IMG/VR virus record: IMGVR_UViG_3300023184_000024
Span: 288,755 to 352,754 of that record
DNA: 64,000 nucleotides
Direction: 5' to 3' (one strand)
Shown: positions 1 through 64,000 of the stretch, piece after piece
Layout of the letters: each line of letters starts with the position of its first letter
Numbering within the stretch: position 1 is the first letter of the stretch
Translations under genes and position numbers: made by a program
The notes under the pieces: model-generated
Told to the model about the DNA's origin: nothing
Database searches by the model: none
The model's input: the letters and a program-made list of their open reading frames with translations, nothing else

Positions 1-966
1 ACTGATTTTGTAAACGGACAATGGCCAGCAGGATGCGAGCGTTGCCAAATTGAAGAATCTGTTGGAGTTAAAAGTAAGCGACAACTAGATTATGATAGGT
101 TTAAACACGAGTACGACAGCTACGATTTCAACAACAACCAACTGTTGACAGCAAGTATTGCCATTGGCAACGTTTGCAATCTCAAATGCATTATGTGTAA
201 TCCCTATGCCAGTAGCAAATGGCAAAAAGAGTACAACGACATTTACAATGTTAAAATACCTTCTATCGAACGTGTACGGCAAGATTTAATTGATACCTTG
301 GTTGAAATTGCACCTGGACTAATACACATTGATATTCACGGCGGCGAACCTTTTTTGTCCAACATTGATCAACATCATGCATTGTTGGACCACTACATTC
401 AATCAGGGCAAGCACACAACATCAGTATACATTACACCACAAACGGCAGCACTTGGCCAAGTCAGGAGTGCTTGGAAAAATGGCCCAACTTCAAAGAAAT
501 AGATCTACAACTCAGCATAGACGGAGTTGGTAAACGCTACGAGTACATCAGGTATCCTGCTGATTGGGCAACGTTGCAGAATAACGTTAAAAGATTTTTA
601 GAATATCAGACCAAAAATATAAATTTTAAGATCAGTGTGTCTTGCACAGTTAGTGCATATAATATTTTATACCTTGATGAATTAATTGGTTGGTGTCAAA
701 GTGTGGGATTGCCAACTCCGTGGATGGGCAAACTGCACAATCCAGAACCACTTCGTCCCACGGTATGGGCAGATCCTGCTCGCACCTATATCATTGACAG
801 CTTGAACAAAAGCCAGTATAATGAAGTAATTAAATGGGCCAATCTATTGGAAAGCACTGATGATAGTGCACTGTTTAATGAATTTAAAACAAGAACACAG
901 GTCCATGACCAATACAGAGGACTGTGTTTTACTTCTGTATTTCCCGAACTAGCCACCTATATATGA
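1..966 (+). CDS. Radical SAM protein with N-terminal Cys-containing (twitch/SPASM-like) region, 5'-truncated by the window edge
   Basis: Frame +1 is open from base 1 (..GCERCQIEE..). It has CxxxCxxC (CNLKCIMC), GGEP and TTNG motifs. Confidence 0.85.
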   Translation, partial: TDFVNGQWPAGCERCQIEESVGVKSKRQLDYDRFKHEYDSYDFNNNQLLTASIAIGNVCNLKCIMCNPYASSKWQKEYNDIYNVKIPSIERVRQDLIDTLVEIAPGLIHIDIHGGEPFLSNIDQHHALLDHYIQSGQAHNISIHYTTNGSTWPSQECLEKWPNFKEIDLQLSIDGVGKRYEYIRYPADWATLQNNVKRFLEYQTKNINFKISVSCTVSAYNILYLDELIGWCQSVGLPTPWMGKLHNPEPLRPTVWADPARTYIIDSLNKSQYNEVIKWANLLESTDDSALFNEFKTRTQVHDQYRGLCFTSVFPELATYI

Positions 967-2432
967 AACACTGCACTATTGTAATCAAAGACGAAGTGAA
1001 TGTCAAGCTCGAAGGGCTTGATTTAGACATGCGTCAAAGATTAACAAAACAATTCAAATACGAAATACCTTATGCTAGGTATTTGCCGGCAGTGAGACTT
1101 GGTCGGTGGGACGGCAAGATGGCCTACTTCCAACTTGGAGGCAGCACATTCACTAACTTGTTGCCTGAAATCATTCCCATACTTGATCAGTATAACTACA
1201 ATGTTGATCTAGATGATCAACGTGACTACTCGGTGTCTTTTGAGTTTGCACCAATCAAAGAAACTTCATTTGCACACAAGTGTTGGCCCAAAGGCCATCC
1301 ACAAGCTGGTGAACCAGTTATGATGCGTGACTACCAAGTTGAAATTGTCAACAACTACTTGAACAATCCGCAATGTATCCAGGAGGTGGCCACTGGCGCA
1401 GGCAAAACAGTTATGACTGCTGCCTTGAGTCACAGTATTGAACCGTATGGTCGAAGCATTATCATTGTACCAAATAAAAGTTTAGTAACACAAACAGAAA
1501 AAGATTATGTTAACTTGGGTCTGGATGTGGGGGTGTACTTTGGCGATAGAAAAGAATATGGCCGAACACACACTATCTGCACTTGGCAAAGTCTAAACAA
1601 CATGATGAAGAACACCAAGTCTGGTGAAGCAGAAGTCAGCATACAGGACTTTATTGAAGGGGTGATATGTGTCATTGTTGACGAAGTACACATGGCCAAG
1701 GCGGATGCGCTAAAAACTCTGTTAACAGGTGTAATGTCTAGAGTGCCAATCCGTTGGGGTTTAACAGGCACAATACCCAAAGAGAAATTTGAAAGCGTGA
1801 GTTTGTTGGTCAGCCTAGGACCAGTCATTAGCCGACTGGCTGCCAGTGAACTACAGGATCGCGGTGTACTAGCACAGTGTCATGTGAACATTGTGCAGTT
1901 GGTAGATCACGTGGAGTACAATGACTATCAAAGTGAGCTTAAATACTTGCTTGAAGAATCTGGCCGTTTAGACACAATGGCCAATCTCGTACAACAAGTT
2001 AATTTAACTGGCAATACGCTAGTACTAGTAGACCGCACCGAGTGTGGGCGCCAACTGGTAGAACGCCTGGGAGACAAATCAGTGTTTGTGTCCGGAGCAA
2101 CCAAGGCAAAAGACAGACAAGATGAATATGATCAGGTGGCGGACAGTGTTGATAAGATTATTGTGGCTACCTATGGTGTTGCCGCTGTGGGCATTAATAT
2201 CCCTAGGATTTTTAATTTGGTTCTTGTGGAACCCGGAAAAAGCTTTGTCCGCGTTATACAAAGCATTGGGCGTGGCATAAGAAAAGCCGAAGACAAGGAT
2301 CATGTTCAGATCTGGGACATAACAAGCACTTGTAAGTTTGCCAAACGTCACTTGACCAAACGCAAACAGTTCTACAAGGAAGCCAACTATCCTTTCACAC
2401 AAGAAAAGTTGGAATGGATGCGTATTAAATGA
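963..2432 (+). CDS. uvsW: SF2 DNA helicase, T4 UvsW-like
   Basis: Q motif RDYQ, Walker A ATGAGKT, DEVH, LTGT, QSIGRGIR. The ATG at 963 overlaps the upstream stop (ATGA). Confidence 0.85.
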   Translation: MKHCTIVIKDEVNVKLEGLDLDMRQRLTKQFKYEIPYARYLPAVRLGRWDGKMAYFQLGGSTFTNLLPEIIPILDQYNYNVDLDDQRDYSVSFEFAPIKETSFAHKCWPKGHPQAGEPVMMRDYQVEIVNNYLNNPQCIQEVATGAGKTVMTAALSHSIEPYGRSIIIVPNKSLVTQTEKDYVNLGLDVGVYFGDRKEYGRTHTICTWQSLNNMMKNTKSGEAEVSIQDFIEGVICVIVDEVHMAKADALKTLLTGVMSRVPIRWGLTGTIPKEKFESVSLLVSLGPVISRLAASELQDRGVLAQCHVNIVQLVDHVEYNDYQSELKYLLEESGRLDTMANLVQQVNLTGNTLVLVDRTECGRQLVERLGDKSVFVSGATKAKDRQDEYDQVADSVDKIIVATYGVAAVGINIPRIFNLVLVEPGKSFVRVIQSIGRGIRKAEDKDHVQIWDITSTCKFAKRHLTKRKQFYKEANYPFTQEKLEWMRIK

Positions 2433-2442
2433 CTGCCATAGG

Positions 2443-2471
2443 TTGACATTTCTAGATTATTAGTTTACAAT
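2443..2471 (+). promoter_or_regulatory. sigma70-type promoter
   Basis: TTGACA-N17-TACAAT, ending 7 nt before the ATG at 2478. Confidence 0.75.
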
Positions 2472-2477
2472 AAGATT

Positions 2478-2978
2478 ATGAGAATATTAACACTTGACAA
2501 CATTGCTTACGACTTAGATACACTTCCTGAGGAAGTTGATGATATGCGTTTTTCCATCCTTGACAATTCTGATCCTACCAATCCAGACTACCATTACATA
2601 CCGTTGATATTTTTGGAAAGCTTTAATGCACCTGCTTTGGTGTTACGCATTGGGGAAGAACAAATACGCATGCCGGTTGATTGGCAAATACTAATTGGCG
2701 AGCCCGAAGTGGGTGATTTAGAAATGTTGCCACTAACGTCAATCAATGATCGCGGCTTTAAAGCATTTCAATTTAATCCACTAAGTAGTTTCAGGCCCAG
2801 TTTTCCTGACATCGAGATTGTGGATGTGTATCACGAAGTGGCATGGTACGCACCTAAGTTAAAAAATGGACAAATACTTGCTGTGCCATTAAGCAATGAT
2901 CCCAAGCCAGAGTGTGTGTACTTTGTCAAAGACATTAGCCGTAACTGTGAGATAGTCGATTACAACAAAGCATGGTAA
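2478..2978 (+). CDS. Hypothetical protein, possible inactive Hint-fold domain
   Basis: Clean ORF with its own promoter. The beta-strand pattern resembles intein blocks A/B/F but the catalytic residues are absent. Confidence 0.5.
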   Translation: MRILTLDNIAYDLDTLPEEVDDMRFSILDNSDPTNPDYHYIPLIFLESFNAPALVLRIGEEQIRMPVDWQILIGEPEVGDLEMLPLTSINDRGFKAFQFNPLSSFRPSFPDIEIVDVYHEVAWYAPKLKNGQILAVPLSNDPKPECVYFVKDISRNCEIVDYNKAW

Positions 2979-3091
2979 CATGCCTTACACTGGACTGGAA
3001 ATTTTTGAAGTGATTGCTAGAATTTATTCGGAGAGTTATCCTGACAATCGAGAAGGACGCTAGCGGCATTGTTGCCGGGCATGTTTGTAGT

Positions 3092-3373
3092 ATGGCTCTT
3101 AAACCAGGCGTCACTTACATCTATGAACGAGCAGATGGCATAGTATATGCCAGAGAATTTGGCGCAAATCCAGATACACGTCAGGTTGTCGGGTATGCAA
3201 GAGATCATATTGTGTTCCCCAATGGTGTTGGAAACGGAACAGTATTTGGCACAGACATACACAAAGTCGGCGAAATGGTTCAAATTTTAGAAGCCGCAAA
3301 AACCAATCCTGCTTTACAAGATGCACTTGACCGTGCTATAATAATTTATAAACTAGCCAACAAAAATGAGTGA
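3092..3373 (+). CDS. Hypothetical protein
   Basis: ATG at 3092 (MALKPGVTYIYE..); the end overlaps the next gene start. Confidence 0.6.
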   Translation: MALKPGVTYIYERADGIVYAREFGANPDTRQVVGYARDHIVFPNGVGNGTVFGTDIHKVGEMVQILEAAKTNPALQDALDRAIIIYKLANKNE

Positions 3374-3815
3374 CAAACTAAGCATTGCCAATGAGATGAG
3401 AATGTTTGACCGAAAGGTTAGAACTTTCTATGATGATCTCACCGATGAAGAACGCAAAAAATTCAGTAACTATCTTATGATACGTTGGGGTTCCTGTGTT
3501 GATGGCAGCAGAGACATGCAAGAGTTTTATGTGATCTCTACTAATGAACGATTGAACAAACATTTTTTTAGTATTAATAAACATCCCAAGCTTCAATGGC
3601 TTTGCGCTACTTCGGTTAGTCCAGGACTAGGAAGTCAACACCACAACTGGATACCCAATAAGAAAAAAGAAGACGGCAGCAATGCTGTAAAAAAAGCCTT
3701 GATGGAGTTAATGCCAACTACAAAAATGTCTGATATAGAAACATTGTGTAAGCTTATCAGTAAAAAAGAACTAAGAGAACTACTCCGTGAGCACGGCGAC
3801 ACCCCCGACATCTGA
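3366..3815 (+). CDS. Clamp loader small subunit, T4 gp62-like
   Basis: EERKKFSNYLMIRWGS motif, size and replication-gene context. Confidence 0.55.
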   Translation: MSDKLSIANEMRMFDRKVRTFYDDLTDEERKKFSNYLMIRWGSCVDGSRDMQEFYVISTNERLNKHFFSINKHPKLQWLCATSVSPGLGSQHHNWIPNKKKEDGSNAVKKALMELMPTTKMSDIETLCKLISKKELRELLREHGDTPDI

Positions 3816-4485
3816 TTACACCTGCAAGTACTGCGAAAAATCTTTTAGTAGAGAAACCAGTCTGGCAGTGCATGTGTGCGAACAAAAACGGCGCCGCCAA
3901 GAAGAAAAAGAAACAGGAGTGCAACTGGGATTACAGTCTTATCTAAGATTCTACGATCTCACACAAGGGTCGTCAAAGTTTAAAACATTTGATGATTTTG
4001 CAAAGAGTCCATACTATCGAGCATTTGTAAAATTCGGCCGGCATGTACAAGCAATACGAGCAGTTAACCCAACAAGATTCATTGACTGGGTGATCAAAGA
4101 AAATAAAAAAATTGACCACTGGTGTAAAGAAACAGTGTATGCTGAATATCTTAATCAGTACATACGTGTAGAAAATGTAGCCGACGCACTTGAGCGTGCA
4201 ATCAAGCAAGGACTAGCCTGGCACGACGAAACAGGCAATCCACCACACGACTATTTGAGATTTGCCAACCCAAATTTGGTATGCTTTGCTATTACAACAG
4301 GTCGGATCAGTCCTTGGATAGTGTATAATTGTGATTCGGGCACACAGTTTTTAAATTCAATAAATCAAGATCACATAGGAATGATCTGGTCTATCATTGA
4401 CGCAGATTTTTGGAGTAAAAAATTCAAAGACTATCCAGCTGATACTGAATACGTTCGTGAAATAATGACCAAGGCTGGCTGGTAA
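3787..4485 (+). CDS. C2H2 zinc-finger-containing hypothetical protein
   Basis: N-terminal CKYCEKSFSRETSLAVHVC; the TAATG junction couples it to the next gene. Confidence 0.65.
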   Translation: MSTATPPTSDYTCKYCEKSFSRETSLAVHVCEQKRRRQEEKETGVQLGLQSYLRFYDLTQGSSKFKTFDDFAKSPYYRAFVKFGRHVQAIRAVNPTRFIDWVIKENKKIDHWCKETVYAEYLNQYIRVENVADALERAIKQGLAWHDETGNPPHDYLRFANPNLVCFAITTGRISPWIVYNCDSGTQFLNSINQDHIGMIWSIIDADFWSKKFKDYPADTEYVREIMTKAGW

Positions 4486-5054
4486 TGAGTGCAGATATCG
4501 ACATTGACATGCCGGATAGACAGGTGTTATTAAACTTGATTCGGCACACTCCTGCTCGGCAACAAGTAAACGGCACAACTAAAAAACACAACTCCGGGGT
4601 GTATGTTACAAAAATACCCTATGATCCTATTAACAACTGCGCTGCCATTGAATACCAGGAAGCAGAACAACGTGGGTATTTCAAAATTGATTTATTGAAT
4701 ATGAGTGTGTATCAGTTGATTCGCGACCCTGACCACTACGCCGATGTGTTACACAGTCCACCGCCGTGGAGTAGGTTATGGGAAGATTCTGAGTGGGCCA
4801 AGCAATTAGTACATGTGGGGAACTACTCTGAATTGCTTAAGTCAATGCGCCCAGATACCATTCCTAGAATGGCAGCGTTTATCAGTATTATCCGACCAGG
4901 CAAAGCACACTTACAAAATAAAGATTGGAAAGAAGTGTTTGATACTGTTTGGGACGGGGACTCAAGTCAGGGATTTGTGTTTAAAAAGAGTCATGCATTA
5001 AGCTATGCGCAGTTGGTTGCATTGCATATGAATTTAACTAGTCAACTTTCCTGA
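4485..5054 (+). CDS. Miniature DnaE (Pol III alpha, family C)-like nucleotidyltransferase
   Basis: ADIDID, HNSGV, FKIDLL, IRPG and FKKSHALSY match DnaE PDIDID, HAAGV, KFDFL, YRPG and FNKSHAAAY, in the same order. Confidence 0.75.
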   Translation: MSADIDIDMPDRQVLLNLIRHTPARQQVNGTTKKHNSGVYVTKIPYDPINNCAAIEYQEAEQRGYFKIDLLNMSVYQLIRDPDHYADVLHSPPPWSRLWEDSEWAKQLVHVGNYSELLKSMRPDTIPRMAAFISIIRPGKAHLQNKDWKEVFDTVWDGDSSQGFVFKKSHALSYAQLVALHMNLTSQLS

Positions 5055-5415
5055 CTAGTGTGATTGACTTACGCTTACTTTTGCGTTTTATAATGTCATT
5101 AAGACTACAAATAGGCCCGTGAAGTATTTCTAAATCTCGATTAGTAAACGTTCTAAGAGAACTACGAAATGGTTCCCAATCTGATTTTAAAAAGATGTTT
5201 ATTGGGATAGATCTATTGCTTTCCCACCACCAAACATTGGCTAGTTCGATGAACAAAGCCTTGAGTACTGGGTCTTGTATGTTACCAAAGTCGTAGATAG
5301 TGGTAATAGCATCGTCTCTATTCTGTATAATTCCCACATACTCTGTGCCGGCGTGAGTGCACAATGTTATAAACGGATATTTTTCGCTTAGTTTCTTAAA
5401 GATGTTGTCACCCAT
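5038..5415 (-). CDS. Hypothetical protein
   Basis: 125-aa ORF filling the gap, divergent from the 5436 gene. Confidence 0.65.
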   Translation of the reverse strand: MGDNIFKKLSEKYPFITLCTHAGTEYVGIIQNRDDAITTIYDFGNIQDPVLKALFIELANVWWWESNRSIPINIFLKSDWEPFRSSLRTFTNRDLEILHGPICSLNDIIKRKSKRKSITLVRKVD

Positions 5416-5435
5416 AAATATTACTGGAGATTCCT

Positions 5436-6221
5436 ATGTATTCAACCACTGCCTATTTATATCAACAAATTCAACAAGTTTTATTGATAGACACCAGTGG
5501 GTCTTATTTCAACGTGAGGTGGCAACCAGTGTATGCAAAAAACTTAAAACTCAACATTGGGGTAGATAATGTTATTCTATTCCAGTTCTTAAATCAGGAT
5601 CAGAAGCCAGTAAACATCACTGGTGCAACTTTTACTTTTCGGATTATCAGTCAGAATGGTGAGAACTTGCTGTATGCCAAAGAAATGGTCAGTCTAAGCA
5701 ATACTCTTGGGCGGGCAAAAGTAACTATACCTGCCAGTGATTCCGTTACTTTTCAACAACAGCCTGCTAGCTGGAGCATCGAAGTAAGTTCGGGTGTGCT
5801 CAATCAAGCCGTGTTCACTGACGACTATTCAGGCGCTAGGGGAGACATTGACATTGTCAACAGTGTGTTTCCAGCTTTTGTTGCAAGTCAAACATTGACA
5901 ATACCCAGTCAAGCACCTGAATCGGATACTTATTATTCAAGCACACTGACCACTAATGGCTCACGATTGACTACCATGCAAATTGATTCCTTGGACTTCA
6001 CTGGTAATTTAAGTGTACAAGGATCGTCTGATGCCACAGCAAACACAGTAGAGTGGTATAACGTAGATTTCCAAGACTTGGCCACGGGCAACACAGTCAG
6101 CGAGCTTGCTTTTACACACAGCACAGAAAAATTAGGCATTAATATTCAAGGTTACCATCCTTATATTAGATTGGAATTTGGCATCAACAACGGTAACATA
6201 GATCTTATCAAGTATCGATGA
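5436..6221 (+). CDS. Probable virion structural protein (beta-rich, baseplate/BppU-like N-terminus)
   Basis: TAAATA and GGAG upstream, PVNITGATFTFRI motif, Thr/Ser/Asn-rich composition. Confidence 0.45.
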   Translation: MYSTTAYLYQQIQQVLLIDTSGSYFNVRWQPVYAKNLKLNIGVDNVILFQFLNQDQKPVNITGATFTFRIISQNGENLLYAKEMVSLSNTLGRAKVTIPASDSVTFQQQPASWSIEVSSGVLNQAVFTDDYSGARGDIDIVNSVFPAFVASQTLTIPSQAPESDTYYSSTLTTNGSRLTTMQIDSLDFTGNLSVQGSSDATANTVEWYNVDFQDLATGNTVSELAFTHSTEKLGINIQGYHPYIRLEFGINNGNIDLIKYR

Positions 6222-6949
6222 AATTTAAAAAAATTGTGGGGTTCGGTGACAGTTGGATGTGGGGCGACGAGTTACTTGACCCAAAACTGCTCACACACGA
6301 GCGTGCACACCCAGTTCTAATAGAAAATGTTCCTTATCGTGAAAGCAATTGTTTTCTTGGACAATTGGGCACATACTACGGAGTACCAACAGAAAACTTT
6401 GGTATACCGGGCGGTAGTTTACAAAGTACCATCTGGACTTATCTATGGTGGCGCCAACACGAAACTGTGCCACTTGACCAGTGTGTTGTACTAGTAGGAC
6501 TAACTGATCCCAATAGACAAACATTTTACAATCCCAATCATGTGGCTTACTCTAACGACCCGCCGTGGAACCGATTTGTTCACAGTTCCTGGATTCACAG
6601 TGGTGGAACAACACCGGGAGATCCCTGGACACAAATGGTCAAGTCACACATGGTGTTGTCCGACTGCGATGCTGTGCACAAATTGAATTACCAACAAACT
6701 GTGCTGTTTTTTCAAGGACAGGCCCAATATGAAACCGGACCGTTGTTGCAATTTAACACCATGTTTGGTATATTAGACATGCCTTGCTCAACTCTGATTT
6801 GGCCAACCCAGTCATTGGATCATGTGGTACGATCGGAGCCGGGCAACGCCGACTTGTTTGCGCCAATGGGTCACCCAAATGAAAAAGGACATGCGGTTCT
6901 CCGAGATCGCTTGATTACTGAGATTGATCGTGCTATAATAGCACAATGA
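6218..6949 (+). CDS. SGNH/GDSL hydrolase-like protein
   Basis: N-terminal FGDSW, C-terminal GHPNEKGH. Confidence 0.6.
   Translation: MKFKKIVGFGDSWMWGDELLDPKLLTHERAHPVLIENVPYRESNCFLGQLGTYYGVPTENFGIPGGSLQSTIWTYLWWRQHETVPLDQCVVLVGLTDPNRQTFYNPNHVAYSNDPPWNRFVHSSWIHSGGTTPGDPWTQMVKSHMVLSDCDAVHKLNYQQTVLFFQGQAQYETGPLLQFNTMFGILDMPCSTLIWPTQSLDHVVRSEPGNADLFAPMGHPNEKGHAVLRDRLITEIDRAIIAQ
6911..6939 (+). promoter_or_regulatory. sigma70-type promoter for primase
   Basis: TTGATT-N17-TATAAT, ending 7 nt before the ATG at 6946. Confidence 0.6.
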
Positions 6950-7926
6950 TTGATCTGATCCAATACCTGCCAGCAAAACGTAAACAAACGCCATCAGGGT
7001 GGATCAGTTTCAACGCAGTTTGTTGCACCCATAATGGTAATAGTTTAGACAAGCGTCAACGTGGTGGCCTTAAGGCCACAGACCAGGGCTGGAGTTATCA
7101 TTGCTTTAATTGTGGGTACACCGCTAGTTTTATACTTGGTCGCCAGCTGTCACTTAAAGCCCGTAGACTCCTGACTTGGCTGGGCGTACCAGATGCGGAA
7201 ATTGATTATCTCAATTTAGAAAGCCTCAAGCATCGTAACATACACGGCATACTAGAAGATCGCAACAAAACATTCAACACTTTGGCAGCAATTGAGTTTG
7301 AAGAATGTGACTTGCCGCCCTATGCTGAACTGCTAACAGACGAAGGCGACTACAGAGACTATGTGCGTAGTCGACATGTGCCCAACGACTTTCCTGTCAT
7401 GGCACAGATGCAAAATGATGGTATCCATTGGACAAGGCCGCACGTAATAATTCCATTTACTCACAATGACCACATTGTGGGTTATACATGTAGATTTCTT
7501 GACAACAAAACGCCTAAGTACATTTCCAACAGTCAGCCTAACTATGTGTTTGGCACAGACCTGCAACACACTGATTGGGAACATGTACTGGTAATGGAAG
7601 GTATATTTGATGCGCTCTGCATTGGCGGCCTAGCAGTGATGCACAATGCCATCAGTGATGGGCAAGCAAGACTCATACGTAGTCTAGGTAGGCCAGTTAC
7701 TGTAGTGCCTGATCAAGACCGGGCAGGATTAGAGTTAATTGATCGTGCAGTGGAACTAGGCTGGGCAGTTAGTATCCCTGTGTGGCCCAGCCATATCAAA
7801 GACGTAAATGATGCTGTGATTGAATACGGTCGGTTGGGGGCCTTACTAACTATAATGCAGGCAAGGGAAACCAGTCGTATCAAGATTGAATTAAAAAGGA
7901 AGCACCTTGAAAAAAGAATACAATAA
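6946..7926 (+). CDS. DNA primase (T4 gp61-like; Zn ribbon plus TOPRIM)
   Basis: CC..HCFNC zinc-binding region, VMEGIFDA, PDQD and KDVND motifs. Confidence 0.9.
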   Translation: MIDLIQYLPAKRKQTPSGWISFNAVCCTHNGNSLDKRQRGGLKATDQGWSYHCFNCGYTASFILGRQLSLKARRLLTWLGVPDAEIDYLNLESLKHRNIHGILEDRNKTFNTLAAIEFEECDLPPYAELLTDEGDYRDYVRSRHVPNDFPVMAQMQNDGIHWTRPHVIIPFTHNDHIVGYTCRFLDNKTPKYISNSQPNYVFGTDLQHTDWEHVLVMEGIFDALCIGGLAVMHNAISDGQARLIRSLGRPVTVVPDQDRAGLELIDRAVELGWAVSIPVWPSHIKDVNDAVIEYGRLGALLTIMQARETSRIKIELKRKHLEKRIQ

Positions 7927-8632
7927 ACTTTGGGTGCTTGGCGACAGCTTTACAACACCGGGTTATTGTGTTGAACCAAAAGATAGCTTTTGGGGGCTAA
8001 CAGCACAACATTTAAACGTCAAGCAAATAATGAATTGTTCTTGGGTGGGCAATAGCTTTGGCAGTGTACAGCACATGCTAATCAATCAACAGTTGCAATT
8101 TAACTGGAAACATGATTTTTTAATAATTGGAATTCCGCCATTGGAAAGACTCACAGTGTTTGACAATTACAAAGATACCAGACACAATGGCCATTGCATT
8201 GACCCGGCAACATGGGATAACAGTTTGTTTCAAATTGATTGTCACACCGGGTTAGACATCATTCGCGGGCATGACGCACAAATCATGGTAATCCATCAGG
8301 ATCGCAGTTGGGTTGAAACACAGACTTTGAATTCTATATTTTTATTAACTTCTTGGTTAGACTCAGTGGATGCTAATTATGTAATAGTTAACTTGAGTAA
8401 GTCATTGAACGAACATTGTACGTGGAACCCCAATGCGTTTGTACTGCCGTATGTTGCAGAACATTCAAAATGTATTGTGTTTCGTGATACGTATTACGGA
8501 GTTAATTTTGAAAAAATTAAACCAGTGGATTTTGATCAGTATAGTTGGTCGGGGCATCACGGCCCAGCTGGGAATCAAAACTTTTTTGAGAATTCTCTAT
8601 TGCCCACATTAAAAAGGAATAAATTTTGTTAA
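7907..8632 (+). CDS. SGNH hydrolase-like protein
   Basis: VLGDSFT near the N-terminus, GHHG near the C-terminus. Confidence 0.5.
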   Translation: MKKEYNKLWVLGDSFTTPGYCVEPKDSFWGLTAQHLNVKQIMNCSWVGNSFGSVQHMLINQQLQFNWKHDFLIIGIPPLERLTVFDNYKDTRHNGHCIDPATWDNSLFQIDCHTGLDIIRGHDAQIMVIHQDRSWVETQTLNSIFLLTSWLDSVDANYVIVNLSKSLNEHCTWNPNAFVLPYVAEHSKCIVFRDTYYGVNFEKIKPVDFDQYSWSGHHGPAGNQNFFENSLLPTLKRNKFC

Positions 8633-10107
8633 AAGAATATGGACTTGATGTCCAACGTTTGTTTTTAGAAATGATGTTAGAAGATGCACAAAGTTATGTG
8701 CGTGTTCAGAACATCTACAACCCTGCAAATTTTGACAAGAGCCTTAGACCTGCTGCCGAATTTTTCAAAGAACACAGCGACAAACATAAAACATTGCCGG
8801 ACCGTAATCAAATCTCTGCCACAACCGGAATCAAACTTGCACCAGTTCCTGATTTAAATGATGGTCACTATGATTGGTTCATGGAAGAGTTTGAAGCTTT
8901 TACACGCAGGCAAGAACTTGAACGAGCAATTTTAAAAGCCGCTGATCTACTTGAAAAAGGAGAATTTGAGCCAGTTGAAAAGTTAATCAAAGATGCTGTA
9001 CAGATTAGTCTAACCAAGGACATGGGCACAGACTACTTTGCTGACCCTGCTGGCCGTATCAACAAATACTTCAACAGTGGCGGGCAAGTCAGCACAGGCT
9101 GGCCACAATTGGACAAATTATTGTATGGTGGATTCTCTCGTGGAGAGCTTAATATTTTTGCAGGCGGTTCGGGGTCAGGCAAAAGCTTGGTCATGATGAA
9201 CATTGCACTGAGTTGGTTGCAATCTGGCTTAAGTGGTGTATACATCACATTAGAATTGAGCGAAGAGTTGACTAGTTTGCGCACAGACGCAATGTTAACC
9301 AGTATGAGTACCAAAGAAATTCGCAGAGACATTGAAACCACAGAACTCAAAGTCAAATTGATTTCCAAGAAATCAGGGCAGTATCGCGTCAAGGGACTGC
9401 CAGCACAAAGTAATATCAATGATATTAGAAGTTACCTAAAAGAAGTACAAATACAAACAGGCATCAAAGTCGACTTTGTCATGGTTGACTACCTTGATTT
9501 GTTAATGCCAGTGAGCGCAAAAGTTAGTCCCAATGACTTGTTTGTCAAAGACAAGTATGTGAGTGAGGAATTGCGTAACCTGTCCAAAGAACTCGGAGTG
9601 CTACTAGTTACAGCAAGTCAGTTAAACCGTAGTGCAGTTGAGGAAATTGAATTTGACCATAGTCATATCAGCGGCGGCATTAGTAAAATTAACACTGCTG
9701 ATAATGTGTTTGGTATTCTTACCAGCAGACAAATGCGTGAGCGAGGCAAATATCAAATTCAGTGCATGAAGTCACGTAGCAGTACTGGGGTTGGCCAAAA
9801 AATTGATCTAGAGTACAACATTGAAACTATGCGTATCACAGACCCGGGCATAGATGAAAATGCATATAATAGACCACAGAGTTCAATTATGGACAGTATC
9901 AAGGCCAAGAGTCAGGCCAGACAGGCCGATGAACTTGAAGGCAACGCTTCAAAAAGTATCACATGGGAAAAACCAACGGGAACACCTGCCTGGGATTACA
10001 TGTCGGGCGGCAAAGAATTAAAGCCAGAGGTCGCAGGAAAAATTCCAGCCGAAGTACAAAGCGCCAAACTCAAACAATTATTAAGTCAAATTAAACCAAC
10101 AACTTGA
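8626..10107 (+). CDS. Replicative helicase, DnaB/T4 gp41-like
   Basis: GGSGSGKS Walker A, ITLELSE, VDYLDL, TASQLNR. Confidence 0.92.
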   Translation: MLKEYGLDVQRLFLEMMLEDAQSYVRVQNIYNPANFDKSLRPAAEFFKEHSDKHKTLPDRNQISATTGIKLAPVPDLNDGHYDWFMEEFEAFTRRQELERAILKAADLLEKGEFEPVEKLIKDAVQISLTKDMGTDYFADPAGRINKYFNSGGQVSTGWPQLDKLLYGGFSRGELNIFAGGSGSGKSLVMMNIALSWLQSGLSGVYITLELSEELTSLRTDAMLTSMSTKEIRRDIETTELKVKLISKKSGQYRVKGLPAQSNINDIRSYLKEVQIQTGIKVDFVMVDYLDLLMPVSAKVSPNDLFVKDKYVSEELRNLSKELGVLLVTASQLNRSAVEEIEFDHSHISGGISKINTADNVFGILTSRQMRERGKYQIQCMKSRSSTGVGQKIDLEYNIETMRITDPGIDENAYNRPQSSIMDSIKAKSQARQADELEGNASKSITWEKPTGTPAWDYMSGGKELKPEVAGKIPAEVQSAKLKQLLSQIKPTT

Positions 10108-11144
10108 TGAGAATTTTGTCTACATTAAAGTTTGGTCGCAATCTTGATCAAATTGATAAACTAGATCACAATGACGTTGTGCATATCTATGACGTGTTTG
10201 ATGAAGCCACAATAGATAATTGGCTAGCAACCAAAGGCACCCCTGCATACATCCTGGCAGATCATCATGTCCTGCCCGGCAAATACAACAATTTATACTG
10301 TGTTCCGTTGTACATCGAACACTGGGCCACTAAACAAGTTCCTAGACTTGTACTCGAGGAATACAGTACAAACTACGCATTTAATTTTAACATTAAAACC
10401 ACCACAATTAATCGATTTCTTTGCATCAAGCTAGTAGAACTATTCAACCTTGACAGCTTTGACTATACCTGGAGCGGGGATCATCCCAAGTTCAATCTGG
10501 CATCAGTGATTGATGAACTAAATTCGCTGGACAAAGACTTTTTAACTTTGGAACAGCGTACACAATTGCTAGGTCCAGTTCTGCGCACTACTAAAAAATT
10601 CTTAGAAATTGCCGATATACCAATCCCTGCTGGCGATGAAACTACCGCCAGAGATTTTAAAAATTCAGTTTGGGCATGGAGTACAGGCCCGTGGAATTAT
10701 AGACTGCGACATGTGGTGGGACAATCGGCTATAAGCTTGATCACAGAAACAGTTAACCATCAACAAACTGCTGTGTTTACAGAAAAAACATTGTTTGCAA
10801 TTCTGGGTCTTACATTCCCAATTTGGGTTGGTGGATATAAACAAGCTGAACAATTACAATCTCTGGGATTTGATATATTTGACGACGTTGTTGATCACAG
10901 TTATCAACATTATGGTACTCTGGTAGAACGATGTTATTATGCTTTTAGAAAAAATATTGCATTATTACAAAATGTAGATCTTTGTCAAGAATTAAGAGAA
11001 AAACATCGAGATAGATTGATTTCTAATAGAAATCTACTGACCAGCGATCATTTAAAATTGAAAAATTTAGAAATTATAAACTCCTGGCCCACGGATCTAA
11101 TAAATTGTGCAGTAGAAATTAGAAAATCACTGTCATTGGTTTAA
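10104..11144 (+). CDS. GT10-like ('TEK' motif) putative glycosyltransferase
   Basis: ITET..FTEKT..FPIWVGG..GFDIFDDVVDHSY. Confidence 0.5.
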   Translation: MMRILSTLKFGRNLDQIDKLDHNDVVHIYDVFDEATIDNWLATKGTPAYILADHHVLPGKYNNLYCVPLYIEHWATKQVPRLVLEEYSTNYAFNFNIKTTTINRFLCIKLVELFNLDSFDYTWSGDHPKFNLASVIDELNSLDKDFLTLEQRTQLLGPVLRTTKKFLEIADIPIPAGDETTARDFKNSVWAWSTGPWNYRLRHVVGQSAISLITETVNHQQTAVFTEKTLFAILGLTFPIWVGGYKQAEQLQSLGFDIFDDVVDHSYQHYGTLVERCYYAFRKNIALLQNVDLCQELREKHRDRLISNRNLLTSDHLKLKNLEIINSWPTDLINCAVEIRKSLSLV

Positions 11145-11193
11145 TACTCAATAGCCAAAATCCGCTAAATAATTCAAAGGCCAATATCACAAA

Positions 11194-11454
11194 ATGCAAA
11201 AAAAGACTCGCAGTATTTTAGAAGAGCTTGATTCTGTATACGATGCCCACAATAAAAACAGGGATCGTCAATACATCATTGAAAGTCGTGCTAGCAATGC
11301 AATTGCTTCCGCTGTTCGTGTGGTGGAACAAATTGAATCTAGTTATACGCCGGATCAAGCTGAAATACTGGTGCGTAAATTGTTGAATGCAATACGTGAT
11401 AAAGATCCTAACAAGTTTATGAGAACGTTAAGGCGATCAAATGCAGATATATGA
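11194..11454 (+). CDS. Hypothetical late protein
   Basis: TAAATA at 11166; 86-aa ORF. Confidence 0.6.
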   Translation: MQKKTRSILEELDSVYDAHNKNRDRQYIIESRASNAIASAVRVVEQIESSYTPDQAEILVRKLLNAIRDKDPNKFMRTLRRSNADI

Positions 11455-12118
11455 TATTACCAATAGAAAACAACAGTTAACTGAAGCCAGCTTTACAGAT
11501 TATGTAAAGGCTGCGTTTACCAAAGATCCCAACATGGCAAACTTACCCTTGGATCAACGTGCCGCTGCCATGATGAAAGACACAGCCATGCAAAATGTAG
11601 CTAAACTTGCGCTACAACAATGGCAATCCAAAGTGCTGACACTGATTCGTGCAAATCAAAACATGCCAATCACTGACCGTGAATACACTGATAACCTCAA
11701 AGATTTTATTGAAAAAACTCTGTTGCAAAAACCATTGACCACGCTAGATCAGCTCAGTCGACAACGCCTGGGTGTACAGATCAACAATGTATTGGCCAGT
11801 CGCAATGACCCTAAAAAACTGCAACAAACATTCCAAGAATTAGCGGTCAACACAGCGGCCGCACGTCAAGACCCAACAAGGGTGGGACGACAGTACGCAC
11901 AGGCTGCCGCACAAGCGCCCACAGGCTCGGCTCAAGCCGGCAGTGCTCAACAAACATCTCCGCTGATTAAAAGATTCATGCAATCCACAGTCAATGCATC
12001 ACAGCTGGCAGGACTACAACAATTTCTAGCACAAAACGTACAAGGCGGCATTGTTCGCAGTACTGGCAATGCCGTGGTAGATGCATTTATCAATCATTTG
12101 GGTGTTAAAACAAGATGA
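11441..12118 (+). CDS. Hypothetical, probable internal head protein
   Basis: N-terminal LTE motif, Gln/Ala-rich, in a late operon. Confidence 0.5.
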   Translation: MQIYDITNRKQQLTEASFTDYVKAAFTKDPNMANLPLDQRAAAMMKDTAMQNVAKLALQQWQSKVLTLIRANQNMPITDREYTDNLKDFIEKTLLQKPLTTLDQLSRQRLGVQINNVLASRNDPKKLQQTFQELAVNTAAARQDPTRVGRQYAQAAAQAPTGSAQAGSAQQTSPLIKRFMQSTVNASQLAGLQQFLAQNVQGGIVRSTGNAVVDAFINHLGVKTR

Positions 12119-14067
12119 AGCTAACTGAAGGCGGCAATGTATTCAAAGATGCACAAGGAAAACCTTTAACACAGCGTATCAACAAGGCTGATGTTCCTGC
12201 CACTATTAAATGGATTGAAGGAGTATCGGGTGTTGATTTTAGCGCAGAAATTGACCCAGCCACAAAAACTCCAGCCAAGTGGTTGGGCAGTACAGGCAAA
12301 GCTGCCAGCAGTGGCGACTTAGATCTTGCAGTGGATCTCAGCCAGGTAAGCAAAGAAGCCTTGGCTGCAAAATTAACTCAGTACATACAAAGCCAAGGAT
12401 TAGACCCACGTGAATGGGTGGTTAAAAAAGGTGAAGTGCATTTAAAAACGCCCATCGCTGGTGATCCTAAAAAAGGTTACGTACAAACAGACTTTATGTT
12501 TTTCCCTAACTTAGACTGGGGACAATTCTTTTATGCTGGCGGCACAGACAGCGCCTACAAAGGTGTGTATAGAAATATCTTAATGAGCTCGATTGCCAAG
12601 CAACTGGGACTCAAAGTTGGTGCCAATGGCATGATTAGTCGCACTACAAATCAACTGGTCAACGGTGGTATGGATCCTGATTATGTGGCCAGTGTGTTGC
12701 TGGGCAAAGGTCATGACCGTAAGAGTCTAAAGAATGTTGAAACCATATACCAGAATCTAGCCAAAGATCCAAACCGTGATGCTAAACTAGCAGACTTCCG
12801 CGAATATCTAGCTAGGGAAGGACTGCAGGAACCAGGACAAGTGCAAGAAAGCGAAGTTGGGTTCATGGCACGCTTGCGTGATAGAATTGTCAATCAAGGT
12901 TATCATATCATCATTGAAGACGAAGCGCCAGCAAAGAAAAAAGATCCAAGAATCCCGCATCCTGAAGATGCGTTCTTCATGGGCGGAAGTGCAGTCGCCA
13001 ACAAGGCCATACGAGATCTCGAAGGAGCCATTGCCAGTGCTGGCAAAACTACTATTAAGTGGGATGGTAAACCTGCGCTGATTTGGGGCAGAATGCCCAA
13101 TGGTCAACTAGCAGTCATGGACAAGTACATGTTTGATGCCAAGTATCCAGCACAGAGTCCCGAAGATTGGATCAAGTATGATCAACAAAAAAAATCTGGT
13201 AATCTAAGAACTGACTTGTACCCTAAAATCAAAGCCATATGGTCTGGCCTGGATGCTGCCACAGTGGGTCCCGGATTCTACTGGGGTGATTTGATGTGGG
13301 CCGGGGAACTACAACCACAAGGTGGCAAGTACGTGTTCAAACCCAACCTTGTACAATATTCAATACCAGCCAACAGCGAACTCGGGCAAACCATACCCGG
13401 CAAAACTGGTGGCATTGTAGTGCATCAACAATTTGCTAACTTGGGTGATCAAACAGCCCAAACTTGGAATGGTCAAGGACTACAGAACGTCCGTGGTGGT
13501 GTTGACATTATTAGGCCCAACATTGGTATTTCGTTTACATTAAAAGCACCAGCCAATTTAATTGCTGCCGCTAAAAAAGCAGTCAGCACTTATGGTGCGG
13601 CTGTAGATCAGTTATTGAATTCTTTGCCGGCCAGTACACGAGCACAAATGCAAACGTATTTTAACCAACGCATAATCGGTGGTACAACATTGAGCATGCC
13701 CAATTGGTTAAAAACCAAAGCCAGTGCTCGACAATACAGCGAGCTAGTAACCGGCAACCCTGATGTCAACGGACAGTACAATGCCGAAACTGGCAACATA
13801 CCTGGAAAATTGTACACGTTAGATGCCAACAATAAACCAGTTCCTAGTCCTGCACATCTTGGATTGTTGGCAATCTGGACCTCAATTTATAATTTAAAGT
13901 TGGACTTGGCACAACAGTTGGAACAACAAGTGCAGGGACTTGAACAAAGTACAGCAGGGCAGGCCGAGGGCGAAGGATTTGTTGTACCTACCCCAACTGG
14001 ATTAGTCAAGCTGGTGAACCGCGGAGTGTTTTCAGCAGGAAACGCCCAGCAAAACAATCCCAAGTAA
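12115..14067 (+). CDS. Two-domain protein: Pol-beta-like nucleotidyltransferase plus RNA-ligase-like domain
   Basis: LGSTGK..SGDLDL..QTD in the N-half; KWDG, EGEGFVV and VKLVNR in the C-half; N-terminal MKLTE. Confidence 0.6.
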   Translation: MKLTEGGNVFKDAQGKPLTQRINKADVPATIKWIEGVSGVDFSAEIDPATKTPAKWLGSTGKAASSGDLDLAVDLSQVSKEALAAKLTQYIQSQGLDPREWVVKKGEVHLKTPIAGDPKKGYVQTDFMFFPNLDWGQFFYAGGTDSAYKGVYRNILMSSIAKQLGLKVGANGMISRTTNQLVNGGMDPDYVASVLLGKGHDRKSLKNVETIYQNLAKDPNRDAKLADFREYLAREGLQEPGQVQESEVGFMARLRDRIVNQGYHIIIEDEAPAKKKDPRIPHPEDAFFMGGSAVANKAIRDLEGAIASAGKTTIKWDGKPALIWGRMPNGQLAVMDKYMFDAKYPAQSPEDWIKYDQQKKSGNLRTDLYPKIKAIWSGLDAATVGPGFYWGDLMWAGELQPQGGKYVFKPNLVQYSIPANSELGQTIPGKTGGIVVHQQFANLGDQTAQTWNGQGLQNVRGGVDIIRPNIGISFTLKAPANLIAAAKKAVSTYGAAVDQLLNSLPASTRAQMQTYFNQRIIGGTTLSMPNWLKTKASARQYSELVTGNPDVNGQYNAETGNIPGKLYTLDANNKPVPSPAHLGLLAIWTSIYNLKLDLAQQLEQQVQGLEQSTAGQAEGEGFVVPTPTGLVKLVNRGVFSAGNAQQNNPK

Positions 14068-14134
14068 CCGTTTTTTTGTGAATTGACTAAATAAAAGTAG
14101 GCCCAAAAGGGCCACTAACTTAGGAGATTCTAAA

Positions 14135-14599
14135 ATGGCATATTTTCCACCCTTTAATGGTGACGCACAACCAGTATTTGCAATGGACATCAACAATGGT
14201 CCACAAACTGGTAACATTGGTTCCACAGCTGCCTTGGTGCAGATGGACGGCCCCAAGCTTGACTTTTTCAAAGTAATTGTGCAAAACGGTTCTAACCAAG
14301 CAATCGATTTGCGCACACAATTGGGTTCTTACAGTGCCGGCGTGTTTACGCCTGGTGTTGTGGTGCAACTCAACCAAGCTATTCAACGTACAGCAACTAT
14401 TGCCAAGTACCAAGTCGAAGGCGATGCAACTGGTCAAATCAGCTATGCTGTGTACCCACAAGGTGCATGGACAGCCGCTACTCTTGACGCAGCCTTGAAG
14501 GCTCTAGGTAACGTTCAGATTACAGCCAGCGATGGTACAGTGACTGGCGTTAATGTGTCTGGCACAGACGCTACAGACCCAGGCTTCAAACTAGCTTAA
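14135..14599 (+). CDS. Probable abundant virion protein
   Basis: Own TAAATA, 5' hairpin GGCCC-AAAA-GGGCC, strong AGGAG and own terminator. Confidence 0.5.
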   Translation: MAYFPPFNGDAQPVFAMDINNGPQTGNIGSTAALVQMDGPKLDFFKVIVQNGSNQAIDLRTQLGSYSAGVFTPGVVVQLNQAIQRTATIAKYQVEGDATGQISYAVYPQGAWTAATLDAALKALGNVQITASDGTVTGVNVSGTDATDPGFKLA

Positions 14600-14619
14600 T
14601 CAAATTTAATTTGATGCAG

Positions 14620-14645
14620 GCCCCAGATTTATTCTGGGGCTTTTT
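14620..14645 (+). terminator. Rho-independent terminator
   Basis: GCCCCAGA-tttat-TCTGGGGC followed by TTTTT. Confidence 0.85.
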
Positions 14646-14666
14646 CTTGGCCGTTAAATACACGAT

Positions 14667-15293
14667 ATGTTATCGTTCCCACAATGGCCCACATTATTTT
14701 ATTCGTTCGACTGGCCCGAGCATAGAAAATATGCAGAAAAGCTAAAACAAGTATGTCGCGACTTGGAGTCTCAGAACAAAGTCAGCAACGTCAGTTCAGC
14801 AATAAAACACAATCTGTATGAAAGTGCATTTAACTTTGTTGAGCACAAAAGCACCGCAGTTGAAGAGTGGAGCCACTGGGTCAAAGACTGTATATTCAAA
14901 GCCAGCACAGCCGCCAACAAAACTTACTGGCCTTCAGGATTAAATCTGCAAATTGAGTTACACGAGTCCTGGTGCCACATTACCAGAGATGGTGGTTATC
15001 ATGATGTGCACCTGCACCCGGGTAGTTCTTGGAGTTGCATTTATTATCTTGACACTGGCGACATGGAAACTGACTCAAAAAATGGAGTCAATCGTTTTTA
15101 CAACCCAGTGACACCAATGTACACTGATGCAGGTACTGTGTATACAAACAGCGCCACCAACTTTGATGTCAATGGCAAAAACGGCATGTTGTTTGTGTTT
15201 CCAAGTTGGATAAACCATTCGGCTTTGCCCTACATTGGTGCCAAAGATCGTTATGTTCTCAGCGCCAACAGCAGGATAACGGTGTCAGAATGA
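14667..15293 (+). CDS. Putative 2OG-Fe(II) oxygenase (TIGR02466-like)
   Basis: ESW..HDVHLHPGSSWSCIYY..FPSWINH..RYVLSAN. Confidence 0.75.
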   Translation: MLSFPQWPTLFYSFDWPEHRKYAEKLKQVCRDLESQNKVSNVSSAIKHNLYESAFNFVEHKSTAVEEWSHWVKDCIFKASTAANKTYWPSGLNLQIELHESWCHITRDGGYHDVHLHPGSSWSCIYYLDTGDMETDSKNGVNRFYNPVTPMYTDAGTVYTNSATNFDVNGKNGMLFVFPSWINHSALPYIGAKDRYVLSANSRITVSE

Positions 15294-15727
15294 CTCATAG
15301 AATTCGTTGCACCACCAAGTTTGACATCACAGCTACAGGGGTGCGAAGTCAATTTAAACTTTCGCATGTTCCTTTTGTTGATAACAACGGAAATAAAATT
15401 GTTGACGTAAGCACCTGGAATAAAGCAAGAAATCAACAACGCAATTGGGAAACTATTATACAGGTTATTAGTCTAAGAACTTTGCCAGATAATATTGTGC
15501 CGCCAGTTGAAATCATAAAAAACAATGAAAAACATTGGCAATCTGAATTTGAAATAAATGACATTGCAACACTGACCACCAATGGCACCACATTCAATGA
15601 ATTATTGGCCGATTGCCAGGATGTTCCTATGTTGATAAATCTAGACGAAGACCCCGGAGTTGAAACAAGTTTAAAGGGCATCGGGGACAAAATCAATATT
15701 TGGTTTGAGCTTGTAGATACTAAATAA
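15290..15727 (+). CDS. Hypothetical protein
   Basis: ATGA overlap with the upstream stop at 15290. Confidence 0.6.
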   Translation: MTHRIRCTTKFDITATGVRSQFKLSHVPFVDNNGNKIVDVSTWNKARNQQRNWETIIQVISLRTLPDNIVPPVEIIKNNEKHWQSEFEINDIATLTTNGTTFNELLADCQDVPMLINLDEDPGVETSLKGIGDKINIWFELVDTK

Positions 15728-15744
15728 TGTCAAAGGGCAATAGA

Positions 15745-16008
15745 ATGGCTGATCCAACCGACATAGAAAAAAAGAGCTTAGAAGCCCACGTAGAGCTGTG
15801 TGCAGAACGCTATCGTTCATTGGAACTTAAAGTATCTGATGTAAGAAACGACATTGCTTCGGTAAAAGGAGTTTTGCAAGAAACTCACGAGTTGGTACAC
15901 AACATGTCTGACAAACGCAATAGTCAGCTAATACAATGGGGCAGTAGTCTGATATTAGTTTTAATTGGATCTGTTGGGTATTTGCTATCCACGTATGTGA
16001 TAAAATGA
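15745..16008 (+). CDS. Small coiled-coil protein with C-terminal TM helix
   Basis: Heptad segment then LILVLIGSVGYLL; TAAATA at 15721. Confidence 0.55.
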   Translation: MADPTDIEKKSLEAHVELCAERYRSLELKVSDVRNDIASVKGVLQETHELVHNMSDKRNSQLIQWGSSLILVLIGSVGYLLSTYVIK

Positions 16009-16508
16009 TCAACGACAAGCAGTTACGTAAATTAGAACAAATTGTTCGACCCGAATTTGATGCAATTGAACACAACAGCATTTTAGAAAACGCCCACGGA
16101 TACACAGTATTTAAAAACTATCTAATTAACACTGATGCGAACACAGTTACAGTGACAAAACACGGTCAGGATATTGGTAATTTCACCAGCCCAAGGATAG
16201 CCATAAGCTGGTGTATTGCTGACAAGTATAATCAACAGCGTTTGGCTCGCGAGATTAAAAATATAGATTTACAACGCAGATTGTTAACCGATGATGTGCA
16301 TGTAAGAACACAGATTGCTAAGAAATGTTCTGATTCAGAACGCAGGGAAACCATGTTTCTTAAGGTGAGTAGTAAACAGTTAATTCTGTCAACACTTAAT
16401 CATCAAATAGATAAATGTGTAAAATTAACTAAATATTGGCAAATAAGAGGATTTGATAATGAAATTGCACGAATTAAGCGCACACAACCGCTCCGAACAA
16501 ATCGCTAA
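16005..16508 (+). CDS. Hypothetical protein
   Basis: 167-aa ORF, ATGA-coupled. Confidence 0.6.
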   Translation: MINDKQLRKLEQIVRPEFDAIEHNSILENAHGYTVFKNYLINTDANTVTVTKHGQDIGNFTSPRIAISWCIADKYNQQRLAREIKNIDLQRRLLTDDVHVRTQIAKKCSDSERRETMFLKVSSKQLILSTLNHQIDKCVKLTKYWQIRGFDNEIARIKRTQPLRTNR

Positions 16509-17325
16509 GATTTTCGAGAGTCACCTAGGTGGAAAAATTGATTTTAATCGATTTGCTCCTGCACACGCCCGTCAACTACTGACCAAGGTTCGTGCACTGG
16601 TACGTGAACACCAAAGTACTCCCAAATTTTACACCAGCGAAAATAATCCAGCCTACCTTAAACTTGTAATGATGGAACAAGCATTGGTTTCCAAGATTGA
16701 AGAAATGGAAGCGCCGATGATTGGCATTGACATGAATGATCCCAAGACCAAGCAAATCATGGACAAGGCCGGCAAAGGGCAAAATTTAACTCCCGATGAG
16801 CAAAAAGTTATCACTGCTGTTGCTACCATGAAAAAAGAAGGCACCAAGCCTGGCATGAAACGCATGGTCAAAGAAAGTGAATTGCAACAAGCACAAGTTG
16901 TGTTGGCTGCACAAGACATGATTGATCGTATTCAGAAAATGACTGAAGAGATCAGTGAAATGCAGTTCAAGGACCTGCCAGCATTGGCAGACTCAATTAA
17001 AAATGATCCTGCACAAGGTCCAGAAAAAGCAACCCAGTTCCAGTCCACAGCATCGGCTGCGTTAAGCACACTGTTGACCAGTGTACAACAAGGCAAGACT
17101 GAATTAGAGGCCGCACAAAATGTATTGACTGGCCAAGCCCCATCGGTTCCGGGTCAAGACGATCTCGGATTACCGCCCGGCGGAGCAGCCGAGCCTGATG
17201 ACAGCATGGATAACTTAGACATTGATGCTGACTTAGAAGTAGATGCAGATGCGGATACAACATTGGTTCCACCCGACGATGAACCGGTAGACAACAAGGC
17301 AGCCTTGGGTCGCGGCCGCAGATAA
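16459..17325 (+). CDS. Probable prohead core/scaffold-type protein
   Basis: MKLHE start, internal xxE sites, helical body, acidic tail ending ALGRGRR, TAAATA at 16430. Confidence 0.45.
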   Translation: MKLHELSAHNRSEQIAKIFESHLGGKIDFNRFAPAHARQLLTKVRALVREHQSTPKFYTSENNPAYLKLVMMEQALVSKIEEMEAPMIGIDMNDPKTKQIMDKAGKGQNLTPDEQKVITAVATMKKEGTKPGMKRMVKESELQQAQVVLAAQDMIDRIQKMTEEISEMQFKDLPALADSIKNDPAQGPEKATQFQSTASAALSTLLTSVQQGKTELEAAQNVLTGQAPSVPGQDDLGLPPGGAAEPDDSMDNLDIDADLEVDADADTTLVPPDDEPVDNKAALGRGRR

Positions 17326-17326
17326 A

Positions 17327-17662
17327 ATGCGCATTAACGAAGTCGAGACTCAGAACGCTAATCCTGAAAAGTTATTGGCGTTATCTCAATTCCTGCTTGA
17401 TCGAGCAAAAGATGAATCTGCTGTTAAAAAAATATCAACTGATGCTTTTTTAAATATAGCACAAGGGATGAAAATTAATTTAACTGCTGATCAACTGACC
17501 AGATTGGCACAACAAGAACCGTTGAACAATGTCATTGCCAGCATCAACAACGGTGAAATTATTTTCAAAGGTGGCGAAGTTCCGGCCGACGACATGTCAG
17601 TGGACAAGGCCAGAGATACTGTGAATAAAATGGCCAAACGGGCCGCAAGTAAAGGACTGTAA
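17327..17662 (+). CDS. Hypothetical, probable internal head protein
   Basis: MRINE N-terminus; follows the previous gene directly. Confidence 0.5.
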   Translation: MRINEVETQNANPEKLLALSQFLLDRAKDESAVKKISTDAFLNIAQGMKINLTADQLTRLAQQEPLNNVIASINNGEIIFKGGEVPADDMSVDKARDTVNKMAKRAASKGL

Positions 17663-17663
17663 T

Positions 17664-17780
17664 ATGTTAGAAACTTTATTTTGGTTATTGATAGGAGCCT
17701 TGATTGGTTGGCATTTTCCCGAACCATCGTGGGCAAAAACACTAAAACAAAAAGTACTTGACTTATTCCAAAAAAAATAG
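17664..17780 (+). CDS. Small membrane protein (38 aa, not in the ORF track)
   Basis: MLETLFWLLIGALIGWHFPEPSWAKTLKQKVLDLFQKK*; AGGA upstream. Confidence 0.6.
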   Translation: MLETLFWLLIGALIGWHFPEPSWAKTLKQKVLDLFQKK

Positions 17781-17786
17781 TATAAT
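17758..17786 (+). promoter_or_regulatory. sigma70-type promoter
   Basis: TTGACT-N17-TATAAT, ending 7 nt before the ATG at 17793. Confidence 0.75.
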
Positions 17787-17792
17787 AACTCT

Positions 17793-18416
17793 ATGAACAG
17801 TTATTGTGCCATTGATGGAATACTACTTTGGGCCATGCTACCCGATATACCTGTGATGCCACAACATGTAGTGGATGACATATTGGGGAAAACAGAAACC
17901 AATACAACCGAACGCACCTATCATGCTCGTGGCCAAGTAGTCTCTGAATCCAAATTGGTCACTCATGACATGAGCCCGATTGTTAATTTAGGATTTGAAT
18001 GGGTGCGAGAACACATTGATGCAGATGCCAAAAGTGTTTGGCGAGCAGACTTTCCTGGCGATTCTAAGAAAGTACCTGCACACACAGATGCTCGTCGAGA
18101 GCACGGAGTTAATTGTATTTTTACCACTGGCAGTTTGCAACCGGTTAAAACACAATTTTACAAACCTCGTGGTAGCAAAGAACTTGCTTTATCACAAAAA
18201 GGTTTGTGGTTCATTGACGAGTCTGAACTAGAAGTAATTGAAGAAGTAGAATTTCCGCTCAGCAAGTGGTGGTATATTAACACTCGTGTTATACATGGTA
18301 CCAACCTTGCCAACTTAACCAGTGTTAGAAGTACTTGTGGTATTGGGTATAATAACGCTCTTGGCACTAACGTGCAACAAATGCTAGATCCAATTTACAA
18401 AAGGATTAAATTATGA
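17793..18416 (+). CDS. Cupin/2OG-Fe(II)-like hypothetical protein
   Basis: HTD motif and a distal His (NTRVIHG). Confidence 0.45.
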   Translation: MNSYCAIDGILLWAMLPDIPVMPQHVVDDILGKTETNTTERTYHARGQVVSESKLVTHDMSPIVNLGFEWVREHIDADAKSVWRADFPGDSKKVPAHTDARREHGVNCIFTTGSLQPVKTQFYKPRGSKELALSQKGLWFIDESELEVIEEVEFPLSKWWYINTRVIHGTNLANLTSVRSTCGIGYNNALGTNVQQMLDPIYKRIKL

Positions 18417-18751
18417 AAAAAGCAATCGCAGTAGTATTTTTAACAGTGTTATCTTTGTCAGCGTTTGCTGGGCCACACGGATATCATGGATCCGGACTCA
18501 GAGTGCAACATCACGGACACGTTGTACATAGTAGCCATTGGAGACATCACAGCGGAGGTTGGAACTGGATGGTGCCAGCAATCATTGGCGGCGCAGTTGT
18601 TTATGAAATATCTAAAAATCAACCACCGCAATCACCGCCGCCTGTTATAGTACAACAACAAACAGTGCTGCCACAGCAAAATTGTAGTCCTTGGACCGAG
18701 ACTCAACACTCTGACGGTTCAATAACACGGACAAGAACATGCGCACAATGA
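18413..18751 (+). CDS. Exported His/Pro-rich hypothetical protein
   Basis: Signal peptide (..SAFA), His-rich tract, glycine-zipper-like IIGGAVV, two C-terminal Cys. Confidence 0.6.
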   Translation: MKKAIAVVFLTVLSLSAFAGPHGYHGSGLRVQHHGHVVHSSHWRHHSGGWNWMVPAIIGGAVVYEISKNQPPQSPPPVIVQQQTVLPQQNCSPWTETQHSDGSITRTRTCAQ

Positions 18752-18855
18752 CATTAAACAAAATAGCCATTGTTCCTGTTGCAGTAATCAGCACTTATCT
18801 TTTATATAAGATAGGACTCGAGCTATGGTGCATAGCATATGGATTGGTAAATTAA
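18748..18855 (+). CDS. Small hydrophobic protein (35 aa, not in the ORF track)
   Basis: MTLNKIAIVPVAVISTYLLYKIGLELWCIAYGLVN*; exactly fills the gap between its neighbours. Confidence 0.45.
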   Translation: MTLNKIAIVPVAVISTYLLYKIGLELWCIAYGLVN

Positions 18856-19248
18856 ATGTCATACTCAGAAAAAGTTATTGACCACTATGAAAATCCCAGG
18901 AATGTCGGATCTTTTGACAAGAGTGATACTGATATTGGTACTGGTATGGTTGGCGCACCTGCTTGCGGCGATGTAATGAAATTACAAATAAAGGTGGACA
19001 ATGTTACAGGTATTATTACAGATGCAAAATTTAAAACGTATGGCTGCGGATCGGCTATTGCGAGTTCGAGCCTCATCACAGAATGGGTCAAAGGAAAAAC
19101 CATTGACGAAGCCGGATCAATCAAAAACTCCGAAATTGCCGAAGAACTAGCGTTACCCCCAGTTAAGATACATTGTAGCATATTAGCAGAAGATGCCATC
19201 AAAGCCGCAGTAGCAGACTACAAACTACGTCATGATATCGGTAACTGA
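18856..19248 (+). CDS. iscU: Fe-S cluster scaffold IscU
   Basis: YSEKVIDHYENPRNVG, APACGDVM, GCGSAIAS, LPPVKIHC. Confidence 0.97.
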   Translation: MSYSEKVIDHYENPRNVGSFDKSDTDIGTGMVGAPACGDVMKLQIKVDNVTGIITDAKFKTYGCGSAIASSSLITEWVKGKTIDEAGSIKNSEIAEELALPPVKIHCSILAEDAIKAAVADYKLRHDIGN

Positions 19249-19555
19249 AAAAGCCGCATGCCGGATTAAAACAGCATTAGCAAAAAGAGGCCAAGGCCTA
19301 GGCATACAAGTTGGAGTTAAAACCACTGGATGCTCAGGACTTGCGTATGTGTTAGAGTATGTGGATAACCCTAATTTACATTGTGTTCAGCACTATGACA
19401 GCAATGGTGTACGAGTGTTTATAGATCCTAAAAATCGTCCTTACCTTGAAGGAATGACCATTGATTTTGTACGCAATGGTCTTAATGAAGGGTTTGAATT
19501 TGTTAACCCCAATGAACGCGATCGATGTGGTTGCGGAGAAAGTTTCAGAGTTTAA
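19232..19555 (+). CDS. iscA: Fe-S cluster assembly protein IscA
   Basis: TGCSGLAY, CGCGESF. Confidence 0.95.
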   Translation: MISVTEKAACRIKTALAKRGQGLGIQVGVKTTGCSGLAYVLEYVDNPNLHCVQHYDSNGVRVFIDPKNRPYLEGMTIDFVRNGLNEGFEFVNPNERDRCGCGESFRV

Positions 19556-19556
19556 T

Positions 19557-20270
19557 TTGTATAATCCAAAATTTGATTATAAGTCCATACCAAGAGTCAC
19601 AATTGAAGGAAAAAGATTTTATTCCACGCCCGATGGCAACAATCTGCCAAGTGTGACAACGATACTTGACAAAACCAAAAGCGAAGAAAAAAAGCAGATT
19701 CTAGAGCAGTGGCGCCGCCGTGTTGGATATGAAAAGGCACAGCAAATCACCACGGAAGCTGCCAATCGCGGCACACGTATGCATACGTATCTAGAACAGT
19801 ATGTGCGTGATGGTGCTATCAAAGATCCAGGCAGCAATCCCTATACATGGCCCAGCCATGCCATGGCCAAAGTTGTTGTAGACAAAGGTTTAAAGAATGT
19901 AAGTGAGTTCTGGGGCATTGAAGTACCCTTGTACTTTCCGGGGATCTATGCAGGCACAACAGATGGCGCTGGCATCCATTTAAATGAAGAAGCCATACTA
20001 GATTACAAGCAAACCAACAAACCCAAAAAACGCGAATGGATTGACGATTATTTTGTGCAATTGTGTGCGTATGCCGAAGCACACAACGAAATACACGGAA
20101 CAAAAATACGCAAAGGTGTGGTACTGATGTGCGTTAAACCTGATCTAGACGAACAGTTTAACATTATTAAACCCCCGGAGTATCAGGAGTTTGTATTAGA
20201 AGGCGCAGAGTTTGACAAATATCGCGATTTGTGGTGGCGCAAGGTCGAAGAATTTTATCTTCAACACTGA
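19557..20270 (+). CDS. PD-(D/E)XK exonuclease (Cas4/RecB-like fold)
   Basis: PSVTTIL, RGTRMH, AGTTD, LDYK, QLCAYA; probable TTG start just after the iscA stop. Confidence 0.8.
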   Translation: MYNPKFDYKSIPRVTIEGKRFYSTPDGNNLPSVTTILDKTKSEEKKQILEQWRRRVGYEKAQQITTEAANRGTRMHTYLEQYVRDGAIKDPGSNPYTWPSHAMAKVVVDKGLKNVSEFWGIEVPLYFPGIYAGTTDGAGIHLNEEAILDYKQTNKPKKREWIDDYFVQLCAYAEAHNEIHGTKIRKGVVLMCVKPDLDEQFNIIKPPEYQEFVLEGAEFDKYRDLWWRKVEEFYLQH

Positions 20271-20332
20271 ATAGTGTTGTCTGTTTGGGATTGAAATCCT
20301 GAATAAATAACAACACAATACGGATCTCAAAC

Positions 20333-21886
20333 ATGGCAATATTACAAATATCGCGGATTACCAATAGAAAAGGGCTAACCGAAAACCTACCACAGCTCTC
20401 TGGTGCTGAATTAGGCTGGTGCATCGATAGCCGCCGTTTATTCATCGGCAATGGAACATTACAAGACGGCGCACCTGTAATTGGAAATACTGAACTTTTA
20501 ACTCAATTTTCTGATATCTCGGGACTCAGCACTTACACTTACAAAGATGTGGTAGTCGGCTACACTGCACAAACAGGCCCTACTCCCAACACTCCAGTGG
20601 TAAGAACAGTACAAGCAAAACTTGATGACTTTGCTGATGTGCGCGACTTTGGAGCAGTGGGTGATGGAGTCGCCGATGATACAGATGCTATCAATCGTGC
20701 ATTGTATCAATTGTACTGCCGTGAAAACAATTCGCAAATTAGAAGAACTTTGTATTTTCCAGCAGGAACATACCGCGTCAGTGAATCTATTGTCATTCCC
20801 ACTTATGCAAAATTAGTAGGTGAAGGCGCCAATTGTTCAATAATCTACTTAGACGTGCAGGGCGGCACTGTTCCTGACTACGTGGCCAGATACGGCGACA
20901 GTCGCCAGCAGACTGGTCCTAACATTGGCAACAATGGAGCCGTTGCACCAAGAAACATTGAAATATCTAGCATGACATTTCAAAGTTTGGAGTACACTGA
21001 TATTTTCTTTGTTGAAATGGCAAGTCAGTGTTATTTTGATAGCGTAAATTTCATTGGTATTGTTACCACAGAAGAAATCATTGACCCTGGATTTAATCCA
21101 GCATTTGACAATTACTCTGGAGTGAAATTTAACAGCAATGGAACACTGATAACCAATCAACTTACATTTGACAAATGTTTATTTTCAAATTTAACTTATG
21201 GTATTTACGGAGACGTTGTCACTGAAAGTATCACAGTAAGCAATGGCAAGTTTGACACACTGTACCAAGGAATATATCTTGACATTGATATCACTGGTTT
21301 CCGTGCTCTGAGCAACATGTTTGACAACATCTATGCTGAAGGTGTTTACTTCAACGATGTCAGTATGAATATGACTGCACACAACGCATTTTATAATGTG
21401 GGATGCGCGATAGGCAGTAGCTCTCCGACATCACCAATGATTACATTTTACAACGACAACAATGTATCACTCAGTGACATGTTTGAAAGATCCGATGTTG
21501 ATGCTAACACGTACCCAAGAGTAAGTATTTTAGGCAGCACGTCAGTGACTGGCGGCACACAAATTCAACTTGGAAGATATGCTCGAGAAGTTGGTCACAC
21601 TGCCAGCTTGACCAACAACACACTCAGCGCCACAACAATTTTTACTATTAATACTTTGTTTATTAAGGCATTCACAATTGATTATACAATTACTCGTACC
21701 GGTATTACAAGGACCGGGGCAATGAAAGTAACAGGTTCTAACTATGATGACGAGTTTTCACAAGATGGGGCCACTGGCGTTACTCTTTCGGCTACAAAAT
21801 CGGGAAACACAGTGTCAGTAAAATACACAACCACCAACACTGGCGATAACGCTATTTTCACTTACTCTATATCACACCTTGCTTGA
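20333..21886 (+). CDS. Tail spike/fibre protein with pectate-lyase-like beta-helix
   Basis: N-terminal ELGW..D..RLFIGNG, VRDFGAVGDGVADDT..LYFPAGTY; TAAATA at 20304. Confidence 0.75.
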   Translation: MAILQISRITNRKGLTENLPQLSGAELGWCIDSRRLFIGNGTLQDGAPVIGNTELLTQFSDISGLSTYTYKDVVVGYTAQTGPTPNTPVVRTVQAKLDDFADVRDFGAVGDGVADDTDAINRALYQLYCRENNSQIRRTLYFPAGTYRVSESIVIPTYAKLVGEGANCSIIYLDVQGGTVPDYVARYGDSRQQTGPNIGNNGAVAPRNIEISSMTFQSLEYTDIFFVEMASQCYFDSVNFIGIVTTEEIIDPGFNPAFDNYSGVKFNSNGTLITNQLTFDKCLFSNLTYGIYGDVVTESITVSNGKFDTLYQGIYLDIDITGFRALSNMFDNIYAEGVYFNDVSMNMTAHNAFYNVGCAIGSSSPTSPMITFYNDNNVSLSDMFERSDVDANTYPRVSILGSTSVTGGTQIQLGRYAREVGHTASLTNNTLSATTIFTINTLFIKAFTIDYTITRTGITRTGAMKVTGSNYDDEFSQDGATGVTLSATKSGNTVSVKYTTTNTGDNAIFTYSISHLA

Positions 21887-22311
21887 TGTGGCCTGTACTA
21901 TTTGAAGAACGACTCAGTAGTTGGGTCCATCTTCGCCAGCATGCACCAACTCAGGACATTGAGTCAATGTTGCACGATGTTAATCTTTGGTGGGGGTGTT
22001 GTCCGACAGTAAATAGACATTTACACTGGGACGACAAGTCAAATTGGCCAAGTCCCTGGGAATTATTATCCGATAATAACTTTTGTAATCTTGCAAAAGC
22101 ACTAGGAATAGTGTATACTTTATTAATGGTAGAGCATCCAGATGTAAAACAAATACAAATAGCACAGACCGATGAAGACAATTTAGTCCTGGTCAACAAT
22201 GGGAAATATACACTGAATTGGGCACCACGAGAAGTTGTAAATATCGAATCCGTTAATACTAGCATCAAGAAAACCATTGATGCCAGTGAGCTCATCCATT
22301 TTATCAAATAA
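21883..22311 (+). CDS. Hypothetical protein
   Basis: 142-aa ORF coupled to the tail gene. Confidence 0.6.
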   Translation: MMWPVLFEERLSSWVHLRQHAPTQDIESMLHDVNLWWGCCPTVNRHLHWDDKSNWPSPWELLSDNNFCNLAKALGIVYTLLMVEHPDVKQIQIAQTDEDNLVLVNNGKYTLNWAPREVVNIESVNTSIKKTIDASELIHFIK

Positions 22312-22318
22312 AACAACA

Positions 22319-24631
22319 ATGACACAAATACAAGTACAAAAAAGAGACGGGCAACGAGAGCCGTTAGACATAGAAAAGCTTCACAAAGTAGTTTTTTGGG
22401 CCACACAAGGAATCACAGGAGTATCAGCAAGCGAAGTTGAAATAAAAAGCCACATTCAATTTTACAATGGCATTAAAACCGCAGACATACAAGAAACATT
22501 AATTAAATCTGCCGCTGATCTTATCAGTGAAGAAACACCAAATTATCAATATGTAGCCGGCCGACTAATCAGTTATCACATTCGTAAACAAGTGTATGGT
22601 ACCTATCAACCTTGCAGTGTTTATGAACTAGTCAAACAGAACGTAGACAATGGATTTTATGATCCTGAATTATTGCAATCATACACTGAAGAAGAATGGA
22701 ATAGAATCAACGGATTTGTTCGACATGACAGAGATGAAGAGTTAACGTATGCTGCCATGGAACAATTTCGTAGCAAGTATCTAGTTCAAAACAGAGTGAC
22801 CAAGGTATTGTACGAAACTCCGCAGATGGCTTACATCTTAATTGCTGCCACATTGTTTAGCAGTTACTCCAAAGACACTCGATTGATGTGGATCAAAGAT
22901 TATTATGATGCAATCAGCACACATCAGATTAGCCTGCCAACTCCGGTCATGGCCGGTGTAAGAACACCGCAACGACAATTTTCCAGCTGTGTGTTGATTG
23001 AAACAGATGATAGTCTTGACAGCATCAACGCCACTGTGGCCAGTGTGGTCAAGTATGTGAGTCAAAAAGCTGGAATTGGAATTGGCGGTAGCAGAATACG
23101 TGCACTCGGCAGCCCCATTCGCAACGGAGATGCTTACCATACAGGAGTCATTCCTTTTTATAAATTGTTTCAAGCAGCCACTCGTAGTTGCAGTCAAGGC
23201 GGAGTGCGCAACGGTGCCGCGACACTTTACTATCCAATCTGGCACTTGGAAGTTGAAGACCTATTGGTGTTAAAAAATAACAAAGGCACCGAAGATAATC
23301 GAGTGCGCCACATGGACTACGGTGTTCAATTCAACAAAGTCATGTACGAAAGACTGTTGACCAACAGTGACATTACCTTGTTCAGCCCGCATGATGTTCC
23401 AGAAATGTTTGATGCGTTTTTTACTGATGTAGACCGATTCCGAGAGTTGTATGAAACTGCCGAACGTAATACCAAATTGCGCAAGAAAAAAATTAAAGCA
23501 GTGGACTTGTTTAGCAAGTTTATTCAAGAACGCAAAGACACTGGTCGTGTTTATCTAATGAATGTTGACCATGCCAACACTCACAGTAGCTTTAAACCCG
23601 AGCTTGCTCCAATACGACAAAGTAATCTTTGTTGCGAAATCAATCTCCCAACCAAGCCATTGAGTGATATCAATGACCCCAATGGGGAAATTGCACTGTG
23701 CACACTCAGCGCCATCAATTGGGGCGTGTTCAAAGAACCACACGACATGGAAAAGGCCTGTGTGTTGGCTGTGCGTGGTCTTGATGCATTATTAAGTTAT
23801 CAAGGCTACCCAATATTGGCAGCCAAAATGGCCACCATGAATCGTCGTCCCCTGGGCGTTGGCATCATTAATCTGGCATATTGGCTGGCCAAGAATGACC
23901 TCAGCTACAGCAATCCTAAAGCATTGGCCAAAGTTGATGAATGGGCACAACACTGGAGTTATTACTTGATCAAGGCATCTGCAGACCTAGCAAGAGAACA
24001 AGGTGCATGCCCCAAGAGCAATGAGACTCGCTATCACGATGGCATACTTCCTGTTGACACTTACAAAAAAGAAGTTGACGAACTGATACCGCACGTAGAC
24101 GCAGTTGATTGGGCCGGTCTAAGAGCACAGTTAAAAACATTTGGCATTCGCAACAGCACATTAATGGCATTGATGCCAGCTGAAACAAGTGCACAAATTT
24201 CCAATTCAACAAATGGAGTTGAACCACCAAGAAGTTATGTGAGCATCAAGCAGAGCAAAGATGGTGTACTTAAACAAGTAGTACCTGAGTATCGTAGACT
24301 CAAGAACAAATATGAATTGCTATGGGATCAAAAGTCTCCGGTGGGGTATTTGCAAATCATGGCAGTGTTACAAAAATACATTGACCAAGGCATTTCTGTA
24401 AACACCAGTTATAACCCACAGCACTACGAGGATGAAAAGATTCCAATGAGTGACATGCTGACACACATAATTATGTTTTACAAATATGGCGGCAAGCAAC
24501 TTTATTACTTTAATACATTTGATGGGTCTGGAGAAATTGATTTAGATCGATTGTCGCAAAAACAGATGTTGGTTGAAAGTGTGGGCATGTCTGTGCAAGA
24601 TGACGAAGACTGCGACTCCTGCAAAATTTAA
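22319..24631 (+). CDS. nrdA: Ribonucleotide reductase class Ia, alpha subunit
   Basis: ATP cone (VQKRDG), PTP, FSSCVL, SNLCCEI, LYY, C-terminal CDSC. Confidence 0.97.
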   Translation: MTQIQVQKRDGQREPLDIEKLHKVVFWATQGITGVSASEVEIKSHIQFYNGIKTADIQETLIKSAADLISEETPNYQYVAGRLISYHIRKQVYGTYQPCSVYELVKQNVDNGFYDPELLQSYTEEEWNRINGFVRHDRDEELTYAAMEQFRSKYLVQNRVTKVLYETPQMAYILIAATLFSSYSKDTRLMWIKDYYDAISTHQISLPTPVMAGVRTPQRQFSSCVLIETDDSLDSINATVASVVKYVSQKAGIGIGGSRIRALGSPIRNGDAYHTGVIPFYKLFQAATRSCSQGGVRNGAATLYYPIWHLEVEDLLVLKNNKGTEDNRVRHMDYGVQFNKVMYERLLTNSDITLFSPHDVPEMFDAFFTDVDRFRELYETAERNTKLRKKKIKAVDLFSKFIQERKDTGRVYLMNVDHANTHSSFKPELAPIRQSNLCCEINLPTKPLSDINDPNGEIALCTLSAINWGVFKEPHDMEKACVLAVRGLDALLSYQGYPILAAKMATMNRRPLGVGIINLAYWLAKNDLSYSNPKALAKVDEWAQHWSYYLIKASADLAREQGACPKSNETRYHDGILPVDTYKKEVDELIPHVDAVDWAGLRAQLKTFGIRNSTLMALMPAETSAQISNSTNGVEPPRSYVSIKQSKDGVLKQVVPEYRRLKNKYELLWDQKSPVGYLQIMAVLQKYIDQGISVNTSYNPQHYEDEKIPMSDMLTHIIMFYKYGGKQLYYFNTFDGSGEIDLDRLSQKQMLVESVGMSVQDDEDCDSCKI

Positions 24632-24674
24632 AAGAGAACAAAATGAAAACAAGAAACTATACGGAGCAACTACA

Positions 24675-25802
24675 ATGTCAGTGTTAAATTTAAAAAAGAA
24701 TCATGACCATACAACCAGCCTGGCATTTCTAGACCCCAACGGCGGCGTAGGAATGCAAAGATTTGACACATTGAAATATCGTCAATTTGATAAACTCACT
24801 GACAAACAATTGGGATTTTTTTGGCGACCCGAAGAAGTTGATGTATTGCGTGATGCCAAAGACTTCAAAGACTTGACAAACTTTGAACAACATATTTTTA
24901 CCAGCAACCTAAAAAGACAAATTTTATTAGACAGTGTTCAAGGTCGAGCACCCAGTTTAGGATTCATGCCATTGACCAGCCTGCCTGAACTAGAGACTTG
25001 GATTGCTACTTGGACATTTTCAGAAACCATTCATAGTCGTAGCTACACACACATTATTCGAAATATTTTTTCAGAGCCTGGACGAGTGTTTGATGAAATG
25101 TTGGACATTGCTGAAATTGTTGACTGTGCCCACGACATCACTCGTTACTACGATGATTTAGTTGAGTATGGGTTGTGGTATCAAACCTTGGGCGTTGGTA
25201 CGCATACAGTAAATGATAAAACAATTGTCATCAATGAGTATGATCTTAAGAAAAAACTATGGTTAGCACTTGCATCAGTTAATGTGCTCGAAGGTATTCG
25301 TTTTTATGTTAGCTTTGCGTGTAGTTGGGCGTTTGCCGAACTCAAGAAAATGGAAGGCAATGCTAAAATAATCAAGTTCATTGCGAGAGATGAAAATGTG
25401 CACTTGGCATTTACTCAACAGATTCTCAAATTGTTGCCAGGCGATGATGCAGATTTTGTTAAGATACGTGAAGAAACACAAACTGAAATGATCAAGATGT
25501 TTGGATCGGCAGTTGAACAAGAAAAAGTCTGGGCAAAATATCTATTCAAAGATGGCAGTATGATTGGGCTCAACCAACAATTGTTATGCGAGTACGTTGA
25601 CTGGATTGCCAACAAGCGCATGACAGCCATTGGGTTGCCAAGTCCATACAAAGGAGGGTCAAACCCACTGCCCTGGACTGCTAAATGGATTGCTGGTGCT
25701 GATGTGCAGGTTGCACCCCAAGAGACAGAAATTTCCAGCTACATTGTGGGTGGCACCAAACAAGATGTAACAGAAACAACATTATCAGGATTGAGTTTAT
25801 GA
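24675..25802 (+). CDS. nrdB: Ribonucleotide reductase class Ia, beta subunit
   Basis: FFWRPEEV, ETIHSRSY, EGIRFY, DENVH, APQETE. Confidence 0.97.
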   Translation: MSVLNLKKNHDHTTSLAFLDPNGGVGMQRFDTLKYRQFDKLTDKQLGFFWRPEEVDVLRDAKDFKDLTNFEQHIFTSNLKRQILLDSVQGRAPSLGFMPLTSLPELETWIATWTFSETIHSRSYTHIIRNIFSEPGRVFDEMLDIAEIVDCAHDITRYYDDLVEYGLWYQTLGVGTHTVNDKTIVINEYDLKKKLWLALASVNVLEGIRFYVSFACSWAFAELKKMEGNAKIIKFIARDENVHLAFTQQILKLLPGDDADFVKIREETQTEMIKMFGSAVEQEKVWAKYLFKDGSMIGLNQQLLCEYVDWIANKRMTAIGLPSPYKGGSNPLPWTAKWIAGADVQVAPQETEISSYIVGGTKQDVTETTLSGLSL

Positions 25803-26074
25803 AAAAATTAACAGTATATTCCAAAACCGTTTGTCCGTACTGCGTACAGGCAAAATCATTTTTAAAATCAAAGGGTATTGCCTTTGATGAAATCAACATT
25901 GAGACAACGCCCGAAGCACGTGAATTTATCATGACCGAAGGGCATCGAACAGTACCACAAATTTATATTGATGGTAAAATATTTGTTGAAGGTGGTTGGC
26001 AAGGTTTAAGTAAGTTAAGCGCAGACGATATTAAAACACGTCTAGCCATTGCCGAAAACCCAGGAACAATATGA
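25799..26074 (+). CDS. Glutaredoxin
   Basis: CPYC, RTVPQI; adjacent to nrdAB. Confidence 0.92.
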   Translation: MKKLTVYSKTVCPYCVQAKSFLKSKGIAFDEINIETTPEAREFIMTEGHRTVPQIYIDGKIFVEGGWQGLSKLSADDIKTRLAIAENPGTI

Positions 26075-26373
26075 AAATTAACACAAACAAAACTTATACA
26101 TTTAAACTAGTATCTGGCGAAGAGTTTATTGCCAAAGTAATTGAAATCAACGAAGATCATTTGATCATTGCACACCCAATCAGCATGGTGTTAAGTCCCA
26201 AAGGACTAGAAATGATGCCAAGTCTGTTTTCAGCAGATGCCCAAGCAAATGTGCGGCTAAATAATAGCAGTTACTCGATGGTCACTGAGCCACGGGAGGA
26301 TGTTTCTGATAGCTATTTTCAGGCCACAACTGGAATCTCAGTTCCGCCAAGGAAGCAGATTATTACCGGTTAA
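26071..26373 (+). CDS. Hypothetical protein (Sm-like fold suspected)
   Basis: FKLVSGEEFIAK N-terminal pattern. Confidence 0.5.
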   Translation: MKINTNKTYTFKLVSGEEFIAKVIEINEDHLIIAHPISMVLSPKGLEMMPSLFSADAQANVRLNNSSYSMVTEPREDVSDSYFQATTGISVPPRKQIITG

Positions 26374-26376
26374 TCG

Positions 26377-26589
26377 ATGCATCGGTTTGACATAATGGTC
26401 AATGGGGAAGTTGTAACCTTTACTAGGTTTGACGACATTCCCAAGGTGTTCGAACATGTAATAGCGTTTGTACCAGAAATACCCCCTCCTCCGCACTCAG
26501 ACTCTGATCATGAGGAAATTGAGCAGTGGAATGTTAAATTTAAACAGTTAATGGAGATAGAATATGCCAGCAGTAGCAAGAGCAGGTGA
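26377..26589 (+). CDS. Hypothetical protein
   Basis: 70-aa ORF immediately before PAAR. Confidence 0.6.
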   Translation: MHRFDIMVNGEVVTFTRFDDIPKVFEHVIAFVPEIPPPPHSDSDHEEIEQWNVKFKQLMEIEYASSSKSR

Positions 26590-26851
26590 TGCAGGGGTGA
26601 TTCATTGTAGTGCATTTAAAATTGCACAAGGGTCTAACAATGTGTTTGTTAACGGAAGACCAGCGGCCCGTGCCGGTGATAAAAATACCTTGCACAAAAA
26701 TTTAGGAAAAAAATGCCCTCCGCACATAACAGCAATTTCTAGAGGTAGCAACAGTGTTTTTGTCAACAATAAACCGATTGCTCGTGTAGGTGATCCTTTT
26801 GCTCAATGCACCCGAGTGGCGCAAGGCAGCTCAAACGTGTTTGCAGGATAA
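26564..26851 (+). CDS. PAAR-repeat spike tip protein (T4 gp5.4-like)
   Basis: PAVAR, PAAR and PIAR repeats, each with GSxxVF. Confidence 0.93.
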   Translation: MPAVARAGDAGVIHCSAFKIAQGSNNVFVNGRPAARAGDKNTLHKNLGKKCPPHITAISRGSNSVFVNNKPIARVGDPFAQCTRVAQGSSNVFAG

Positions 26852-26854
26852 TCG

Positions 26855-29800
26855 ATGTCTACAGGGCCTTATAGTCCGTTAATGTTGATTGCCTCCAGTG
26901 GCTTTTTAAACAATCAAGCATTGATAGCCAACACCACTCTATCCAATGCCATTGGTGCATTTAATTCAACCACCGTGGTCGGAATGTTTAATGGTGTGGT
27001 TGCCAATGCTTTTGCAGCCGGTAATAGTATTGCTAACTCAACTAGACTAAGTTTACAAACCATGGGTGCAAATACTTTGCCGGCAGTTACAAATTCTGTG
27101 CCAGGCGAGCAGTTTGGAACATTTACTTCAGTACTTGGAGAATCGTACACAACTGGATTTTCAGGACTGGCATTGTCACAGGCACAAACTTATCTTGGCA
27201 ACGGAGACCTTGGCAAGTTTGCACAAATTTATAATACCTGTGACGGTTATAGGCAAATTACAAATCAATCGCTGACATCAACCAACAACAGTAATATATT
27301 AAATTCAACATTCATAAACATGGATGCGTTGAGTACAGGCAGCATTAGTTTAGTATCAAACAATTTTTCCAAGTTTGGCAGCGATCTTTCCAAGCTTGGA
27401 AAACTAGTGAATTTTTCATTGTTGGATTACCTAGGATATCCATGGGCACTGCTATATCAAATAATCAAAGTATCGGGCCTTACATCCACACTAAAAGCAA
27501 TATTAAACGACAATGGAGTGAGTACCACAGTATTAACACAATTGAAAAGGGGACCAACCCCGGTCAGTGGATCAATAGATAAAAAAATATACTCAGCCAT
27601 GAAAAAGGTCACCGGAACTGAATTGGCACAGGTGAAATTGTTGCTGGGTGTCACAGTGTCCGATGGTATAGTAACCTTGGCAGATTTATTAAATCCCACA
27701 AAGATATTGCCCAATAGTTATCAATCGTTGTTGGTGTCGTTGCCAACCCCGGCAACACCAACAGCCCCATCAACCACTGCCAACTTGGTTTCTTGGTCTG
27801 GAACATCCGACAGTTGGAGTAAATCTTCTACATTGACCACACAAGATGTCAATTGGGGACTGTACCGAAGCTGGTTTGGAGAAAATCCAAACACAAACTG
27901 GGGATCAAATGGAACAGTGACCGCGCTGTCGGGCACAGTCAGTGTGGCTGCCAGTGGAAAAAATGTAGACGTTGTTATTGTAGATGCAGTGGTCGATCCC
28001 AATCATCCAGAGTTTGCACTTCGTCCGGACGGATCGGGCGGAACACGGGTAAAATATTTCAACTGGTATTCATTGAATCTAGCCGGAGACCCCGCCGCCG
28101 GCAGTACATACAATCCTCCAATTACTACAACAGCACCAAATTCTGCCGATGACAGTCGTCATGCAACACATGTGGCAGGCACAGTGGCAGGTAACACACA
28201 AGGGTGGGCTCCTAATGCCAATATCTACAACATCAGCCCACAGTATGTAACTGGCGGAGTGCAATATGCTTATTTGTACAAGTATATTCTTGCATGGCAT
28301 TTGCAAAAAAAGGCAGCTGGCAATACAACTCCAACAATATGCAACAACAGTTGGTATTCACGCTACACAATACCTTACACTAGTATTACTCAATTGATCT
28401 ATCGTGGAGTCACGTACACAGGACCTTTTACTATTCCTCAATTGGCCACATATGGCATCAATGTTAACAGCTCAGGTAATGCATTAATTGGGCTACGCAA
28501 TGCGGCCATGGATGCTGATATACAGGCCTGTATCAATGCTGGAGTTGTCATGGTCGGCTGTGCTGGCAACGATGACATTAAAATCGCCGCCGACTCCACA
28601 GACGTAGATTACAACAATACAATAACTGCAACTGGATACAACAGCGGCAACCCAATATATTTTAATCGTGGTTCTTCTCCGGGATCTGCATCCAATGTTA
28701 TTTGTGTGGGTGCAATACGGTCGGCAGCAAATAATCCTCCAGGATCAGACGCCAAAGCAAATTTCAGCAGTTGCGGCCCGCGAGTTGACTTGTATGCACC
28801 TGGATCGTATATCACCAGTAGTTGGTTGACTAGCTCACCGCCCAGCGGAGGTGGATATCCTAACCCGGTGCAGGATCCTAGAAACTCCAGTTATTATCGA
28901 GCAAAGGACAGTGGAACTAGTATGGCTGCTCCTCAGGTCACCGGCGTGTTGGCCTGTGCGTTAGAAGCGTCACCGACTTTGACTCACAATGCGGCTCGAG
29001 AACTTATAATATCAAATGCTAAAATAAATCAAATTCCAGACACTGCTGGAGGCCCGACTGATCCTTATAGTTTGCAAGGTTCGCCCAATCGGTATCTTAC
29101 ATTAATAACCACACTGTATGTTAATTCTACCAGCACTGCTGGATCAACCAGCATAGCCATCTATAATTCAACTGGGACCGTGACCAGCAGTGCCTCAACA
29201 TTGATTGTTAACAATTTAAATTATATTAATTTGAAAAAAATATTGCCAGCAGACCAAGCAGCCGGTAATGAATTATGGTCTCAAAGTCTGCGACAAATTA
29301 AAAACATTTTGTCGATCAAGTTGCAAGACTTGGCCGTGGCAATCAGTGGATTGGAAACCAATGCCGGTCTTGACTCAATAAATGCGTTGACCAGCCCCGT
29401 TCCTGATAGTGTAAAACAAACAATTGAATCCAATCTAATTGGTGGGTCTGGTGACAACGGCCTAGTCACGCTGTATGATTTGCTGGGTACTGCCGCAGGA
29501 TACGTTGTACCTGGCCAATTCAGTGCTGCCGCCAACACACTAAATGCAATGCAAACAGCCAATTCTTTGTACACATTGACCAATAGCACCAGTGGAGTTT
29601 ACACAGTTATGAATAACTGTTTTGCCGGCGACTATGATGACCCAATGTCTCCTGGTGGTATTCTTATTCCTGGTAGCCTGCCCGGTGCAGGAACATATGG
29701 CAACATTGACCTTGCATTTTCTACCGGACTAATACCTGCAGGTGAGAATTTAATTTTTACAATATCAACAACCTACTCGGCCAACACTGTTAGCTTAAAC

Positions 29801-30097
29801 ACAAACTTTGTCAACATAGGCAACCAATTACAAATTGAAGCATTGAATCAAACTGCCGCACAACTTGACTACACTGTGTTGTTGGCCAATTCAAAACAGT
29901 CTGCAATGAGCATTGCCAGCGATCTTCATAATATAGGAGTCCAGATTGAACCAATGGGTCCTGCTGAATTTTTCACAGCCGTGGCCAATCTTGCTGATTT
30001 GTCTGGGCAAGCGGTGATAGGAAGTATGCGAGAAGGCCGAAATCTAGAGCTGTTAAATTCTGTGGGCATTAAATCGGACACACAGCTAGCGGCTTGA
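26855..30097 (+). CDS. Large virion-associated protein with internal S8 subtilisin-like peptidase domain
   Basis: IVD (Asp), HATHVAGTVAG (His), AGN (oxyanion Asn), SGTSMAAPQV (Ser); follows PAAR. Confidence 0.8.
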   Translation: MSTGPYSPLMLIASSGFLNNQALIANTTLSNAIGAFNSTTVVGMFNGVVANAFAAGNSIANSTRLSLQTMGANTLPAVTNSVPGEQFGTFTSVLGESYTTGFSGLALSQAQTYLGNGDLGKFAQIYNTCDGYRQITNQSLTSTNNSNILNSTFINMDALSTGSISLVSNNFSKFGSDLSKLGKLVNFSLLDYLGYPWALLYQIIKVSGLTSTLKAILNDNGVSTTVLTQLKRGPTPVSGSIDKKIYSAMKKVTGTELAQVKLLLGVTVSDGIVTLADLLNPTKILPNSYQSLLVSLPTPATPTAPSTTANLVSWSGTSDSWSKSSTLTTQDVNWGLYRSWFGENPNTNWGSNGTVTALSGTVSVAASGKNVDVVIVDAVVDPNHPEFALRPDGSGGTRVKYFNWYSLNLAGDPAAGSTYNPPITTTAPNSADDSRHATHVAGTVAGNTQGWAPNANIYNISPQYVTGGVQYAYLYKYILAWHLQKKAAGNTTPTICNNSWYSRYTIPYTSITQLIYRGVTYTGPFTIPQLATYGINVNSSGNALIGLRNAAMDADIQACINAGVVMVGCAGNDDIKIAADSTDVDYNNTITATGYNSGNPIYFNRGSSPGSASNVICVGAIRSAANNPPGSDAKANFSSCGPRVDLYAPGSYITSSWLTSSPPSGGGYPNPVQDPRNSSYYRAKDSGTSMAAPQVTGVLACALEASPTLTHNAARELIISNAKINQIPDTAGGPTDPYSLQGSPNRYLTLITTLYVNSTSTAGSTSIAIYNSTGTVTSSASTLIVNNLNYINLKKILPADQAAGNELWSQSLRQIKNILSIKLQDLAVAISGLETNAGLDSINALTSPVPDSVKQTIESNLIGGSGDNGLVTLYDLLGTAAGYVVPGQFSAAANTLNAMQTANSLYTLTNSTSGVYTVMNNCFAGDYDDPMSPGGILIPGSLPGAGTYGNIDLAFSTGLIPAGENLIFTISTTYSANTVSLNTNFVNIGNQLQIEALNQTAAQLDYTVLLANSKQSAMSIASDLHNIGVQIEPMGPAEFFTAVANLADLSGQAVIGSMREGRNLELLNSVGIKSDTQLAA

Positions 30098-30100
30098 TTC

Positions 30101-30129
30101 TTGCATTTTTTAATAGTTTATTATATACT
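30101..30129 (+). promoter_or_regulatory. sigma70-type promoter for porin
   Basis: TTGCAT-N17-TATACT; AAGGA SD downstream. Confidence 0.55.
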
Positions 30130-30183
30130 ATTTGTCTACGTGGATATATAAACACGTTCTCTGAACATTTAAAAGGAAATTTT

Positions 30184-31089
30184 ATGAAAAAAATCTTATT
30201 GGCTGCATTACTGGGCCTCACATCATTGGCAAATGCCCAAGGTATTCAAACCTACGGCAACCTCACAACCTTCACTGAAAGGTCTACCAATGGAACAGCA
30301 ACAACTACGCAGATGACAAATGATCAGTCTCGTATCGGGTTCCGCGGAGTGGAAAAAGTTGGAAACGCTGATGCATTTTTCAAATTAGAAACATCAATTA
30401 TCAGCGATGATCCACGAGCCAAGACAACATCTCTAGGCGACCGCGCCGCTGTGGTTGGTCTAAGAAACAAACTCGGCAGTATCGGTCTTGGTCGCGATGT
30501 TCACGCTTATGGATTCTATCAATCAGTGTACTCTCCAATGGGAGTGAATTATGGCATGGAGCACGAGACTGTGCGCGAAGGCCATGGTGGTCCACGTTTC
30601 GGCAATGCACACTTCATTGCTGTGACACCGATGCCAGGTGTTTCTATTAGATATGACAGAAGTCTAGATGAAACAGGAAAACTAGGTGCAACAACCAGCA
30701 TGTGGGCCGATGCAAAATTAGGCATGCTCAGAGTTGGATACACTGAACATTCATCTCCAGTCACTGGTGATACCAAAGCACTTGGTGTAATAGCCACAGT
30801 ATCGAAAAATTTAGAATTGATTGGACTAACAGTGCAAGATAGAAAGCCAACCAACAAAGGCGACAGCTATACAGTTGGTGCAAAAGTTGCCCTGGCACCA
30901 CAGTGGGATGCCGCTGTTGGCATGGGTGAGTTTGATCGTACCACTGATCATGGTAAATTTTACAATGCCAAACTGACCTACAAGTTTAGCAACCGTACCA
31001 ATGCGCAACTGGCAATTTTTGATGCTAGTTCAAACGTCAAAAGCTTTGAGCGTAAGCAAGTTGGTTTGGGCCTAAGTCACGCCTTCTAA
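30184..31089 (+). CDS. Gram-negative porin (betaproteobacterial type)
   Basis: Signal peptide, SRIGFRGVE..AFFKLE, RAAVVGL..G.I.LGR, YKFSNRT, C-terminal GLSHAF. Confidence 0.85.
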   Translation: MKKILLAALLGLTSLANAQGIQTYGNLTTFTERSTNGTATTTQMTNDQSRIGFRGVEKVGNADAFFKLETSIISDDPRAKTTSLGDRAAVVGLRNKLGSIGLGRDVHAYGFYQSVYSPMGVNYGMEHETVREGHGGPRFGNAHFIAVTPMPGVSIRYDRSLDETGKLGATTSMWADAKLGMLRVGYTEHSSPVTGDTKALGVIATVSKNLELIGLTVQDRKPTNKGDSYTVGAKVALAPQWDAAVGMGEFDRTTDHGKFYNAKLTYKFSNRTNAQLAIFDASSNVKSFERKQVGLGLSHAF

Positions 31090-31109
31090 ACTGCTTAATT
31101 TTTAAGCAC

Positions 31110-31141
31110 AAAAACCCTACGTAATGTAGGGTTTTTCTTTT
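31110..31141 (+). terminator. Rho-independent terminator
   Basis: AAAAACCCTAC-gtaat-GTAGGGTTTTT-CTTTT. Confidence 0.85.
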
Positions 31142-31179
31142 GTTGCTTAAAAACAACACCAAATTTTTCAGCATTTTTT

Positions 31180-31232
31180 GGTTGACCGAATATTCCCAAT
31201 TTGCTATAATACTTGTATAGTAATTAAAAAGG
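31180..31232 (+). promoter_or_regulatory. Early promoter cassette, copy 1
   Basis: GGTTGACC-N17-TATAAT, then AAGGAG. Confidence 0.85.
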
Positions 31233-31240
31233 AGTGAGAG

Positions 31241-31516
31241 ATGAAGGCACTTAACACCTGGATTGATCAGCAAAATCGTTGGGCTAGTTTGTTCAAAGGT
31301 CAACGCACTGCACCTTTGTATGAAATTCAAACTGCCGAAGGCAGAAAACGTGTGGCCGAAGCCATTGACTGTGCTCTGAGCCCGGAGAATTTGAGTTGTG
31401 ATGGCGAACTTCCTATGAGCCAAGTCCGTGCTCGCTATCGTTCGCTCACATCAGCCGCCCAAGATCTAGTAAAATTAGACCCCAGCATGGCTCAATTCAT
31501 GTACGAATTTGGTTGA
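31241..31516 (+). CDS. Early hypothetical protein
   Basis: Promoter and SD; LSPENLSCDGE motif. Confidence 0.75.
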   Translation: MKALNTWIDQQNRWASLFKGQRTAPLYEIQTAEGRKRVAEAIDCALSPENLSCDGELPMSQVRARYRSLTSAAQDLVKLDPSMAQFMYEFG

Positions 31517-31563
31517 CCAATAAATTGTCTTTTGCTATAATACTTGTATAGTAATTAAAAAGG
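31511..31563 (+). promoter_or_regulatory. Early promoter cassette, copy 2
   Basis: GGTTGACC-N17-TATAAT; 31531-31563 is identical to 31200-31232 (33 nt). Confidence 0.85.
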
Positions 31564-31573
31564 GGTAAAAACT

Positions 31574-31858
31574 ATGAACGGTTGGGAAAATAGTAGAGGG
31601 TATCTTACGACAATGAAGGCGGAGGCTCACGACCGCAATCCAAATCTCAGCCGTCGTAATGCCAACCCCAAGGTCAAGCTACAGTTTGACCCCGAGGACG
31701 ATATTGGATGTTTTCATTGTGGCACTTTCCGCAGTTATAATTTTGAATTTGACAGCAATTATTGTGACCCTTGTAACAAGTGGTTGGAAGGTCTTTGCAA
31801 GGATGCTGACTGTCCCTTCTGCCCCAAGCGTCCCAAGTACCCAAAATATCCCGGTTGA
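31574..31858 (+). CDS. Early Cys-rich hypothetical protein
   Basis: CFHC, CDPC and C..CPFC motifs. Confidence 0.6.
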   Translation: MNGWENSRGYLTTMKAEAHDRNPNLSRRNANPKVKLQFDPEDDIGCFHCGTFRSYNFEFDSNYCDPCNKWLEGLCKDADCPFCPKRPKYPKYPG

Positions 31859-31883
31859 CCGATAATTACCGATTTGCTATAAT
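31853..31883 (+). promoter_or_regulatory. Early promoter cassette, copy 3
   Basis: GGTTGACC-N17-TATAAT with the TTTGC extension. Confidence 0.85.
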
Positions 31884-31914
31884 ATACATATACTGAAACA
31901 CAAAGGAGCTCAAA

Positions 31915-32388
31915 ATGGGTACACGTTCAAGAATTGGTGTCATGCATGGCAACAAGTGCAAGTCTGTTTACTGCCATTGGGATGGCTATCTTGAGCACAA
32001 TGGTGCCATCCTGCAGGAGCACTATGACAGTGCCAAAGCCAACAACCTGGTAGCACTTGGCGACATGAGTTCATTGCGTCCCGAGATTGGTGAGCAACAT
32101 GCCTTTAGCTACCACGATCTGCCCAAAGACGAAGTTGAAGCATTCAAAGCCACAACAGAAAACATGTGCACCTTTTACGGCCGTGACCGCGGTGAGACCG
32201 GCACTGAGTTCAAAGTGGCACACAATTTCTCAGAGTTTCTTGAACAGGTTGAACATTGTGGTGGCGAGTACTACTATGTTATGGAAGATGGCCTATGGTA
32301 CTGTGGCAGTATCTATGGTGCGTTCAAAGGCCAACTAGTACTGTTGAGCCAAGCATTGGATTCCGTTAAACAAGCCGAGGAAGCCTAA
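31915..32388 (+). CDS. Early hypothetical protein
   Basis: AAGGAG SD; MGTRSRIG..YCHWDGY. Confidence 0.75.
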   Translation: MGTRSRIGVMHGNKCKSVYCHWDGYLEHNGAILQEHYDSAKANNLVALGDMSSLRPEIGEQHAFSYHDLPKDEVEAFKATTENMCTFYGRDRGETGTEFKVAHNFSEFLEQVEHCGGEYYYVMEDGLWYCGSIYGAFKGQLVLLSQALDSVKQAEEA

Positions 32389-32389
32389 G

Positions 32390-32599
32390 ATGGCTTATGC
32401 AGTTTTCAAGCATAACAAAGAATATGGTCCACGCAAGGGACTTGAAGGACCATTTCATTATCCCAACGGACAGGTGTTGTACTACGATCCCAAGGCCGGT
32501 GAGTATTATGACCCTACCACTGATTTTTATGTACCTCACGAAGACGTTGCAGAACTGCAACAACTGGTCTTTAATATGTTAGCAAAGGGTGCACAGTGA
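32390..32599 (+). CDS. Hypothetical protein
   Basis: 69-aa ORF in the early operon (LEGPF..YYDPK.GEYYDP). Confidence 0.7.
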   Translation: MAYAVFKHNKEYGPRKGLEGPFHYPNGQVLYYDPKAGEYYDPTTDFYVPHEDVAELQQLVFNMLAKGAQ

Positions 32600-32880
32600 A
32601 CAATGGGATTTGTCCAGACTGTAATGGAACATGTCGATTGCCAGCCGGCGACACACGATATAAAAGTGTGATCTCGGGCTACGATCACAAAACTGACACT
32701 TTGCCTTGTTCTAATTGCGGCGGTCAGTACATGTTTGGGCGACCCACAGGTAAAGTAAAACTCAATGCCGCCGGTGATCCTTGTAAACATATATACACAT
32801 CTAAGAATGTTGGTAGGTGCTTGACTGAATATGTGTGTCAACACTGCAATGACCGATATCAAATTGATTCAGGCGACTAA
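32596..32880 (+). CDS. Zn-ribbon hypothetical protein
   Basis: CPDCNG, CSNCGG, CQHC. Confidence 0.65.
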   Translation: MNNGICPDCNGTCRLPAGDTRYKSVISGYDHKTDTLPCSNCGGQYMFGRPTGKVKLNAAGDPCKHIYTSKNVGRCLTEYVCQHCNDRYQIDSGD

Positions 32881-32900
32881 TATAAAAAACTGTTAAATAT

Positions 32901-34274
32901 ATGAATGAAACAAATTTTTCCGACCCAAGGTTTACCGGGGTAATGGCAGCAGGTTGGATCCGCGACCTCGAAAGCTCAGATAGTCGCATACACAAAGAAA
33001 AAACCATTGAAAAAGCCTTGATGGCGGCCAAGCTGGGCAGTGCCGATGCGCAGGCTTTCTTGTTCAACTGCTATCAAGCCTACAATCCTTTTTATGTGTT
33101 TGGCGTTCGACAAGTGCCAGAAACCCAAGAGTTAACTGACCGCCCAAATCATTGGCCTTCATTTTGGGCCTTGTTAGAAAATCTACGCACTCGTAGTGTC
33201 ACTGGTAATCGTGCAAGAGAGGCAATTGAAACTTGCAGTCAGTTGTTTGACAGTGAAGAGTGGAATGGACTTGCTCGGCGTGTGTTGATCAAGGACTTGA
33301 GATGCGGCATCACAGATAAAACACTCAACAAAGTGCTGGGCAAAACTGAATATAAGATTCCTGTGTTTAGTTGCCAACTTGCGCAGGACTCCACAGATCA
33401 ACCCAAGAAGCTCAAGGGTATCAAACGACTAGAAGTCAAATTGGACGGTGTTCGTGTGTTGGCAGTTATGAATGGATCTGCTTGTACATTGTACAGCCGC
33501 AATGGCAAAGAGTTTGAAAACTTCCCGCAGATTGCAGACTTCATTGAAGAACATCGCAAAGCATTTCAACGCAATGCCGCTTTTGGTGGACAGTTTGTGT
33601 TGGATGGCGAGATTGTGGGCAAGAGCTTCCAGGACCTGATGAAACAAGCACAGCGTAAGAGCAATGCCAAAACAGACAACATGGTTTATCATGTGTTTGA
33701 CATATTGCCGCTGACGGAGTTCCGTGATGGTTTTTGCAATCTACAGCAACACAATCGCATTGACTTGTTGAAACGTGCTCAAGCATTCTTGCCCGAAAAC
33801 AGTTGTGTGCAAGTCATGCCTGGTATGGATGTGGACCTGGACACTGCAGAAGGCCATGACATTATGCGCCGTTTTGCCGAAGCCAGTGTAGAAGAAGGTT
33901 ACGAGGGCATCATGATCAAAAGCATGGATGCACCCTACGAGTGCAAACGCAGTGACTTTTGGATGAAATGGAAACCCACAATCACAGTGGATTTAAATAT
34001 TGTGGGTTTTGAAGAAGGCACTGGTCGCAATGCTGGCCGCTTGGGTGCTATAATATGTGAAGGAATTGATAATGAACGCAATATTCGTGTTAATGTTGGC
34101 ACAGGTTTTAGTGATGGGGATCGTGATAGCTATTGGGCCGAAAAAGACAGCCTGTTTGGCAACGTGGTCGAAGTGCAAGCTGATGCAGTTACGCAAAATC
34201 AAGACGGATCATACAGTTTGAGATTTCCTAGGTTTGTGAGATTCCGCGGATTCGGTCCAGGAGAGAAACTATAG
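32901..34274 (+). CDS. ATP-dependent DNA ligase
   Basis: KLDGVR, LDGEI, VFDIL, EGIMIK, MKWK, SLRFPRF. Confidence 0.95.
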   Translation: MNETNFSDPRFTGVMAAGWIRDLESSDSRIHKEKTIEKALMAAKLGSADAQAFLFNCYQAYNPFYVFGVRQVPETQELTDRPNHWPSFWALLENLRTRSVTGNRAREAIETCSQLFDSEEWNGLARRVLIKDLRCGITDKTLNKVLGKTEYKIPVFSCQLAQDSTDQPKKLKGIKRLEVKLDGVRVLAVMNGSACTLYSRNGKEFENFPQIADFIEEHRKAFQRNAAFGGQFVLDGEIVGKSFQDLMKQAQRKSNAKTDNMVYHVFDILPLTEFRDGFCNLQQHNRIDLLKRAQAFLPENSCVQVMPGMDVDLDTAEGHDIMRRFAEASVEEGYEGIMIKSMDAPYECKRSDFWMKWKPTITVDLNIVGFEEGTGRNAGRLGAIICEGIDNERNIRVNVGTGFSDGDRDSYWAEKDSLFGNVVEVQADAVTQNQDGSYSLRFPRFVRFRGFGPGEKL

Positions 34275-34292
34275 CATGGAATTAATTTAACG

Positions 34293-35168
34293 TTGAAGCT
34301 ACAGGATATTAAATGGTTGCACATTGAACCCAGCACCAAGTGTAATGCTTGGTGCCCTGCCTGTGGCCGCAACCAAAATGGCTACGGCCTTGCACCGGAC
34401 CTGGTAGAACAAGACCTAGACATTACTTGGTTAGAAACAGTGCTAGAATCCCTGCCGGGTCGGCTTGATGGCATCCAGTTTTGCGGAGTTCTTGGAGATC
34501 CATGTGCACACACCAAGTTTTTAAACCTAGTAAAGTTGGCTAAAAAATACACCAATAAAATACAAATACACACCAACGGCGGCCTAAGATCACAACAATG
34601 GTGGTCCGAGTTGGCACACCTGTTGTCTGATGTAGATCACGATGTATGGTTCGGCATCGACGGCATCAACGAAGTGCACGAAATATACCGACAAGGAACC
34701 AGTTACGGCAAAGTAATTGGCAACGCCACTGAATTTATCAAACATGGTGGCCATGCAACCTGGCAATTTATACCGTATCAACACAACGAACATCAGATAA
34801 AGGAGTGCATGAAAACCAGCCAACAACTTGGATTTAAGAAATTTAAACTCATTCGTGGATTTAGAGATCTAAAAACTCAGGCTCGGCATTGGCAAACTGG
34901 TGACGTGTTTCAATTGGAACAAGCCAAGATGTATTCCCAGGTCAATATTATTTCTCACAAGCAGGTGGTTAAAAAAGAAAATTGCATGCATTTGTCTGGC
35001 CCCAGCGCATACATTTCCGCAGATAAAAAAATTAGCCCTTGTTGTTATTTTTATCAAACTAGATCCTATGATACAATCACTGAAATGTTGGGGAGTCTCA
35101 ACATTGAGCAGGAGTTATTGTCGCCTGTTAGGACTTGCCTAAGATCCTGTGGAACAACTGCACAGTGA
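34293..35168 (+). CDS. Radical SAM protein with C-terminal Cys cluster
   Basis: CNAWCPAC, HTNG, C..PCC..CxxxC. Confidence 0.85.
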   Translation: MKLQDIKWLHIEPSTKCNAWCPACGRNQNGYGLAPDLVEQDLDITWLETVLESLPGRLDGIQFCGVLGDPCAHTKFLNLVKLAKKYTNKIQIHTNGGLRSQQWWSELAHLLSDVDHDVWFGIDGINEVHEIYRQGTSYGKVIGNATEFIKHGGHATWQFIPYQHNEHQIKECMKTSQQLGFKKFKLIRGFRDLKTQARHWQTGDVFQLEQAKMYSQVNIISHKQVVKKENCMHLSGPSAYISADKKISPCCYFYQTRSYDTITEMLGSLNIEQELLSPVRTCLRSCGTTAQ

Positions 35169-35200
35169 TTCGACAACATTTACCCACTAAATAATAAATC

Positions 35201-36751
35201 ATGATTTTAACTATATTAATGTTTGTTGTGGCTTTGTGCTTGAGTGGTGTGGCCGCATTTTATTCTATTGTAGGGCTTACTGCTATTTTTGCCGCCGCAG
35301 TTACGCCTATTATTTTAATGGGCAGTATTTTAGAAGTGGCCAAGCTCACAGTCACAGTTTGGTTGCACGACTACTGGCATCGTATTCGCTGGTTAATGAA
35401 GGTGTATTTGTGCTCAGCAGTGGTTGTATTGATGATAATCACCAGCATGGGCATATTTGGATTTTTGTCAAAAGCGCACAGCGACCAAGGCATGGTGTCG
35501 GGTGATGTACTTGCCAAGATCAGTGTATATGATGAAAAAATTAAAATCTCAAAGGAAAATATAGATGCAAATCGCCGGGCACTTAAACAAATGGATGAAG
35601 CTGTGGACCAAGTTATGGGCCGAAGCACAGATGAAAAAGGTGCAGATAAAGCTGTACAAATCCGCAGGACCCAACAGAAGGAACGTGCTAGACTCCTTGC
35701 CGAAATTGAAGCCGAACAGAAAAAAATTACAGCACTTAATGAAGAACGAGCCCCTATTGCTGCCGAGGTACGCAAGGTTGAGGCAGAAGTCGGTCCGATA
35801 AAATACATTGCCGCATTGATTTACGGTGATGATCCAGATGCCAATTTACTAGAACGTGCAGTACGTTGGGTGATTATACTATTGGTGGTGGTGTTTGATC
35901 CTTTGGCAGTGATGATGTTGCTGGCCGCAACTGAAAGTAGAAAATGGTTGCGCGAAGATAAACTCAAGTACCCTCCTGATGACGGTCCTTTAACTGAAGA
36001 ACAAATCGAACAAATCAAGGAATCTGCCAAAGAAGACTTGCCCACTAGTGAGCTGGTAACCAAAGATGAGCTATTCCCAGTGGACCCTTCCCCACCAGGG
36101 TGGATGTACAACACCACTACAACAACATATCCTTCTACCGAAGAAGAAGTTGAAGAGTTGACACAAGAGTTTGATCGTAGCAAACACGCATACTTAGACA
36201 AGCCGTTTGTGCATTTTGAAAACCTCACGCCTATGGTGGCAAAAAAACAACCTGAAATCACTGCGGAGGAAGTCAGCATTGCTGTATCTACTCCAGAAAA
36301 GGATGAGGATGAGGATGGTGACAACGACAGTGACGTGGTAAAAATGGCCAAGACATTGTGGAAACAAGCAAACCCAACTAGCACTCTTAAAGATCAACGA
36401 AGACTATTACAATTCAAAGCAATAGATCATCTTCCTTGGTATGACTACATTGAACAAGCTGAGAATGAAGTTATTATACCGTTTGGTGACCGCTTACCCG
36501 ACACCGGTGAGAAAGCTAGCAAAAAAGGCAATCAATATATACACACGGGATATTTGCCCACTAAGTTATTCAAATACAATGGATCTAAATGGATTGAGGT
36601 TGACAAAAACCTCACAGACCGTTATGCTTACAATGATGCCTACATAGATTTTTTAATAAAAAAAGTTGGCACAGGTGAATATGACCCCGAGCTATTAAAT
36701 GATAGCGAACGAACTCAACTAGAACTTAAACTTAAAAGAGAAATTATTTAA
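35201..36751 (+). CDS. Membrane protein with coiled-coil and acidic domains
   Basis: Three N-terminal TM segments, a long heptad region, a fourth TM, and an acidic linker. Confidence 0.65.
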
Positions 36752-37950
36752 TGTCAGACACAGCACTTCAACAATACCAACATAAATGTAGTTTTTGCGG
36801 CAAAGAAAAAGACATCGTTAACAAGTTAATTGTCAGTGATGCAGTTGCTATTTGTAATGAATGCGTTTTTTTATGTCAAGACTTACTAGTAGATAAACCG
36901 TTATCAGAAGAAACAAACAGCAGTGACTCGTTGGATCCAATGAAACTCAAGGCGTATCTTGACCAGTATGTGGTTGGTCAAGAGCAGGCAAAAATAGTAT
37001 TAAGTGTGGCCATTGTTAATCATTATAAAAGAATTAATAAGTCTTCAGAAGGCCCAAATATTAGTAAAGCCAACATTTTAATGATTGGCCCCACGGGCTG
37101 TGGCAAAACATTACTGGCCAAAACTGTGGCCAAATACCTTGACGTGCCGTTTGTAATAGGTGATGCTACCAGTATTACCGAAGCTGGCTACGTAGGTGAC
37201 GATGTTGAAACACTGATTAGTCGACTGCATGCAGTGGGCGGCAACGATGTTAGCAAGACACAACGTGGCATTGTTTTCATTGATGAAATTGATAAAATTA
37301 GTCGAAAAAGCGAAAGTACCAGTATCACACGTGATGTGTCTGGCGAAGGTGTTCAGCAGGCATTGTTAAAATTAGTTGAAGGAACTGTTTGCCGTATTCC
37401 GGCCGGCGGCGGCAGGAAGCATCCTGGTGGAGACATGATTGAAATCGATACATCAGACATATTGTTTATTGCAGGCGGTGCCTTTGTTGGATTAGAAAAG
37501 ATTATTAAAAATAGAACACAGGGCACATCTATTGGATTCAACACACTTATATCAGACAACAAAGAAGTTGATATTTCACAAAGTTCACCCGATGACTTGG
37601 TCAAGTTTGGTATGATTCCTGAGTTTGTTGGGCGTTTCCCAAGCACAGTCACACTCAAAGATCTTGAACACAGTGACATGATTAGAATCTTAACTGAAAT
37701 AAAAGACAACTACATTGATCAATATCAGTGGTTGTTTTCCCAGGACTCGATTGATCTGAATTTTAATAAAGAATCCATTGAAGCACTGGTGACACGAGCA
37801 TTGGAATCAGGCACTGGAGCTCGGGCACTGCACACTGAGCTAGAACGTGCGTTGATGCCGCACATGTATAAACTAAGAGACTACCAGGCTCGGGGCATTT
37901 CCGAGGTCAACATTGTACCTGAGTTTATAAGTACTCCTACTTCACTGTAA
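36751..37950 (+). CDS. clpX: ATP-dependent Clp protease ATPase ClpX
   Basis: CSFC..CNEC Zn domain, [30 protein letters not shown] loop, TGARAL. Confidence 0.96.
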
Positions 37951-37966
37951 AGGAAGTACTGATATA

Positions 37967-38185
37967 ATGTACATCGAATTTAATATCTTAAACGCGATGG
38001 ACGATTTTGACAGCTTAGAACGTGCAGTTGCTGGCTGGGCCAACACACATAAAGTACCTTACACAACTAAAATAGCCAAAGGTTTAAAATACCGATTAGG
38101 CTTAAACTATCCTGAACACTTTACTTTATTTTTTATTACCTGGGCGTCCTGTAAATATCAAGTCAAAAACGCCAAACAGCATTGA
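37967..38185 (+). CDS. Hypothetical protein
   Basis: 72-aa ORF with AAGGA upstream. Confidence 0.55.
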   Translation: MYIEFNILNAMDDFDSLERAVAGWANTHKVPYTTKIAKGLKYRLGLNYPEHFTLFFITWASCKYQVKNAKQH

Positions 38186-38215
38186 TTTATCAAAAAGTTT
38201 TGTGTATAATAAATA
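38182..38215 (+). promoter_or_regulatory. Overlapping sigma70 and late promoters for hsp20
   Basis: TTGATT-N17-TATAAT overlapping TAAATA. Confidence 0.7.
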
Positions 38216-38217
38216 CT

Positions 38218-38267
38218 TGTGTAGCGCCGATGGTCGGGCTACACACAGTCATCTTGCTTAATAGGAG
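38218..38267 (+). ncRNA. Structured 5' UTR, ROSE-like RNA thermometer candidate
   Basis: Hairpin TGTGTAGC-G-CCGA..TCGG-GCTACACA, then CTTGCT-taat-AGGAG masking the SD. Confidence 0.65.
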
Positions 38268-38273
38268 AAAACA

Positions 38274-38729
38274 ATGACAAACACTTTAACCCTTCGTTCC
38301 TTAGACATTCCACAAATCGCTAAATTTGGTATCGGTTTCGATAACATGTTTGATGAATTACTACGTGTGAATGCTCAACAATCCAACACAAACTACCCCC
38401 CATATAACATTGTTCAAATCAATGAAAATGAATATATGATTAGCGTTGCTGTTGCAGGTTTCGGGCCTGATAATCTCACAGTTACCAAAGAGAAAAACTT
38501 CTTAGTAATTGAAGGTAATCATGCCATGAACAATGTTGAAACTGACGTGGAACCTACGTATCTACACAAAGGTATTAGTGAGCGCAATTTCCGACGTGAG
38601 TTCCGTTTAGCGGATCATGTAGAAATTGAAAACGCACATTTAGAATTGGGTATTCTTTCAATTCACCTAAAACGTGAAGTTCCTGAAGAACAAAAGCCCA
38701 AGACTATTGCAATTAGTTACACTAAGTAA
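38274..38729 (+). CDS. Small heat-shock protein Hsp20 (IbpA-like)
   Basis: IGFD, NYPPYNI, AVAGF, YLHKGIS.RNF, VPEE.KP..I.I. Confidence 0.95.
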   Translation: MTNTLTLRSLDIPQIAKFGIGFDNMFDELLRVNAQQSNTNYPPYNIVQINENEYMISVAVAGFGPDNLTVTKEKNFLVIEGNHAMNNVETDVEPTYLHKGISERNFRREFRLADHVEIENAHLELGILSIHLKREVPEEQKPKTIAISYTK

Positions 38730-38743
38730 CATTTAATGTAACA

Positions 38744-38767
38744 AGTGCGGGAGATTTTTCCCGCACT
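38744..38767 (+). terminator. Stem-loop after hsp20 (terminator or stability element)
   Basis: AGTGCGGGA..TCCCGCACT; weak U-tract. Confidence 0.5.
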
Positions 38768-38783
38768 ATTCCTAGGACTAATT

Positions 38784-39092
38784 ATGCCAACACCAGCAAC
38801 TAAAACTAAAACAAAACCCAACACAGTATTAGCAGAACCCCCGATGTTTAAAGTTATCTACATCAATGATAATCAAACATCCATGGAATTTGTTGTTAGT
38901 AGTTTAATTGACCATTTTCAATACACTCATACCACCGCTGAAAAAATCACAGTGGATATACACAGCGAAGGATCGGCTGTGGTGGCAGTTTTACCGTATG
39001 AAATTGCCGAGCAAAAAGGTATTGAAGTAACAATGAATGCAAGGAATCTTGGCTTCCCGTTGCAGATCAAACTAGAACCCGACAGTAATTAA
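38784..39092 (+). CDS. clpS: Clp protease adaptor ClpS
   Basis: PPMFKVIYINDN.TSMEFV, IH.EG.A, EIAEQK, FPLQI.LE. Confidence 0.92.
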   Translation: MPTPATKTKTKPNTVLAEPPMFKVIYINDNQTSMEFVVSSLIDHFQYTHTTAEKITVDIHSEGSAVVAVLPYEIAEQKGIEVTMNARNLGFPLQIKLEPDSN

Positions 39093-39877
39093 AATTCAAT
39101 TTCAATGCGTCGAGGATAGTAAACAGATTTCTTCCATTTTGTATCGCCCCTACCTCGACAGTTGTTGACATATCTGATGCCGTTGATTGTGGTATCTACG
39201 TCACCGTGATAATGACCAAAGCACCAGGTCTTTACTTTTTTTTCTAAATCGTTGTCAAGTACATATTGCATGAGACTATTGCCTATGCAGTTAAATCGGT
39301 AAGTTCCTGCCAGGTCAATGTCGTGCTGGATAAACACAGGACTTGGCACAGTGTGCGTCATTATTACAATGTTTTTTACATCTTGATGTGTTTGTAACTT
39401 TCCAATAGATTCTCGAAGATACACAGCATCGTTGGTGGCCAACTCGGTGATTGACTCCGCCACGTGGTCTGAACAAAGTGTGTGATCTTTGTACCAAAGC
39501 TGGGAATCTTCAATGGACATAGCAGGATCAAAATCCCAGGTGAACCACCCATTTGTGCCCAATAATGCCACACCGTTGATGATAATCACATTGTCCTGAA
39601 GATAAACCACGTTGGGTATGGTTGACAACTGATGCTTTAAACTTGTATAATTATCATGTATATCATTGAGATAATCCCTGTGTTCGTCGTTGCCGTCAAT
39701 GTAAAAAACTGCTTGGTAATGTTGGCCAAGATGCGTCAGTGTTTCAATCAACACATCAGTATCTTTTGCAACATCTCCAGCAACAAGGCACACAGGACTG
39801 GTGGCTTGGCCAGCCCAATCAAACGAATCCCACGTTTCGATGTGTAGGTCTGAAATCAAATCAAATGCTATTTTCAT
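39089..39877 (-). CDS. Calcineurin-like metallophosphoesterase
   Basis: SDLH, AGD, GNDE, THTVP, FGHYH. Confidence 0.85.
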   Translation of the reverse strand: MKIAFDLISDLHIETWDSFDWAGQATSPVCLVAGDVAKDTDVLIETLTHLGQHYQAVFYIDGNDEHRDYLNDIHDNYTSLKHQLSTIPNVVYLQDNVIIINGVALLGTNGWFTWDFDPAMSIEDSQLWYKDHTLCSDHVAESITELATNDAVYLRESIGKLQTHQDVKNIVIMTHTVPSPVFIQHDIDLAGTYRFNCIGNSLMQYVLDNDLEKKVKTWCFGHYHGDVDTTINGIRYVNNCRGRGDTKWKKSVYYPRRIEIEF

Positions 39878-39903
39878 GATACATATTTAAAAGGATTTAC
39901 ACA

Positions 39904-40257
39904 ATGAATATTATTTTGGGGAAAGAAAACATACTTGGACTTGATTCAAAGTATCTAGTACTAGAGTTAGACACCATGAGATTTGGCAACAGTGCAGATC
40001 CTGTCACTGCATACTGTCTAATAGAAAACCTTCCAATCAACGAAATGCTGACATTAGATCAGTACAGTGATCTGCACGAAAATTTAATACGCAATTATAG
40101 ATTAAAAAATTGGAACTATTGCATCAATGCCATTGAACACCTCAAAGGTAAATGGCACGGGGAAGTGGATTCTTTTTATCAAGACTTGTTGCAACGGATT
40201 ACTGCGATTCAAGATCAAGAACTTGACGACGCCTGGGACGGATATTTAATCCGCTGA
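39904..40257 (+). CDS. Hypothetical protein resembling the C-terminal part of class III nucleotidyl cyclases
   Basis: LELDTMRF..PVTAY, YR.KNW and WDG patterns. Confidence 0.45.
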   Translation: MNIILGKENILGLDSKYLVLELDTMRFGNSADPVTAYCLIENLPINEMLTLDQYSDLHENLIRNYRLKNWNYCINAIEHLKGKWHGEVDSFYQDLLQRITAIQDQELDDAWDGYLIR

Positions 40258-41565
40258 CCTAGCCCGGTTGATGTCTATCAACAGTTGAATAAGATCTTGT
40301 TTTGGCTTGCTAGGCCAATCTCCGGTCAAGTATGTGATATTGTCCGGGTTATGGCTCATTAATTTTCTAAACTCAGTCCAGTCGTGTCCAGTTTTGTATT
40401 GACTGCATGACTGTTTTGCAAGTGCAACATTGTCAGTTAGTTCGTTTATTATCAACTCTGCAAATTCTTTACTGAAAAATCTTGATTGATTGTGTCTTGT
40501 TATTGCAGACATGCATTGGCCTAGTTGCATTTTGTCTCGGTCAGACATTGCACTGAGTTCTTTCATTAACTGTAGAATTTTTTCCATCCTAACAACCGGG
40601 TTTGGTTCTTGGTCATAGCTTTCGTCAAAGAAATCACCAAATGTCTGGAATCCATAGCTTTTTAAATATTCTAAACTGCCAGCTGGACCCACCAATATAA
40701 ACGGTTTGTTGCAGGCAATTGGGCGCAGTGTTTTTTCAGTTAAATGTATTCGTTGATCGTCGAACAAGGTTTCAAGTATGACTTCAAACCAACATTGTTT
40801 GTAATCTTTGACACTGTAATCTGCACTTGCATACGACGGGCTTTGATTTTTTGCAATCTGACAGAGATCGTTGTTGGGCTTAAACTCAGGATTGGTAAAC
40901 ACATGGTCAAGGTAGTGTAGGTCCTGGTCCAGTGGTGCAAAGCTTACATTACACGAGTCTGTCAGGTTGTTGTCAATGAGCAAGTCTAGAAATTTCAATC
41001 TATATTCTCTAGTACCAGACCAAGCACGGTTGTAGATGTTAAAATCTTTTTGATAGTTTTCAGCTAGACGTAATAATTGGGCATCATGTTGGGCGTATCT
41101 AAACCAGTCTCTGGCAATGAATGCATGGCTCCACCAATAAACACCTTTGTACCCGTGTTGCTCGTACAATGCTATTTGGTCAGAGTTTTTTTCACTGTGA
41201 CACAGCAGAGTCTGATCATGTATTGTCTGCCCGGCAAACACAAATTTTAAATTTTGCTTGGTAATAAAACTGGTCAATTCTGGAGTCAATGACATATAAG
41301 TTGTAGGCCGATGATATTGATACCATTTTTCAACTGTTTCTTGGGGCAAATTTTCATATAAGTCAAAATTTAACGGCTCTTGATCATACATAATCATCGG
41401 CACAGTTCGTGCTAGATCGCAGGCCAACAGTTTTACAGACTCTTGTTCTAAGCGTTGTAGGTCGGGCACTTTTTTACTGCCATGAGGAAAAAAACAATAA
41501 ATTATAATGTCTTGATCAATTAAATCACCAATGTAGTGATACAACTTATCTAAAGGAATAAACAT
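40246..41565 (-). CDS. GT10-like ('TEK' motif) putative glycosyltransferase
   Basis: ILET..LTEKTLRPI..KPFILVG..GFQTF..DESYD. Confidence 0.55.
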   Translation of the reverse strand: MFIPLDKLYHYIGDLIDQDIIIYCFFPHGSKKVPDLQRLEQESVKLLACDLARTVPMIMYDQEPLNFDLYENLPQETVEKWYQYHRPTTYMSLTPELTSFITKQNLKFVFAGQTIHDQTLLCHSEKNSDQIALYEQHGYKGVYWWSHAFIARDWFRYAQHDAQLLRLAENYQKDFNIYNRAWSGTREYRLKFLDLLIDNNLTDSCNVSFAPLDQDLHYLDHVFTNPEFKPNNDLCQIAKNQSPSYASADYSVKDYKQCWFEVILETLFDDQRIHLTEKTLRPIACNKPFILVGPAGSLEYLKSYGFQTFGDFFDESYDQEPNPVVRMEKILQLMKELSAMSDRDKMQLGQCMSAITRHNQSRFFSKEFAELIINELTDNVALAKQSCSQYKTGHDWTEFRKLMSHNPDNITYLTGDWPSKPKQDLIQLLIDINRARSAD

Positions 41566-42802
41566 GTCGAGTAAAATAGGTTTTATAGGTTTAGGGAAAC
41601 TAGGCCTAGAGTGTGCTGAAGTTTTTGCAGAACACTATGAAGTTTCAGGTTATGATATTTACCCACGCACCAGCGACTCAGTAAAAGTTTGCAACATTGA
41701 GGACGTGGTAGAAAACAGCGATTGGATTTTTATTGCTGTGCCAACACCCCACAGTGAGGGGTACGATGGATCAGTTCCAAGTTCACACATGAAGCCCAAA
41801 GACTTTGGTCATGATGCTGTGATTGATGCAATCAACAAGGTCAATACATTTGCCACTAGTTCTAAAAAAATTGTGCTTATTTCCACAGTTCTTCCTGGCA
41901 CCACACGCAAACATTTTTACTCGTTGTTGGACAAAAAACATCAGTTTTTGTATAACCCGTATTTGATTGCCATGGGGTCAGTGAAATGGGACATGGTCAA
42001 CCCAGAAATGGTCATGATTGGCACCGAAGATGGTGATCAAACAACTTTGGCCAGCGAGCTCATTGAAATTTATAAACCATTGATGAAAAACGATCCAAGG
42101 TATGTTGTGGGCACATGGGACGAATGTGAAGCAATTAAAATTTTCTACAACACCTTTATCAGTGCCAAGGTTGGTCTTGCCAACATGATTCAAGACTTTG
42201 CACTCAAAATTGGCAACATCAATGTTGATGTGGTCACCAATGCATTGGCACAAAGCACCATGCGTATCATGGGCCCAAAGTACATGACCGCTGGCATGGG
42301 CGATGCTGGAGCCTGTCATCCTCGAGATAACATTGCTCTTCGTTGGTTAGCTGAAGAATACAACATTGGTTACGACTTGTTTGATACCATCATGCATGCT
42401 CGTGAAATCCAAGCAAAGAATCTAGCACAATTTTTGGTAAACCAAGCCAGCAACGGGTTGCCAATTGCCATTCACGGCAAAGCATACAAGCCTGACGTTG
42501 AATACTGCATTGGATCTTACTCAACGCTGGTTGGGCACTATGTCAAAGAACTCGGGCACACTGTGGTTTACGTAGATCCATTGGCCGACAATTCAACTGA
42601 TGTTGTTGCTGAGTTAACTGGACCTCATGTGGTGTTGTGGGCACACAATCGCAAAATCACCTATGAGTACACTGGAGATCAACTTGATACACAGCCATAT
42701 TGTGTTATTCCTCAAGGATCGATAATTGTTGACCCATGGCGCAAACTTGGGGACTCTGAGGAACACACAATTATCCACTATGGCAACACACGTGGTCAGT
42801 AA
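41564..42802 (+). CDS. UDP-glucose/GDP-mannose dehydrogenase family protein
   Basis: GLGKLG, AVPTP, STVLPGT, IKIFYNTF, catalytic-region GACHPRD. Confidence 0.9.
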   Translation: MSSKIGFIGLGKLGLECAEVFAEHYEVSGYDIYPRTSDSVKVCNIEDVVENSDWIFIAVPTPHSEGYDGSVPSSHMKPKDFGHDAVIDAINKVNTFATSSKKIVLISTVLPGTTRKHFYSLLDKKHQFLYNPYLIAMGSVKWDMVNPEMVMIGTEDGDQTTLASELIEIYKPLMKNDPRYVVGTWDECEAIKIFYNTFISAKVGLANMIQDFALKIGNINVDVVTNALAQSTMRIMGPKYMTAGMGDAGACHPRDNIALRWLAEEYNIGYDLFDTIMHAREIQAKNLAQFLVNQASNGLPIAIHGKAYKPDVEYCIGSYSTLVGHYVKELGHTVVYVDPLADNSTDVVAELTGPHVVLWAHNRKITYEYTGDQLDTQPYCVIPQGSIIVDPWRKLGDSEEHTIIHYGNTRGQ

Positions 42803-43298
42803 GTACAATCTTCCTGTATTCTGGAACAATGAATTTAAAACTCTTGACTACATTCAAGAGCCATTCAATGATCCTACCAGTGTGGCACAATGGTTGGCAC
42901 AAGGTTACCACACCAAGATCTGTGGCGACCTGTGTGACATGCGCCATCGGTTGCCTGCGTGGAGTCAACGATTCATTGACATCTATACTGAGATGGGATG
43001 GAAAGACATTGGACTTGCATTTTATCGCATGCCCACTGGCACAGTAATACCAGTGCACGGCGACCTGTACAAACGCTATGTTGAATTGTTCAACTTGCAG
43101 GGCCATGAACAAAGCATACGTCGTGCATTGGTGTTGTTAGAAGATTGGAAACCAGGGCATTACCTTGAAGTTGTTGGCCATCCTTATGTGAACTGGAAAG
43201 CTGGGACCACAGTGGAGTGGAGTTATGATGCTCCGCACTCAGCGGCAAATATTGGTCTTGAACATCGCTATACATTACAAATCACAGGACATTTATGA
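42780..43298 (+). CDS. Cupin/2OG-Fe(II) oxygenase-like protein
   Basis: PVHGD..LEDWKPGH..PHSAANIG..RYTLQITG. Confidence 0.6.
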   Translation: MATHVVSKYNLPVFWNNEFKTLDYIQEPFNDPTSVAQWLAQGYHTKICGDLCDMRHRLPAWSQRFIDIYTEMGWKDIGLAFYRMPTGTVIPVHGDLYKRYVELFNLQGHEQSIRRALVLLEDWKPGHYLEVVGHPYVNWKAGTTVEWSYDAPHSAANIGLEHRYTLQITGHL

Positions 43299-44209
43299 TA
43301 TCATCGTGGAATGAGTGGGACCCGTTAAAAAAGATTGTGGTAGGATCGGCCACCAATGCCAACTGGCCTGTGAATGATCCGGTGTTTGCCCGCGAAGGTG
43401 AAAAAACCAGCTGGAAAGAAACACCTGTGCCACGTGGCCCAGTTCCGCAGAAGATAATCGACGAAACCAACGAAGATCTAGACAAGTTGGCAACAATGTT
43501 GATGAGTCTGGGCGTTGAAGTTGTGCGCCCTGAGTCATTGGATTTTCAAACACACGATGGCATGTACAATTATTGCCCACGTGATAGACTTTTAGTTGTG
43601 GGCAACCGAGTAATTGACACAGCCATGATGTATCCATGTAGAGACATGGAATTACAATGCTATCATGGCATATTAAAAGATGCAGAAATGATATCAATGC
43701 CCAGGGATCAAGGGTTGGTATTAGATGCAGCCAATGTGTGCAGACTGGGCAACAAAATGTTGTTTTTAGAGTCAGCATCGGGCAATCGTGCTGCCTACGA
43801 ATGGTTGTGCGGCCAGTTCCCAGACATTGAAATTGAGTTATGTAACTTCTATGCAGGGGTGCACATTGATTCAACCATTGTGCCGTTGCGTAAAGGTCTG
43901 GTCATGTTGAATTCTAGTCGTGTAAATATGGACACAGTGCCCAAAGTCTTTGATGGCTGGCACAAAATTTGGATAAATGATGTAGTAGCACAAGACTTTT
44001 ACCAATACCCCTACGCATCAAAATGGATAGCTATGAATATGTTAGTGGTAGATCCGCACACAGTGATTTGTAATCAAAGTCAACGTGATTTAATCAAAAC
44101 ACTCAAAAGCTATAAGTTTGAAGTAATACCAATGGAACTGCGTCATAGCCGTACATTGGGTGGTGGATTCCATTGTGCAACATTGGACCTATGGAGAAAA
44201 CATGATTGA
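43295..44209 (+). CDS. Amidinotransferase (glycine/inosamine-phosphate amidinotransferase family)
   Basis: SWNEWDPL, CPRD, DAAN, HID, GGGFHCATLD. Confidence 0.9.
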   Translation: MISSWNEWDPLKKIVVGSATNANWPVNDPVFAREGEKTSWKETPVPRGPVPQKIIDETNEDLDKLATMLMSLGVEVVRPESLDFQTHDGMYNYCPRDRLLVVGNRVIDTAMMYPCRDMELQCYHGILKDAEMISMPRDQGLVLDAANVCRLGNKMLFLESASGNRAAYEWLCGQFPDIEIELCNFYAGVHIDSTIVPLRKGLVMLNSSRVNMDTVPKVFDGWHKIWINDVVAQDFYQYPYASKWIAMNMLVVDPHTVICNQSQRDLIKTLKSYKFEVIPMELRHSRTLGGGFHCATLDLWRKHD

Positions 44210-45260
44210 TAATAATTCGTTAAACTCAACACTGACACTGGCAATTGATAATGCAATACAAGATCTAGTTAATAAAACCATCGACTCGTTGGTGCTAGAC
44301 CCTGCTTGGGTTGCAAAAATAGAATCAATTGTCAATCAAAGTTATGCACAAAGATTTGCTCGACACATCAGCACAGTTGACATTGAGTCAATGGTGGTCA
44401 AGTATCTTGAAGAAGGTGTGGATAGATGGCAAGAAAAATTAAAAAATAATTTTAAAACGAATGGAATCACTGACGATGCAACCTCTTGTCAACTCACAGT
44501 GATGGACGGAGTTGTTGTAGTTGAAAACAATGCAGTTGCAAGAAATCTCACAGTGATTGAAGATTCGGACGTACAAGGAACATTGACCGTTAAAAACCTT
44601 GTGGTAAAAGGATCAATCAACACTGATAATCATTCTTGGAAAGAGTTATCGACTTACATTGTGGACATAACTTTAGAAAAAGTCAATAAACAATGGCGTG
44701 ACGATTTGGCCAAAGAAGTTGTGGCCCTGGCCAAAACACAGGGTATCAGCTTCAAAGAAATTCTAATCAATGACAAACCATTGGTTGTTGACTCTGCACT
44801 AAATTCGTTTATCACACAAACCAGCATCGAACAAACTGGAGTTCTTAAAGACTTAACAGTGTCCGGAGAAGCAGTGTTCAACGATAATACATTGTCAGTG
44901 TTGAATCGTCGAGTGGGAGTTAACACACGTACTCCTGAAATGGCACTGGGACTATGGGACGAAGAAGTGTCGGTGTTGATTGGAAAGCTGTCACAAAATA
45001 ATGCATTTGTGGGCACCGGGCGAGGACAGTCGTTGTCATTGGGCACAAATAGACAACCACAGCTGGAGATCAACACTGACGGACTAGTCACTGTTAAAAA
45101 ATTACAGGTAGATAAATTTCAAATTGGACATGCTACCACTGTACCTGGCCACAGCGGAACAAAAGGCGACTTATTGATCAACAGCGACTTCAAGCAAGAC
45201 CAACCATTTGCTTGGATATGTTTAGGTGGCTTCCGTTGGCAACCACTGAAGGGTGCATGA
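44202..45260 (+). CDS. Hypothetical, possibly fibre-like structural protein
   Basis: Beta-repeat segments (LTVSG, VGVNTRTP) and C-terminal WICLGG..W. Confidence 0.45.
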   Translation: MIDNNSLNSTLTLAIDNAIQDLVNKTIDSLVLDPAWVAKIESIVNQSYAQRFARHISTVDIESMVVKYLEEGVDRWQEKLKNNFKTNGITDDATSCQLTVMDGVVVVENNAVARNLTVIEDSDVQGTLTVKNLVVKGSINTDNHSWKELSTYIVDITLEKVNKQWRDDLAKEVVALAKTQGISFKEILINDKPLVVDSALNSFITQTSIEQTGVLKDLTVSGEAVFNDNTLSVLNRRVGVNTRTPEMALGLWDEEVSVLIGKLSQNNAFVGTGRGQSLSLGTNRQPQLEINTDGLVTVKKLQVDKFQIGHATTVPGHSGTKGDLLINSDFKQDQPFAWICLGGFRWQPLKGA

Positions 45261-45814
45261 TGAAAATTAGCTGGGTAGTTGCTGATGGTTATACGTTTGA
45301 TCCTACTATACATCTTAACCAAGTTAAAGATATCGGGCCGGTCTGGGGATCATGGCGCACATGGAGATCTTGTGGCACTGACAATGTTATCAGTCATGAA
45401 TTTAAAAAATCACAAGAATTATTACAACGGGCATTTCAAGCAGTTTGTAATTTTTATATCCCAAAGCATGATTATCAAGGACACGGCCGTCCGATGGGGG
45501 TTAAACTGTATGATGGTGAATACAACTCTCAGTTAGATCGTGTAGAAGAAATCATAGCAATGCATCTGGCTGCGCAAAGTTCGGACATTGTATTAATGCT
45601 GGGATTTAATTTGGTTATGCCCGAAAACATCACAGACAAATTAGAACAACATAAAATCAAGAATTATCATGGTCTGGTTCGGAGTGCAATTGCTGCCAAC
45701 GAGAATGTACAATGGGTGGCAGTGGATCATGCAAGCACACCAGATCAAGCATATTCAACATTGCCCAATTTCTCTTGCGATGTAATGGATAATGTGTTAC
45801 AATTACTAACTTAA
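45257..45814 (+). CDS. Hypothetical protein (possible degenerate Maf/DUF115-like fold)
   Basis: AMHLAA..IVLMLGFN pattern. Confidence 0.4.
   Translation: MMKISWVVADGYTFDPTIHLNQVKDIGPVWGSWRTWRSCGTDNVISHEFKKSQELLQRAFQAVCNFYIPKHDYQGHGRPMGVKLYDGEYNSQLDRVEEIIAMHLAAQSSDIVLMLGFNLVMPENITDKLEQHKIKNYHGLVRSAIAANENVQWVAVDHASTPDQAYSTLPNFSCDVMDNVLQLLT
45775..45803 (+). promoter_or_regulatory. sigma70-type promoter for uvsE
   Basis: TTGCGA-N17-TACAAT with TG extension. Confidence 0.5.
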
Positions 45815-45838
45815 ACACTATGTTTCTAAAAGGGTTGT

Positions 45839-46855
45839 ATGATCGCTCGTGTGGGTTTTGCTTGCAAATGGATAAATGATCCCAGCCAAGTTGCTGGCCT
45901 AAAACCCAATGCAGTGGATCGTGACCTCAATGGTCGAAGTACAACCATGCGTTGGTTACGTGAACACAAACTTGAAGCCGAACAACGTCAGTGGGACATT
46001 ATGAATCATAATGCTCGTGCTGCCTTGCTGATGGTAGAACGTGTGGGCAGTTTACCCCTACACCTGCGTATGGTACGCCTGGGCAGTGAAATGTTACAAG
46101 GCTACACTGAGCCAGACTGGAAGGCCTGGTGGCAACGCAGGGAAATTCAAGATCACTGTGCTGACATTTTTGCACCTGTGGGTGCTCGTGCTAGAGAACT
46201 GGGAGTGCGACTGAGTTTCCATCCTGGGCAGTTTTGTGTGTTAGCCAGTGAAAGTGACGAAATTGCAGGGAGAAGCATTGAAGAATTTGAATATCATGCG
46301 GACATGGCACGTTGGATGGGCTACGGCAAAACGTTCCAGGACTTTAAGATCAATGTACATATTTCCGGACGGAAAGGTCCTGCGGGTATTCAAAGTGCCC
46401 TCCAACGGCTCAGCCCCGAAGCAAGAAATTGCATTACTATCGAAAACGATGAGATGTCTTGGGGAATAGACGCCAGTTTAGAATTGGCCAGAGACTGTGC
46501 GCTAGTGCTTGATATCCATCACCATTGGATTAAAACTGGAGAATATATTGAAAACAATGATGACCGTATTAAAAAGATTTGTGATAGCTGGCGTGGTGTT
46601 AGGCCTGTTGTACATTACTCCGTCAGTCGTGAAGATGTACTTGTCGGACATTCCCGATCACAACGCCCCGCTCTTGTTCCGTTAATGGAAACAGGCCACA
46701 AAAAAGGCAAACTTAGAGCACACAGTGATTTTTATTGGAACGATGATGTTAATCGGTGGGCAGCCACGCACAGTGCCTGGGCCGACATCATGTGCGAAAG
46801 CAAAGGCAAGAATCTTGCCAGCCAGGAATTTGCAAAGTACTGTGTACCATCATGA
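45839..46855 (+). CDS. uvsE: UV damage endonuclease
   Basis: GFAC, RLSFHPGQF, IENDE, LDIHHH, HYS, RAHSD, MCESK.K. Confidence 0.92.
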   Translation: MIARVGFACKWINDPSQVAGLKPNAVDRDLNGRSTTMRWLREHKLEAEQRQWDIMNHNARAALLMVERVGSLPLHLRMVRLGSEMLQGYTEPDWKAWWQRREIQDHCADIFAPVGARARELGVRLSFHPGQFCVLASESDEIAGRSIEEFEYHADMARWMGYGKTFQDFKINVHISGRKGPAGIQSALQRLSPEARNCITIENDEMSWGIDASLELARDCALVLDIHHHWIKTGEYIENNDDRIKKICDSWRGVRPVVHYSVSREDVLVGHSRSQRPALVPLMETGHKKGKLRAHSDFYWNDDVNRWAATHSAWADIMCESKGKNLASQEFAKYCVPS

Positions 46856-47139
46856 ATGAACTGTTAGCCCCAACTTTTAACTGGATCAAAGATGACTTTA
46901 AATCTAATCGAATTCGCTTTGTTATTGAGTTGCTTGCTTGGGCTATCAGTATTGGTTGCAGTATTACTATGGCACTCACGGTCCCCAATCCTCCGCTTCT
47001 TGCTCTTTATCCTGTTTGGATCACTGGTTGTGCTTTGTATGCTTGGGCTAGTTGGACTAGGAAATCTTTTGGCATGTTGGTTAACTATCTACTGTTAGTA
47101 ACCATTGACAGTGTTGGGCTAATGCGAATGTTATCATAA
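46852..47139 (+). CDS. Small multi-TM membrane protein
   Basis: ATGA overlap at 46852; three hydrophobic segments. Confidence 0.65.
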   Translation: MNELLAPTFNWIKDDFKSNRIRFVIELLAWAISIGCSITMALTVPNPPLLALYPVWITGCALYAWASWTRKSFGMLVNYLLLVTIDSVGLMRMLS

Positions 47140-47152
47140 TACTACCACTTAT

Positions 47153-47175
47153 AGGCACCGAAAGGTGCTTTTTTT
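47153..47175 (+). terminator. Rho-independent terminator
   Basis: AGGCACC-GAAA-GGTGCTT followed by TTTTT. Confidence 0.85.
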
Positions 47176-47241
47176 ATACCCACTATTTCTTTTCTCCAAA
47201 ACAAGTAAATATTAAAATAACAACTATAATAGGTGAGCATA

Positions 47242-48645
47242 ATGATAAAAAGAATTGCCCTGAGCTTGATCAGCCTTGCGCTGATAGCGGTAGCCACTGC
47301 ACAAACAACAACCGGAACGTCGGGTACCTCTGGCGGCACAACCACTGGAACTACTACAGTTATTAACCAAGGTAGCTATGATTCCAAATCATTGGTAGAT
47401 ACCAATAGTACTAGTAACAGCGTGAGCACAATTAACACAAACAACGTTAACAGTGGCACTATTACCAACAACAATAACACCAGTTTAACTGGTGGAACAA
47501 CAAATACCAACGTTAACACAAATACCAACAATGGTACAATGACCAACAACAATAACAACAACAACGTTATGAGTGGCAGTGTTACCTATACAAACAACAA
47601 CAACAATGTAAACAGCGGTACTCAAACGTTCAACAACAATAACGTCAACACTGGTACAATGACCAATAATAACAACAATGTCAATACCAGCACCAGTTCG
47701 AGTACTAATGTTAACACCAATAACAATGTCAACAGCGGTACACAAACGTTCAACAATAATAATGCTAGTACATCATCCAGCACAGCAGTTAATACTAATA
47801 ACAATATTAACAGCGGCACAATGACTTACAACAACAACAATGTCAGCTCTAGTACAAGTACCAATACAAATAACAATAACAATGTCAGCACAAGTACCAA
47901 CACAAATTATCAGTATGGTACAATGACCAATAATAACAACAACGTGAATACCAGTACCAGTGCCAACACCAATAACAATGTTAACACAGGTGACATGACC
48001 AACCGTAATATCAACAATACCACTGCTACAACCAGCAACACCAACACCAATGTTAACAGTGGCACAATGACCAACATTAATCAGAATACCAACAATGGTA
48101 CAATGACCAACAACAACAATAACACTAGTACAAGCACCAATGTCAATCAAAATGCCAACGTTAATCAAAACATCAACAGTGGTGAAATGACTAACAAGAA
48201 TATCAACGAAACAACTATCACGCAAAAAGTTATTCAACCTCCACCAACTGCTGTTGCTCCTGCAATGATGAGTGGTGGCAATGCCGATTTATGTAGTACT
48301 GGTACCAGTGGTAGTGTTCAGACTCAAATATTTGGAGTAGGTGCCGGCAGTACCAGTCGTGATATGAATTGTGAACGATTAAAGTTAAGTAAAACTTTGT
48401 ATGATATGGGTATGAAGGTTGCCGCTGTGGCCACAATGTGTCAAGACCGTAGAGTATTTGATGCCATGTTGGCCGCTGGCACACCCTGCCCGTTTGAAGG
48501 CAAGATTGGTGAACAAGCCAAGGCTGCATGGGAATCAAATCCAGAAAAGTTGCCAAAACTTGAAGAGGAAAAACTAGATGACACTTACAAGAAAGTTGGC
48601 TTCGGCGCTTTGCTTGGCGTTCTCATTCATAACGCTTTCAAGTAA
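47242..48645 (+). CDS. Secreted Asn/Thr-repeat protein with Cys-containing C-terminal domain
   Basis: Signal peptide, roughly 260 aa of N/T/S repeats, then a 4-Cys domain (DLC..NCERLK..MCQD..TPCP). Confidence 0.75.
   Translation: MIKRIALSLISLALIAVATAQTTTGTSGTSGGTTTGTTTVINQGSYDSKSLVDTNSTSNSVSTINTNNVNSGTITNNNNTSLTGGTTNTNVNTNTNNGTMTNNNNNNNVMSGSVTYTNNNNNVNSGTQTFNNNNVNTGTMTNNNNNVNTSTSSSTNVNTNNNVNSGTQTFNNNNASTSSSTAVNTNNNINSGTMTYNNNNVSSSTSTNTNNNNNVSTSTNTNYQYGTMTNNNNNVNTSTSANTNNNVNTGDMTNRNINNTTATTSNTNTNVNSGTMTNINQNTNNGTMTNNNNNTSTSTNVNQNANVNQNINSGEMTNKNINETTITQKVIQPPPTAVAPAMMSGGNADLCSTGTSGSVQTQIFGVGAGSTSRDMNCERLKLSKTLYDMGMKVAAVATMCQDRRVFDAMLAAGTPCPFEGKIGEQAKAAWESNPEKLPKLEEEKLDDTYKKVGFGALLGVLIHNAFK
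47400..48200 (+). repeat. Coding low-complexity repeat (NNNN-VNSG-TMT / TQTF units)
   Basis: Recurring AAC/AAT runs and GGTACAATGACCAA copies. Confidence 0.9.
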
Positions 48646-51088
48646 TGCTCAAGTAGATAGTACCACCGGTAATTTAATAAATTACGGTACATCTGCCACG
48701 GATACAACCAGTACTTGGAACAACGGCGTCTACGTTAACCAGCTATGCTTTGCTGCCGGCCAACCAGGAAACTGTGGACCAAACCCTAGTGTTCGTCAAG
48801 GTGGCTATATCAACTTCAGTTACGGCACAGCTGATCTTAATCAAATTGTCAACATAAACCGAGCCCTGGCTGCTGGCGGCACAGGAGTACAACTCAGTGG
48901 ATTTAACTTTGGATTTACAGCAAAGAATGGTAATGGCTGGGACGATGCTAGACAGGATTATCTAGCCGCTTATGTTAAACTATATGGCAGTGGCGGCAAT
49001 TTAGTTGCCAATTATGATTACTCAGCACAGACTAACAGAAAATACAATTGGACTAACTTTAGCTTTAACGAAACATTTGCCAACCCGGCGGCCGCTTCAC
49101 AGTATAGTAACGCACAAGTGGGCTTTGTAGGCAGAGACAATAACTTCTGGGCAGGAAATTATGGTCCTGAAATTTTTAATGTTAGTTTTAGTTTGAAATA
49201 TCGTGTTGATCCTTGTGCTCAGAATCCTGCCTACAGTCCTAGTTGTTCTGGATTTAACACAGTTACAACCAGTAACAATTTGTTTAATTCTAGTGTATGG
49301 GGAAGTTCCGTAAATCAAGCAATTGCCATTAATACCGCATTAAAGAACGGCGGCATTGGTGCCACAGTGCACGGCTTTAACTATGGATTTGATTATACAG
49401 TAGGTGAAAGTTGGTTCGGTTGTACAGCTACCAATCAAGATGGATCTTGTAGTTGGTATATGAATATTCCTGCTCAAGTAAGTGCCACAGCACGACTTAC
49501 CAACAGTAGCAATCAAACAATATATTCAAAAGGTCATACATTAACCGGTGACGGCACCAGCGGATCGGTGAGTGGGCAGTATTTGTTGACAACCAGTTTG
49601 AATCAAACATCCTTGGGCAATGTCAGCTTAACGGGTAGTACTTCGGGTACCGGATCATCCATTGGTAATTTTTCAGCAAGTTTGATTTATACTGCTGACC
49701 CTTGTGTGTCTAACCCATTGTACAATGCATCTTGTTCAGGATATGCCGTTGCTTTTGCTAAAAATATGTTATTGGGCTCGACAGTTGCCAGTGCGTCTGG
49801 TCCTATAGTGGCTTCGAGTGGTTCAATAAGTTTGTCAACAACATCAACAGGTTCGTTAGAACCAGCACCAACATCGGGACCAACAGAACAAAGCGGACCA
49901 ACACAACCCCAACAAACATCCGGACCTGCCCCAAATCCCACACAAGATTCGGGTCAAACTACAGCACAATCGGATCCTGCACAACCAAGTCCAACACAAG
50001 CAGGTCCTGCTCCCACAAGTCCGCAACCTGCCGGCGGGCCTCCGCAGACTGCAACAGCAAGTGCGCCAAATTCATCTGGACCTAGTGGAGGAGGCTCAGC
50101 AGGTCCAAGTAAATTAGCAATGAGTGTGGTTAAAACAGCACAGGCAAATGACAAAGCTACGCAAAATGCCGCAGTACAGAATGCCGCTAAAACTCTAGAA
50201 GGTTCAATACAAAGTTCGCAAGCCGCTAGTAATGCCGCAATTAGCATGAATCAAGATATGAGTGCTAACAGTGCTGTTGCAGCCGCAAACTTTGCTGGCC
50301 AAACAACACAGGCTAGTCAGCAAACTGCTATACAAGCAACTCAACAAACATCACAGTCTAATGTGCAACAGACGCAACAAAGTTCTAGGGTAACACAGCA
50401 AGTACAGCAACAACACGATGTACAAGTATCAATGATTCAATCAACTAACGGAGTTTCACAAATTCAACAGTTTATATATACTCCTCCGGTACAGCAACAA
50501 ACTGATACACTGTCTGCACAGATTAGTATGTTAAAACCACCCGCTCCACTGGTCATTGAAATGCAACAACAAACTAGTGGCGGCACTGGTTTAACTGTTA
50601 GTCGCAACTTGTTTGCTTACAATCCATTAATGTCATCAAATACTGCCAATATGTCAGCACTATTGCCTGCTCCTCAACCTGTGTATCAACCTAGATTAGA
50701 TACTAGACAAAGTGAAGTGGAAACGCCACAAATGCCGATTGCCAGTTTTGGCGGTGCAGGCCGTGCCGGTAATCCGTTGTCAGAAATACTGATGCAACAA
50801 AAATTTGAAATCATGCAGGATAATATAGCGCAACCGGGCAGTTTGGTGAATAGAAATGCGCTACCAAATGAGCTGGCAGGTGGCATTGATATTGCTAGTA
50901 TAGCCAGTGTGCCCCAGGGATTTAATGCTTATTCATTTGTGTTAAAAGATGCGTCGTTCTATGAGCCAAAAGAAGTTTATAAAAATCAACGCACAGTTGA
51001 CAATGAACGAGTGTTGCGAGGATTGACCAGAGGTAGTGACAGCTTACATCAACGCATGGTTGATCAACAGTATAAGATAGGAAATTAA
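48578..51088 (+). CDS. Large secreted protein: two tandem beta domains plus Pro/Gln-rich regions
   Basis: Signal peptide; duplicated Q.x.IN.AL..GG.G..GFN.GF and DPC..NP.Y..SCSG motifs. Confidence 0.7.
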   Translation: MTLTRKLASALCLAFSFITLSSNAQVDSTTGNLINYGTSATDTTSTWNNGVYVNQLCFAAGQPGNCGPNPSVRQGGYINFSYGTADLNQIVNINRALAAGGTGVQLSGFNFGFTAKNGNGWDDARQDYLAAYVKLYGSGGNLVANYDYSAQTNRKYNWTNFSFNETFANPAAASQYSNAQVGFVGRDNNFWAGNYGPEIFNVSFSLKYRVDPCAQNPAYSPSCSGFNTVTTSNNLFNSSVWGSSVNQAIAINTALKNGGIGATVHGFNYGFDYTVGESWFGCTATNQDGSCSWYMNIPAQVSATARLTNSSNQTIYSKGHTLTGDGTSGSVSGQYLLTTSLNQTSLGNVSLTGSTSGTGSSIGNFSASLIYTADPCVSNPLYNASCSGYAVAFAKNMLLGSTVASASGPIVASSGSISLSTTSTGSLEPAPTSGPTEQSGPTQPQQTSGPAPNPTQDSGQTTAQSDPAQPSPTQAGPAPTSPQPAGGPPQTATASAPNSSGPSGGGSAGPSKLAMSVVKTAQANDKATQNAAVQNAAKTLEGSIQSSQAASNAAISMNQDMSANSAVAAANFAGQTTQASQQTAIQATQQTSQSNVQQTQQSSRVTQQVQQQHDVQVSMIQSTNGVSQIQQFIYTPPVQQQTDTLSAQISMLKPPAPLVIEMQQQTSGGTGLTVSRNLFAYNPLMSSNTANMSALLPAPQPVYQPRLDTRQSEVETPQMPIASFGGAGRAGNPLSEILMQQKFEIMQDNIAQPGSLVNRNALPNELAGGIDIASIASVPQGFNAYSFVLKDASFYEPKEVYKNQRTVDNERVLRGLTRGSDSLHQRMVDQQYKIGN

Positions 51089-51089
51089 T

Positions 51090-51278
51090 ATGGATTATAT
51101 TGCTTATTTTATGCTGGGATTTGGATTTGGTATACCGTTTTACTATATCTTTTATTACAATAACTCCATGGATCGACTTGAACGTATGAAACATGATCTA
51201 TCAGTAAAGAAAGAATGGTGTAGAATGTTGGCCGAACAAAAAACAAACAATTCAAAATGGCCAGTGGGTTGGAATTAA
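51090..51278 (+). CDS. Small membrane protein
   Basis: AGGA SD, N-terminal hydrophobic segment. Confidence 0.5.
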   Translation: MDYIAYFMLGFGFGIPFYYIFYYNNSMDRLERMKHDLSVKKEWCRMLAEQKTNNSKWPVGWN

Positions 51279-51292
51279 ATTAGGAGAAAAAA

Positions 51293-51913
51293 ATGACAGA
51301 AGAAATCAAAGATGTAAATGCCAAAGTCGACGAACTTGAAGCAGCCGCAAAGAAGTATGCTAGTAAAGATACAGTTATCAGTATCGGTGGATATGAATTT
51401 ACCCCCGCTAAACTAATGGTGGCAGCCACAATTGTATCATCTATATTAGGTGGACTGTACGGCACATTCGAAGTGTACAAAGACTATGTCGGTATGAAGA
51501 AAAAGATTGCTGAATACTCTGCCCCAGACCTAAGTGGGTTTGACAAGCGTTTAGCAGTCATTGAAGAGAATAGTGCCAAGACCAGCGACTACACACGTGA
51601 TATTAAAACAGACTTAAAAAACGATTTACGTCGTAACGAAACAGTTACTGAGCAAATAGAACGCAGTGTTAAAAATACACAACGTGAAACTGAAGGTGAA
51701 ATGCGTGATATGCGCAAGGCGGTAAGAGAAGACTTGGAAAGAGCAAGAAACGAAGCCAACGCAATTCGCAAGGACATGGAATCAACACGCAAGGAAATCA
51801 ACAGCGAATTTACTGCGGCTCGTAGAGAAATAAACCGTGAAGTAGAAACACTAAAGAGAGAAGTTGACAGTAAAATACAAAAAGCCATTGACAATCCCCT
51901 GGCCAACAAGTGA
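51293..51913 (+). CDS. Single-TM coiled-coil protein
   Basis: AGGAG SD, TM at about aa 42-60, long heptad C-terminus ending DNPLANK. Confidence 0.7.
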   Translation: MTEEIKDVNAKVDELEAAAKKYASKDTVISIGGYEFTPAKLMVAATIVSSILGGLYGTFEVYKDYVGMKKKIAEYSAPDLSGFDKRLAVIEENSAKTSDYTRDIKTDLKNDLRRNETVTEQIERSVKNTQRETEGEMRDMRKAVREDLERARNEANAIRKDMESTRKEINSEFTAARREINREVETLKREVDSKIQKAIDNPLANK

Positions 51914-52594
51914 TTATTGTTTGAGAACAGACCGTACCAGGCTGTCTATGCTGTTGATCAACGGAACATTTTTATAATGTGTTTCTTTGACAGCCAACGG
52001 TATCTCTGTACAGCCTAGTACTACGGCATCGACGCCCCAGGGAATTAACTGATCAATTGTGTTTAATAGCAGATCGTGTGCTTCATCAATCTGGCCTGAC
52101 TTAACAAGATCTATCGCGGGTTGTACAACGTTGTCCATTTGATGTGTGTCGGGCGTGATACATTTCCATCCTGACTTGCCCAAGTAGTCCTGGTATAATC
52201 CCAAACTCATTGTGGCTTTTGTGCCTATTATTCCAACGGTGCCACTGTATATTTTTAATGCTGTTAATTCTTCTGCCACACTGCCCACAATGTGTGTGAT
52301 TGGCACGCCAAGTTGGCTCAACCTGTCAAACCAAAAATGTGCTGTATTGCATGGGATTACAATATGGTCACACCCTGCATTTTTTAAACCCAATACGCCA
52401 GCTTTGAGTTTGGCCCAGGGGAGATCATCTCTATTAATTAAACTGGTACTACGATCTGGCACAGTGGGGTCATTCCACAACACAAAAGGTATGTGTTCTT
52501 GATCGCAAGTGGCCGGAGTTTGTTGAATTAATCTTGTGACAAACTCTGCTGATGCTGCCGGCCCCATGCCACCTAGGATGCCTAGACGTTTCAT
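51914..52594 (-). CDS. Aspartate/glutamate racemase (RacX-like)
   Basis: LGILGGMGP, IPCNTAH, LGCTEIP (both catalytic Cys present). Confidence 0.93.
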   Translation of the reverse strand: MKRLGILGGMGPAASAEFVTRLIQQTPATCDQEHIPFVLWNDPTVPDRSTSLINRDDLPWAKLKAGVLGLKNAGCDHIVIPCNTAHFWFDRLSQLGVPITHIVGSVAEELTALKIYSGTVGIIGTKATMSLGLYQDYLGKSGWKCITPDTHQMDNVVQPAIDLVKSGQIDEAHDLLLNTIDQLIPWGVDAVVLGCTEIPLAVKETHYKNVPLINSIDSLVRSVLKQ

Positions 52595-53196
52595 TTTTTA
52601 TTGAATAACAAGCTGGAAGCAATGCCCATTGCGGTCTGCATCTCTTCTACGTTGTCTGGTTGCTCTTTCCAGCCCACACTAATTTGTCCGATGAATACGC
52701 CAGGTTCAGCGGGTACACTGATACGGCACATATAGTTTATACCATAGTCTTTGTACACAAAGCCAATGAGACTCTGCGGTTTAAGATATGGACTGCAGGG
52801 AATCTTACCTGACATTAAACCAATAACGTCATTGTTGTTATTGTAGTCTTTGGAAAACAATCCAACTTGCAGGCCGTCGTGATTCTTATCTCTTCCTGCA
52901 CCACGTGTGACCAAATAAACAACTTTACGAGTGTTGATTAATGTGTTTACTTCTAGAATGGCAATCATTTCTGCATTGGTATTCTTCAACAAAAAGTTTG
53001 CGGCTTCTTCGTACTTGCCATTCATCCTGGGCAAAGCTTGTTGAGCACGATAAGTTGCCAAAAAGGCATCTTTTTCAGTGTAAACAATCCAGCCGCCAAA
53101 CCCTAATATGCAAAGTAACACAACCGCAAACAAGCGGAATGGACTGGAACCAATCCATTCCAACAGCGTTAACAGTGTAGCTTTAAGTTGTTCCAC
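52591..53196 (-). CDS. T4 gpT-like holin (single TM plus periplasmic GAF-like domain)
   Basis: RLFAVVLL..KDAFLATY, INYM..FIGQISVGW and A..LL C-terminus parallel T4 T as I recall it. Confidence 0.6.
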   Translation of the reverse strand: MEQLKATLLTLLEWIGSSPFRLFAVVLLCILGFGGWIVYTEKDAFLATYRAQQALPRMNGKYEEAANFLLKNTNAEMIAILEVNTLINTRKVVYLVTRGAGRDKNHDGLQVGLFSKDYNNNNDVIGLMSGKIPCSPYLKPQSLIGFVYKDYGINYMCRISVPAEPGVFIGQISVGWKEQPDNVEEMQTAMGIASSLLFNKK

Positions 53197-54460
53197 CAGC
53201 GGCTACCTCTTTGTCACAGACAAATGCTGTGACTGCTACGTTGCCGTGTACATGACTTGCTGTGCGAATCATATCCATTAATGGATCAACTGCGATCAAC
53301 AATACTAACACCGCTTCGCTGGGCAGTTTCAACAAGTCACAAACAACTGCCACTGTGGCCACTGTAAGGATACCTGTTGTGCCTGCACTGGCTAAACCAG
53401 CAAGGATACTGCCTAATAGTACAACCAACAATCCTGTAACACCCAGTGGTGCGTCATAGATGTTGGCAATGAATACTGTGGCAATGGCGTAGTAAACAAT
53501 GCTGCCAATACGGTTAACAGTAAAACTCAGTGGAACTGTAAGTTCAACTCCGCCTTTGTCAAAGTGTAGTTTGTGTAACGCCTCTTGTGCATATGGAATG
53601 CAAGCTAAACTACTACGTGAACTAACAGCAACAATTAATGTTTCTTTGGTTTCTTTAATAACAGTAGCAAGACTTAATCCGCTACGTGCCCAAATTACAG
53701 CAGTACCTGCGGCAATAACCAAGAAGCCACCGATAGCTTGTTGCATTACAAAGTCAAACATGGTCATAAAAATACCAACACCTACTTTACCAACCTGTGA
53801 CGAAATCATTGCTAATAGTGCTATTGGTAGGAAGTAGTTTAGGAATTTAAAGATACTGATACTGGCTTGCTGGACACTCTTTAGTACTTCAACCAACATG
53901 CGCTGACCTTCAGTCTTTAAGTGACCAAGGGCTACACCAAAGATCAAACAGAAGATAACAATCTTCAAACTTTCACCATTGTTTAGTGTGTTGAAGATAT
54001 TTTCTGGAATAAACTTCTCTGCCATTTTACCTGCATTAACTGGTGCGGCTGTTGGCATTGGTTCTTTAAGAGTAATGTTTAAATCAGTGCCACTGTCTTT
54101 ATCGTTGACCAATACACCAAGTTGTGTTTTCTTCTCAGGGGTCATTTCAGTGCCAGTGATCAAAACTGTACCTACTCCAATTGTAGCGGCAATAAACATA
54201 CTGCTGACAAAGCCAATGATGATTCTACGAATTAACGCCTGACTGCCTTCTTTTTGTAGCAAGCCAATAATACCAACTAGAATAGTAGCAAGTAAGAATG
54301 GTAGTACAACTACCTTTAATAAACTAATATAGATACTGCCAATGCTGTCCAGTCCAATACTAAATGCTGGAGCATAAACTCCGCTTAGTATACCTACAAT
54401 AATTGATCCTAAGATGGTCCAAGGACTTGTCAGGAAACTTTTTAAATGTGATGTTGTCAT
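53183..54460 (-). CDS. Dicarboxylate/amino acid:cation symporter (DAACS family)
   Basis: IPENIF, SSRSS, LASAG, D.LMDMIRT; multi-TM. Confidence 0.9.
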   Translation of the reverse strand: MTTSHLKSFLTSPWTILGSIIVGILSGVYAPAFSIGLDSIGSIYISLLKVVVLPFLLATILVGIIGLLQKEGSQALIRRIIIGFVSSMFIAATIGVGTVLITGTEMTPEKKTQLGVLVNDKDSGTDLNITLKEPMPTAAPVNAGKMAEKFIPENIFNTLNNGESLKIVIFCLIFGVALGHLKTEGQRMLVEVLKSVQQASISIFKFLNYFLPIALLAMISSQVGKVGVGIFMTMFDFVMQQAIGGFLVIAAGTAVIWARSGLSLATVIKETKETLIVAVSSRSSLACIPYAQEALHKLHFDKGGVELTVPLSFTVNRIGSIVYYAIATVFIANIYDAPLGVTGLLVVLLGSILAGLASAGTTGILTVATVAVVCDLLKLPSEAVLVLLIAVDPLMDMIRTASHVHGNVAVTAFVCDKEVAAGGTT

Positions 54461-54469
54461 GATGTGTCC

Positions 54470-55288
54470 TTATTTCTTTTCTGCTTTGTAACGATCCATT
54501 AACTTTTTAGTGTCAATATTATTGTATTCATTTTTAATAACGTAATTAACAATGCTTAACAATTGAATTGCTCGGGGATTCACAGCAATAGCAATGTTAT
54601 CTACGCTGTCGCTGATTGTAATTGACTTAGTAGTAATTGCCGCGTCGGGCTTTTCAAAAGCAATTTTCTTGATTTCAAATTCATCACGGTAAGCGGCAGC
54701 AATGTCGCCACGTGTGACTTTGTCAATGATCACATCCCATTTTTCTTCAGGAAGGAATACTGCGTTGGGAAAGTTTACACGAGCAAATGTATCGTAACTT
54801 GAGTTCTTGATAAAACTTATCTTGCCATTAAAATCTCTAATGACTTGGTATACTTCACGTCCTTGGCTGTTCTGACTTAGCCACAAACGATTAATAACCA
54901 AACTCTGTCTTAGTTTAATGTAAGGATCGCTGAATCTAACAACTTGTAAACGTGGCCCAGTTACGGATAGTTTACTAACTGCAATATCTGCTTTACCGTC
55001 ACGAACCTGTTCTACAACTTCAGCAAAACTTTCAGCATCGCGTCTGAACTGCACTGGCACTCCGAGTAGGACACTAATTCGTCGAGCAATCTCAACGTCG
55101 AGACCTCGAATATTATCCTCGTCACCACTGAAGAATGGAGGATTGTCTTTTTTGGTCATTGCCACAACAAGCACATTGGCTTTTTTGATTGCGGCAATAT
55201 CTGCGGGCAGAGGTACGGTTGACGTTGGTAACTGTGCAGACGCAACAGAGGCCAACAACATTAGTACAGAGGCGAGTAATTTTTTCAT
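54470..55288 (-). CDS. Periplasmic amino-acid binding protein (SBP family 3)
   Basis: Signal peptide MKKLLA.., DNPPF, GLDVEIA, ADIAVS.LSVT..R..FSDPY. Confidence 0.88.
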   Translation of the reverse strand: MKKLLASVLMLLASVASAQLPTSTVPLPADIAAIKKANVLVVAMTKKDNPPFFSGDEDNIRGLDVEIARRISVLLGVPVQFRRDAESFAEVVEQVRDGKADIAVSKLSVTGPRLQVVRFSDPYIKLRQSLVINRLWLSQNSQGREVYQVIRDFNGKISFIKNSSYDTFARVNFPNAVFLPEEKWDVIIDKVTRGDIAAAYRDEFEIKKIAFEKPDAAITTKSITISDSVDNIAIAVNPRAIQLLSIVNYVIKNEYNNIDTKKLMDRYKAEKK

Positions 55289-55349
55289 TTGTATGTGTCC
55301 ATAATGTAGGTATTTAATACCCAATGTTATTTATGTTTTTAGATGTTAC

Positions 55350-55378
55350 AAAAAAAAGTCCCTTGCGGGACTCTTTTT
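55350..55378 (-). terminator. Rho-independent terminator (possibly bidirectional)
   Basis: On the - strand AGTCCC-GCAA-GGGACT followed by a T run. Confidence 0.8.
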
Positions 55379-55619
55379 ATTTTGCCGCTGTTTTGGGCGC
55401 TTTGGGTTTTACAGGTGCCTTGGGCTTTGGTTCTGCCTTGGGTGTTGCTTTAGGTGTTGCTTTAGGTGTTGCAGGCGCCTTTGGCTTAGCAGGTGCTGCC
55501 ACTGATGCTTCGGTGCCAGCAGGCACAATTTCAACATTAGGAGCAGATGCTTCTACTTTGTATGGTGCTTCTACAACCGTTGGGGTCGGCTTAAAAAAGT
55601 CTAAAATTTTCTTTAACAT
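55377..55619 (-). CDS. Small Pro/Lys/Ala-rich (histone H1-like tail) protein
   Basis: PKAT/PKAP repeats; SD (AGGAG), TAAATA and terminator all on the - strand. Confidence 0.75.
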   Translation of the reverse strand: MLKKILDFFKPTPTVVEAPYKVEASAPNVEIVPAGTEASVAAPAKPKAPATPKATPKATPKAEPKPKAPVKPKAPKTAAK

Positions 55620-55653
55620 TAATATCTCCTTAAAATGTCAGTGAAGTATTTAA

Positions 55654-56688
55654 CTAACTTGCAGTATCGAGCGTAGATTTAATATCTGCAATCATGCGGG
55701 CCACCCAAGCTGTTTTCATTGTTAGATCATAGTTGTGTTCAACAATGGGCTGACACAGTTGATAAATCTTGGCTTGTTCTTGTGTCTGCAAATATGCAAC
55801 TTGCTCTAACATCAATTTTACCCTGACCGATATATCGGGCTCCGAGTCGTAACTTTCATCAATGATGCCATGAAATGTTTGAAATCCAAGCTTTCTTAAA
55901 TTATGCAGATAGTATTGCCCACCGGCAACCACAAACAATCTACGACACATCATTGGTTTTATAATTTTTTCAGTAAAAAAACTAAAACTATTTTCACTTT
56001 GTGTTTCGGCAATTAAACTGTAGGCGCTGTGATTATAAACATCAATTGGCACCAATTGACTTAGACTAACAATGGTAGAATCTACCACAACTTCGGAACC
56101 TGTAAATGTAATTTCATTTTCAGGCAAATCAACAGGCCAAATGAATTGGCTCGACGAGTAATTTCTAAGATCAAGATCCACGTTGGTTGGATAATAAGTT
56201 ACTATGTTCTGACTGTGGTCCATTGAGTCATAAACCATTGATCTATGCACCTTGCGCCGGCCCAACAAAACATCAAAGAATTTGTCCTTGGGCAACACGT
56301 TGCTGACTTTGGGCAACCAATTTTGCTGTGTGTGATAAAAATCAGTGGTGCTCCAAAAGAAATAATAATGAAACTTGACCTGACTATGCCCGGGAGTCCA
56401 ATTTAAAATGCCGGCAATGTAAAAAACTACGTTTGGCCTATCAAATTTTTTGCACCAATGATCGTCGATGAATTCGGGCAAGAACACCAAGGCCTTGCTG
56501 GCATGCGACACTATTTTTTCCAGTTCAGATTCAGTGTCATTGCCAAAGTCTTGTGTTTCCCACAAAGCAACACACTCATTGCTGGGCAATGACAACCAAA
56601 CGTCAAGATCATTGACTATGTTGCCATCAACGCCGGTTTCTTCAAACCAGTATTGTAGATTTGGATTGCTGATATAAATGTGTTTCAC
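55654..56688 (-). CDS. GT10-like ('TEK' motif) putative glycosyltransferase
   Basis: IAET..FTEKIIKP..GFQTF..DESYD. Confidence 0.55.
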   Translation of the reverse strand: MKHIYISNPNLQYWFEETGVDGNIVNDLDVWLSLPSNECVALWETQDFGNDTESELEKIVSHASKALVFLPEFIDDHWCKKFDRPNVVFYIAGILNWTPGHSQVKFHYYFFWSTTDFYHTQQNWLPKVSNVLPKDKFFDVLLGRRKVHRSMVYDSMDHSQNIVTYYPTNVDLDLRNYSSSQFIWPVDLPENEITFTGSEVVVDSTIVSLSQLVPIDVYNHSAYSLIAETQSENSFSFFTEKIIKPMMCRRLFVVAGGQYYLHNLRKLGFQTFHGIIDESYDSEPDISVRVKLMLEQVAYLQTQEQAKIYQLCQPIVEHNYDLTMKTAWVARMIADIKSTLDTAS

Positions 56689-56751
56689 AGTGTATTTACT
56701 GCTGGTCGTTATAGTAAGTGTAAATCAACAACAACGGGTGCTAACTACATA

Positions 56752-57459
56752 ATGATTGAATTTATAACAATGTTGGTAATGACACACATTACCATTCTAT
56801 GTGTCACATTGTATCTGCATCGTAGCCAAGCTCACAAGTCAGTTACGTTCCATCCAATTGTTGCACACGCCATGAGATTTTGGCTATGGATGACTACCGG
56901 ACAAATTACCCGACAATGGGTAGCGGTACATCGCAAGCATCACAGATTCACAGAAGTACACGGTGATCCACACAGCCCGCATGTGTTTGGTTTTTGGCAT
57001 GTGCTGTGCAAAGGTGCTGTGCTGTATCATACTGCCAGTAAAGACTCGGCAATGGTGGCACAATATGGTGCTGGCACACCCGATGACTGGATTGAACGCA
57101 ATGTTTATTCCAAGCATAGTAGACTGGGCATTGCGTCAATGCTGTTGATCAATATAGCTGTGTTTGGTGCATGGGGACTACTAATATGGGGCATACAAAT
57201 GATATGGATCCCATTCTGGGCCGCCGGTGTCATCAATGGAGTGGGACATTGGCTGGGGTACCGCAATGGCGAAACCAAAGACCACAGTCAAAATATCAGT
57301 CCCTGGGGTATCGTTATTGGCGGAGAAGAACTACACAACAATCACCACATTAACCCTGCCAGCCCCAAATTGAGTAGCAAGTGGTGGGAGTTTGATATAG
57401 GATGGGCGTGGATACGTGTGCTAGAGATGGTCAAGTTGGCCAAGGTGCGCACAGTTTAG
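56752..57459 (+). CDS. Fatty acid (acyl-CoA/lipid) desaturase, DesA-like
   Basis: His boxes HRSQAH, HRKHH and HNNHH; DPHSP. Confidence 0.93.
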   Translation: MIEFITMLVMTHITILCVTLYLHRSQAHKSVTFHPIVAHAMRFWLWMTTGQITRQWVAVHRKHHRFTEVHGDPHSPHVFGFWHVLCKGAVLYHTASKDSAMVAQYGAGTPDDWIERNVYSKHSRLGIASMLLINIAVFGAWGLLIWGIQMIWIPFWAAGVINGVGHWLGYRNGETKDHSQNISPWGIVIGGEELHNNHHINPASPKLSSKWWEFDIGWAWIRVLEMVKLAKVRTV

Positions 57460-57490
57460 TGATCATTCACTAGAGAAAAATACCAAAAGA

Positions 57491-57521
57491 TGTTGCACTG
57501 CAACATAAATAATGTTACAAT
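57491..57521 (+). promoter_or_regulatory. sigma70 promoter overlapped by a palindromic operator (PhaR-box-like)
   Basis: TGTTGCA-C-TGCAACA palindrome at 57491-57505; TTGCAC-N17-TACAAT. Confidence 0.6.
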
Positions 57522-57526
57522 AGAAC

Positions 57527-57575
57527 ATAGGGTGCTGAATAGGTCGGGCCCTGTAGTAAACTCGCTTAATAGGAG
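57527..57575 (+). ncRNA. Structured 5' UTR, second copy of the hsp20-type leader
   Basis: ATAGGGT-G-CTGA..TCGG-GCCCTGT, then CTCGCT-taat-AGGAG. Confidence 0.6.
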
Positions 57576-57581
57576 AAAATT

Positions 57582-57854
57582 ATGTTTACATTAGACGCAA
57601 CAATCGACGCCGTACAAACCGGTAAAAAACAATTTGTCAAGACATTTGTCCAGAACGAAAAAATTGCAGACGCAATGAACACTTTCATTGATGAGCAAGC
57701 CTCTTACACAAAGAAAGCTGCCAAAGTTGGTACAGATACATTTGCTACATTAGCCAGCGAAATGGTTAAAACCACACAAGAAGCCATGAAGTTTGACTAC
57801 ACCAAGTTTGGTGAAGGTATCATGAAGGCTTATACAGCTACTACCAAGAAGTAA
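57582..57854 (+). CDS. Phasin-like small helical protein
   Basis: 90 aa, Ala/Lys/Thr-rich amphipathic helices, strong SD, TGC-N3-GCA box upstream. Confidence 0.5.
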   Translation: MFTLDATIDAVQTGKKQFVKTFVQNEKIADAMNTFIDEQASYTKKAAKVGTDTFATLASEMVKTTQEAMKFDYTKFGEGIMKAYTATTKK

Positions 57855-57872
57855 TTCTGGTTAATTAGTCGC

Positions 57873-57901
57873 TAGACTAATAAATCCTGTTTGTGTATAA
57901 T
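57873..57901 (+). promoter_or_regulatory. sigma70-type promoter
   Basis: TAGACT-N17-TATAAT with TG extension, ending 7 nt before the ATG at 57908. Confidence 0.6.
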
Positions 57902-57907
57902 AGATAC

Positions 57908-58150
57908 ATGAACAGGATTTTTCTTTTGTGCTTGCTATTTCTAGTTGGGTGCGCTCAGGTACCCAGAATGCCACCGGATGTGGCAGCCATGCCCGACGAC
58001 TGCGCAAATCGACAAGCCATCATCAGATGGTTAGATTCTTTGGTTCAGGTTCCTAAATCAACTTTTGAAAATGAGCATGAATATGAACAAACTCGCAGTA
58101 AAATCAAAGCTCGCATTTGGAGCATTCGTTACAATTGTCAGCGTGTTTAA
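57908..58150 (+). CDS. Small lipoprotein
   Basis: Lipobox LVGC; two further Cys. Confidence 0.65.
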   Translation: MNRIFLLCLLFLVGCAQVPRMPPDVAAMPDDCANRQAIIRWLDSLVQVPKSTFENEHEYEQTRSKIKARIWSIRYNCQRV

Positions 58151-58421
58151 TGTAGGATGCGCCAATTACTCGCCGGTGATGAGTTCACACCTGGACTCTT
58201 TTCAAATCGATTGTAGAATTAAAGAACAGCAAGTTCGATTTTTGCAGTCAATGAGAAACACAAACAATGAAAAGTTCAATGCCAGGGCCACTAATGCAGT
58301 GATGCCCTGGACAATGATCACTGACTCATCAAATTACCAGCATCGACAAGGTGTACAAACTGGATACAACGACTGGGTCATCAATCAACTGTTGCTTAGA
58401 TTAGGATATGATTGCCCATGA
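58083..58421 (+). CDS. Putative lipoprotein
   Basis: Hydrophobic N-terminus with VGC; DC..QVRFL..C pattern similar to the previous gene. Confidence 0.55.
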   Translation: MNKLAVKSKLAFGAFVTIVSVFNVGCANYSPVMSSHLDSFQIDCRIKEQQVRFLQSMRNTNNEKFNARATNAVMPWTMITDSSNYQHRQGVQTGYNDWVINQLLLRLGYDCP

Positions 58422-58981
58422 AAAAACATTACATTGCAATTGCTGTGTTGATTTCAATGCCAGCTTGGTCAAACAATTGTGTGATGCAGGAACGTACCGT
58501 TACTCAAAATGATGTAAAAATTTTAGAGAGAAGCACCATACGTCGTGATGTGGTCCCTGCACAAAACGGGCGTAAGTGCATAGTGGATTTTCGTGCTCGA
58601 GTAGGCAGTGAATGGCACACAGCATTTGGTGAACACATCTGGCCTGGAGATCGTCCCAGTGAAGAAGCCTGTTTGGTTGCAGTAAAACGAGCCGAAGACA
58701 GTGTTCGCGAACGTGTGGGTCGTACATCATCAATGAGTGAAAGAATTTTGGTTTGTAAAGATCGTCCCGAATTAGAAACACTGCGCCAAACCCAAATTGG
58801 CACAGTTGGTGATGCAGGGCAGTTTAGAATCCATCCCAATTACCCCAATCGATTTTATCACAACGGTGCCCAATGCCGTTGGTTTGTAGAACCAATGTTC
58901 AATGGTAGAGATATCCAAAATTTCCAAGGTGTGGCCTGCGAAGTTCGGGACAACAAGTGGGTAGTTGTGGACAAATTTTAA
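58418..58981 (+). CDS. Secreted Cys-containing hypothetical protein
   Basis: Signal peptide; six Cys. Confidence 0.65.
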   Translation: MKKHYIAIAVLISMPAWSNNCVMQERTVTQNDVKILERSTIRRDVVPAQNGRKCIVDFRARVGSEWHTAFGEHIWPGDRPSEEACLVAVKRAEDSVRERVGRTSSMSERILVCKDRPELETLRQTQIGTVGDAGQFRIHPNYPNRFYHNGAQCRWFVEPMFNGRDIQNFQGVACEVRDNKWVVVDKF

Positions 58982-58982
58982 A

Positions 58983-59011
58983 TTGACTTGTTATTGTAAT
59001 CCTTGTATAAT
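58983..59011 (+). promoter_or_regulatory. sigma70-type promoter
   Basis: TTGACT-N17-TATAAT. Confidence 0.75.
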
Positions 59012-59043
59012 TTGTAGTATATTGTTAATACTGAAAGGTAATC

Positions 59044-59172
59044 ATGAGTAAGTTTGTTATAGGTACCGTTTTTGGAATAGTACTGGCAACTGTGGGGTTC
59101 GGTGGCATTGCCCGAATGTTGGACCGAGGGGTAGACACTGTTAAAACTCAGACTCAGGAGATAGCAAAATGA
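59044..59172 (+). CDS. Small membrane protein (42 aa, not in the ORF track)
   Basis: MSKFVIGTVFGIVLATVGFGGIARMLDRGVDTVKTQTQEIAK*; AAGGT SD. Confidence 0.7.
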   Translation: MSKFVIGTVFGIVLATVGFGGIARMLDRGVDTVKTQTQEIAK

Positions 59173-59291
59173 AACTGGCAGTGACAATTTTGTTGGTAAG
59201 TTTGTTGACCGCTTGTGGAACCATTGGCGGAGCAGTAAGTGGAGCCGGTGATGATTTAAAAAAGGCCGGCGATTGGGTTAAAACTCGTTAA
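59169..59291 (+). CDS. Entericidin EcnA/B-like lipoprotein (40 aa, not in the ORF track)
   Basis: MKLAVTILLVSLLTAC-GTIGGAVSGAGDDLKKAG..; AGGAG SD; ATGA overlap. Confidence 0.7.
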   Translation: MKLAVTILLVSLLTACGTIGGAVSGAGDDLKKAGDWVKTR

Positions 59292-59300
59292 GGAAACATT

Positions 59301-59876
59301 ATGAAAAATTTTATTTTATTGGCAATTGTATCAACACTGGCAGCCTGTAGTTCTGCACCCAAGGAAGCTTACGAACGCCGCTCCTATGAAGAAAACAAGC
59401 GGCAAGAGCAGTATGCAGAACGTGCAATTGATCAAGCCCCAAAATGGATGACTGAACTGCCCAAGTCTAATTCGGCTGTGTACCAAAACGGTACCGCTGT
59501 CAGTTCTGACATGAGCATGAGTGTCAACAAAGCAAAAACCATGGCATTTGGCAAGATTTGTATGAGTGCTGGCGGCCGGGTCAATCAACAAAGCAAAGTT
59601 TACCGAACAGACAGTGAAAATGCCAGCACTGAATTTTCAGAATTGGCAGTCAAGAGTTTTTGTCCCAATGTAGACATTACCGGGGTTGAAGTAACAGACA
59701 CCAAGGTCATTGCAGAAGGTGGTAGGTTTAGAACCTATGTACTACTGGCCTTGCCCACAGGCAATGCAAACCCGATGGCACGTGAAAGAGATGCAAAAGA
59801 ACAGCGTAAATCAGCAGAAACACGCAGTCGAGAAGCATTCAAAGAGTTGGACAAGAATGAAGAAAAACTTCGGTAA
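59301..59876 (+). CDS. Lipoprotein (LPP20-like)
   Basis: Lipobox LAAC; PKWM..G.A.S.D..A...A pattern. Confidence 0.65.
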   Translation: MKNFILLAIVSTLAACSSAPKEAYERRSYEENKRQEQYAERAIDQAPKWMTELPKSNSAVYQNGTAVSSDMSMSVNKAKTMAFGKICMSAGGRVNQQSKVYRTDSENASTEFSELAVKSFCPNVDITGVEVTDTKVIAEGGRFRTYVLLALPTGNANPMARERDAKEQRKSAETRSREAFKELDKNEEKLR

Positions 59877-59899
59877 TACTTTAACCATATAAGTATTCG

Positions 59900-59926
59900 A
59901 GCTAGGATCTAAGATCCTGGCTTTTT
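59900..59926 (+). terminator. Rho-independent terminator
   Basis: AGCTAGGATC-taa-GATCCTGGCT followed by TTTT. Confidence 0.75.
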
Positions 59927-59938
59927 AGTGGAATAATC

Positions 59939-60517
59939 ATGACACAAAGCAAGGACACTGAGGAAGATTACGTAAGCCCGGGACAAAGCCTGCTGGAAGC
60001 AGGCATGTATACACTCATGGGACCCATTGACGATGAGCTAGTGAAGCCTGTGATCGAGTGGATTTTACATGCCAATCATGTTGTTAAAAGAAAGAAAAAA
60101 GAACTTTTATTAATGATATGTAGTGAAGGTGGTGACATGAGCTCGGCATTTGCATTAATTGATGTCATGCAAAGTTCAGGCATACCTATTAAAACAGTGG
60201 GACTTGGTCAAATTGCATCGGCTGGACTGTTGATCTTTTTGGCTGGTACCCCGGGCCGCAGGACCTTGACTCCCAACACCAGTATATTAAGTCATCAATT
60301 TAGCTGGGGTAGTGACGGCAAAGTGCATGAGTTATTTGCTACCATGAAAGAGTTTGAATTAACTCAAAAGCGCATGATAGCGCACTATGTTCGATGCACC
60401 AATCTCAGCGAAGATCAAATACGTAAAAATCTATTGCCGCCACATGATGTTTGGCTTGACGCAAAAGAAGCATTGAAGCTCAACATCTGCGATCATATCA
60501 GTTTGGTAAATCGTTAA
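59939..60517 (+). CDS. clpP: ClpP-like protease subunit
   Basis: ICSEGG, GQIASAG (Ser), ILSHQ (His), DVWLDAKEAL..CD. Confidence 0.85.
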   Translation: MTQSKDTEEDYVSPGQSLLEAGMYTLMGPIDDELVKPVIEWILHANHVVKRKKKELLLMICSEGGDMSSAFALIDVMQSSGIPIKTVGLGQIASAGLLIFLAGTPGRRTLTPNTSILSHQFSWGSDGKVHELFATMKEFELTQKRMIAHYVRCTNLSEDQIRKNLLPPHDVWLDAKEALKLNICDHISLVNR

Positions 60518-62082
60518 CGACGTTTACGACCCAGTGCTTGGTCAGTGCCGCGTTTGGGGCCTATGCTTCCAGATGCTTTAATATCACTTCTTGGTGGAAT
60601 ATAATCAACAATCTCTCCTGCTTGACTAGGTCCTGGAGTGTCAGTGACTGCAGATTTTTCTGCATTGTCAACAGACTTGGCATCTTTGTTGATGTTAAAC
60701 ACCAGCTTGCCGCCCGAACTTGATGTGGAACTATAACTCTTTTGAGCTTCCAACGTTACTTCCGTGAACAACTTGCTGGGCCAAACTGTGGTAAATCCAG
60801 AAATGACAAACTCTCCTTTGCCCTTTTTGGCTTCGGTGTACATTTGAACAAAGGCCGAGTTGTTTAAAATATCCGCGGCAGCTTCGCTGAAGTTGGTTTC
60901 TAAATTAATTTTATTGACCACTTTATAAGCAATGCTAGACACCATGTGCTCTAGTGGCACAATTTTGCTGGGATCATCGGCTTTGCGCTCTTTGTAAATT
61001 TGTTTCAAGTTATCAGTTAAATCTGTGTTGTCTATGTCAAAATCTTTTTGACCAGCATACTGTTTTAACGTCATTACTTGTTCTGCTTCGGCAGCATCAA
61101 TCATTCCTTGTTCAACTGCCAAGGTCAACGGTCCTGAATAGTGAGTACCGCGATCGATCACTTCTAGTATACGAATAACATCGGCATAATTTTTTCGGAA
61201 TTGAGTCATGCCAGCGTTTTCAAGTTCTCGAACTGATTTTATCAAGTTGACACTGGATGCCATGGCGCCTTTGGCACCTTTGCTAGATAACTTAATTTGT
61301 TTGCCTTCGGGGTTGACCAACAAACTATCATAGAGCTCACCACCAACACTTTGGTTAAAACTCACCACACAATCTCCGTAGCCGGGACCACCTAAAAATA
61401 TTTCTGCGGCCTTGTTGGCATTGCCCTTGACCGGCAAGCCATTGATCAATGCAATGGGTTGAAGCATTTCACAGAAGTAATCACGAAATGCGGCAAAGTC
61501 CATGTTGCCTGCAGGTACCACAATTGGAAAATCAGTTGACTGATTGAATATCACTGCGGCCTTGTACTCATCACTGTTCTTGCCAAATTTTTTGCCTATT
61601 TGTGCAAGTATTGTGGCAGGAGTCTGACTTTTAAAGTCAGTCAGCACATCACTGGGCTTGTATCCTACTTTTTCTTTGCTGCCACGAGCACTGACCTGGC
61701 TGAAGCCCCCGGGAATGTCCACAGTTTGAAAAAAAGTATTTTGTGTGCGAACTGGTTTAATTTCATCTGCAAATTTGGCCAAGTAGCGTCGACCCACTGC
61801 TGTGTCAAATTCTGCAACGCCAAATGCTCCGCCGTTGCCACGTGGGCGATTGATGCGTTCAATTTTACGTCGTAGTTTTTTTTCCAATGCTGAAAAAGCC
61901 TGTTCTAATTCTTCAGTGGAATCATATCTTCCCACATCGGGATAAAATGTTAATCCTTGAAAAACTATCTGGTCGTCTTGGTCTTTGGAACCAATGCGTG
62001 TGAATTGGTCGCTGGGATTTCGTGCACTAAGTCCGCGAGCTTCGGTTATTACAGTATCAACTAGGTCTATTAAATGGCGCAT
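60514..62082 (-). CDS. Hypothetical, probable internal head protein
   Basis: TAAATA just upstream, N-terminal ..VITE, C-terminal ALGRKRR. Confidence 0.55.
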   Translation of the reverse strand: MRHLIDLVDTVITEARGLSARNPSDQFTRIGSKDQDDQIVFQGLTFYPDVGRYDSTEELEQAFSALEKKLRRKIERINRPRGNGGAFGVAEFDTAVGRRYLAKFADEIKPVRTQNTFFQTVDIPGGFSQVSARGSKEKVGYKPSDVLTDFKSQTPATILAQIGKKFGKNSDEYKAAVIFNQSTDFPIVVPAGNMDFAAFRDYFCEMLQPIALINGLPVKGNANKAAEIFLGGPGYGDCVVSFNQSVGGELYDSLLVNPEGKQIKLSSKGAKGAMASSVNLIKSVRELENAGMTQFRKNYADVIRILEVIDRGTHYSGPLTLAVEQGMIDAAEAEQVMTLKQYAGQKDFDIDNTDLTDNLKQIYKERKADDPSKIVPLEHMVSSIAYKVVNKINLETNFSEAAADILNNSAFVQMYTEAKKGKGEFVISGFTTVWPSKLFTEVTLEAQKSYSSTSSSGGKLVFNINKDAKSVDNAEKSAVTDTPGPSQAGEIVDYIPPRSDIKASGSIGPKRGTDQALGRKRR

Positions 62083-62110
62083 GTTATATTTACCAATATA
62101 AGTAGTTAGC

Positions 62111-63091
62111 ATGATTACTATTCGAGTAAATGTGTGCGGAGACCACTGGATAAACCCCGAAGAAGTTCAAGCCCAACTTGACACAGCAGATGCTTTAGAA
62201 CCTGTTGTATTCAACTTTGGTGCCGAAGGTCCTAGCTTGGCGGCAATTGGGCTAATGGACATGATCAACGCCCACTGCAACACCACTGGCAGAAGTTTGA
62301 CATCTCTGCATGTTGTTGCATGGCCGAACACCGCAGAAAAGTTGCAGGTAGGCTCTGTTGAGTTGTGCAAAATCAGTCATTTTTTTAGCAAAAGCGATGT
62401 GTATCGCAGAGACCAATTTTTACCATCCACACACGAACATCTGTTTGGATGTTTTATAGGCCGGCGTACCATAGCTCGTGGCGTGATCTTGTATGACCTA
62501 TGGAAACACCACAAACAACACACATTGTTGAGTTGCATGTACAACAGAAATATAAATGTATGGGAAAAAAGCAAAGGTAAAAATCTAGAAAGTCTAGACC
62601 AATGGGTGCCAACAGACCAGCAGGCTGACTTTGTTGATTGGTGGAAAAGTTGCCCAGTGTCCAGTATTGATCAACATTCTGTAGCCGATCAATACAGAGA
62701 TGGACAAAACACAAACCTTGATCTTCTAGCGCACTATCATAAATTTGACATAGAGATTGTCTGCGAAACATATACTCTGGGAGAAACTTTTTTCCCCACA
62801 GAAAAAACAATTCGGCCAATAATGGGCAAAAAACCTTGGTTAATTTATGGCCCTGAAAACTATTTGCGCAGACTACAAGAACTTGGATTTCAAACATTTG
62901 ACACACTGTGGAGTGAAGAATACGATCAGTTTTCCGGCCCTGTAAGATGGCAGTACATTCAACAAGTTATACAAAATCTAACCAACTTGTCCACAGCAGA
63001 TCGTTGTGCCCTGCTGGACAAAGCCAGCTTGATCACTGAACACAATTGGAAAGTGCTGGAAGACCTTGCTAGAAAACACAGTACAAAATGA
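62111..63091 (+). CDS. GT10-like ('TEK' motif) putative glycosyltransferase
   Basis: VCET..PTEKTIRPI..KPWLIYG..GFQTF..EEYD. Confidence 0.55.
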   Translation: MITIRVNVCGDHWINPEEVQAQLDTADALEPVVFNFGAEGPSLAAIGLMDMINAHCNTTGRSLTSLHVVAWPNTAEKLQVGSVELCKISHFFSKSDVYRRDQFLPSTHEHLFGCFIGRRTIARGVILYDLWKHHKQHTLLSCMYNRNINVWEKSKGKNLESLDQWVPTDQQADFVDWWKSCPVSSIDQHSVADQYRDGQNTNLDLLAHYHKFDIEIVCETYTLGETFFPTEKTIRPIMGKKPWLIYGPENYLRRLQELGFQTFDTLWSEEYDQFSGPVRWQYIQQVIQNLTNLSTADRCALLDKASLITEHNWKVLEDLARKHSTK

Positions 63092-64000
63092 TATTAAAAG
63101 TATTTGATCATGGGTGGGGCAACGATGTACCACTCAAACAGTTTGAAAAATCACTGACCGACCAGTATCTGGCTCCGCTGGTCACCGACGATAAAAATCA
63201 TGTAATCATTAACAGTGTGTGGTACACTGACAATGCGCATAAACAAGTCATGGCATATCTAAGAACACACAAAGTTGACAGCATAGTGCTGATTGCCATG
63301 TTGGATGCTGCCATTCCTTATGCACCACGATATCAAGAGTTGGCACACTTGGTGAACGAAGTTGGGTATTACCGGGGAAAAAATTTCATAGATTTCTGGG
63401 CACTAATGGTAGACCGTTATTTTGACCAGCCGGGCCCCGAGGCGTTATTACCCACACAGCAAATGACGCTGCCGTTTATGTGTTTGAATCGTAAGCCACA
63501 TTGGCACAGAAAGAAACTCTATGTAGAATTAGAATCTCGCGGCTTGCTGGACCACGGGCTTGTTAGTTTTGGTGGAGACAACAACAACCCGGTTAGAGTA
63601 CTAGCCACCGATCAAGGCCAAAGTTTGCTTGCCCCAAACCCCGGAGCAGACCAACATGGTATATGCAATGACATTGCCAGTCTTGGACACCCAGATAACT
63701 GGCAACGCTGTTTTTTAAATGTAGTAACAGAAACCGTGTTTGACATTAATATCAATTATTTTGTCAGCGAAAAAATATACAAACCCATAATTGGCCAACG
63801 TCCTTTTTTGGTCTACGACACAGACGGGGCAACGCAATGGTTGACCGATCGCGGGTTTCAATCATATGTCAATGACTTCACAGACATATCTGATCTTGAT
63901 TTAACTAATCCAGACAACATTGCACCATTTCTACTGGTGTTATCTCAGCAAAATACCAGCTACTATTACCAAAAGTATCTTGCTCTCAGCGAAAAAATTA
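63088..64000 (+). CDS. GT10-like ('SEK' motif) putative glycosyltransferase, 3'-truncated by the window edge
   Basis: ATGA-coupled ORF MILKVFDHGW.., open to the window end; CLNRKPH, VTETVF..VSEKIYKPI..RPFLVY. Confidence 0.6.
   Translation, partial: MILKVFDHGWGNDVPLKQFEKSLTDQYLAPLVTDDKNHVIINSVWYTDNAHKQVMAYLRTHKVDSIVLIAMLDAAIPYAPRYQELAHLVNEVGYYRGKNFIDFWALMVDRYFDQPGPEALLPTQQMTLPFMCLNRKPHWHRKKLYVELESRGLLDHGLVSFGGDNNNPVRVLATDQGQSLLAPNPGADQHGICNDIASLGHPDNWQRCFLNVVTETVFDININYFVSEKIYKPIIGQRPFLVYDTDGATQWLTDRGFQSYVNDFTDISDLDLTNPDNIAPFLLVLSQQNTSYYYQKYLALSEKI

Follow-up and report, generated by a model that had tools for sequence, protein, structure and literature searches.

We analysed a window of 64,000 nucleotides (positions 288,755 to 352,754 of IMG/VR record IMGVR_UViG_3300023184_000024), in which a gene of the glutamate-transporter family lies within a four-gene cassette on the minus strand. 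The order of the cassette is SBP_bac_3, SDF, a 201-aa membrane protein, and a CuyB/Asp-type racemase. The coordinates of the features are collected in Table 1.

Table 1. Features of the transporter cassette, in window coordinates.
Feature	Position	Strand	Length	Description
Hairpin	55345..55372	-		GTCCC-GCAA-GGGAC followed by a T-run; by pattern match only, looks like a terminator for the upstream 80-aa gene and marks the 5' boundary of the cassette
SBP	54470..55285	-	271 aa	Periplasmic solute-binding protein, SBP_bac_3 family; ATG at 55285 (the longest ORF starts at a TTG at 55324)
SDF (P0001)	53183..54460	-	425 aa	DAACS/SDF transporter of the Arg-variant subfamily; ATG start
TM7 loop	53501..53515	-		Unwound loop of P0001, NRIGS (NMDGT in GltPh)
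TM8 motif	53240..53275	-		DMIRTASHVHGN in P0001
Membrane protein	52591..53196	-	201 aa	One N-terminal TM helix and a domain of about 160 aa with a predicted GAF-like, holin-T-like fold; start overlaps the SDF stop by 14 nt, stop overlaps the racemase start by 4 nt
Racemase	51914..52594	-	226 aa	PLP-independent Asp/Glu-type racemase; both catalytic Cys motifs (PCNTAH, GCTE) present

To establish the genomic context, we examined the whole record. The results showed that it is a complete T4-like jumbo phage genome from lake water, of 352,754 bp, with a 127-bp direct terminal repeat, 95% coding density, a Gp23 major capsid protein (E 1.4e-99) and a large terminase subunit (TerL). We identified 76 related viral contigs, some of 331-349 kb, and at least 56 of them keep the gene order of the cassette. 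A search of 50,697 deposited phage records returned no close homologue; all hits were under 26% identity, and most were bacterial contigs filed as phage. All four cassette proteins hit only PHROGs families of unknown function, and no RNA run, examined as assembled contigs, contained the cassette. The only hint of a host was a 3-kb contig binned with an alphaproteobacterial MAG, which is weak evidence.

We then assigned the transporter to its family. P0001 matched Pfam SDF (PF00375, TC 2.A.23) over residues 14-414 at E 5e-65, with 220 bits against a cut-off of 27.9. The AF2 model (pLDDT 84, pTM 0.84) showed the GltPh architecture of eight TM helices with both re-entrant hairpins, HP1 and HP2, and helix breaks at 282-284, 316-317 and 358-363, so that TM7 is broken exactly at N316-R317. 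Foldseek matched this model to GltPh, GltTk and AncInt at E about 1e-13, with a TM-score of up to 0.79.

To identify which functional residues are retained, we aligned P0001 to GltPh chains using phmmer. The results showed that N310 (N316 in P0001), G313 (G319), D390 (D392), D394 (D396), R397 (R399), T398 (T400) and R276 (R282) are kept, while M311 is replaced by R317, D312 by I318, T314 by S320, N401 by H403, D405 by N407 and S279 by L285. The acidic-amino-acid site (R276, D394, R397 and T398) is therefore present, and its residues are conserved in 66-71 of 72 SBP-linked homologues, except R282, which is Ser in most cyanobacterial members. In contrast, the side-chain ligands of Na1 and Na3 (D405, D312, N401) are gone. 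Of the Na+ ligands at T92/S93, S86 and S87 are kept in the window, but position 86 is Ala or Gly in most of the phage clade. Of the signature of proton-coupled members (T92 hydrophobic, M311L, D405N, S279E; PMC12668577), only D405N is present.

We next investigated whether these substitutions are conserved. Among 121 homologues of 76-95% identity, the motifs were essentially invariant, with NR[IV]GS in 120 and DMIRTASHV[HYQ]GN in 121, and dN/dS against five related phages was 0.04-0.09. A pattern search missed the motifs in distant representatives, and alignment columns were therefore used. Of 136 cluster representatives, 109 had Arg at M311, none had an acid at D312, one had an acid at D405, and none had Glu or Asp at S279; D390, D394, R397 and T398 were kept. 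The substitutions define a large cellular subfamily. R317 was present in 71 of 72 SBP-linked homologues and was kept even in members that lack R399 (21 representatives), which argues for a structural or cation-like role rather than substrate pairing. H405 (P0001 numbering) was His in 53 of the 72 homologues.

These results confirm the observation of the sequence-only reading, which had reported the NRIGS and DMIRTASHVHGN motifs, the retention of D394, R397 and T398, and the replacement of M311, D312, N401 and D405. However, its list of lost residues overstated the case. Alignment with characterised ion-coupled members showed that D405N, M311 to L and T314 to S are normal in proton-coupled E. 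coli GltP and DctA (PMC12668577), so that the unusual features are M311R, the loss of D312, N401H and the absence of the S279E proton signature. That reading also did not recognise that the gene is phage-borne, lies on the minus strand and belongs to a four-gene cassette.

To investigate the linkage between the transporter and the SBP, we examined 67 cellular loci and the viral loci. A dedicated, co-oriented SBP gene lay directly upstream in 66 of the 67 cellular loci and in essentially all complete viral loci, and every viral locus whose upstream flank is present also has it. These SBPs scored 240-480 bits against the family-specific HMM, compared with 35-39 bits for unrelated SBPs in locus L066. 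Five natural fusions were found in both orders, two SBP-SDF (P0236 and P0237) and three SDF-SBP (P0184, P0195 and P0209). The SBP is the only one in the phage, and no ABC permease was found in the phage or among recurrent neighbours of the module. The repeated scan of genome contigs used a single peptide pattern, so the taxonomic spread it returned (mostly cyanobacteria) is biased. A complex prediction of the SBP with the carrier scored 0.59, but one control scored 0.41, and we did not count it for or against binding. E382 was considered as a family-specific docking residue and was rejected, because E. coli GltP has the same Glu.

The SBP itself matched Pfam PF00497 at E 2.7e-17 and amino-acid SBPs in the PDB at E 1e-14. 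It has a type I signal peptide ending ASA|Q and no lipobox, and signal peptides are present in all phage copies. The amino-acid-binding S..T..R and R-D motifs, including the alpha-carboxylate Arg and the alpha-amino Asp, are kept, and S89, R94 and D183 were invariant or nearly so in 81 homologues.

The racemase matched Pfam PF01177 at E 5e-41. It scored 213 bits against the NCBIfam CuyB cysteate racemase model (cut-off 190) and 161 bits against asp_race. Relatives scored 215-240 against the CuyB model, but the cyanobacterial racemases of the module scored 145-180, below the cut-off. A racemase was present in 49 of the 67 cellular loci and in at least 56 viral loci, although the SBP-SDF pair persists in phage lineages without an adjacent racemase (loci L007, L135 and L144). 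To test for cysteate catabolism, we searched the phage genome for a D-cysteate sulfo-lyase (CuyA, PALP fold) and found no PF00291 match; the only PALP neighbour in the cellular loci was a threonine synthase, in 4 loci. Of aspartate-consuming enzymes, no asparagine synthase and no adenylosuccinate synthase were found in the phage.

The 201-aa protein is phage-specific and is present in about 70 viral loci. It had no Pfam match. Its AF2 model (pLDDT 87) was matched by Foldseek to the periplasmic domain of T4 holin T (6psk_T, TMt 0.65) and to GAF domains, and an Atlas feature hit led to a cluster partly annotated PF11031. Pfam holin T (PF11031) did not match anywhere in the genome, indicating that the holin reading rests only on fold and embedding similarity.

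A different partner was found in many cellular relatives. A dCache-HAMP(-cyclase or kinase) gene lay directly after the SDF in 40 of the 67 cellular loci, and three SDF-dCache-Guanylate_cyc fusions were identified (P0158, P0211 and P0221). In two Proteobacteria, Litoricola and a Burkholderiaceae MAG, the module lay inside T6SS loci. Neither the window nor any of the 76 viral loci encodes a dCache partner, and the phage clade grouped with proteobacterial-type sbp-sdf-rac loci, which lack dCache.

Taken together, our best reading, held with moderate confidence, is that P0001 is the membrane subunit of a two-component, binding-protein-dependent secondary transporter of the DAACS (GltPh/EAAT) fold, probably representing an undescribed branch of this family, which a T4-like jumbo phage of freshwater bacteria carries as an auxiliary uptake cassette. 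In this view, the secreted SBP would capture an aspartate-sized acidic alpha-amino acid in the periplasm, with aspartate or cysteate, in either the L- or D-form, as candidates, and would hand it to the intact substrate site of the carrier (R282, D396, R399, T400) without use of the three canonical Na+ sites or the known H+ signature, which are inferred to be absent. We propose that Arg317, in the unwound TM7 loop where M311 lies next to substrate and Na2, acts as a tethered positive charge that would hold the loop and the HP2 gate in the substrate-competent state without bound Na+. In the cytoplasm, the two-Cys racemase would interconvert the enantiomers so that the host could use the imported compound. 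Net uptake of an anion cannot be driven by uniport, so we expect either a non-canonical proton site, for which His405 and His403 are candidates, or exchange. The fold, motifs, conservation, gene linkage, fusions and viral context rest directly on the analysis, whereas SBP docking and SBP-dependent transport, the identity of the substrate, the role of Arg317, the direction of transport and the energy coupling are inferred, without biochemical data for any member of this subfamily.

Several findings weigh against this reading. Na+ sites are partly built from backbone carbonyls, so sequence alone cannot prove that no ion binds. An uncoupled carrier would move an anionic amino acid outward in an energised cell, so import needs a coupling that we could not identify, and a racemase cannot trap aspartate against the cell's own L-Asp pool. 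No D-cysteate sulfo-lyase (CuyA/PALP) is present in the phage or among the conserved neighbours of the module. In most cellular relatives, the ties to dCache-HAMP-cyclase or kinase proteins, and in two cases the T6SS context, point to signalling rather than nutrition. The gene between the transporter and the racemase looks like a holin and not a transport component.

The interpretation of the sequence-only reading is thus partly supported. Its proposal that the protein is not a canonical Na+ symporter is supported at the sequence level, and binding-protein dependence is strongly supported by context. An ordinary H+- or Na+-coupled symporter, using sites that sequence comparison does not reveal and with the SBP as an affinity-enhancing accessory or unrelated neighbour, remains possible but doubtful. 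GltP and DctA share some of the substitutions, SstT (NMAGA) and TcyP (GQNGC) also lack D312 yet are annotated as cation symporters, and His405 could carry a proton. However, no characterised member examined here has Arg at 311, none of the 136 representatives carries S279E, and the SBP adjacency together with five fusions is far beyond coincidence. A decaying passenger gene, suggested by the loss of motifs that are usually essential, is refuted by the intact reading frame in more than 120 homologues, the invariant motifs, the low dN/dS and the conservation of the same motifs across phyla.

The transceptor proposal, in which the SBP-SDF pair reports a periplasmic amino acid to a partner protein, has support for the cellular relatives only and is unlikely for the phage. 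There, the partner could be a host sensor or the holin-T-like protein, whose gene start overlaps the SDF stop and which would link the signal to lysis timing. Loss of coupling residues is expected for a carrier turned receptor, and DctA-DcuS and DctB-DctA-DctS provide precedents (PMC6978683), although DctA in those units is still a working transporter. The substrate site and both gating hairpins are conserved, apart from the R282 and R399 exceptions noted above, and the cytoplasmic racemase implies that the ligand crosses the membrane. The exporter proposal is neither supported nor excluded, and we consider it similarly unlikely. The racemase would make D-Asp or a related D-acid from the large internal L-pool, and the uncoupled carrier would let the anion leave down the membrane potential, as we infer from thermodynamics, or swap it for the external L-form; AncInt behaves as a cation-independent exchanger (PMC12668577), and the racemase-SDF linkage is conserved. 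Against this, a dedicated high-affinity periplasmic SBP, fused to the carrier in some species, is the hallmark of import systems and has no known role in export, and the pair persists in phage lineages without an adjacent racemase. A more speculative and improbable possibility is a D-amino-acid signalling circuit, in which the racemase makes the signal, the carrier releases or re-imports it and the SBP reads it. The signal would pass to the dCache-cyclase or kinase or to T6SS control in bacteria, and to the translationally coupled holin-T-like protein in the phage, which would then time lysis according to an extracellular amino-acid cue, analogous to lysis inhibition or phage communication systems.

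If the SBP-SDF pair is a working unit, DAACS would join TRAP, TTT and TAXI-GltS as another elevator-type carrier family that has recruited a binding protein, and would be the first to use an ABC-type class SBP_bac_3 protein. Literature searches found no relevant paper on SBP-linked DAACS or on DAACS in phages, within the collection searched. The conserved Arg sits in the N-M-D loop, the hub of Na+ and substrate coupling in glutamate transporters, and offers a natural experiment on how a coupling ion can be replaced by a protein side chain, a question that ancestral reconstruction has just made active. For phage biology, a complete transporter with binding protein, carrier and enzyme, carried by a widespread clade of lake jumbo phages, extends the idea of auxiliary metabolic genes to secondary active uptake of amino acids. 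The family is also large and uncharacterised in cyanobacteria, where it is wired to cAMP/cGMP signalling.

Finally, we compared the system with its closest known counterparts. The AncInt/ExtInt clade of bacterial glutamate-transporter homologues (Reddy et al., Nat Struct Mol Biol 2025, PMC12668577; PDB 9BGY, 9BGZ, 9BH0) shares the DAACS fold, and AncInt is the best PDB sequence hit of P0001 (96 bits) and the top Foldseek hit. AncInt binds and exchanges aspartate without Na+ or H+, and its extant relatives lack the coupling signatures and tend to sit next to amino-acid-modifying enzymes. However, AncInt keeps the N-M-D loop and its Na+ ligands, its uncoupling being allosteric, whereas the family of P0001 has Arg in place of M311 and a hydrophobic residue in place of D312, is only about 22-24% identical to AncInt, and has a dedicated SBP, which the paper does not report for ExtInt. 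Proton-coupled GltP and DctA of E. coli (and GltT of Geobacillus) share the SDF family, Asn at D405, a non-Met residue at 311, Ser at 314 (GltP) and conserved D394/R397/T398 in GltP, but they keep D312 (N-L-D-G), N401 and the S279E Glu, have Leu at 311 and have no dedicated SBP. P0001 scored 103-111 bits against these NCBIfam models, against cut-offs of 513-638.

SBPs are recurrently recruited by elevator-type secondary carriers (PMC12344293). TRAP (DctPQM), TTT (TctABC) and the TAXI-GltS system likewise pair such a carrier with a periplasmic SBP, with tight gene linkage and occasional SBP-carrier fusions, which is exactly the kind of evidence used to propose TAXI-GltS. Here, the membrane protein is a DAACS and not DctQM, TctAB or GltS, the SBP is an SBP_bac_3 and not DctP, TAXI or TctC, and the known systems are Na+- or H+-driven. 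In the transporter/sensor units DctA-DcuS (E. coli) and DctB-DctA-DctS (B. subtilis), a DAACS carrier, in Bacillus together with a binding protein, works with a membrane sensor that has a PAS/Cache-type periplasmic domain (PMC6978683), resembling the SBP-SDF-dCache arrangement of the cellular relatives. However, DctA is a canonical proton symporter for C4-dicarboxylates, the sensor is a histidine kinase never fused to the carrier, and the phage cassette has no such sensor. The cysteate cluster of Bilophila wadsworthia contains an SDF transporter, CuyB racemase, CuyA sulfo-lyase and RidA (PMC11193023), and thus also pairs an SDF carrier with a CuyB-type racemase; the paper mentions no SBP. Phage-encoded nutrient-uptake genes such as cyanophage PstS also provide a periplasmic binding protein for nutrient capture during infection, but here the phage brings the membrane carrier as well, and usually a cytoplasmic enzyme.

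We first examined whether the carrier gene is a genuine member of the sodium:dicarboxylate symporter family with altered motifs. The encoded protein (P0001, 425 aa) is a full-length member, matching Pfam PF00375 at 220 bits over residues 14-414. NCBIfam models for DctA, GltP and SstT matched only at 54-111 bits against cut-offs of 308-638, indicating that P0001 is not an orthologue of any named transporter. A phmmer alignment to GltPh chains showed that N310-M311-D312-G313-T314 of GltPh corresponds to N316-R317-I318-G319-S320 of P0001, D390 to D392, D394 to D396, R397 to R399, T398 to T400, N401 to H403, D405 to N407, R276-S277-S278-S279 to R282-S283-S284-L285, and Y89, T92 and S93 to G83, S86 and S87. 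We then built an AlphaFold2 model on 72 homologues (pLDDT 84, pTM 0.84). The predicted structure has the canonical architecture, with TM7 broken exactly at N316-R317 and the hairpin tips at 282-284 and 358-363, and a Foldseek search returned AncInt, GltPh and GltTk at E about 1e-13, with TM-score up to 0.79. The sequence-only reading had described a TM7 motif NRIGS in place of NMDGT and an altered TM8 motif with the substrate residues kept; both motifs translate as written, and the observation is confirmed.

To assess whether the substitutions reflect drift, we searched for related sequences. A word search found 272 relatives, of which the best 120 are 76-95% identical. Among them, the TM7 motif is NR[IV]GS in 120 of 121 and the TM8 motif is DMIRTASHV[H/Y/Q]GN in all. 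Against five related phages, dN/dS is 0.04-0.09 for the carrier and 0.05-0.08 for the neighbouring binding protein. These are rough values because dS is near saturation, but the constraint is clearly strong. In contrast to the carrier, the racemase encoded in the same cassette is far more diverged between the window and its nearest relative, locus L086 (dN 0.30, compared with 0.044 for the adjacent carrier), suggesting allele replacement or recombination inside the cassette.

The window is the last 64 kb of a virus record of 352,754 bp with a 127-bp terminal repeat, 42% G+C and about 412 ORFs at 95% coding density. The genome encodes a T4-type major capsid protein (PF07068, E 1.4e-99) and a large terminase subunit, TerL, and it is therefore a T4-like jumbo phage. 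Sequencing runs that hold the cassette are lake and freshwater metagenomes from 13 studies, none of which is RNA. Downstream of a terminator-like hairpin, four genes follow on the minus strand with overlapping or nearly abutting ends. The racemase scored 213 bits on NCBIfam CuyB (cut-off 190) and 161 bits on asp_race. A scan of IMG/VR returned 76 loci at 69-95% identity, several from contigs of 331-349 kb. The order sbp-sdf-201aa-rac is kept in at least 56 of them, and the remainder are mostly cut by contig ends. A few lineages keep sbp-sdf, with or without the 201-aa gene, but lack an adjacent racemase, namely the lineages of loci L135 and L144 and the L007 type, in which the pair sits among T4 AGT, DNA methylase, dCMP deaminase and ThyA. 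One viral contig of 524,565 bp (IMGVR_UViG_3300027749_002876; loci L116 and L154) holds two copies of the cassette about 195 kb apart and may be a concatemer or a chimeric assembly of two related phages. No deposited phage genome has a close homologue. A contig of 2,980 bp binned into an alphaproteobacterial MAG from Lac Pavin (JAPLOJ010000301.1; locus L016) carries the phage-type carrier (92% identity, apparently frameshifted) and the 201-aa gene, but it is probably a mis-binned phage fragment and at best a weak host hint.

Coordinates of the cassette, of other features in the window and of related loci (L handles denote loci recovered in the viral and cellular scans)
Sequence	Coordinates	Strand	Feature
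Window	55345-55372	-	Terminator-like hairpin
Window	54470-55285	-	SBP_bac_3 binding protein with a type I signal peptide
Window	53183-54460	-	Carrier (P0001)
Window	52591-53196	-	201-aa single-pass membrane protein
Window	51914-52594	-	PLP-independent racemase with both catalytic Cys motifs
L086	6867-7553		Racemase of the nearest relative
Window	40246-41565(-), 55654-56688(-), 62111-63091(+), 63088-63999(+)		Four paralogous ORFs sharing a C-terminal motif
Window	47233-48645	+	470-aa protein, extremely rich in Asn, Thr and Ser, with a signal peptide
Window	48578-51088	+	836-aa protein, rich in Ser, Thr, Gln and Pro, without a Pfam match
Window	41564-42802, 45839-46855, 56680-57459, 59939-60517		Accessory genes: UDP-glucose/GDP-mannose dehydrogenase-like gene, UvdE UV endonuclease, fatty-acid desaturase, ClpP protease
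L051, L061	L051:3796-12059, L061:1-12065		sbp-sdf-racemase module inside a type VI secretion locus
L015, L061, L066	L015:7084-8388, L061:7829-9415, L066:7221-8618		Second SDF paralogue following the racemase
L017-L084	about 7300-8900 in most cyanobacterial loci		dCache_1-HAMP protein of about 490 aa

Other genes in the region include two large secreted or low-complexity proteins, several accessory genes and four paralogous ORFs that share a C-terminal motif of the form (T/S)EK..(R/K)P(I/M)....(P/L)(F/W)...G......L...GFQ(T/S)(F/Y). The three of these ORFs scanned against Pfam (all but 63088-63999) had no match. They may be an expanded phage family, perhaps sugar-modifying enzymes.

To determine how widely the substitutions occur, we performed an exhaustive search of cluster representatives, which found 314 clusters at E below 1e-30, all at 27-43% identity and thus far closer than any solved or named DAACS. 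In an alignment of 136 full-length representatives, the position of M311 is Arg in 109, D312 is never acidic (F, Y, I, L, V), D405 is acidic once, S279 is never Glu or Asp, D394 is Asp in 102, R397 is Arg in 88, and T398 is Thr in 109. In the 72 sequences with known context, R317 is present in 71, D392 in 72, D396 in 66, R399 in 71 and T400 in 70, while the N401 equivalent is replaced in 68. The results showed that the substitutions define a large cellular subfamily. R317 is also kept in 21 representatives that lack R399, indicating that its role is not simply to pair with an acidic substrate. His405 (GltPh T403) is His in 53 of 72.

We next aligned E. coli GltP, DctA, SstT and TcyP. GltP and DctA read N-L-D-G and end TM8 with G-N, and both have Glu at S279, which matches the published proton-coupled signature of a hydrophobic residue at T92, M311L, D405N and S279E (PMC12668577). 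D405N, the loss of Met311 and Ser at 314 are therefore ordinary, and SstT (N-M-A-G) and TcyP (G-Q-N-G) also lack D312. However, Arg at 311 occurs in none of the four proteins, and neither does the combined loss of D312, N401 and D405 without the S279E Glu. The sequence-only reading had named the presence of the same substitutions in characterised ion-coupled members as a result that would count against it, and this holds for part of its list of replaced residues and not for the rest.

To investigate whether the binding protein belongs to the carrier, we scanned one genome per species, which returned 70 cellular loci, and scored them with HMMs built from the phage and first-found modules. The results showed that 66 of 67 loci with a complete carrier have an SBP gene immediately upstream on the same strand, scoring 240-290 bits, while unrelated SBPs in the same loci scored 35-39 bits. 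All three relatives picked independently from the representative search showed the same arrangement. Five representatives are natural fusions, in both orders, as SBP-SDF (P0236, P0237) and SDF-SBP (P0184, P0195, P0209). No ABC permease or ATPase was found among the recurrent neighbours, and the phage has one SBP and no permease. The SBP keeps the Ser/Thr/Arg triad and the Arg-Asp pair that bind the alpha-carboxylate and alpha-amino groups in amino-acid SBPs.

A CuyB/Asp-type racemase lies in 49 of 67 cellular loci, upstream in cyanobacteria and downstream elsewhere, as in the phage. The proteobacterial, deltaproteobacterial and phage racemases pass the CuyB cut-off, while the cyanobacterial ones do not. 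No CuyA sulfo-lyase was found to accompany the module, and cysteate is therefore a candidate substrate, not a conclusion. The commonest downstream neighbour, in 40 loci, is a dCache_1-HAMP protein, often with an adenylate/guanylate cyclase or histidine-kinase output, and three representatives fuse SDF, dCache and cyclase in one chain. In Nodosilinea, Leptolyngbya and relatives, a version of about 490 aa with no recognisable output domain directly follows the carrier, while versions of 680-720 aa in Planktothrix, Thiotrichaceae and Spirochaetota carry a cyclase domain. In a Litoricola MAG and a Burkholderiaceae MAG, the module lies between a PAAR-like DUF4280 gene and TssK/TssL (VasE, DotU). 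Some loci carry a second Arg-variant paralogue that keeps the TM7 Arg but has lost the TM8 substrate residues (D394, R397), and this paralogue may be a degenerate subunit of a hetero-oligomer. A quick maximum-likelihood tree placed the phage clade as monophyletic (SH-aLRT 95), within the group of loci with the sbp-sdf-rac order and no dCache (L012, L013, L015, L051, L061, L066) and apart from the cyanobacterial dCache-linked clade, although the branches are long and support is moderate.

We also examined the 201-aa protein encoded between the carrier and the racemase. It has one TM helix and no Pfam match, is highly conserved (76% mean column identity, with two invariant Cys) and is single-copy. 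Its structural model (pLDDT 87) matched GAF domains and the periplasmic domain of T4 holin T (6psk_T, TMt 0.65). A language-model search found a viral cluster in which 12% of members carry PF11031 (score 0.97), and the genome has no other holin-T match. The stop of the carrier gene overlaps its start by 14 nt. The protein may be the T-type holin of this phage rather than a transport component.

Taken together, the sequence and context analyses establish an intact acidic-amino-acid site, the absence of canonical Na+ ligand side chains and H+ signature residues, a conserved Arg in the unwound TM7 loop, an SBP partner that appears obligatory from gene context, a frequent racemase partner, and strong purifying selection in phages that encode no sensor partner. 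What we infer from these, without biochemical support, is that the SBP delivers an aspartate-sized acidic amino acid to the carrier, that transport depends on it, that Arg317 supplies the positive charge that Na+ provides in GltPh, and that the racemase makes the imported enantiomer usable. In GltPh, M311 contacts substrate and the Na2 site, and Na+ binding flips the N-M-D loop into the high-affinity state (PMC12668577). The inference in the sequence-only reading, that the protein is not a canonical Na+ symporter and may be a binding-protein-dependent transporter, an exporter or a transceptor, is thus partly supported.

We consider import the best reading, but hold it to be only about as likely as not. 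Phage lineages keep SBP-SDF without the racemase and without any dCache protein, which argues that the pair is a self-sufficient unit. A stand-alone sensor input would be useless to the phage. The main weakness of the importer reading is energetic, because uniport of an anion is opposed by the membrane potential and a racemase cannot trap aspartate, so either a non-canonical proton site exists, with His405 and His403 as candidates, or the system exchanges. A signalling role is possible but unlikely, an exporter or exchanger is slightly less likely still, an ordinary symporter with cryptic coupling is doubtful, and a relic is very improbable.

Membership of the DAACS family is known, whereas the Arg-variant, SBP-linked subfamily and its presence in jumbo phages appear undescribed in the searchable literature. 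The linkage evidence is of the same kind that led to the proposal of the TAXI-GltS class, before which, as the authors of that work note, only TRAP and TTT carriers were known to use soluble SBPs (PMC12344293). The closest published concept is the uncoupled ExtInt/AncInt clade, which has no reported SBP and keeps the N-M-D loop.

Follow-up and report, generated by a model that had tools for sequence, protein, structure and literature searches.

Does a jumbo phage of freshwater place one of its own genes under the control of the repressor with which bacteria adjust phasin synthesis to the formation of PHB storage granules? The question is raised by a perfect palindrome in front of a small gene in the virus record IMGVR_UViG_3300023184_000024, where a first-pass annotation, made from sequence alone, had described TGTTGCA-C-TGCAACA overlapping the -35 hexamer TTGCAC of a promoter with a 17-bp spacer, with a late TAAATA in the spacer. 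It noted that PhaR represses phasin genes via TGC-N3-GCA-type boxes and is titrated by PHA granules, inferred that the phage gene is wired to the carbon-storage status of the host, which would suggest that the phage exploits PHA granules, and called the product, tentatively, phasin-like. We analysed the last 64 kb of the record (positions 288,755 to 352,754, here called the window, to which coordinates refer unless genome coordinates are stated). The complete record comprises 352,754 bp with direct terminal repeats, is rated 100% complete and has a G+C content of 42.4%.

The observation itself holds in every element. The palindrome at 57491-57505 extends by one pair to a perfect 17-mer, ATGTTGCA-C-TGCAACAT, and the locus is organised as follows:

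57457-57472, no strand assigned: palindrome TAGTGA-TCAT-TCACTA, centred about 63 bp before the predicted start site and overlapping the stop codon of the desaturase gene
57473-57489, plus strand: A-rich tract directly upstream of the box, a possible UP-like element by inference only
57490-57506, no strand assigned: putative PhaR-type operator ATGTTGC-ACT-GCAACAT, spanning about -38 to -22 of the promoter
57493-57498, plus strand: -35 hexamer TTGCAC, formed by the left half of the box
57505-57511, plus strand: ATAAATA (TAAATA at 57506-57511), a candidate T4-type late-promoter element overlapping the right edge of the box
57516-57521, plus strand: -10 hexamer TACAAT, 17 bp after the -35, with the predicted start site near 57528
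57527-57554, plus strand: conserved stem-loop at the predicted 5' end of the mRNA, with an AUAGG loop and invariant GC/GGG
57556-57575, plus strand: conserved leader block GTAAACTCGCTTAA followed by the Shine-Dalgarno sequence AGGAG (57571-57575)
57582-57854, plus strand: gene for a 90-aa, 10-kDa protein (pI 8.8)
57882-57927, plus strand: intrinsic terminator, a 17-pair hairpin followed by a T-run

The gene lies between a fatty-acid desaturase gene (56680-57459) and a run of small genes with lipoprotein or secretion signals, followed by a ClpP-like gene (57893-59876 and 59939-60517). The phage carries at least two ClpP-like genes, a weaker match in the window and a strong one (272 bits) at the genome start (genome 195-788). 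The terminator makes the gene a single-gene transcription unit, and the same hairpin follows the homologue in a related locus (L002). A promoter-like site (TAGACT-17-TATAAT, 10 of 12 matches; 57873-57930) lies inside the terminator hairpin, and its predicted start coincides with the ATG at 57908 of a lipoprotein-like ORF with a signal peptide ending LVGC, which may be a leaderless gene nested in the terminator.

Is the box more than a chance palindrome? TGTTGC-N3-GCAACA occurs once in the 352,754-bp genome, and a weight matrix built from related phages scores the site at 28.1 bits, compared with a best score of 20.2 bits in ten shuffled genomes. We collected relatives of the gene. The protein has 986 close homologues in metagenomes, and a scan of 1.84 billion cluster representatives returned 178 representatives at E <= 0.001, nearly all 70-120 aa long. 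By contrast, tblastn against 50,697 deposited phage records found no homologue, and 185,579 species genomes yielded only three hits, all on MAG contigs that look like phage DNA, so that the gene is not a recent copy of a host phasin; the family is phage-restricted. Eighty IMG/VR loci carry the gene, on contigs of up to 364 kb with syntenic desaturase, ClpP and radical-SAM neighbours; one genome flagged as unpublished (G053, loci L125 and L136) was left out of every analysis.

In most of these loci the box is found at the same distance from the -10, and TAYAAT or TATACT is present in 64 of 65 unique upstream regions at fixed spacing to the box. Among 50 distinct sites, arm positions are 80-96% conserved, whereas the three central positions read R (35 A, 12 G), N (an even spread) and Y (39 T, 9 C). 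The strict core TGC-N3-GCA is present at the same place in 57 of 82 loci, compared with 2.2% of random genome windows of the same size, while about a quarter of the loci have a degenerate or differently spaced box, including N4-spaced variants. Each of five near-complete related genomes has exactly one perfect box, always at this gene. Homologues of only 32-38% identity still carry a box, but (i) between -35 and -10 (L159), (ii) just after the -10 over the start site (L160, L161) or (iii) over the -35 (L162), which points to selection for repression rather than to inherited sequence. An A-run precedes the box in most relatives. The palindrome at 57457-57472 is unique in the phage genome and present before many homologues; its reading as a site of a host regulon was rejected for Polynucleobacter, in whose genomes TAGTG-N6-CACTA occurs at 9 sites against 49 for the control pattern, and it remains unexplained.

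These data also bear on the possibility that the palindrome is a nucleic-acid hairpin, for instance a minus-strand terminator, and not a protein site. The terminator scan does list it on the minus strand as a 7-pair stem with a 3-nt loop followed by CTTTTGG. However, no minus-strand gene runs into it, the arms are conserved as sequence with invariant TGC and GCA, many asymmetric variants break the pairing, and the same box occurs in either orientation before phasin genes of the candidate host. We regard this reading as very improbable.

Is the box a PhaR operator? The motif TG[N]TGC[N]3GCAA, contained in the DNase I footprint of Herbaspirillum seropedicae PhbF (PMC3206438), is matched exactly by the phage box. 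Footprints of Bradyrhizobium PhaR gave TGCRNYGCASMA, which the box fits at 11 of 12 positions (A at the S position), and TGCGCTGCAACA is listed there as a site (PMC6201568); the R-N-Y centre of the phage sites is the same. As one related phage contig of 6 kb had been binned into a Polynucleobacter MAG, we searched 13 Polynucleobacter genomes for the 15-bp pattern and found 12 sites, compared with one for the reversed control. Nine of the 12 lie directly upstream of proteins that pass the Pfam Phasin_2 cut-off, with E-values from 1.6e-8 to 2.9e-28. Ten of the 13 genomes encode PhaR, and their phaR genes carry box-like sites of 19-22 bits upstream, scored with a matrix trained only on phage sites, which fits PhaR autoregulation. 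The Polynucleobacter PhaP1-like promoters L095 and L101 share the phage layout, in which the box supplies a TTGCAN -35 followed by 16-17 bp and TATAAT. As a caveat, TTGCAC matches TTGACA at only 3 of 6 positions, so that the simple sigma-70 scan does not list the phage promoter.

Polynucleobacter-like Burkholderiales are candidate hosts only, and a betaproteobacterial host is likewise a candidate only. Apart from the binned contig, the only link is a similar G+C content (43.5% against 42.4%). Phage-like contigs with this gene and its promoter (L085, L086 and L087; JBBAKF010000115.1, NZ_JBBAKG010000031.1 and NZ_JBBAKG010000110.1) are binned into a Polynucleobacter MAG and a Haliscomenobacter MAG, and the latter, which contains two of the related contigs, has neither PhaR nor Phasin_2. 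At least that bin probably contains stray phage DNA, and binning is therefore unreliable.

Could another dimeric regulator, phage-encoded or a different host factor, bind a palindrome that only resembles PhaR boxes? The first-pass annotation had named one observation that might speak for a phage-specific site, the looser TGTTG-N8-CAACA at 31141-31158, and we examined it. It is a different element, which lacks the GCA half and belongs to a family of at least 14 stereotyped strong promoters, GG-TTGACC-N-TTTGCTATAAT-ACTTGTATAG with an extended -10, then AAGGAG and ATG (window 31141-31210, 31513-31541 and 31855-31883; genome 1359, 2099, 2549, 116726, 117031, 284042 and others). Several of these have a TGTTG...CAACA inverted repeat upstream, and they are probably the early promoters of the phage for host RNA polymerase. 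Two locus-specific repeats without a known host partner, TAGTGA-N4-TCACTA here and CAGTAGAAACCAYGAG at a second box described below, show that unidentified factors may act at these promoters, and the N4-spaced variants may be read in the same sense. Nevertheless, the site corresponds to the boxes in front of Polynucleobacter phasin and phaR genes and fits two experimentally derived PhaR consensus sequences, and a phage regulator would more likely have more than two sites in 352 kb. We consider a different regulator unlikely.

The second site, at genome 1282-1298 and thus outside the window, is the only other one in the genome that scores above all shuffles (22.3 bits). This box (TTATTGCAATGCAACAT) directly abuts an ATAAATA element upstream of a conserved 54-aa gene without a Pfam match (genome 1070-1234, minus strand) and is flanked by two copies of CAGTAGAAACCATGAG. 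The arrangement recurs in related phages: of 48 distinct upstream regions of this gene family in IMG/VR, 21 have a box of at least 12 bits abutting a TAAATA element and 42 have a conserved AGTAGAAAC motif. The phage has no PhaR (PHB_acc_N) homologue and no intracellular PHB depolymerase, PHB esterase or synthase (PhaC_N). The lack of PHB enzymes, together with the multiplication of one or two sites per genome by phage replication, would be compatible with boxes that act mainly as decoys, soaking up PhaR and derepressing the host's own PHB regulon, with control of the 90-aa gene being secondary. A pure decoy would, however, not need placement relative to the core promoter, which is maintained or re-created in distant relatives, and we consider this reading very unlikely.

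Further elements surround the box. ATAAATA is strongly avoided genome-wide (38 copies) and is the rarest of the permutations of its letters, yet 16 of the 38 copies (42%) lie 8-60 nt before an SD+ATG in sense, compared with 8.2% for permuted heptamers, and TAAATA is present in 43 of 65 unique upstream regions of homologues. We first took the late reading to be unsupported, since TATAAATA and TAAATA are depleted genome-wide; in view of the positional test, the remark on a late element is plausible and ATAAATA a candidate late-promoter element. The full TATAAATA scores 0 of 7. The stem-loop at 57527-57554 comprises 11 pairs, 8 of them with compensatory changes; 95.7% of cells are paired, and covariation amounts to 0.516, compared with 0.267 in shuffles (0 of 500 reach the observed value) and at most 0.119 when the partners are slid. 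No Rfam family reaches its gathering threshold, the ROSE_3 thermosensor giving a weak full-length match (57526-57587; 23.8 bits against 43). We infer that the stem-loop stabilises the mRNA or binds a factor. A weak pairing of the conserved CUCGC block with the Shine-Dalgarno sequence (CUC/GAG) is possible: the mean probability that the latter is paired is 0.81, compared with 0.62 in controls, a modest and not conclusive signal for occlusion of the ribosome-binding site.

Is the protein a phasin? This part of the proposal is not established. Phasin_2 (PF09361) scores 16.3 bits against a cut-off of 24.9. Phasin models are the only families that recur among 86 diverse family members, Phasin_2 in 22 (best E-value 1.2e-4) and TIGR01841 in 9, with all hits below threshold. 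Profile-profile comparison by hhalign gives no support, with a probability of 7% against 9 Polynucleobacter phasins and 3% against 34 Phasin_2 domains, and a profile search of PDB sequences hit only designed helical bundles. The AlphaFold2 model (pLDDT 87.4) predicts three helices (4-22, 26-70 and 73-88), which are strongly amphipathic (mean hydrophobic moment 0.34, z = 4 against shuffles; 0.30-0.36 for Polynucleobacter phasins). Foldseek against PDB returned nothing at E <= 0.001 and a shape search of the ESM Atlas no hit. A wide structural alignment (VIA-align) placed the solved phasin 5ip0 at rank 20 (5ip0_A, Z 7.1, rmsd 2.3 Å over 70 residues), tied with hundreds of unrelated helical hairpins, so that the fold is compatible but unspecific. 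Language-model neighbours included three PHA-related families at scores of 0.84-0.88, which we treat as leads only. In one distant branch of the family (contigs carrying P0139), a 194-211-aa protein with weak alpha/beta-hydrolase hits, a possible PHB-active esterase, is encoded directly upstream of the homologue on the same strand. A phasin-like function is therefore suggested mainly by co-regulation and physical character, not by homology.

Taken together, the first interpretation is partly supported: its operator half is well supported by comparison, its phasin half is not established, and exploitation of PHA granules remains inference. We consider it likely that the palindrome is an operator for the PHB-responsive host repressor PhaR (PhbF/AniA family), placed over the -35 of a promoter for host RNA polymerase. 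In this view, free PhaR in a host cell without nascent granules would sit on -38 to -22 and block the promoter and also the abutting ATAAATA element, whereas in a cell that is making granules PhaR would be drawn onto the polymer surface, as described for the titration mechanism in PMC3079617, and the promoter would open. With its 5' stem-loop, strong ribosome-binding site and own terminator, the mRNA would then yield the 10-kDa amphipathic helical protein in quantity, and the second, weaker box would gate the 54-aa gene, giving the phage a small two-gene PhaR regulon without a phaR of its own. The analysis demonstrates the sequence elements, their conservation and their correspondence with boxes at Polynucleobacter phaP and phaR genes, but that PhaR binds the box, represses the gene and is released in the presence of PHB is inferred from sequence comparison alone. 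That the protein binds or acts on granules, as a phasin-like coat or a helper of PHB mobilisation, is inferred more weakly and remains tentative.

A more far-reaching reading is possible but doubtful, namely that a cosmopolitan clade of freshwater jumbo phages senses PHB deposition through the borrowed repressor and switches on a two-gene regulon whose main product is a previously unrecognised, phage-only type of granule-associated protein. Such a protein might remodel granules, for example by displacing host phasins or PhaR or by priming depolymerisation, and free stored carbon and reducing power for phage replication in nutrient-poor water. PhaR/phasin control is a textbook bacterial circuit, but we found no report of a phage phasin or of a PhaR-operated phage promoter in the open-access literature, to which our search was confined. 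If PhaR does bind, the locus is a clean example of a lytic phage gating accessory genes on the carbon-storage state of its host through a repressor titrated by a polymer surface. Given the abundance of the family, the effect could matter for carbon flow in lakes. The finding also provides an uncharacterised 90-aa family, and a 54-aa one, with a concrete and readily testable hypothesis, and the box may serve as a marker for predicting PHB-forming hosts of uncultured phages.

How does the locus compare with known systems? With the phasin families Phasin_2 and TIGR01841 and the solved PhaP of Aeromonas hydrophila (PDB 5ip0), the protein shares the size class, the helical amphipathic build and a short basic C-terminal tail, but all scores are below the curated cut-offs and it is half the length of the phasins of the candidate hosts. 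PHA-related auxiliary metabolic genes on phage contigs (phaC, phbB and others; PMC12013262) likewise link phages to host PHA metabolism. Those are, however, enzyme genes identified by homology, none of which this phage has, and neither a phasin-like gene nor PhaR operator wiring is reported there. The closest counterparts are the PhaR/PhbF-repressed phaP promoters of PHB-forming bacteria (Herbaspirillum seropedicae, Bradyrhizobium diazoefficiens, Cupriavidus necator, Paracoccus denitrificans, Rhodobacter sphaeroides), with which the locus shares a TGC-N3-GCA inverted repeat that overlaps the core promoter and matches the published consensus sequences, a layout identical to Polynucleobacter PhaP1-like promoters, and a small, predicted amphipathic helical product that is inferred to be highly expressed. 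It differs in that the promoter sits in a 352-kb lytic-type phage genome without phaR or PHB enzymes, the product does not pass any phasin model, the leader carries a covarying stem-loop and a phage late-type ATAAATA element abuts the box. Finally, phage genes are placed under host nutrient-sensing regulators in cyanophages, where pho boxes for host PhoB precede pstS/phoA, and in both cases a lytic phage would borrow a host transcription-factor site so that an accessory gene follows the physiological state of the host. Here the gene is not a recognisable copy of a host gene, and the signal would be carbon storage in PHB granules, read through a repressor that is titrated by a polymer surface.
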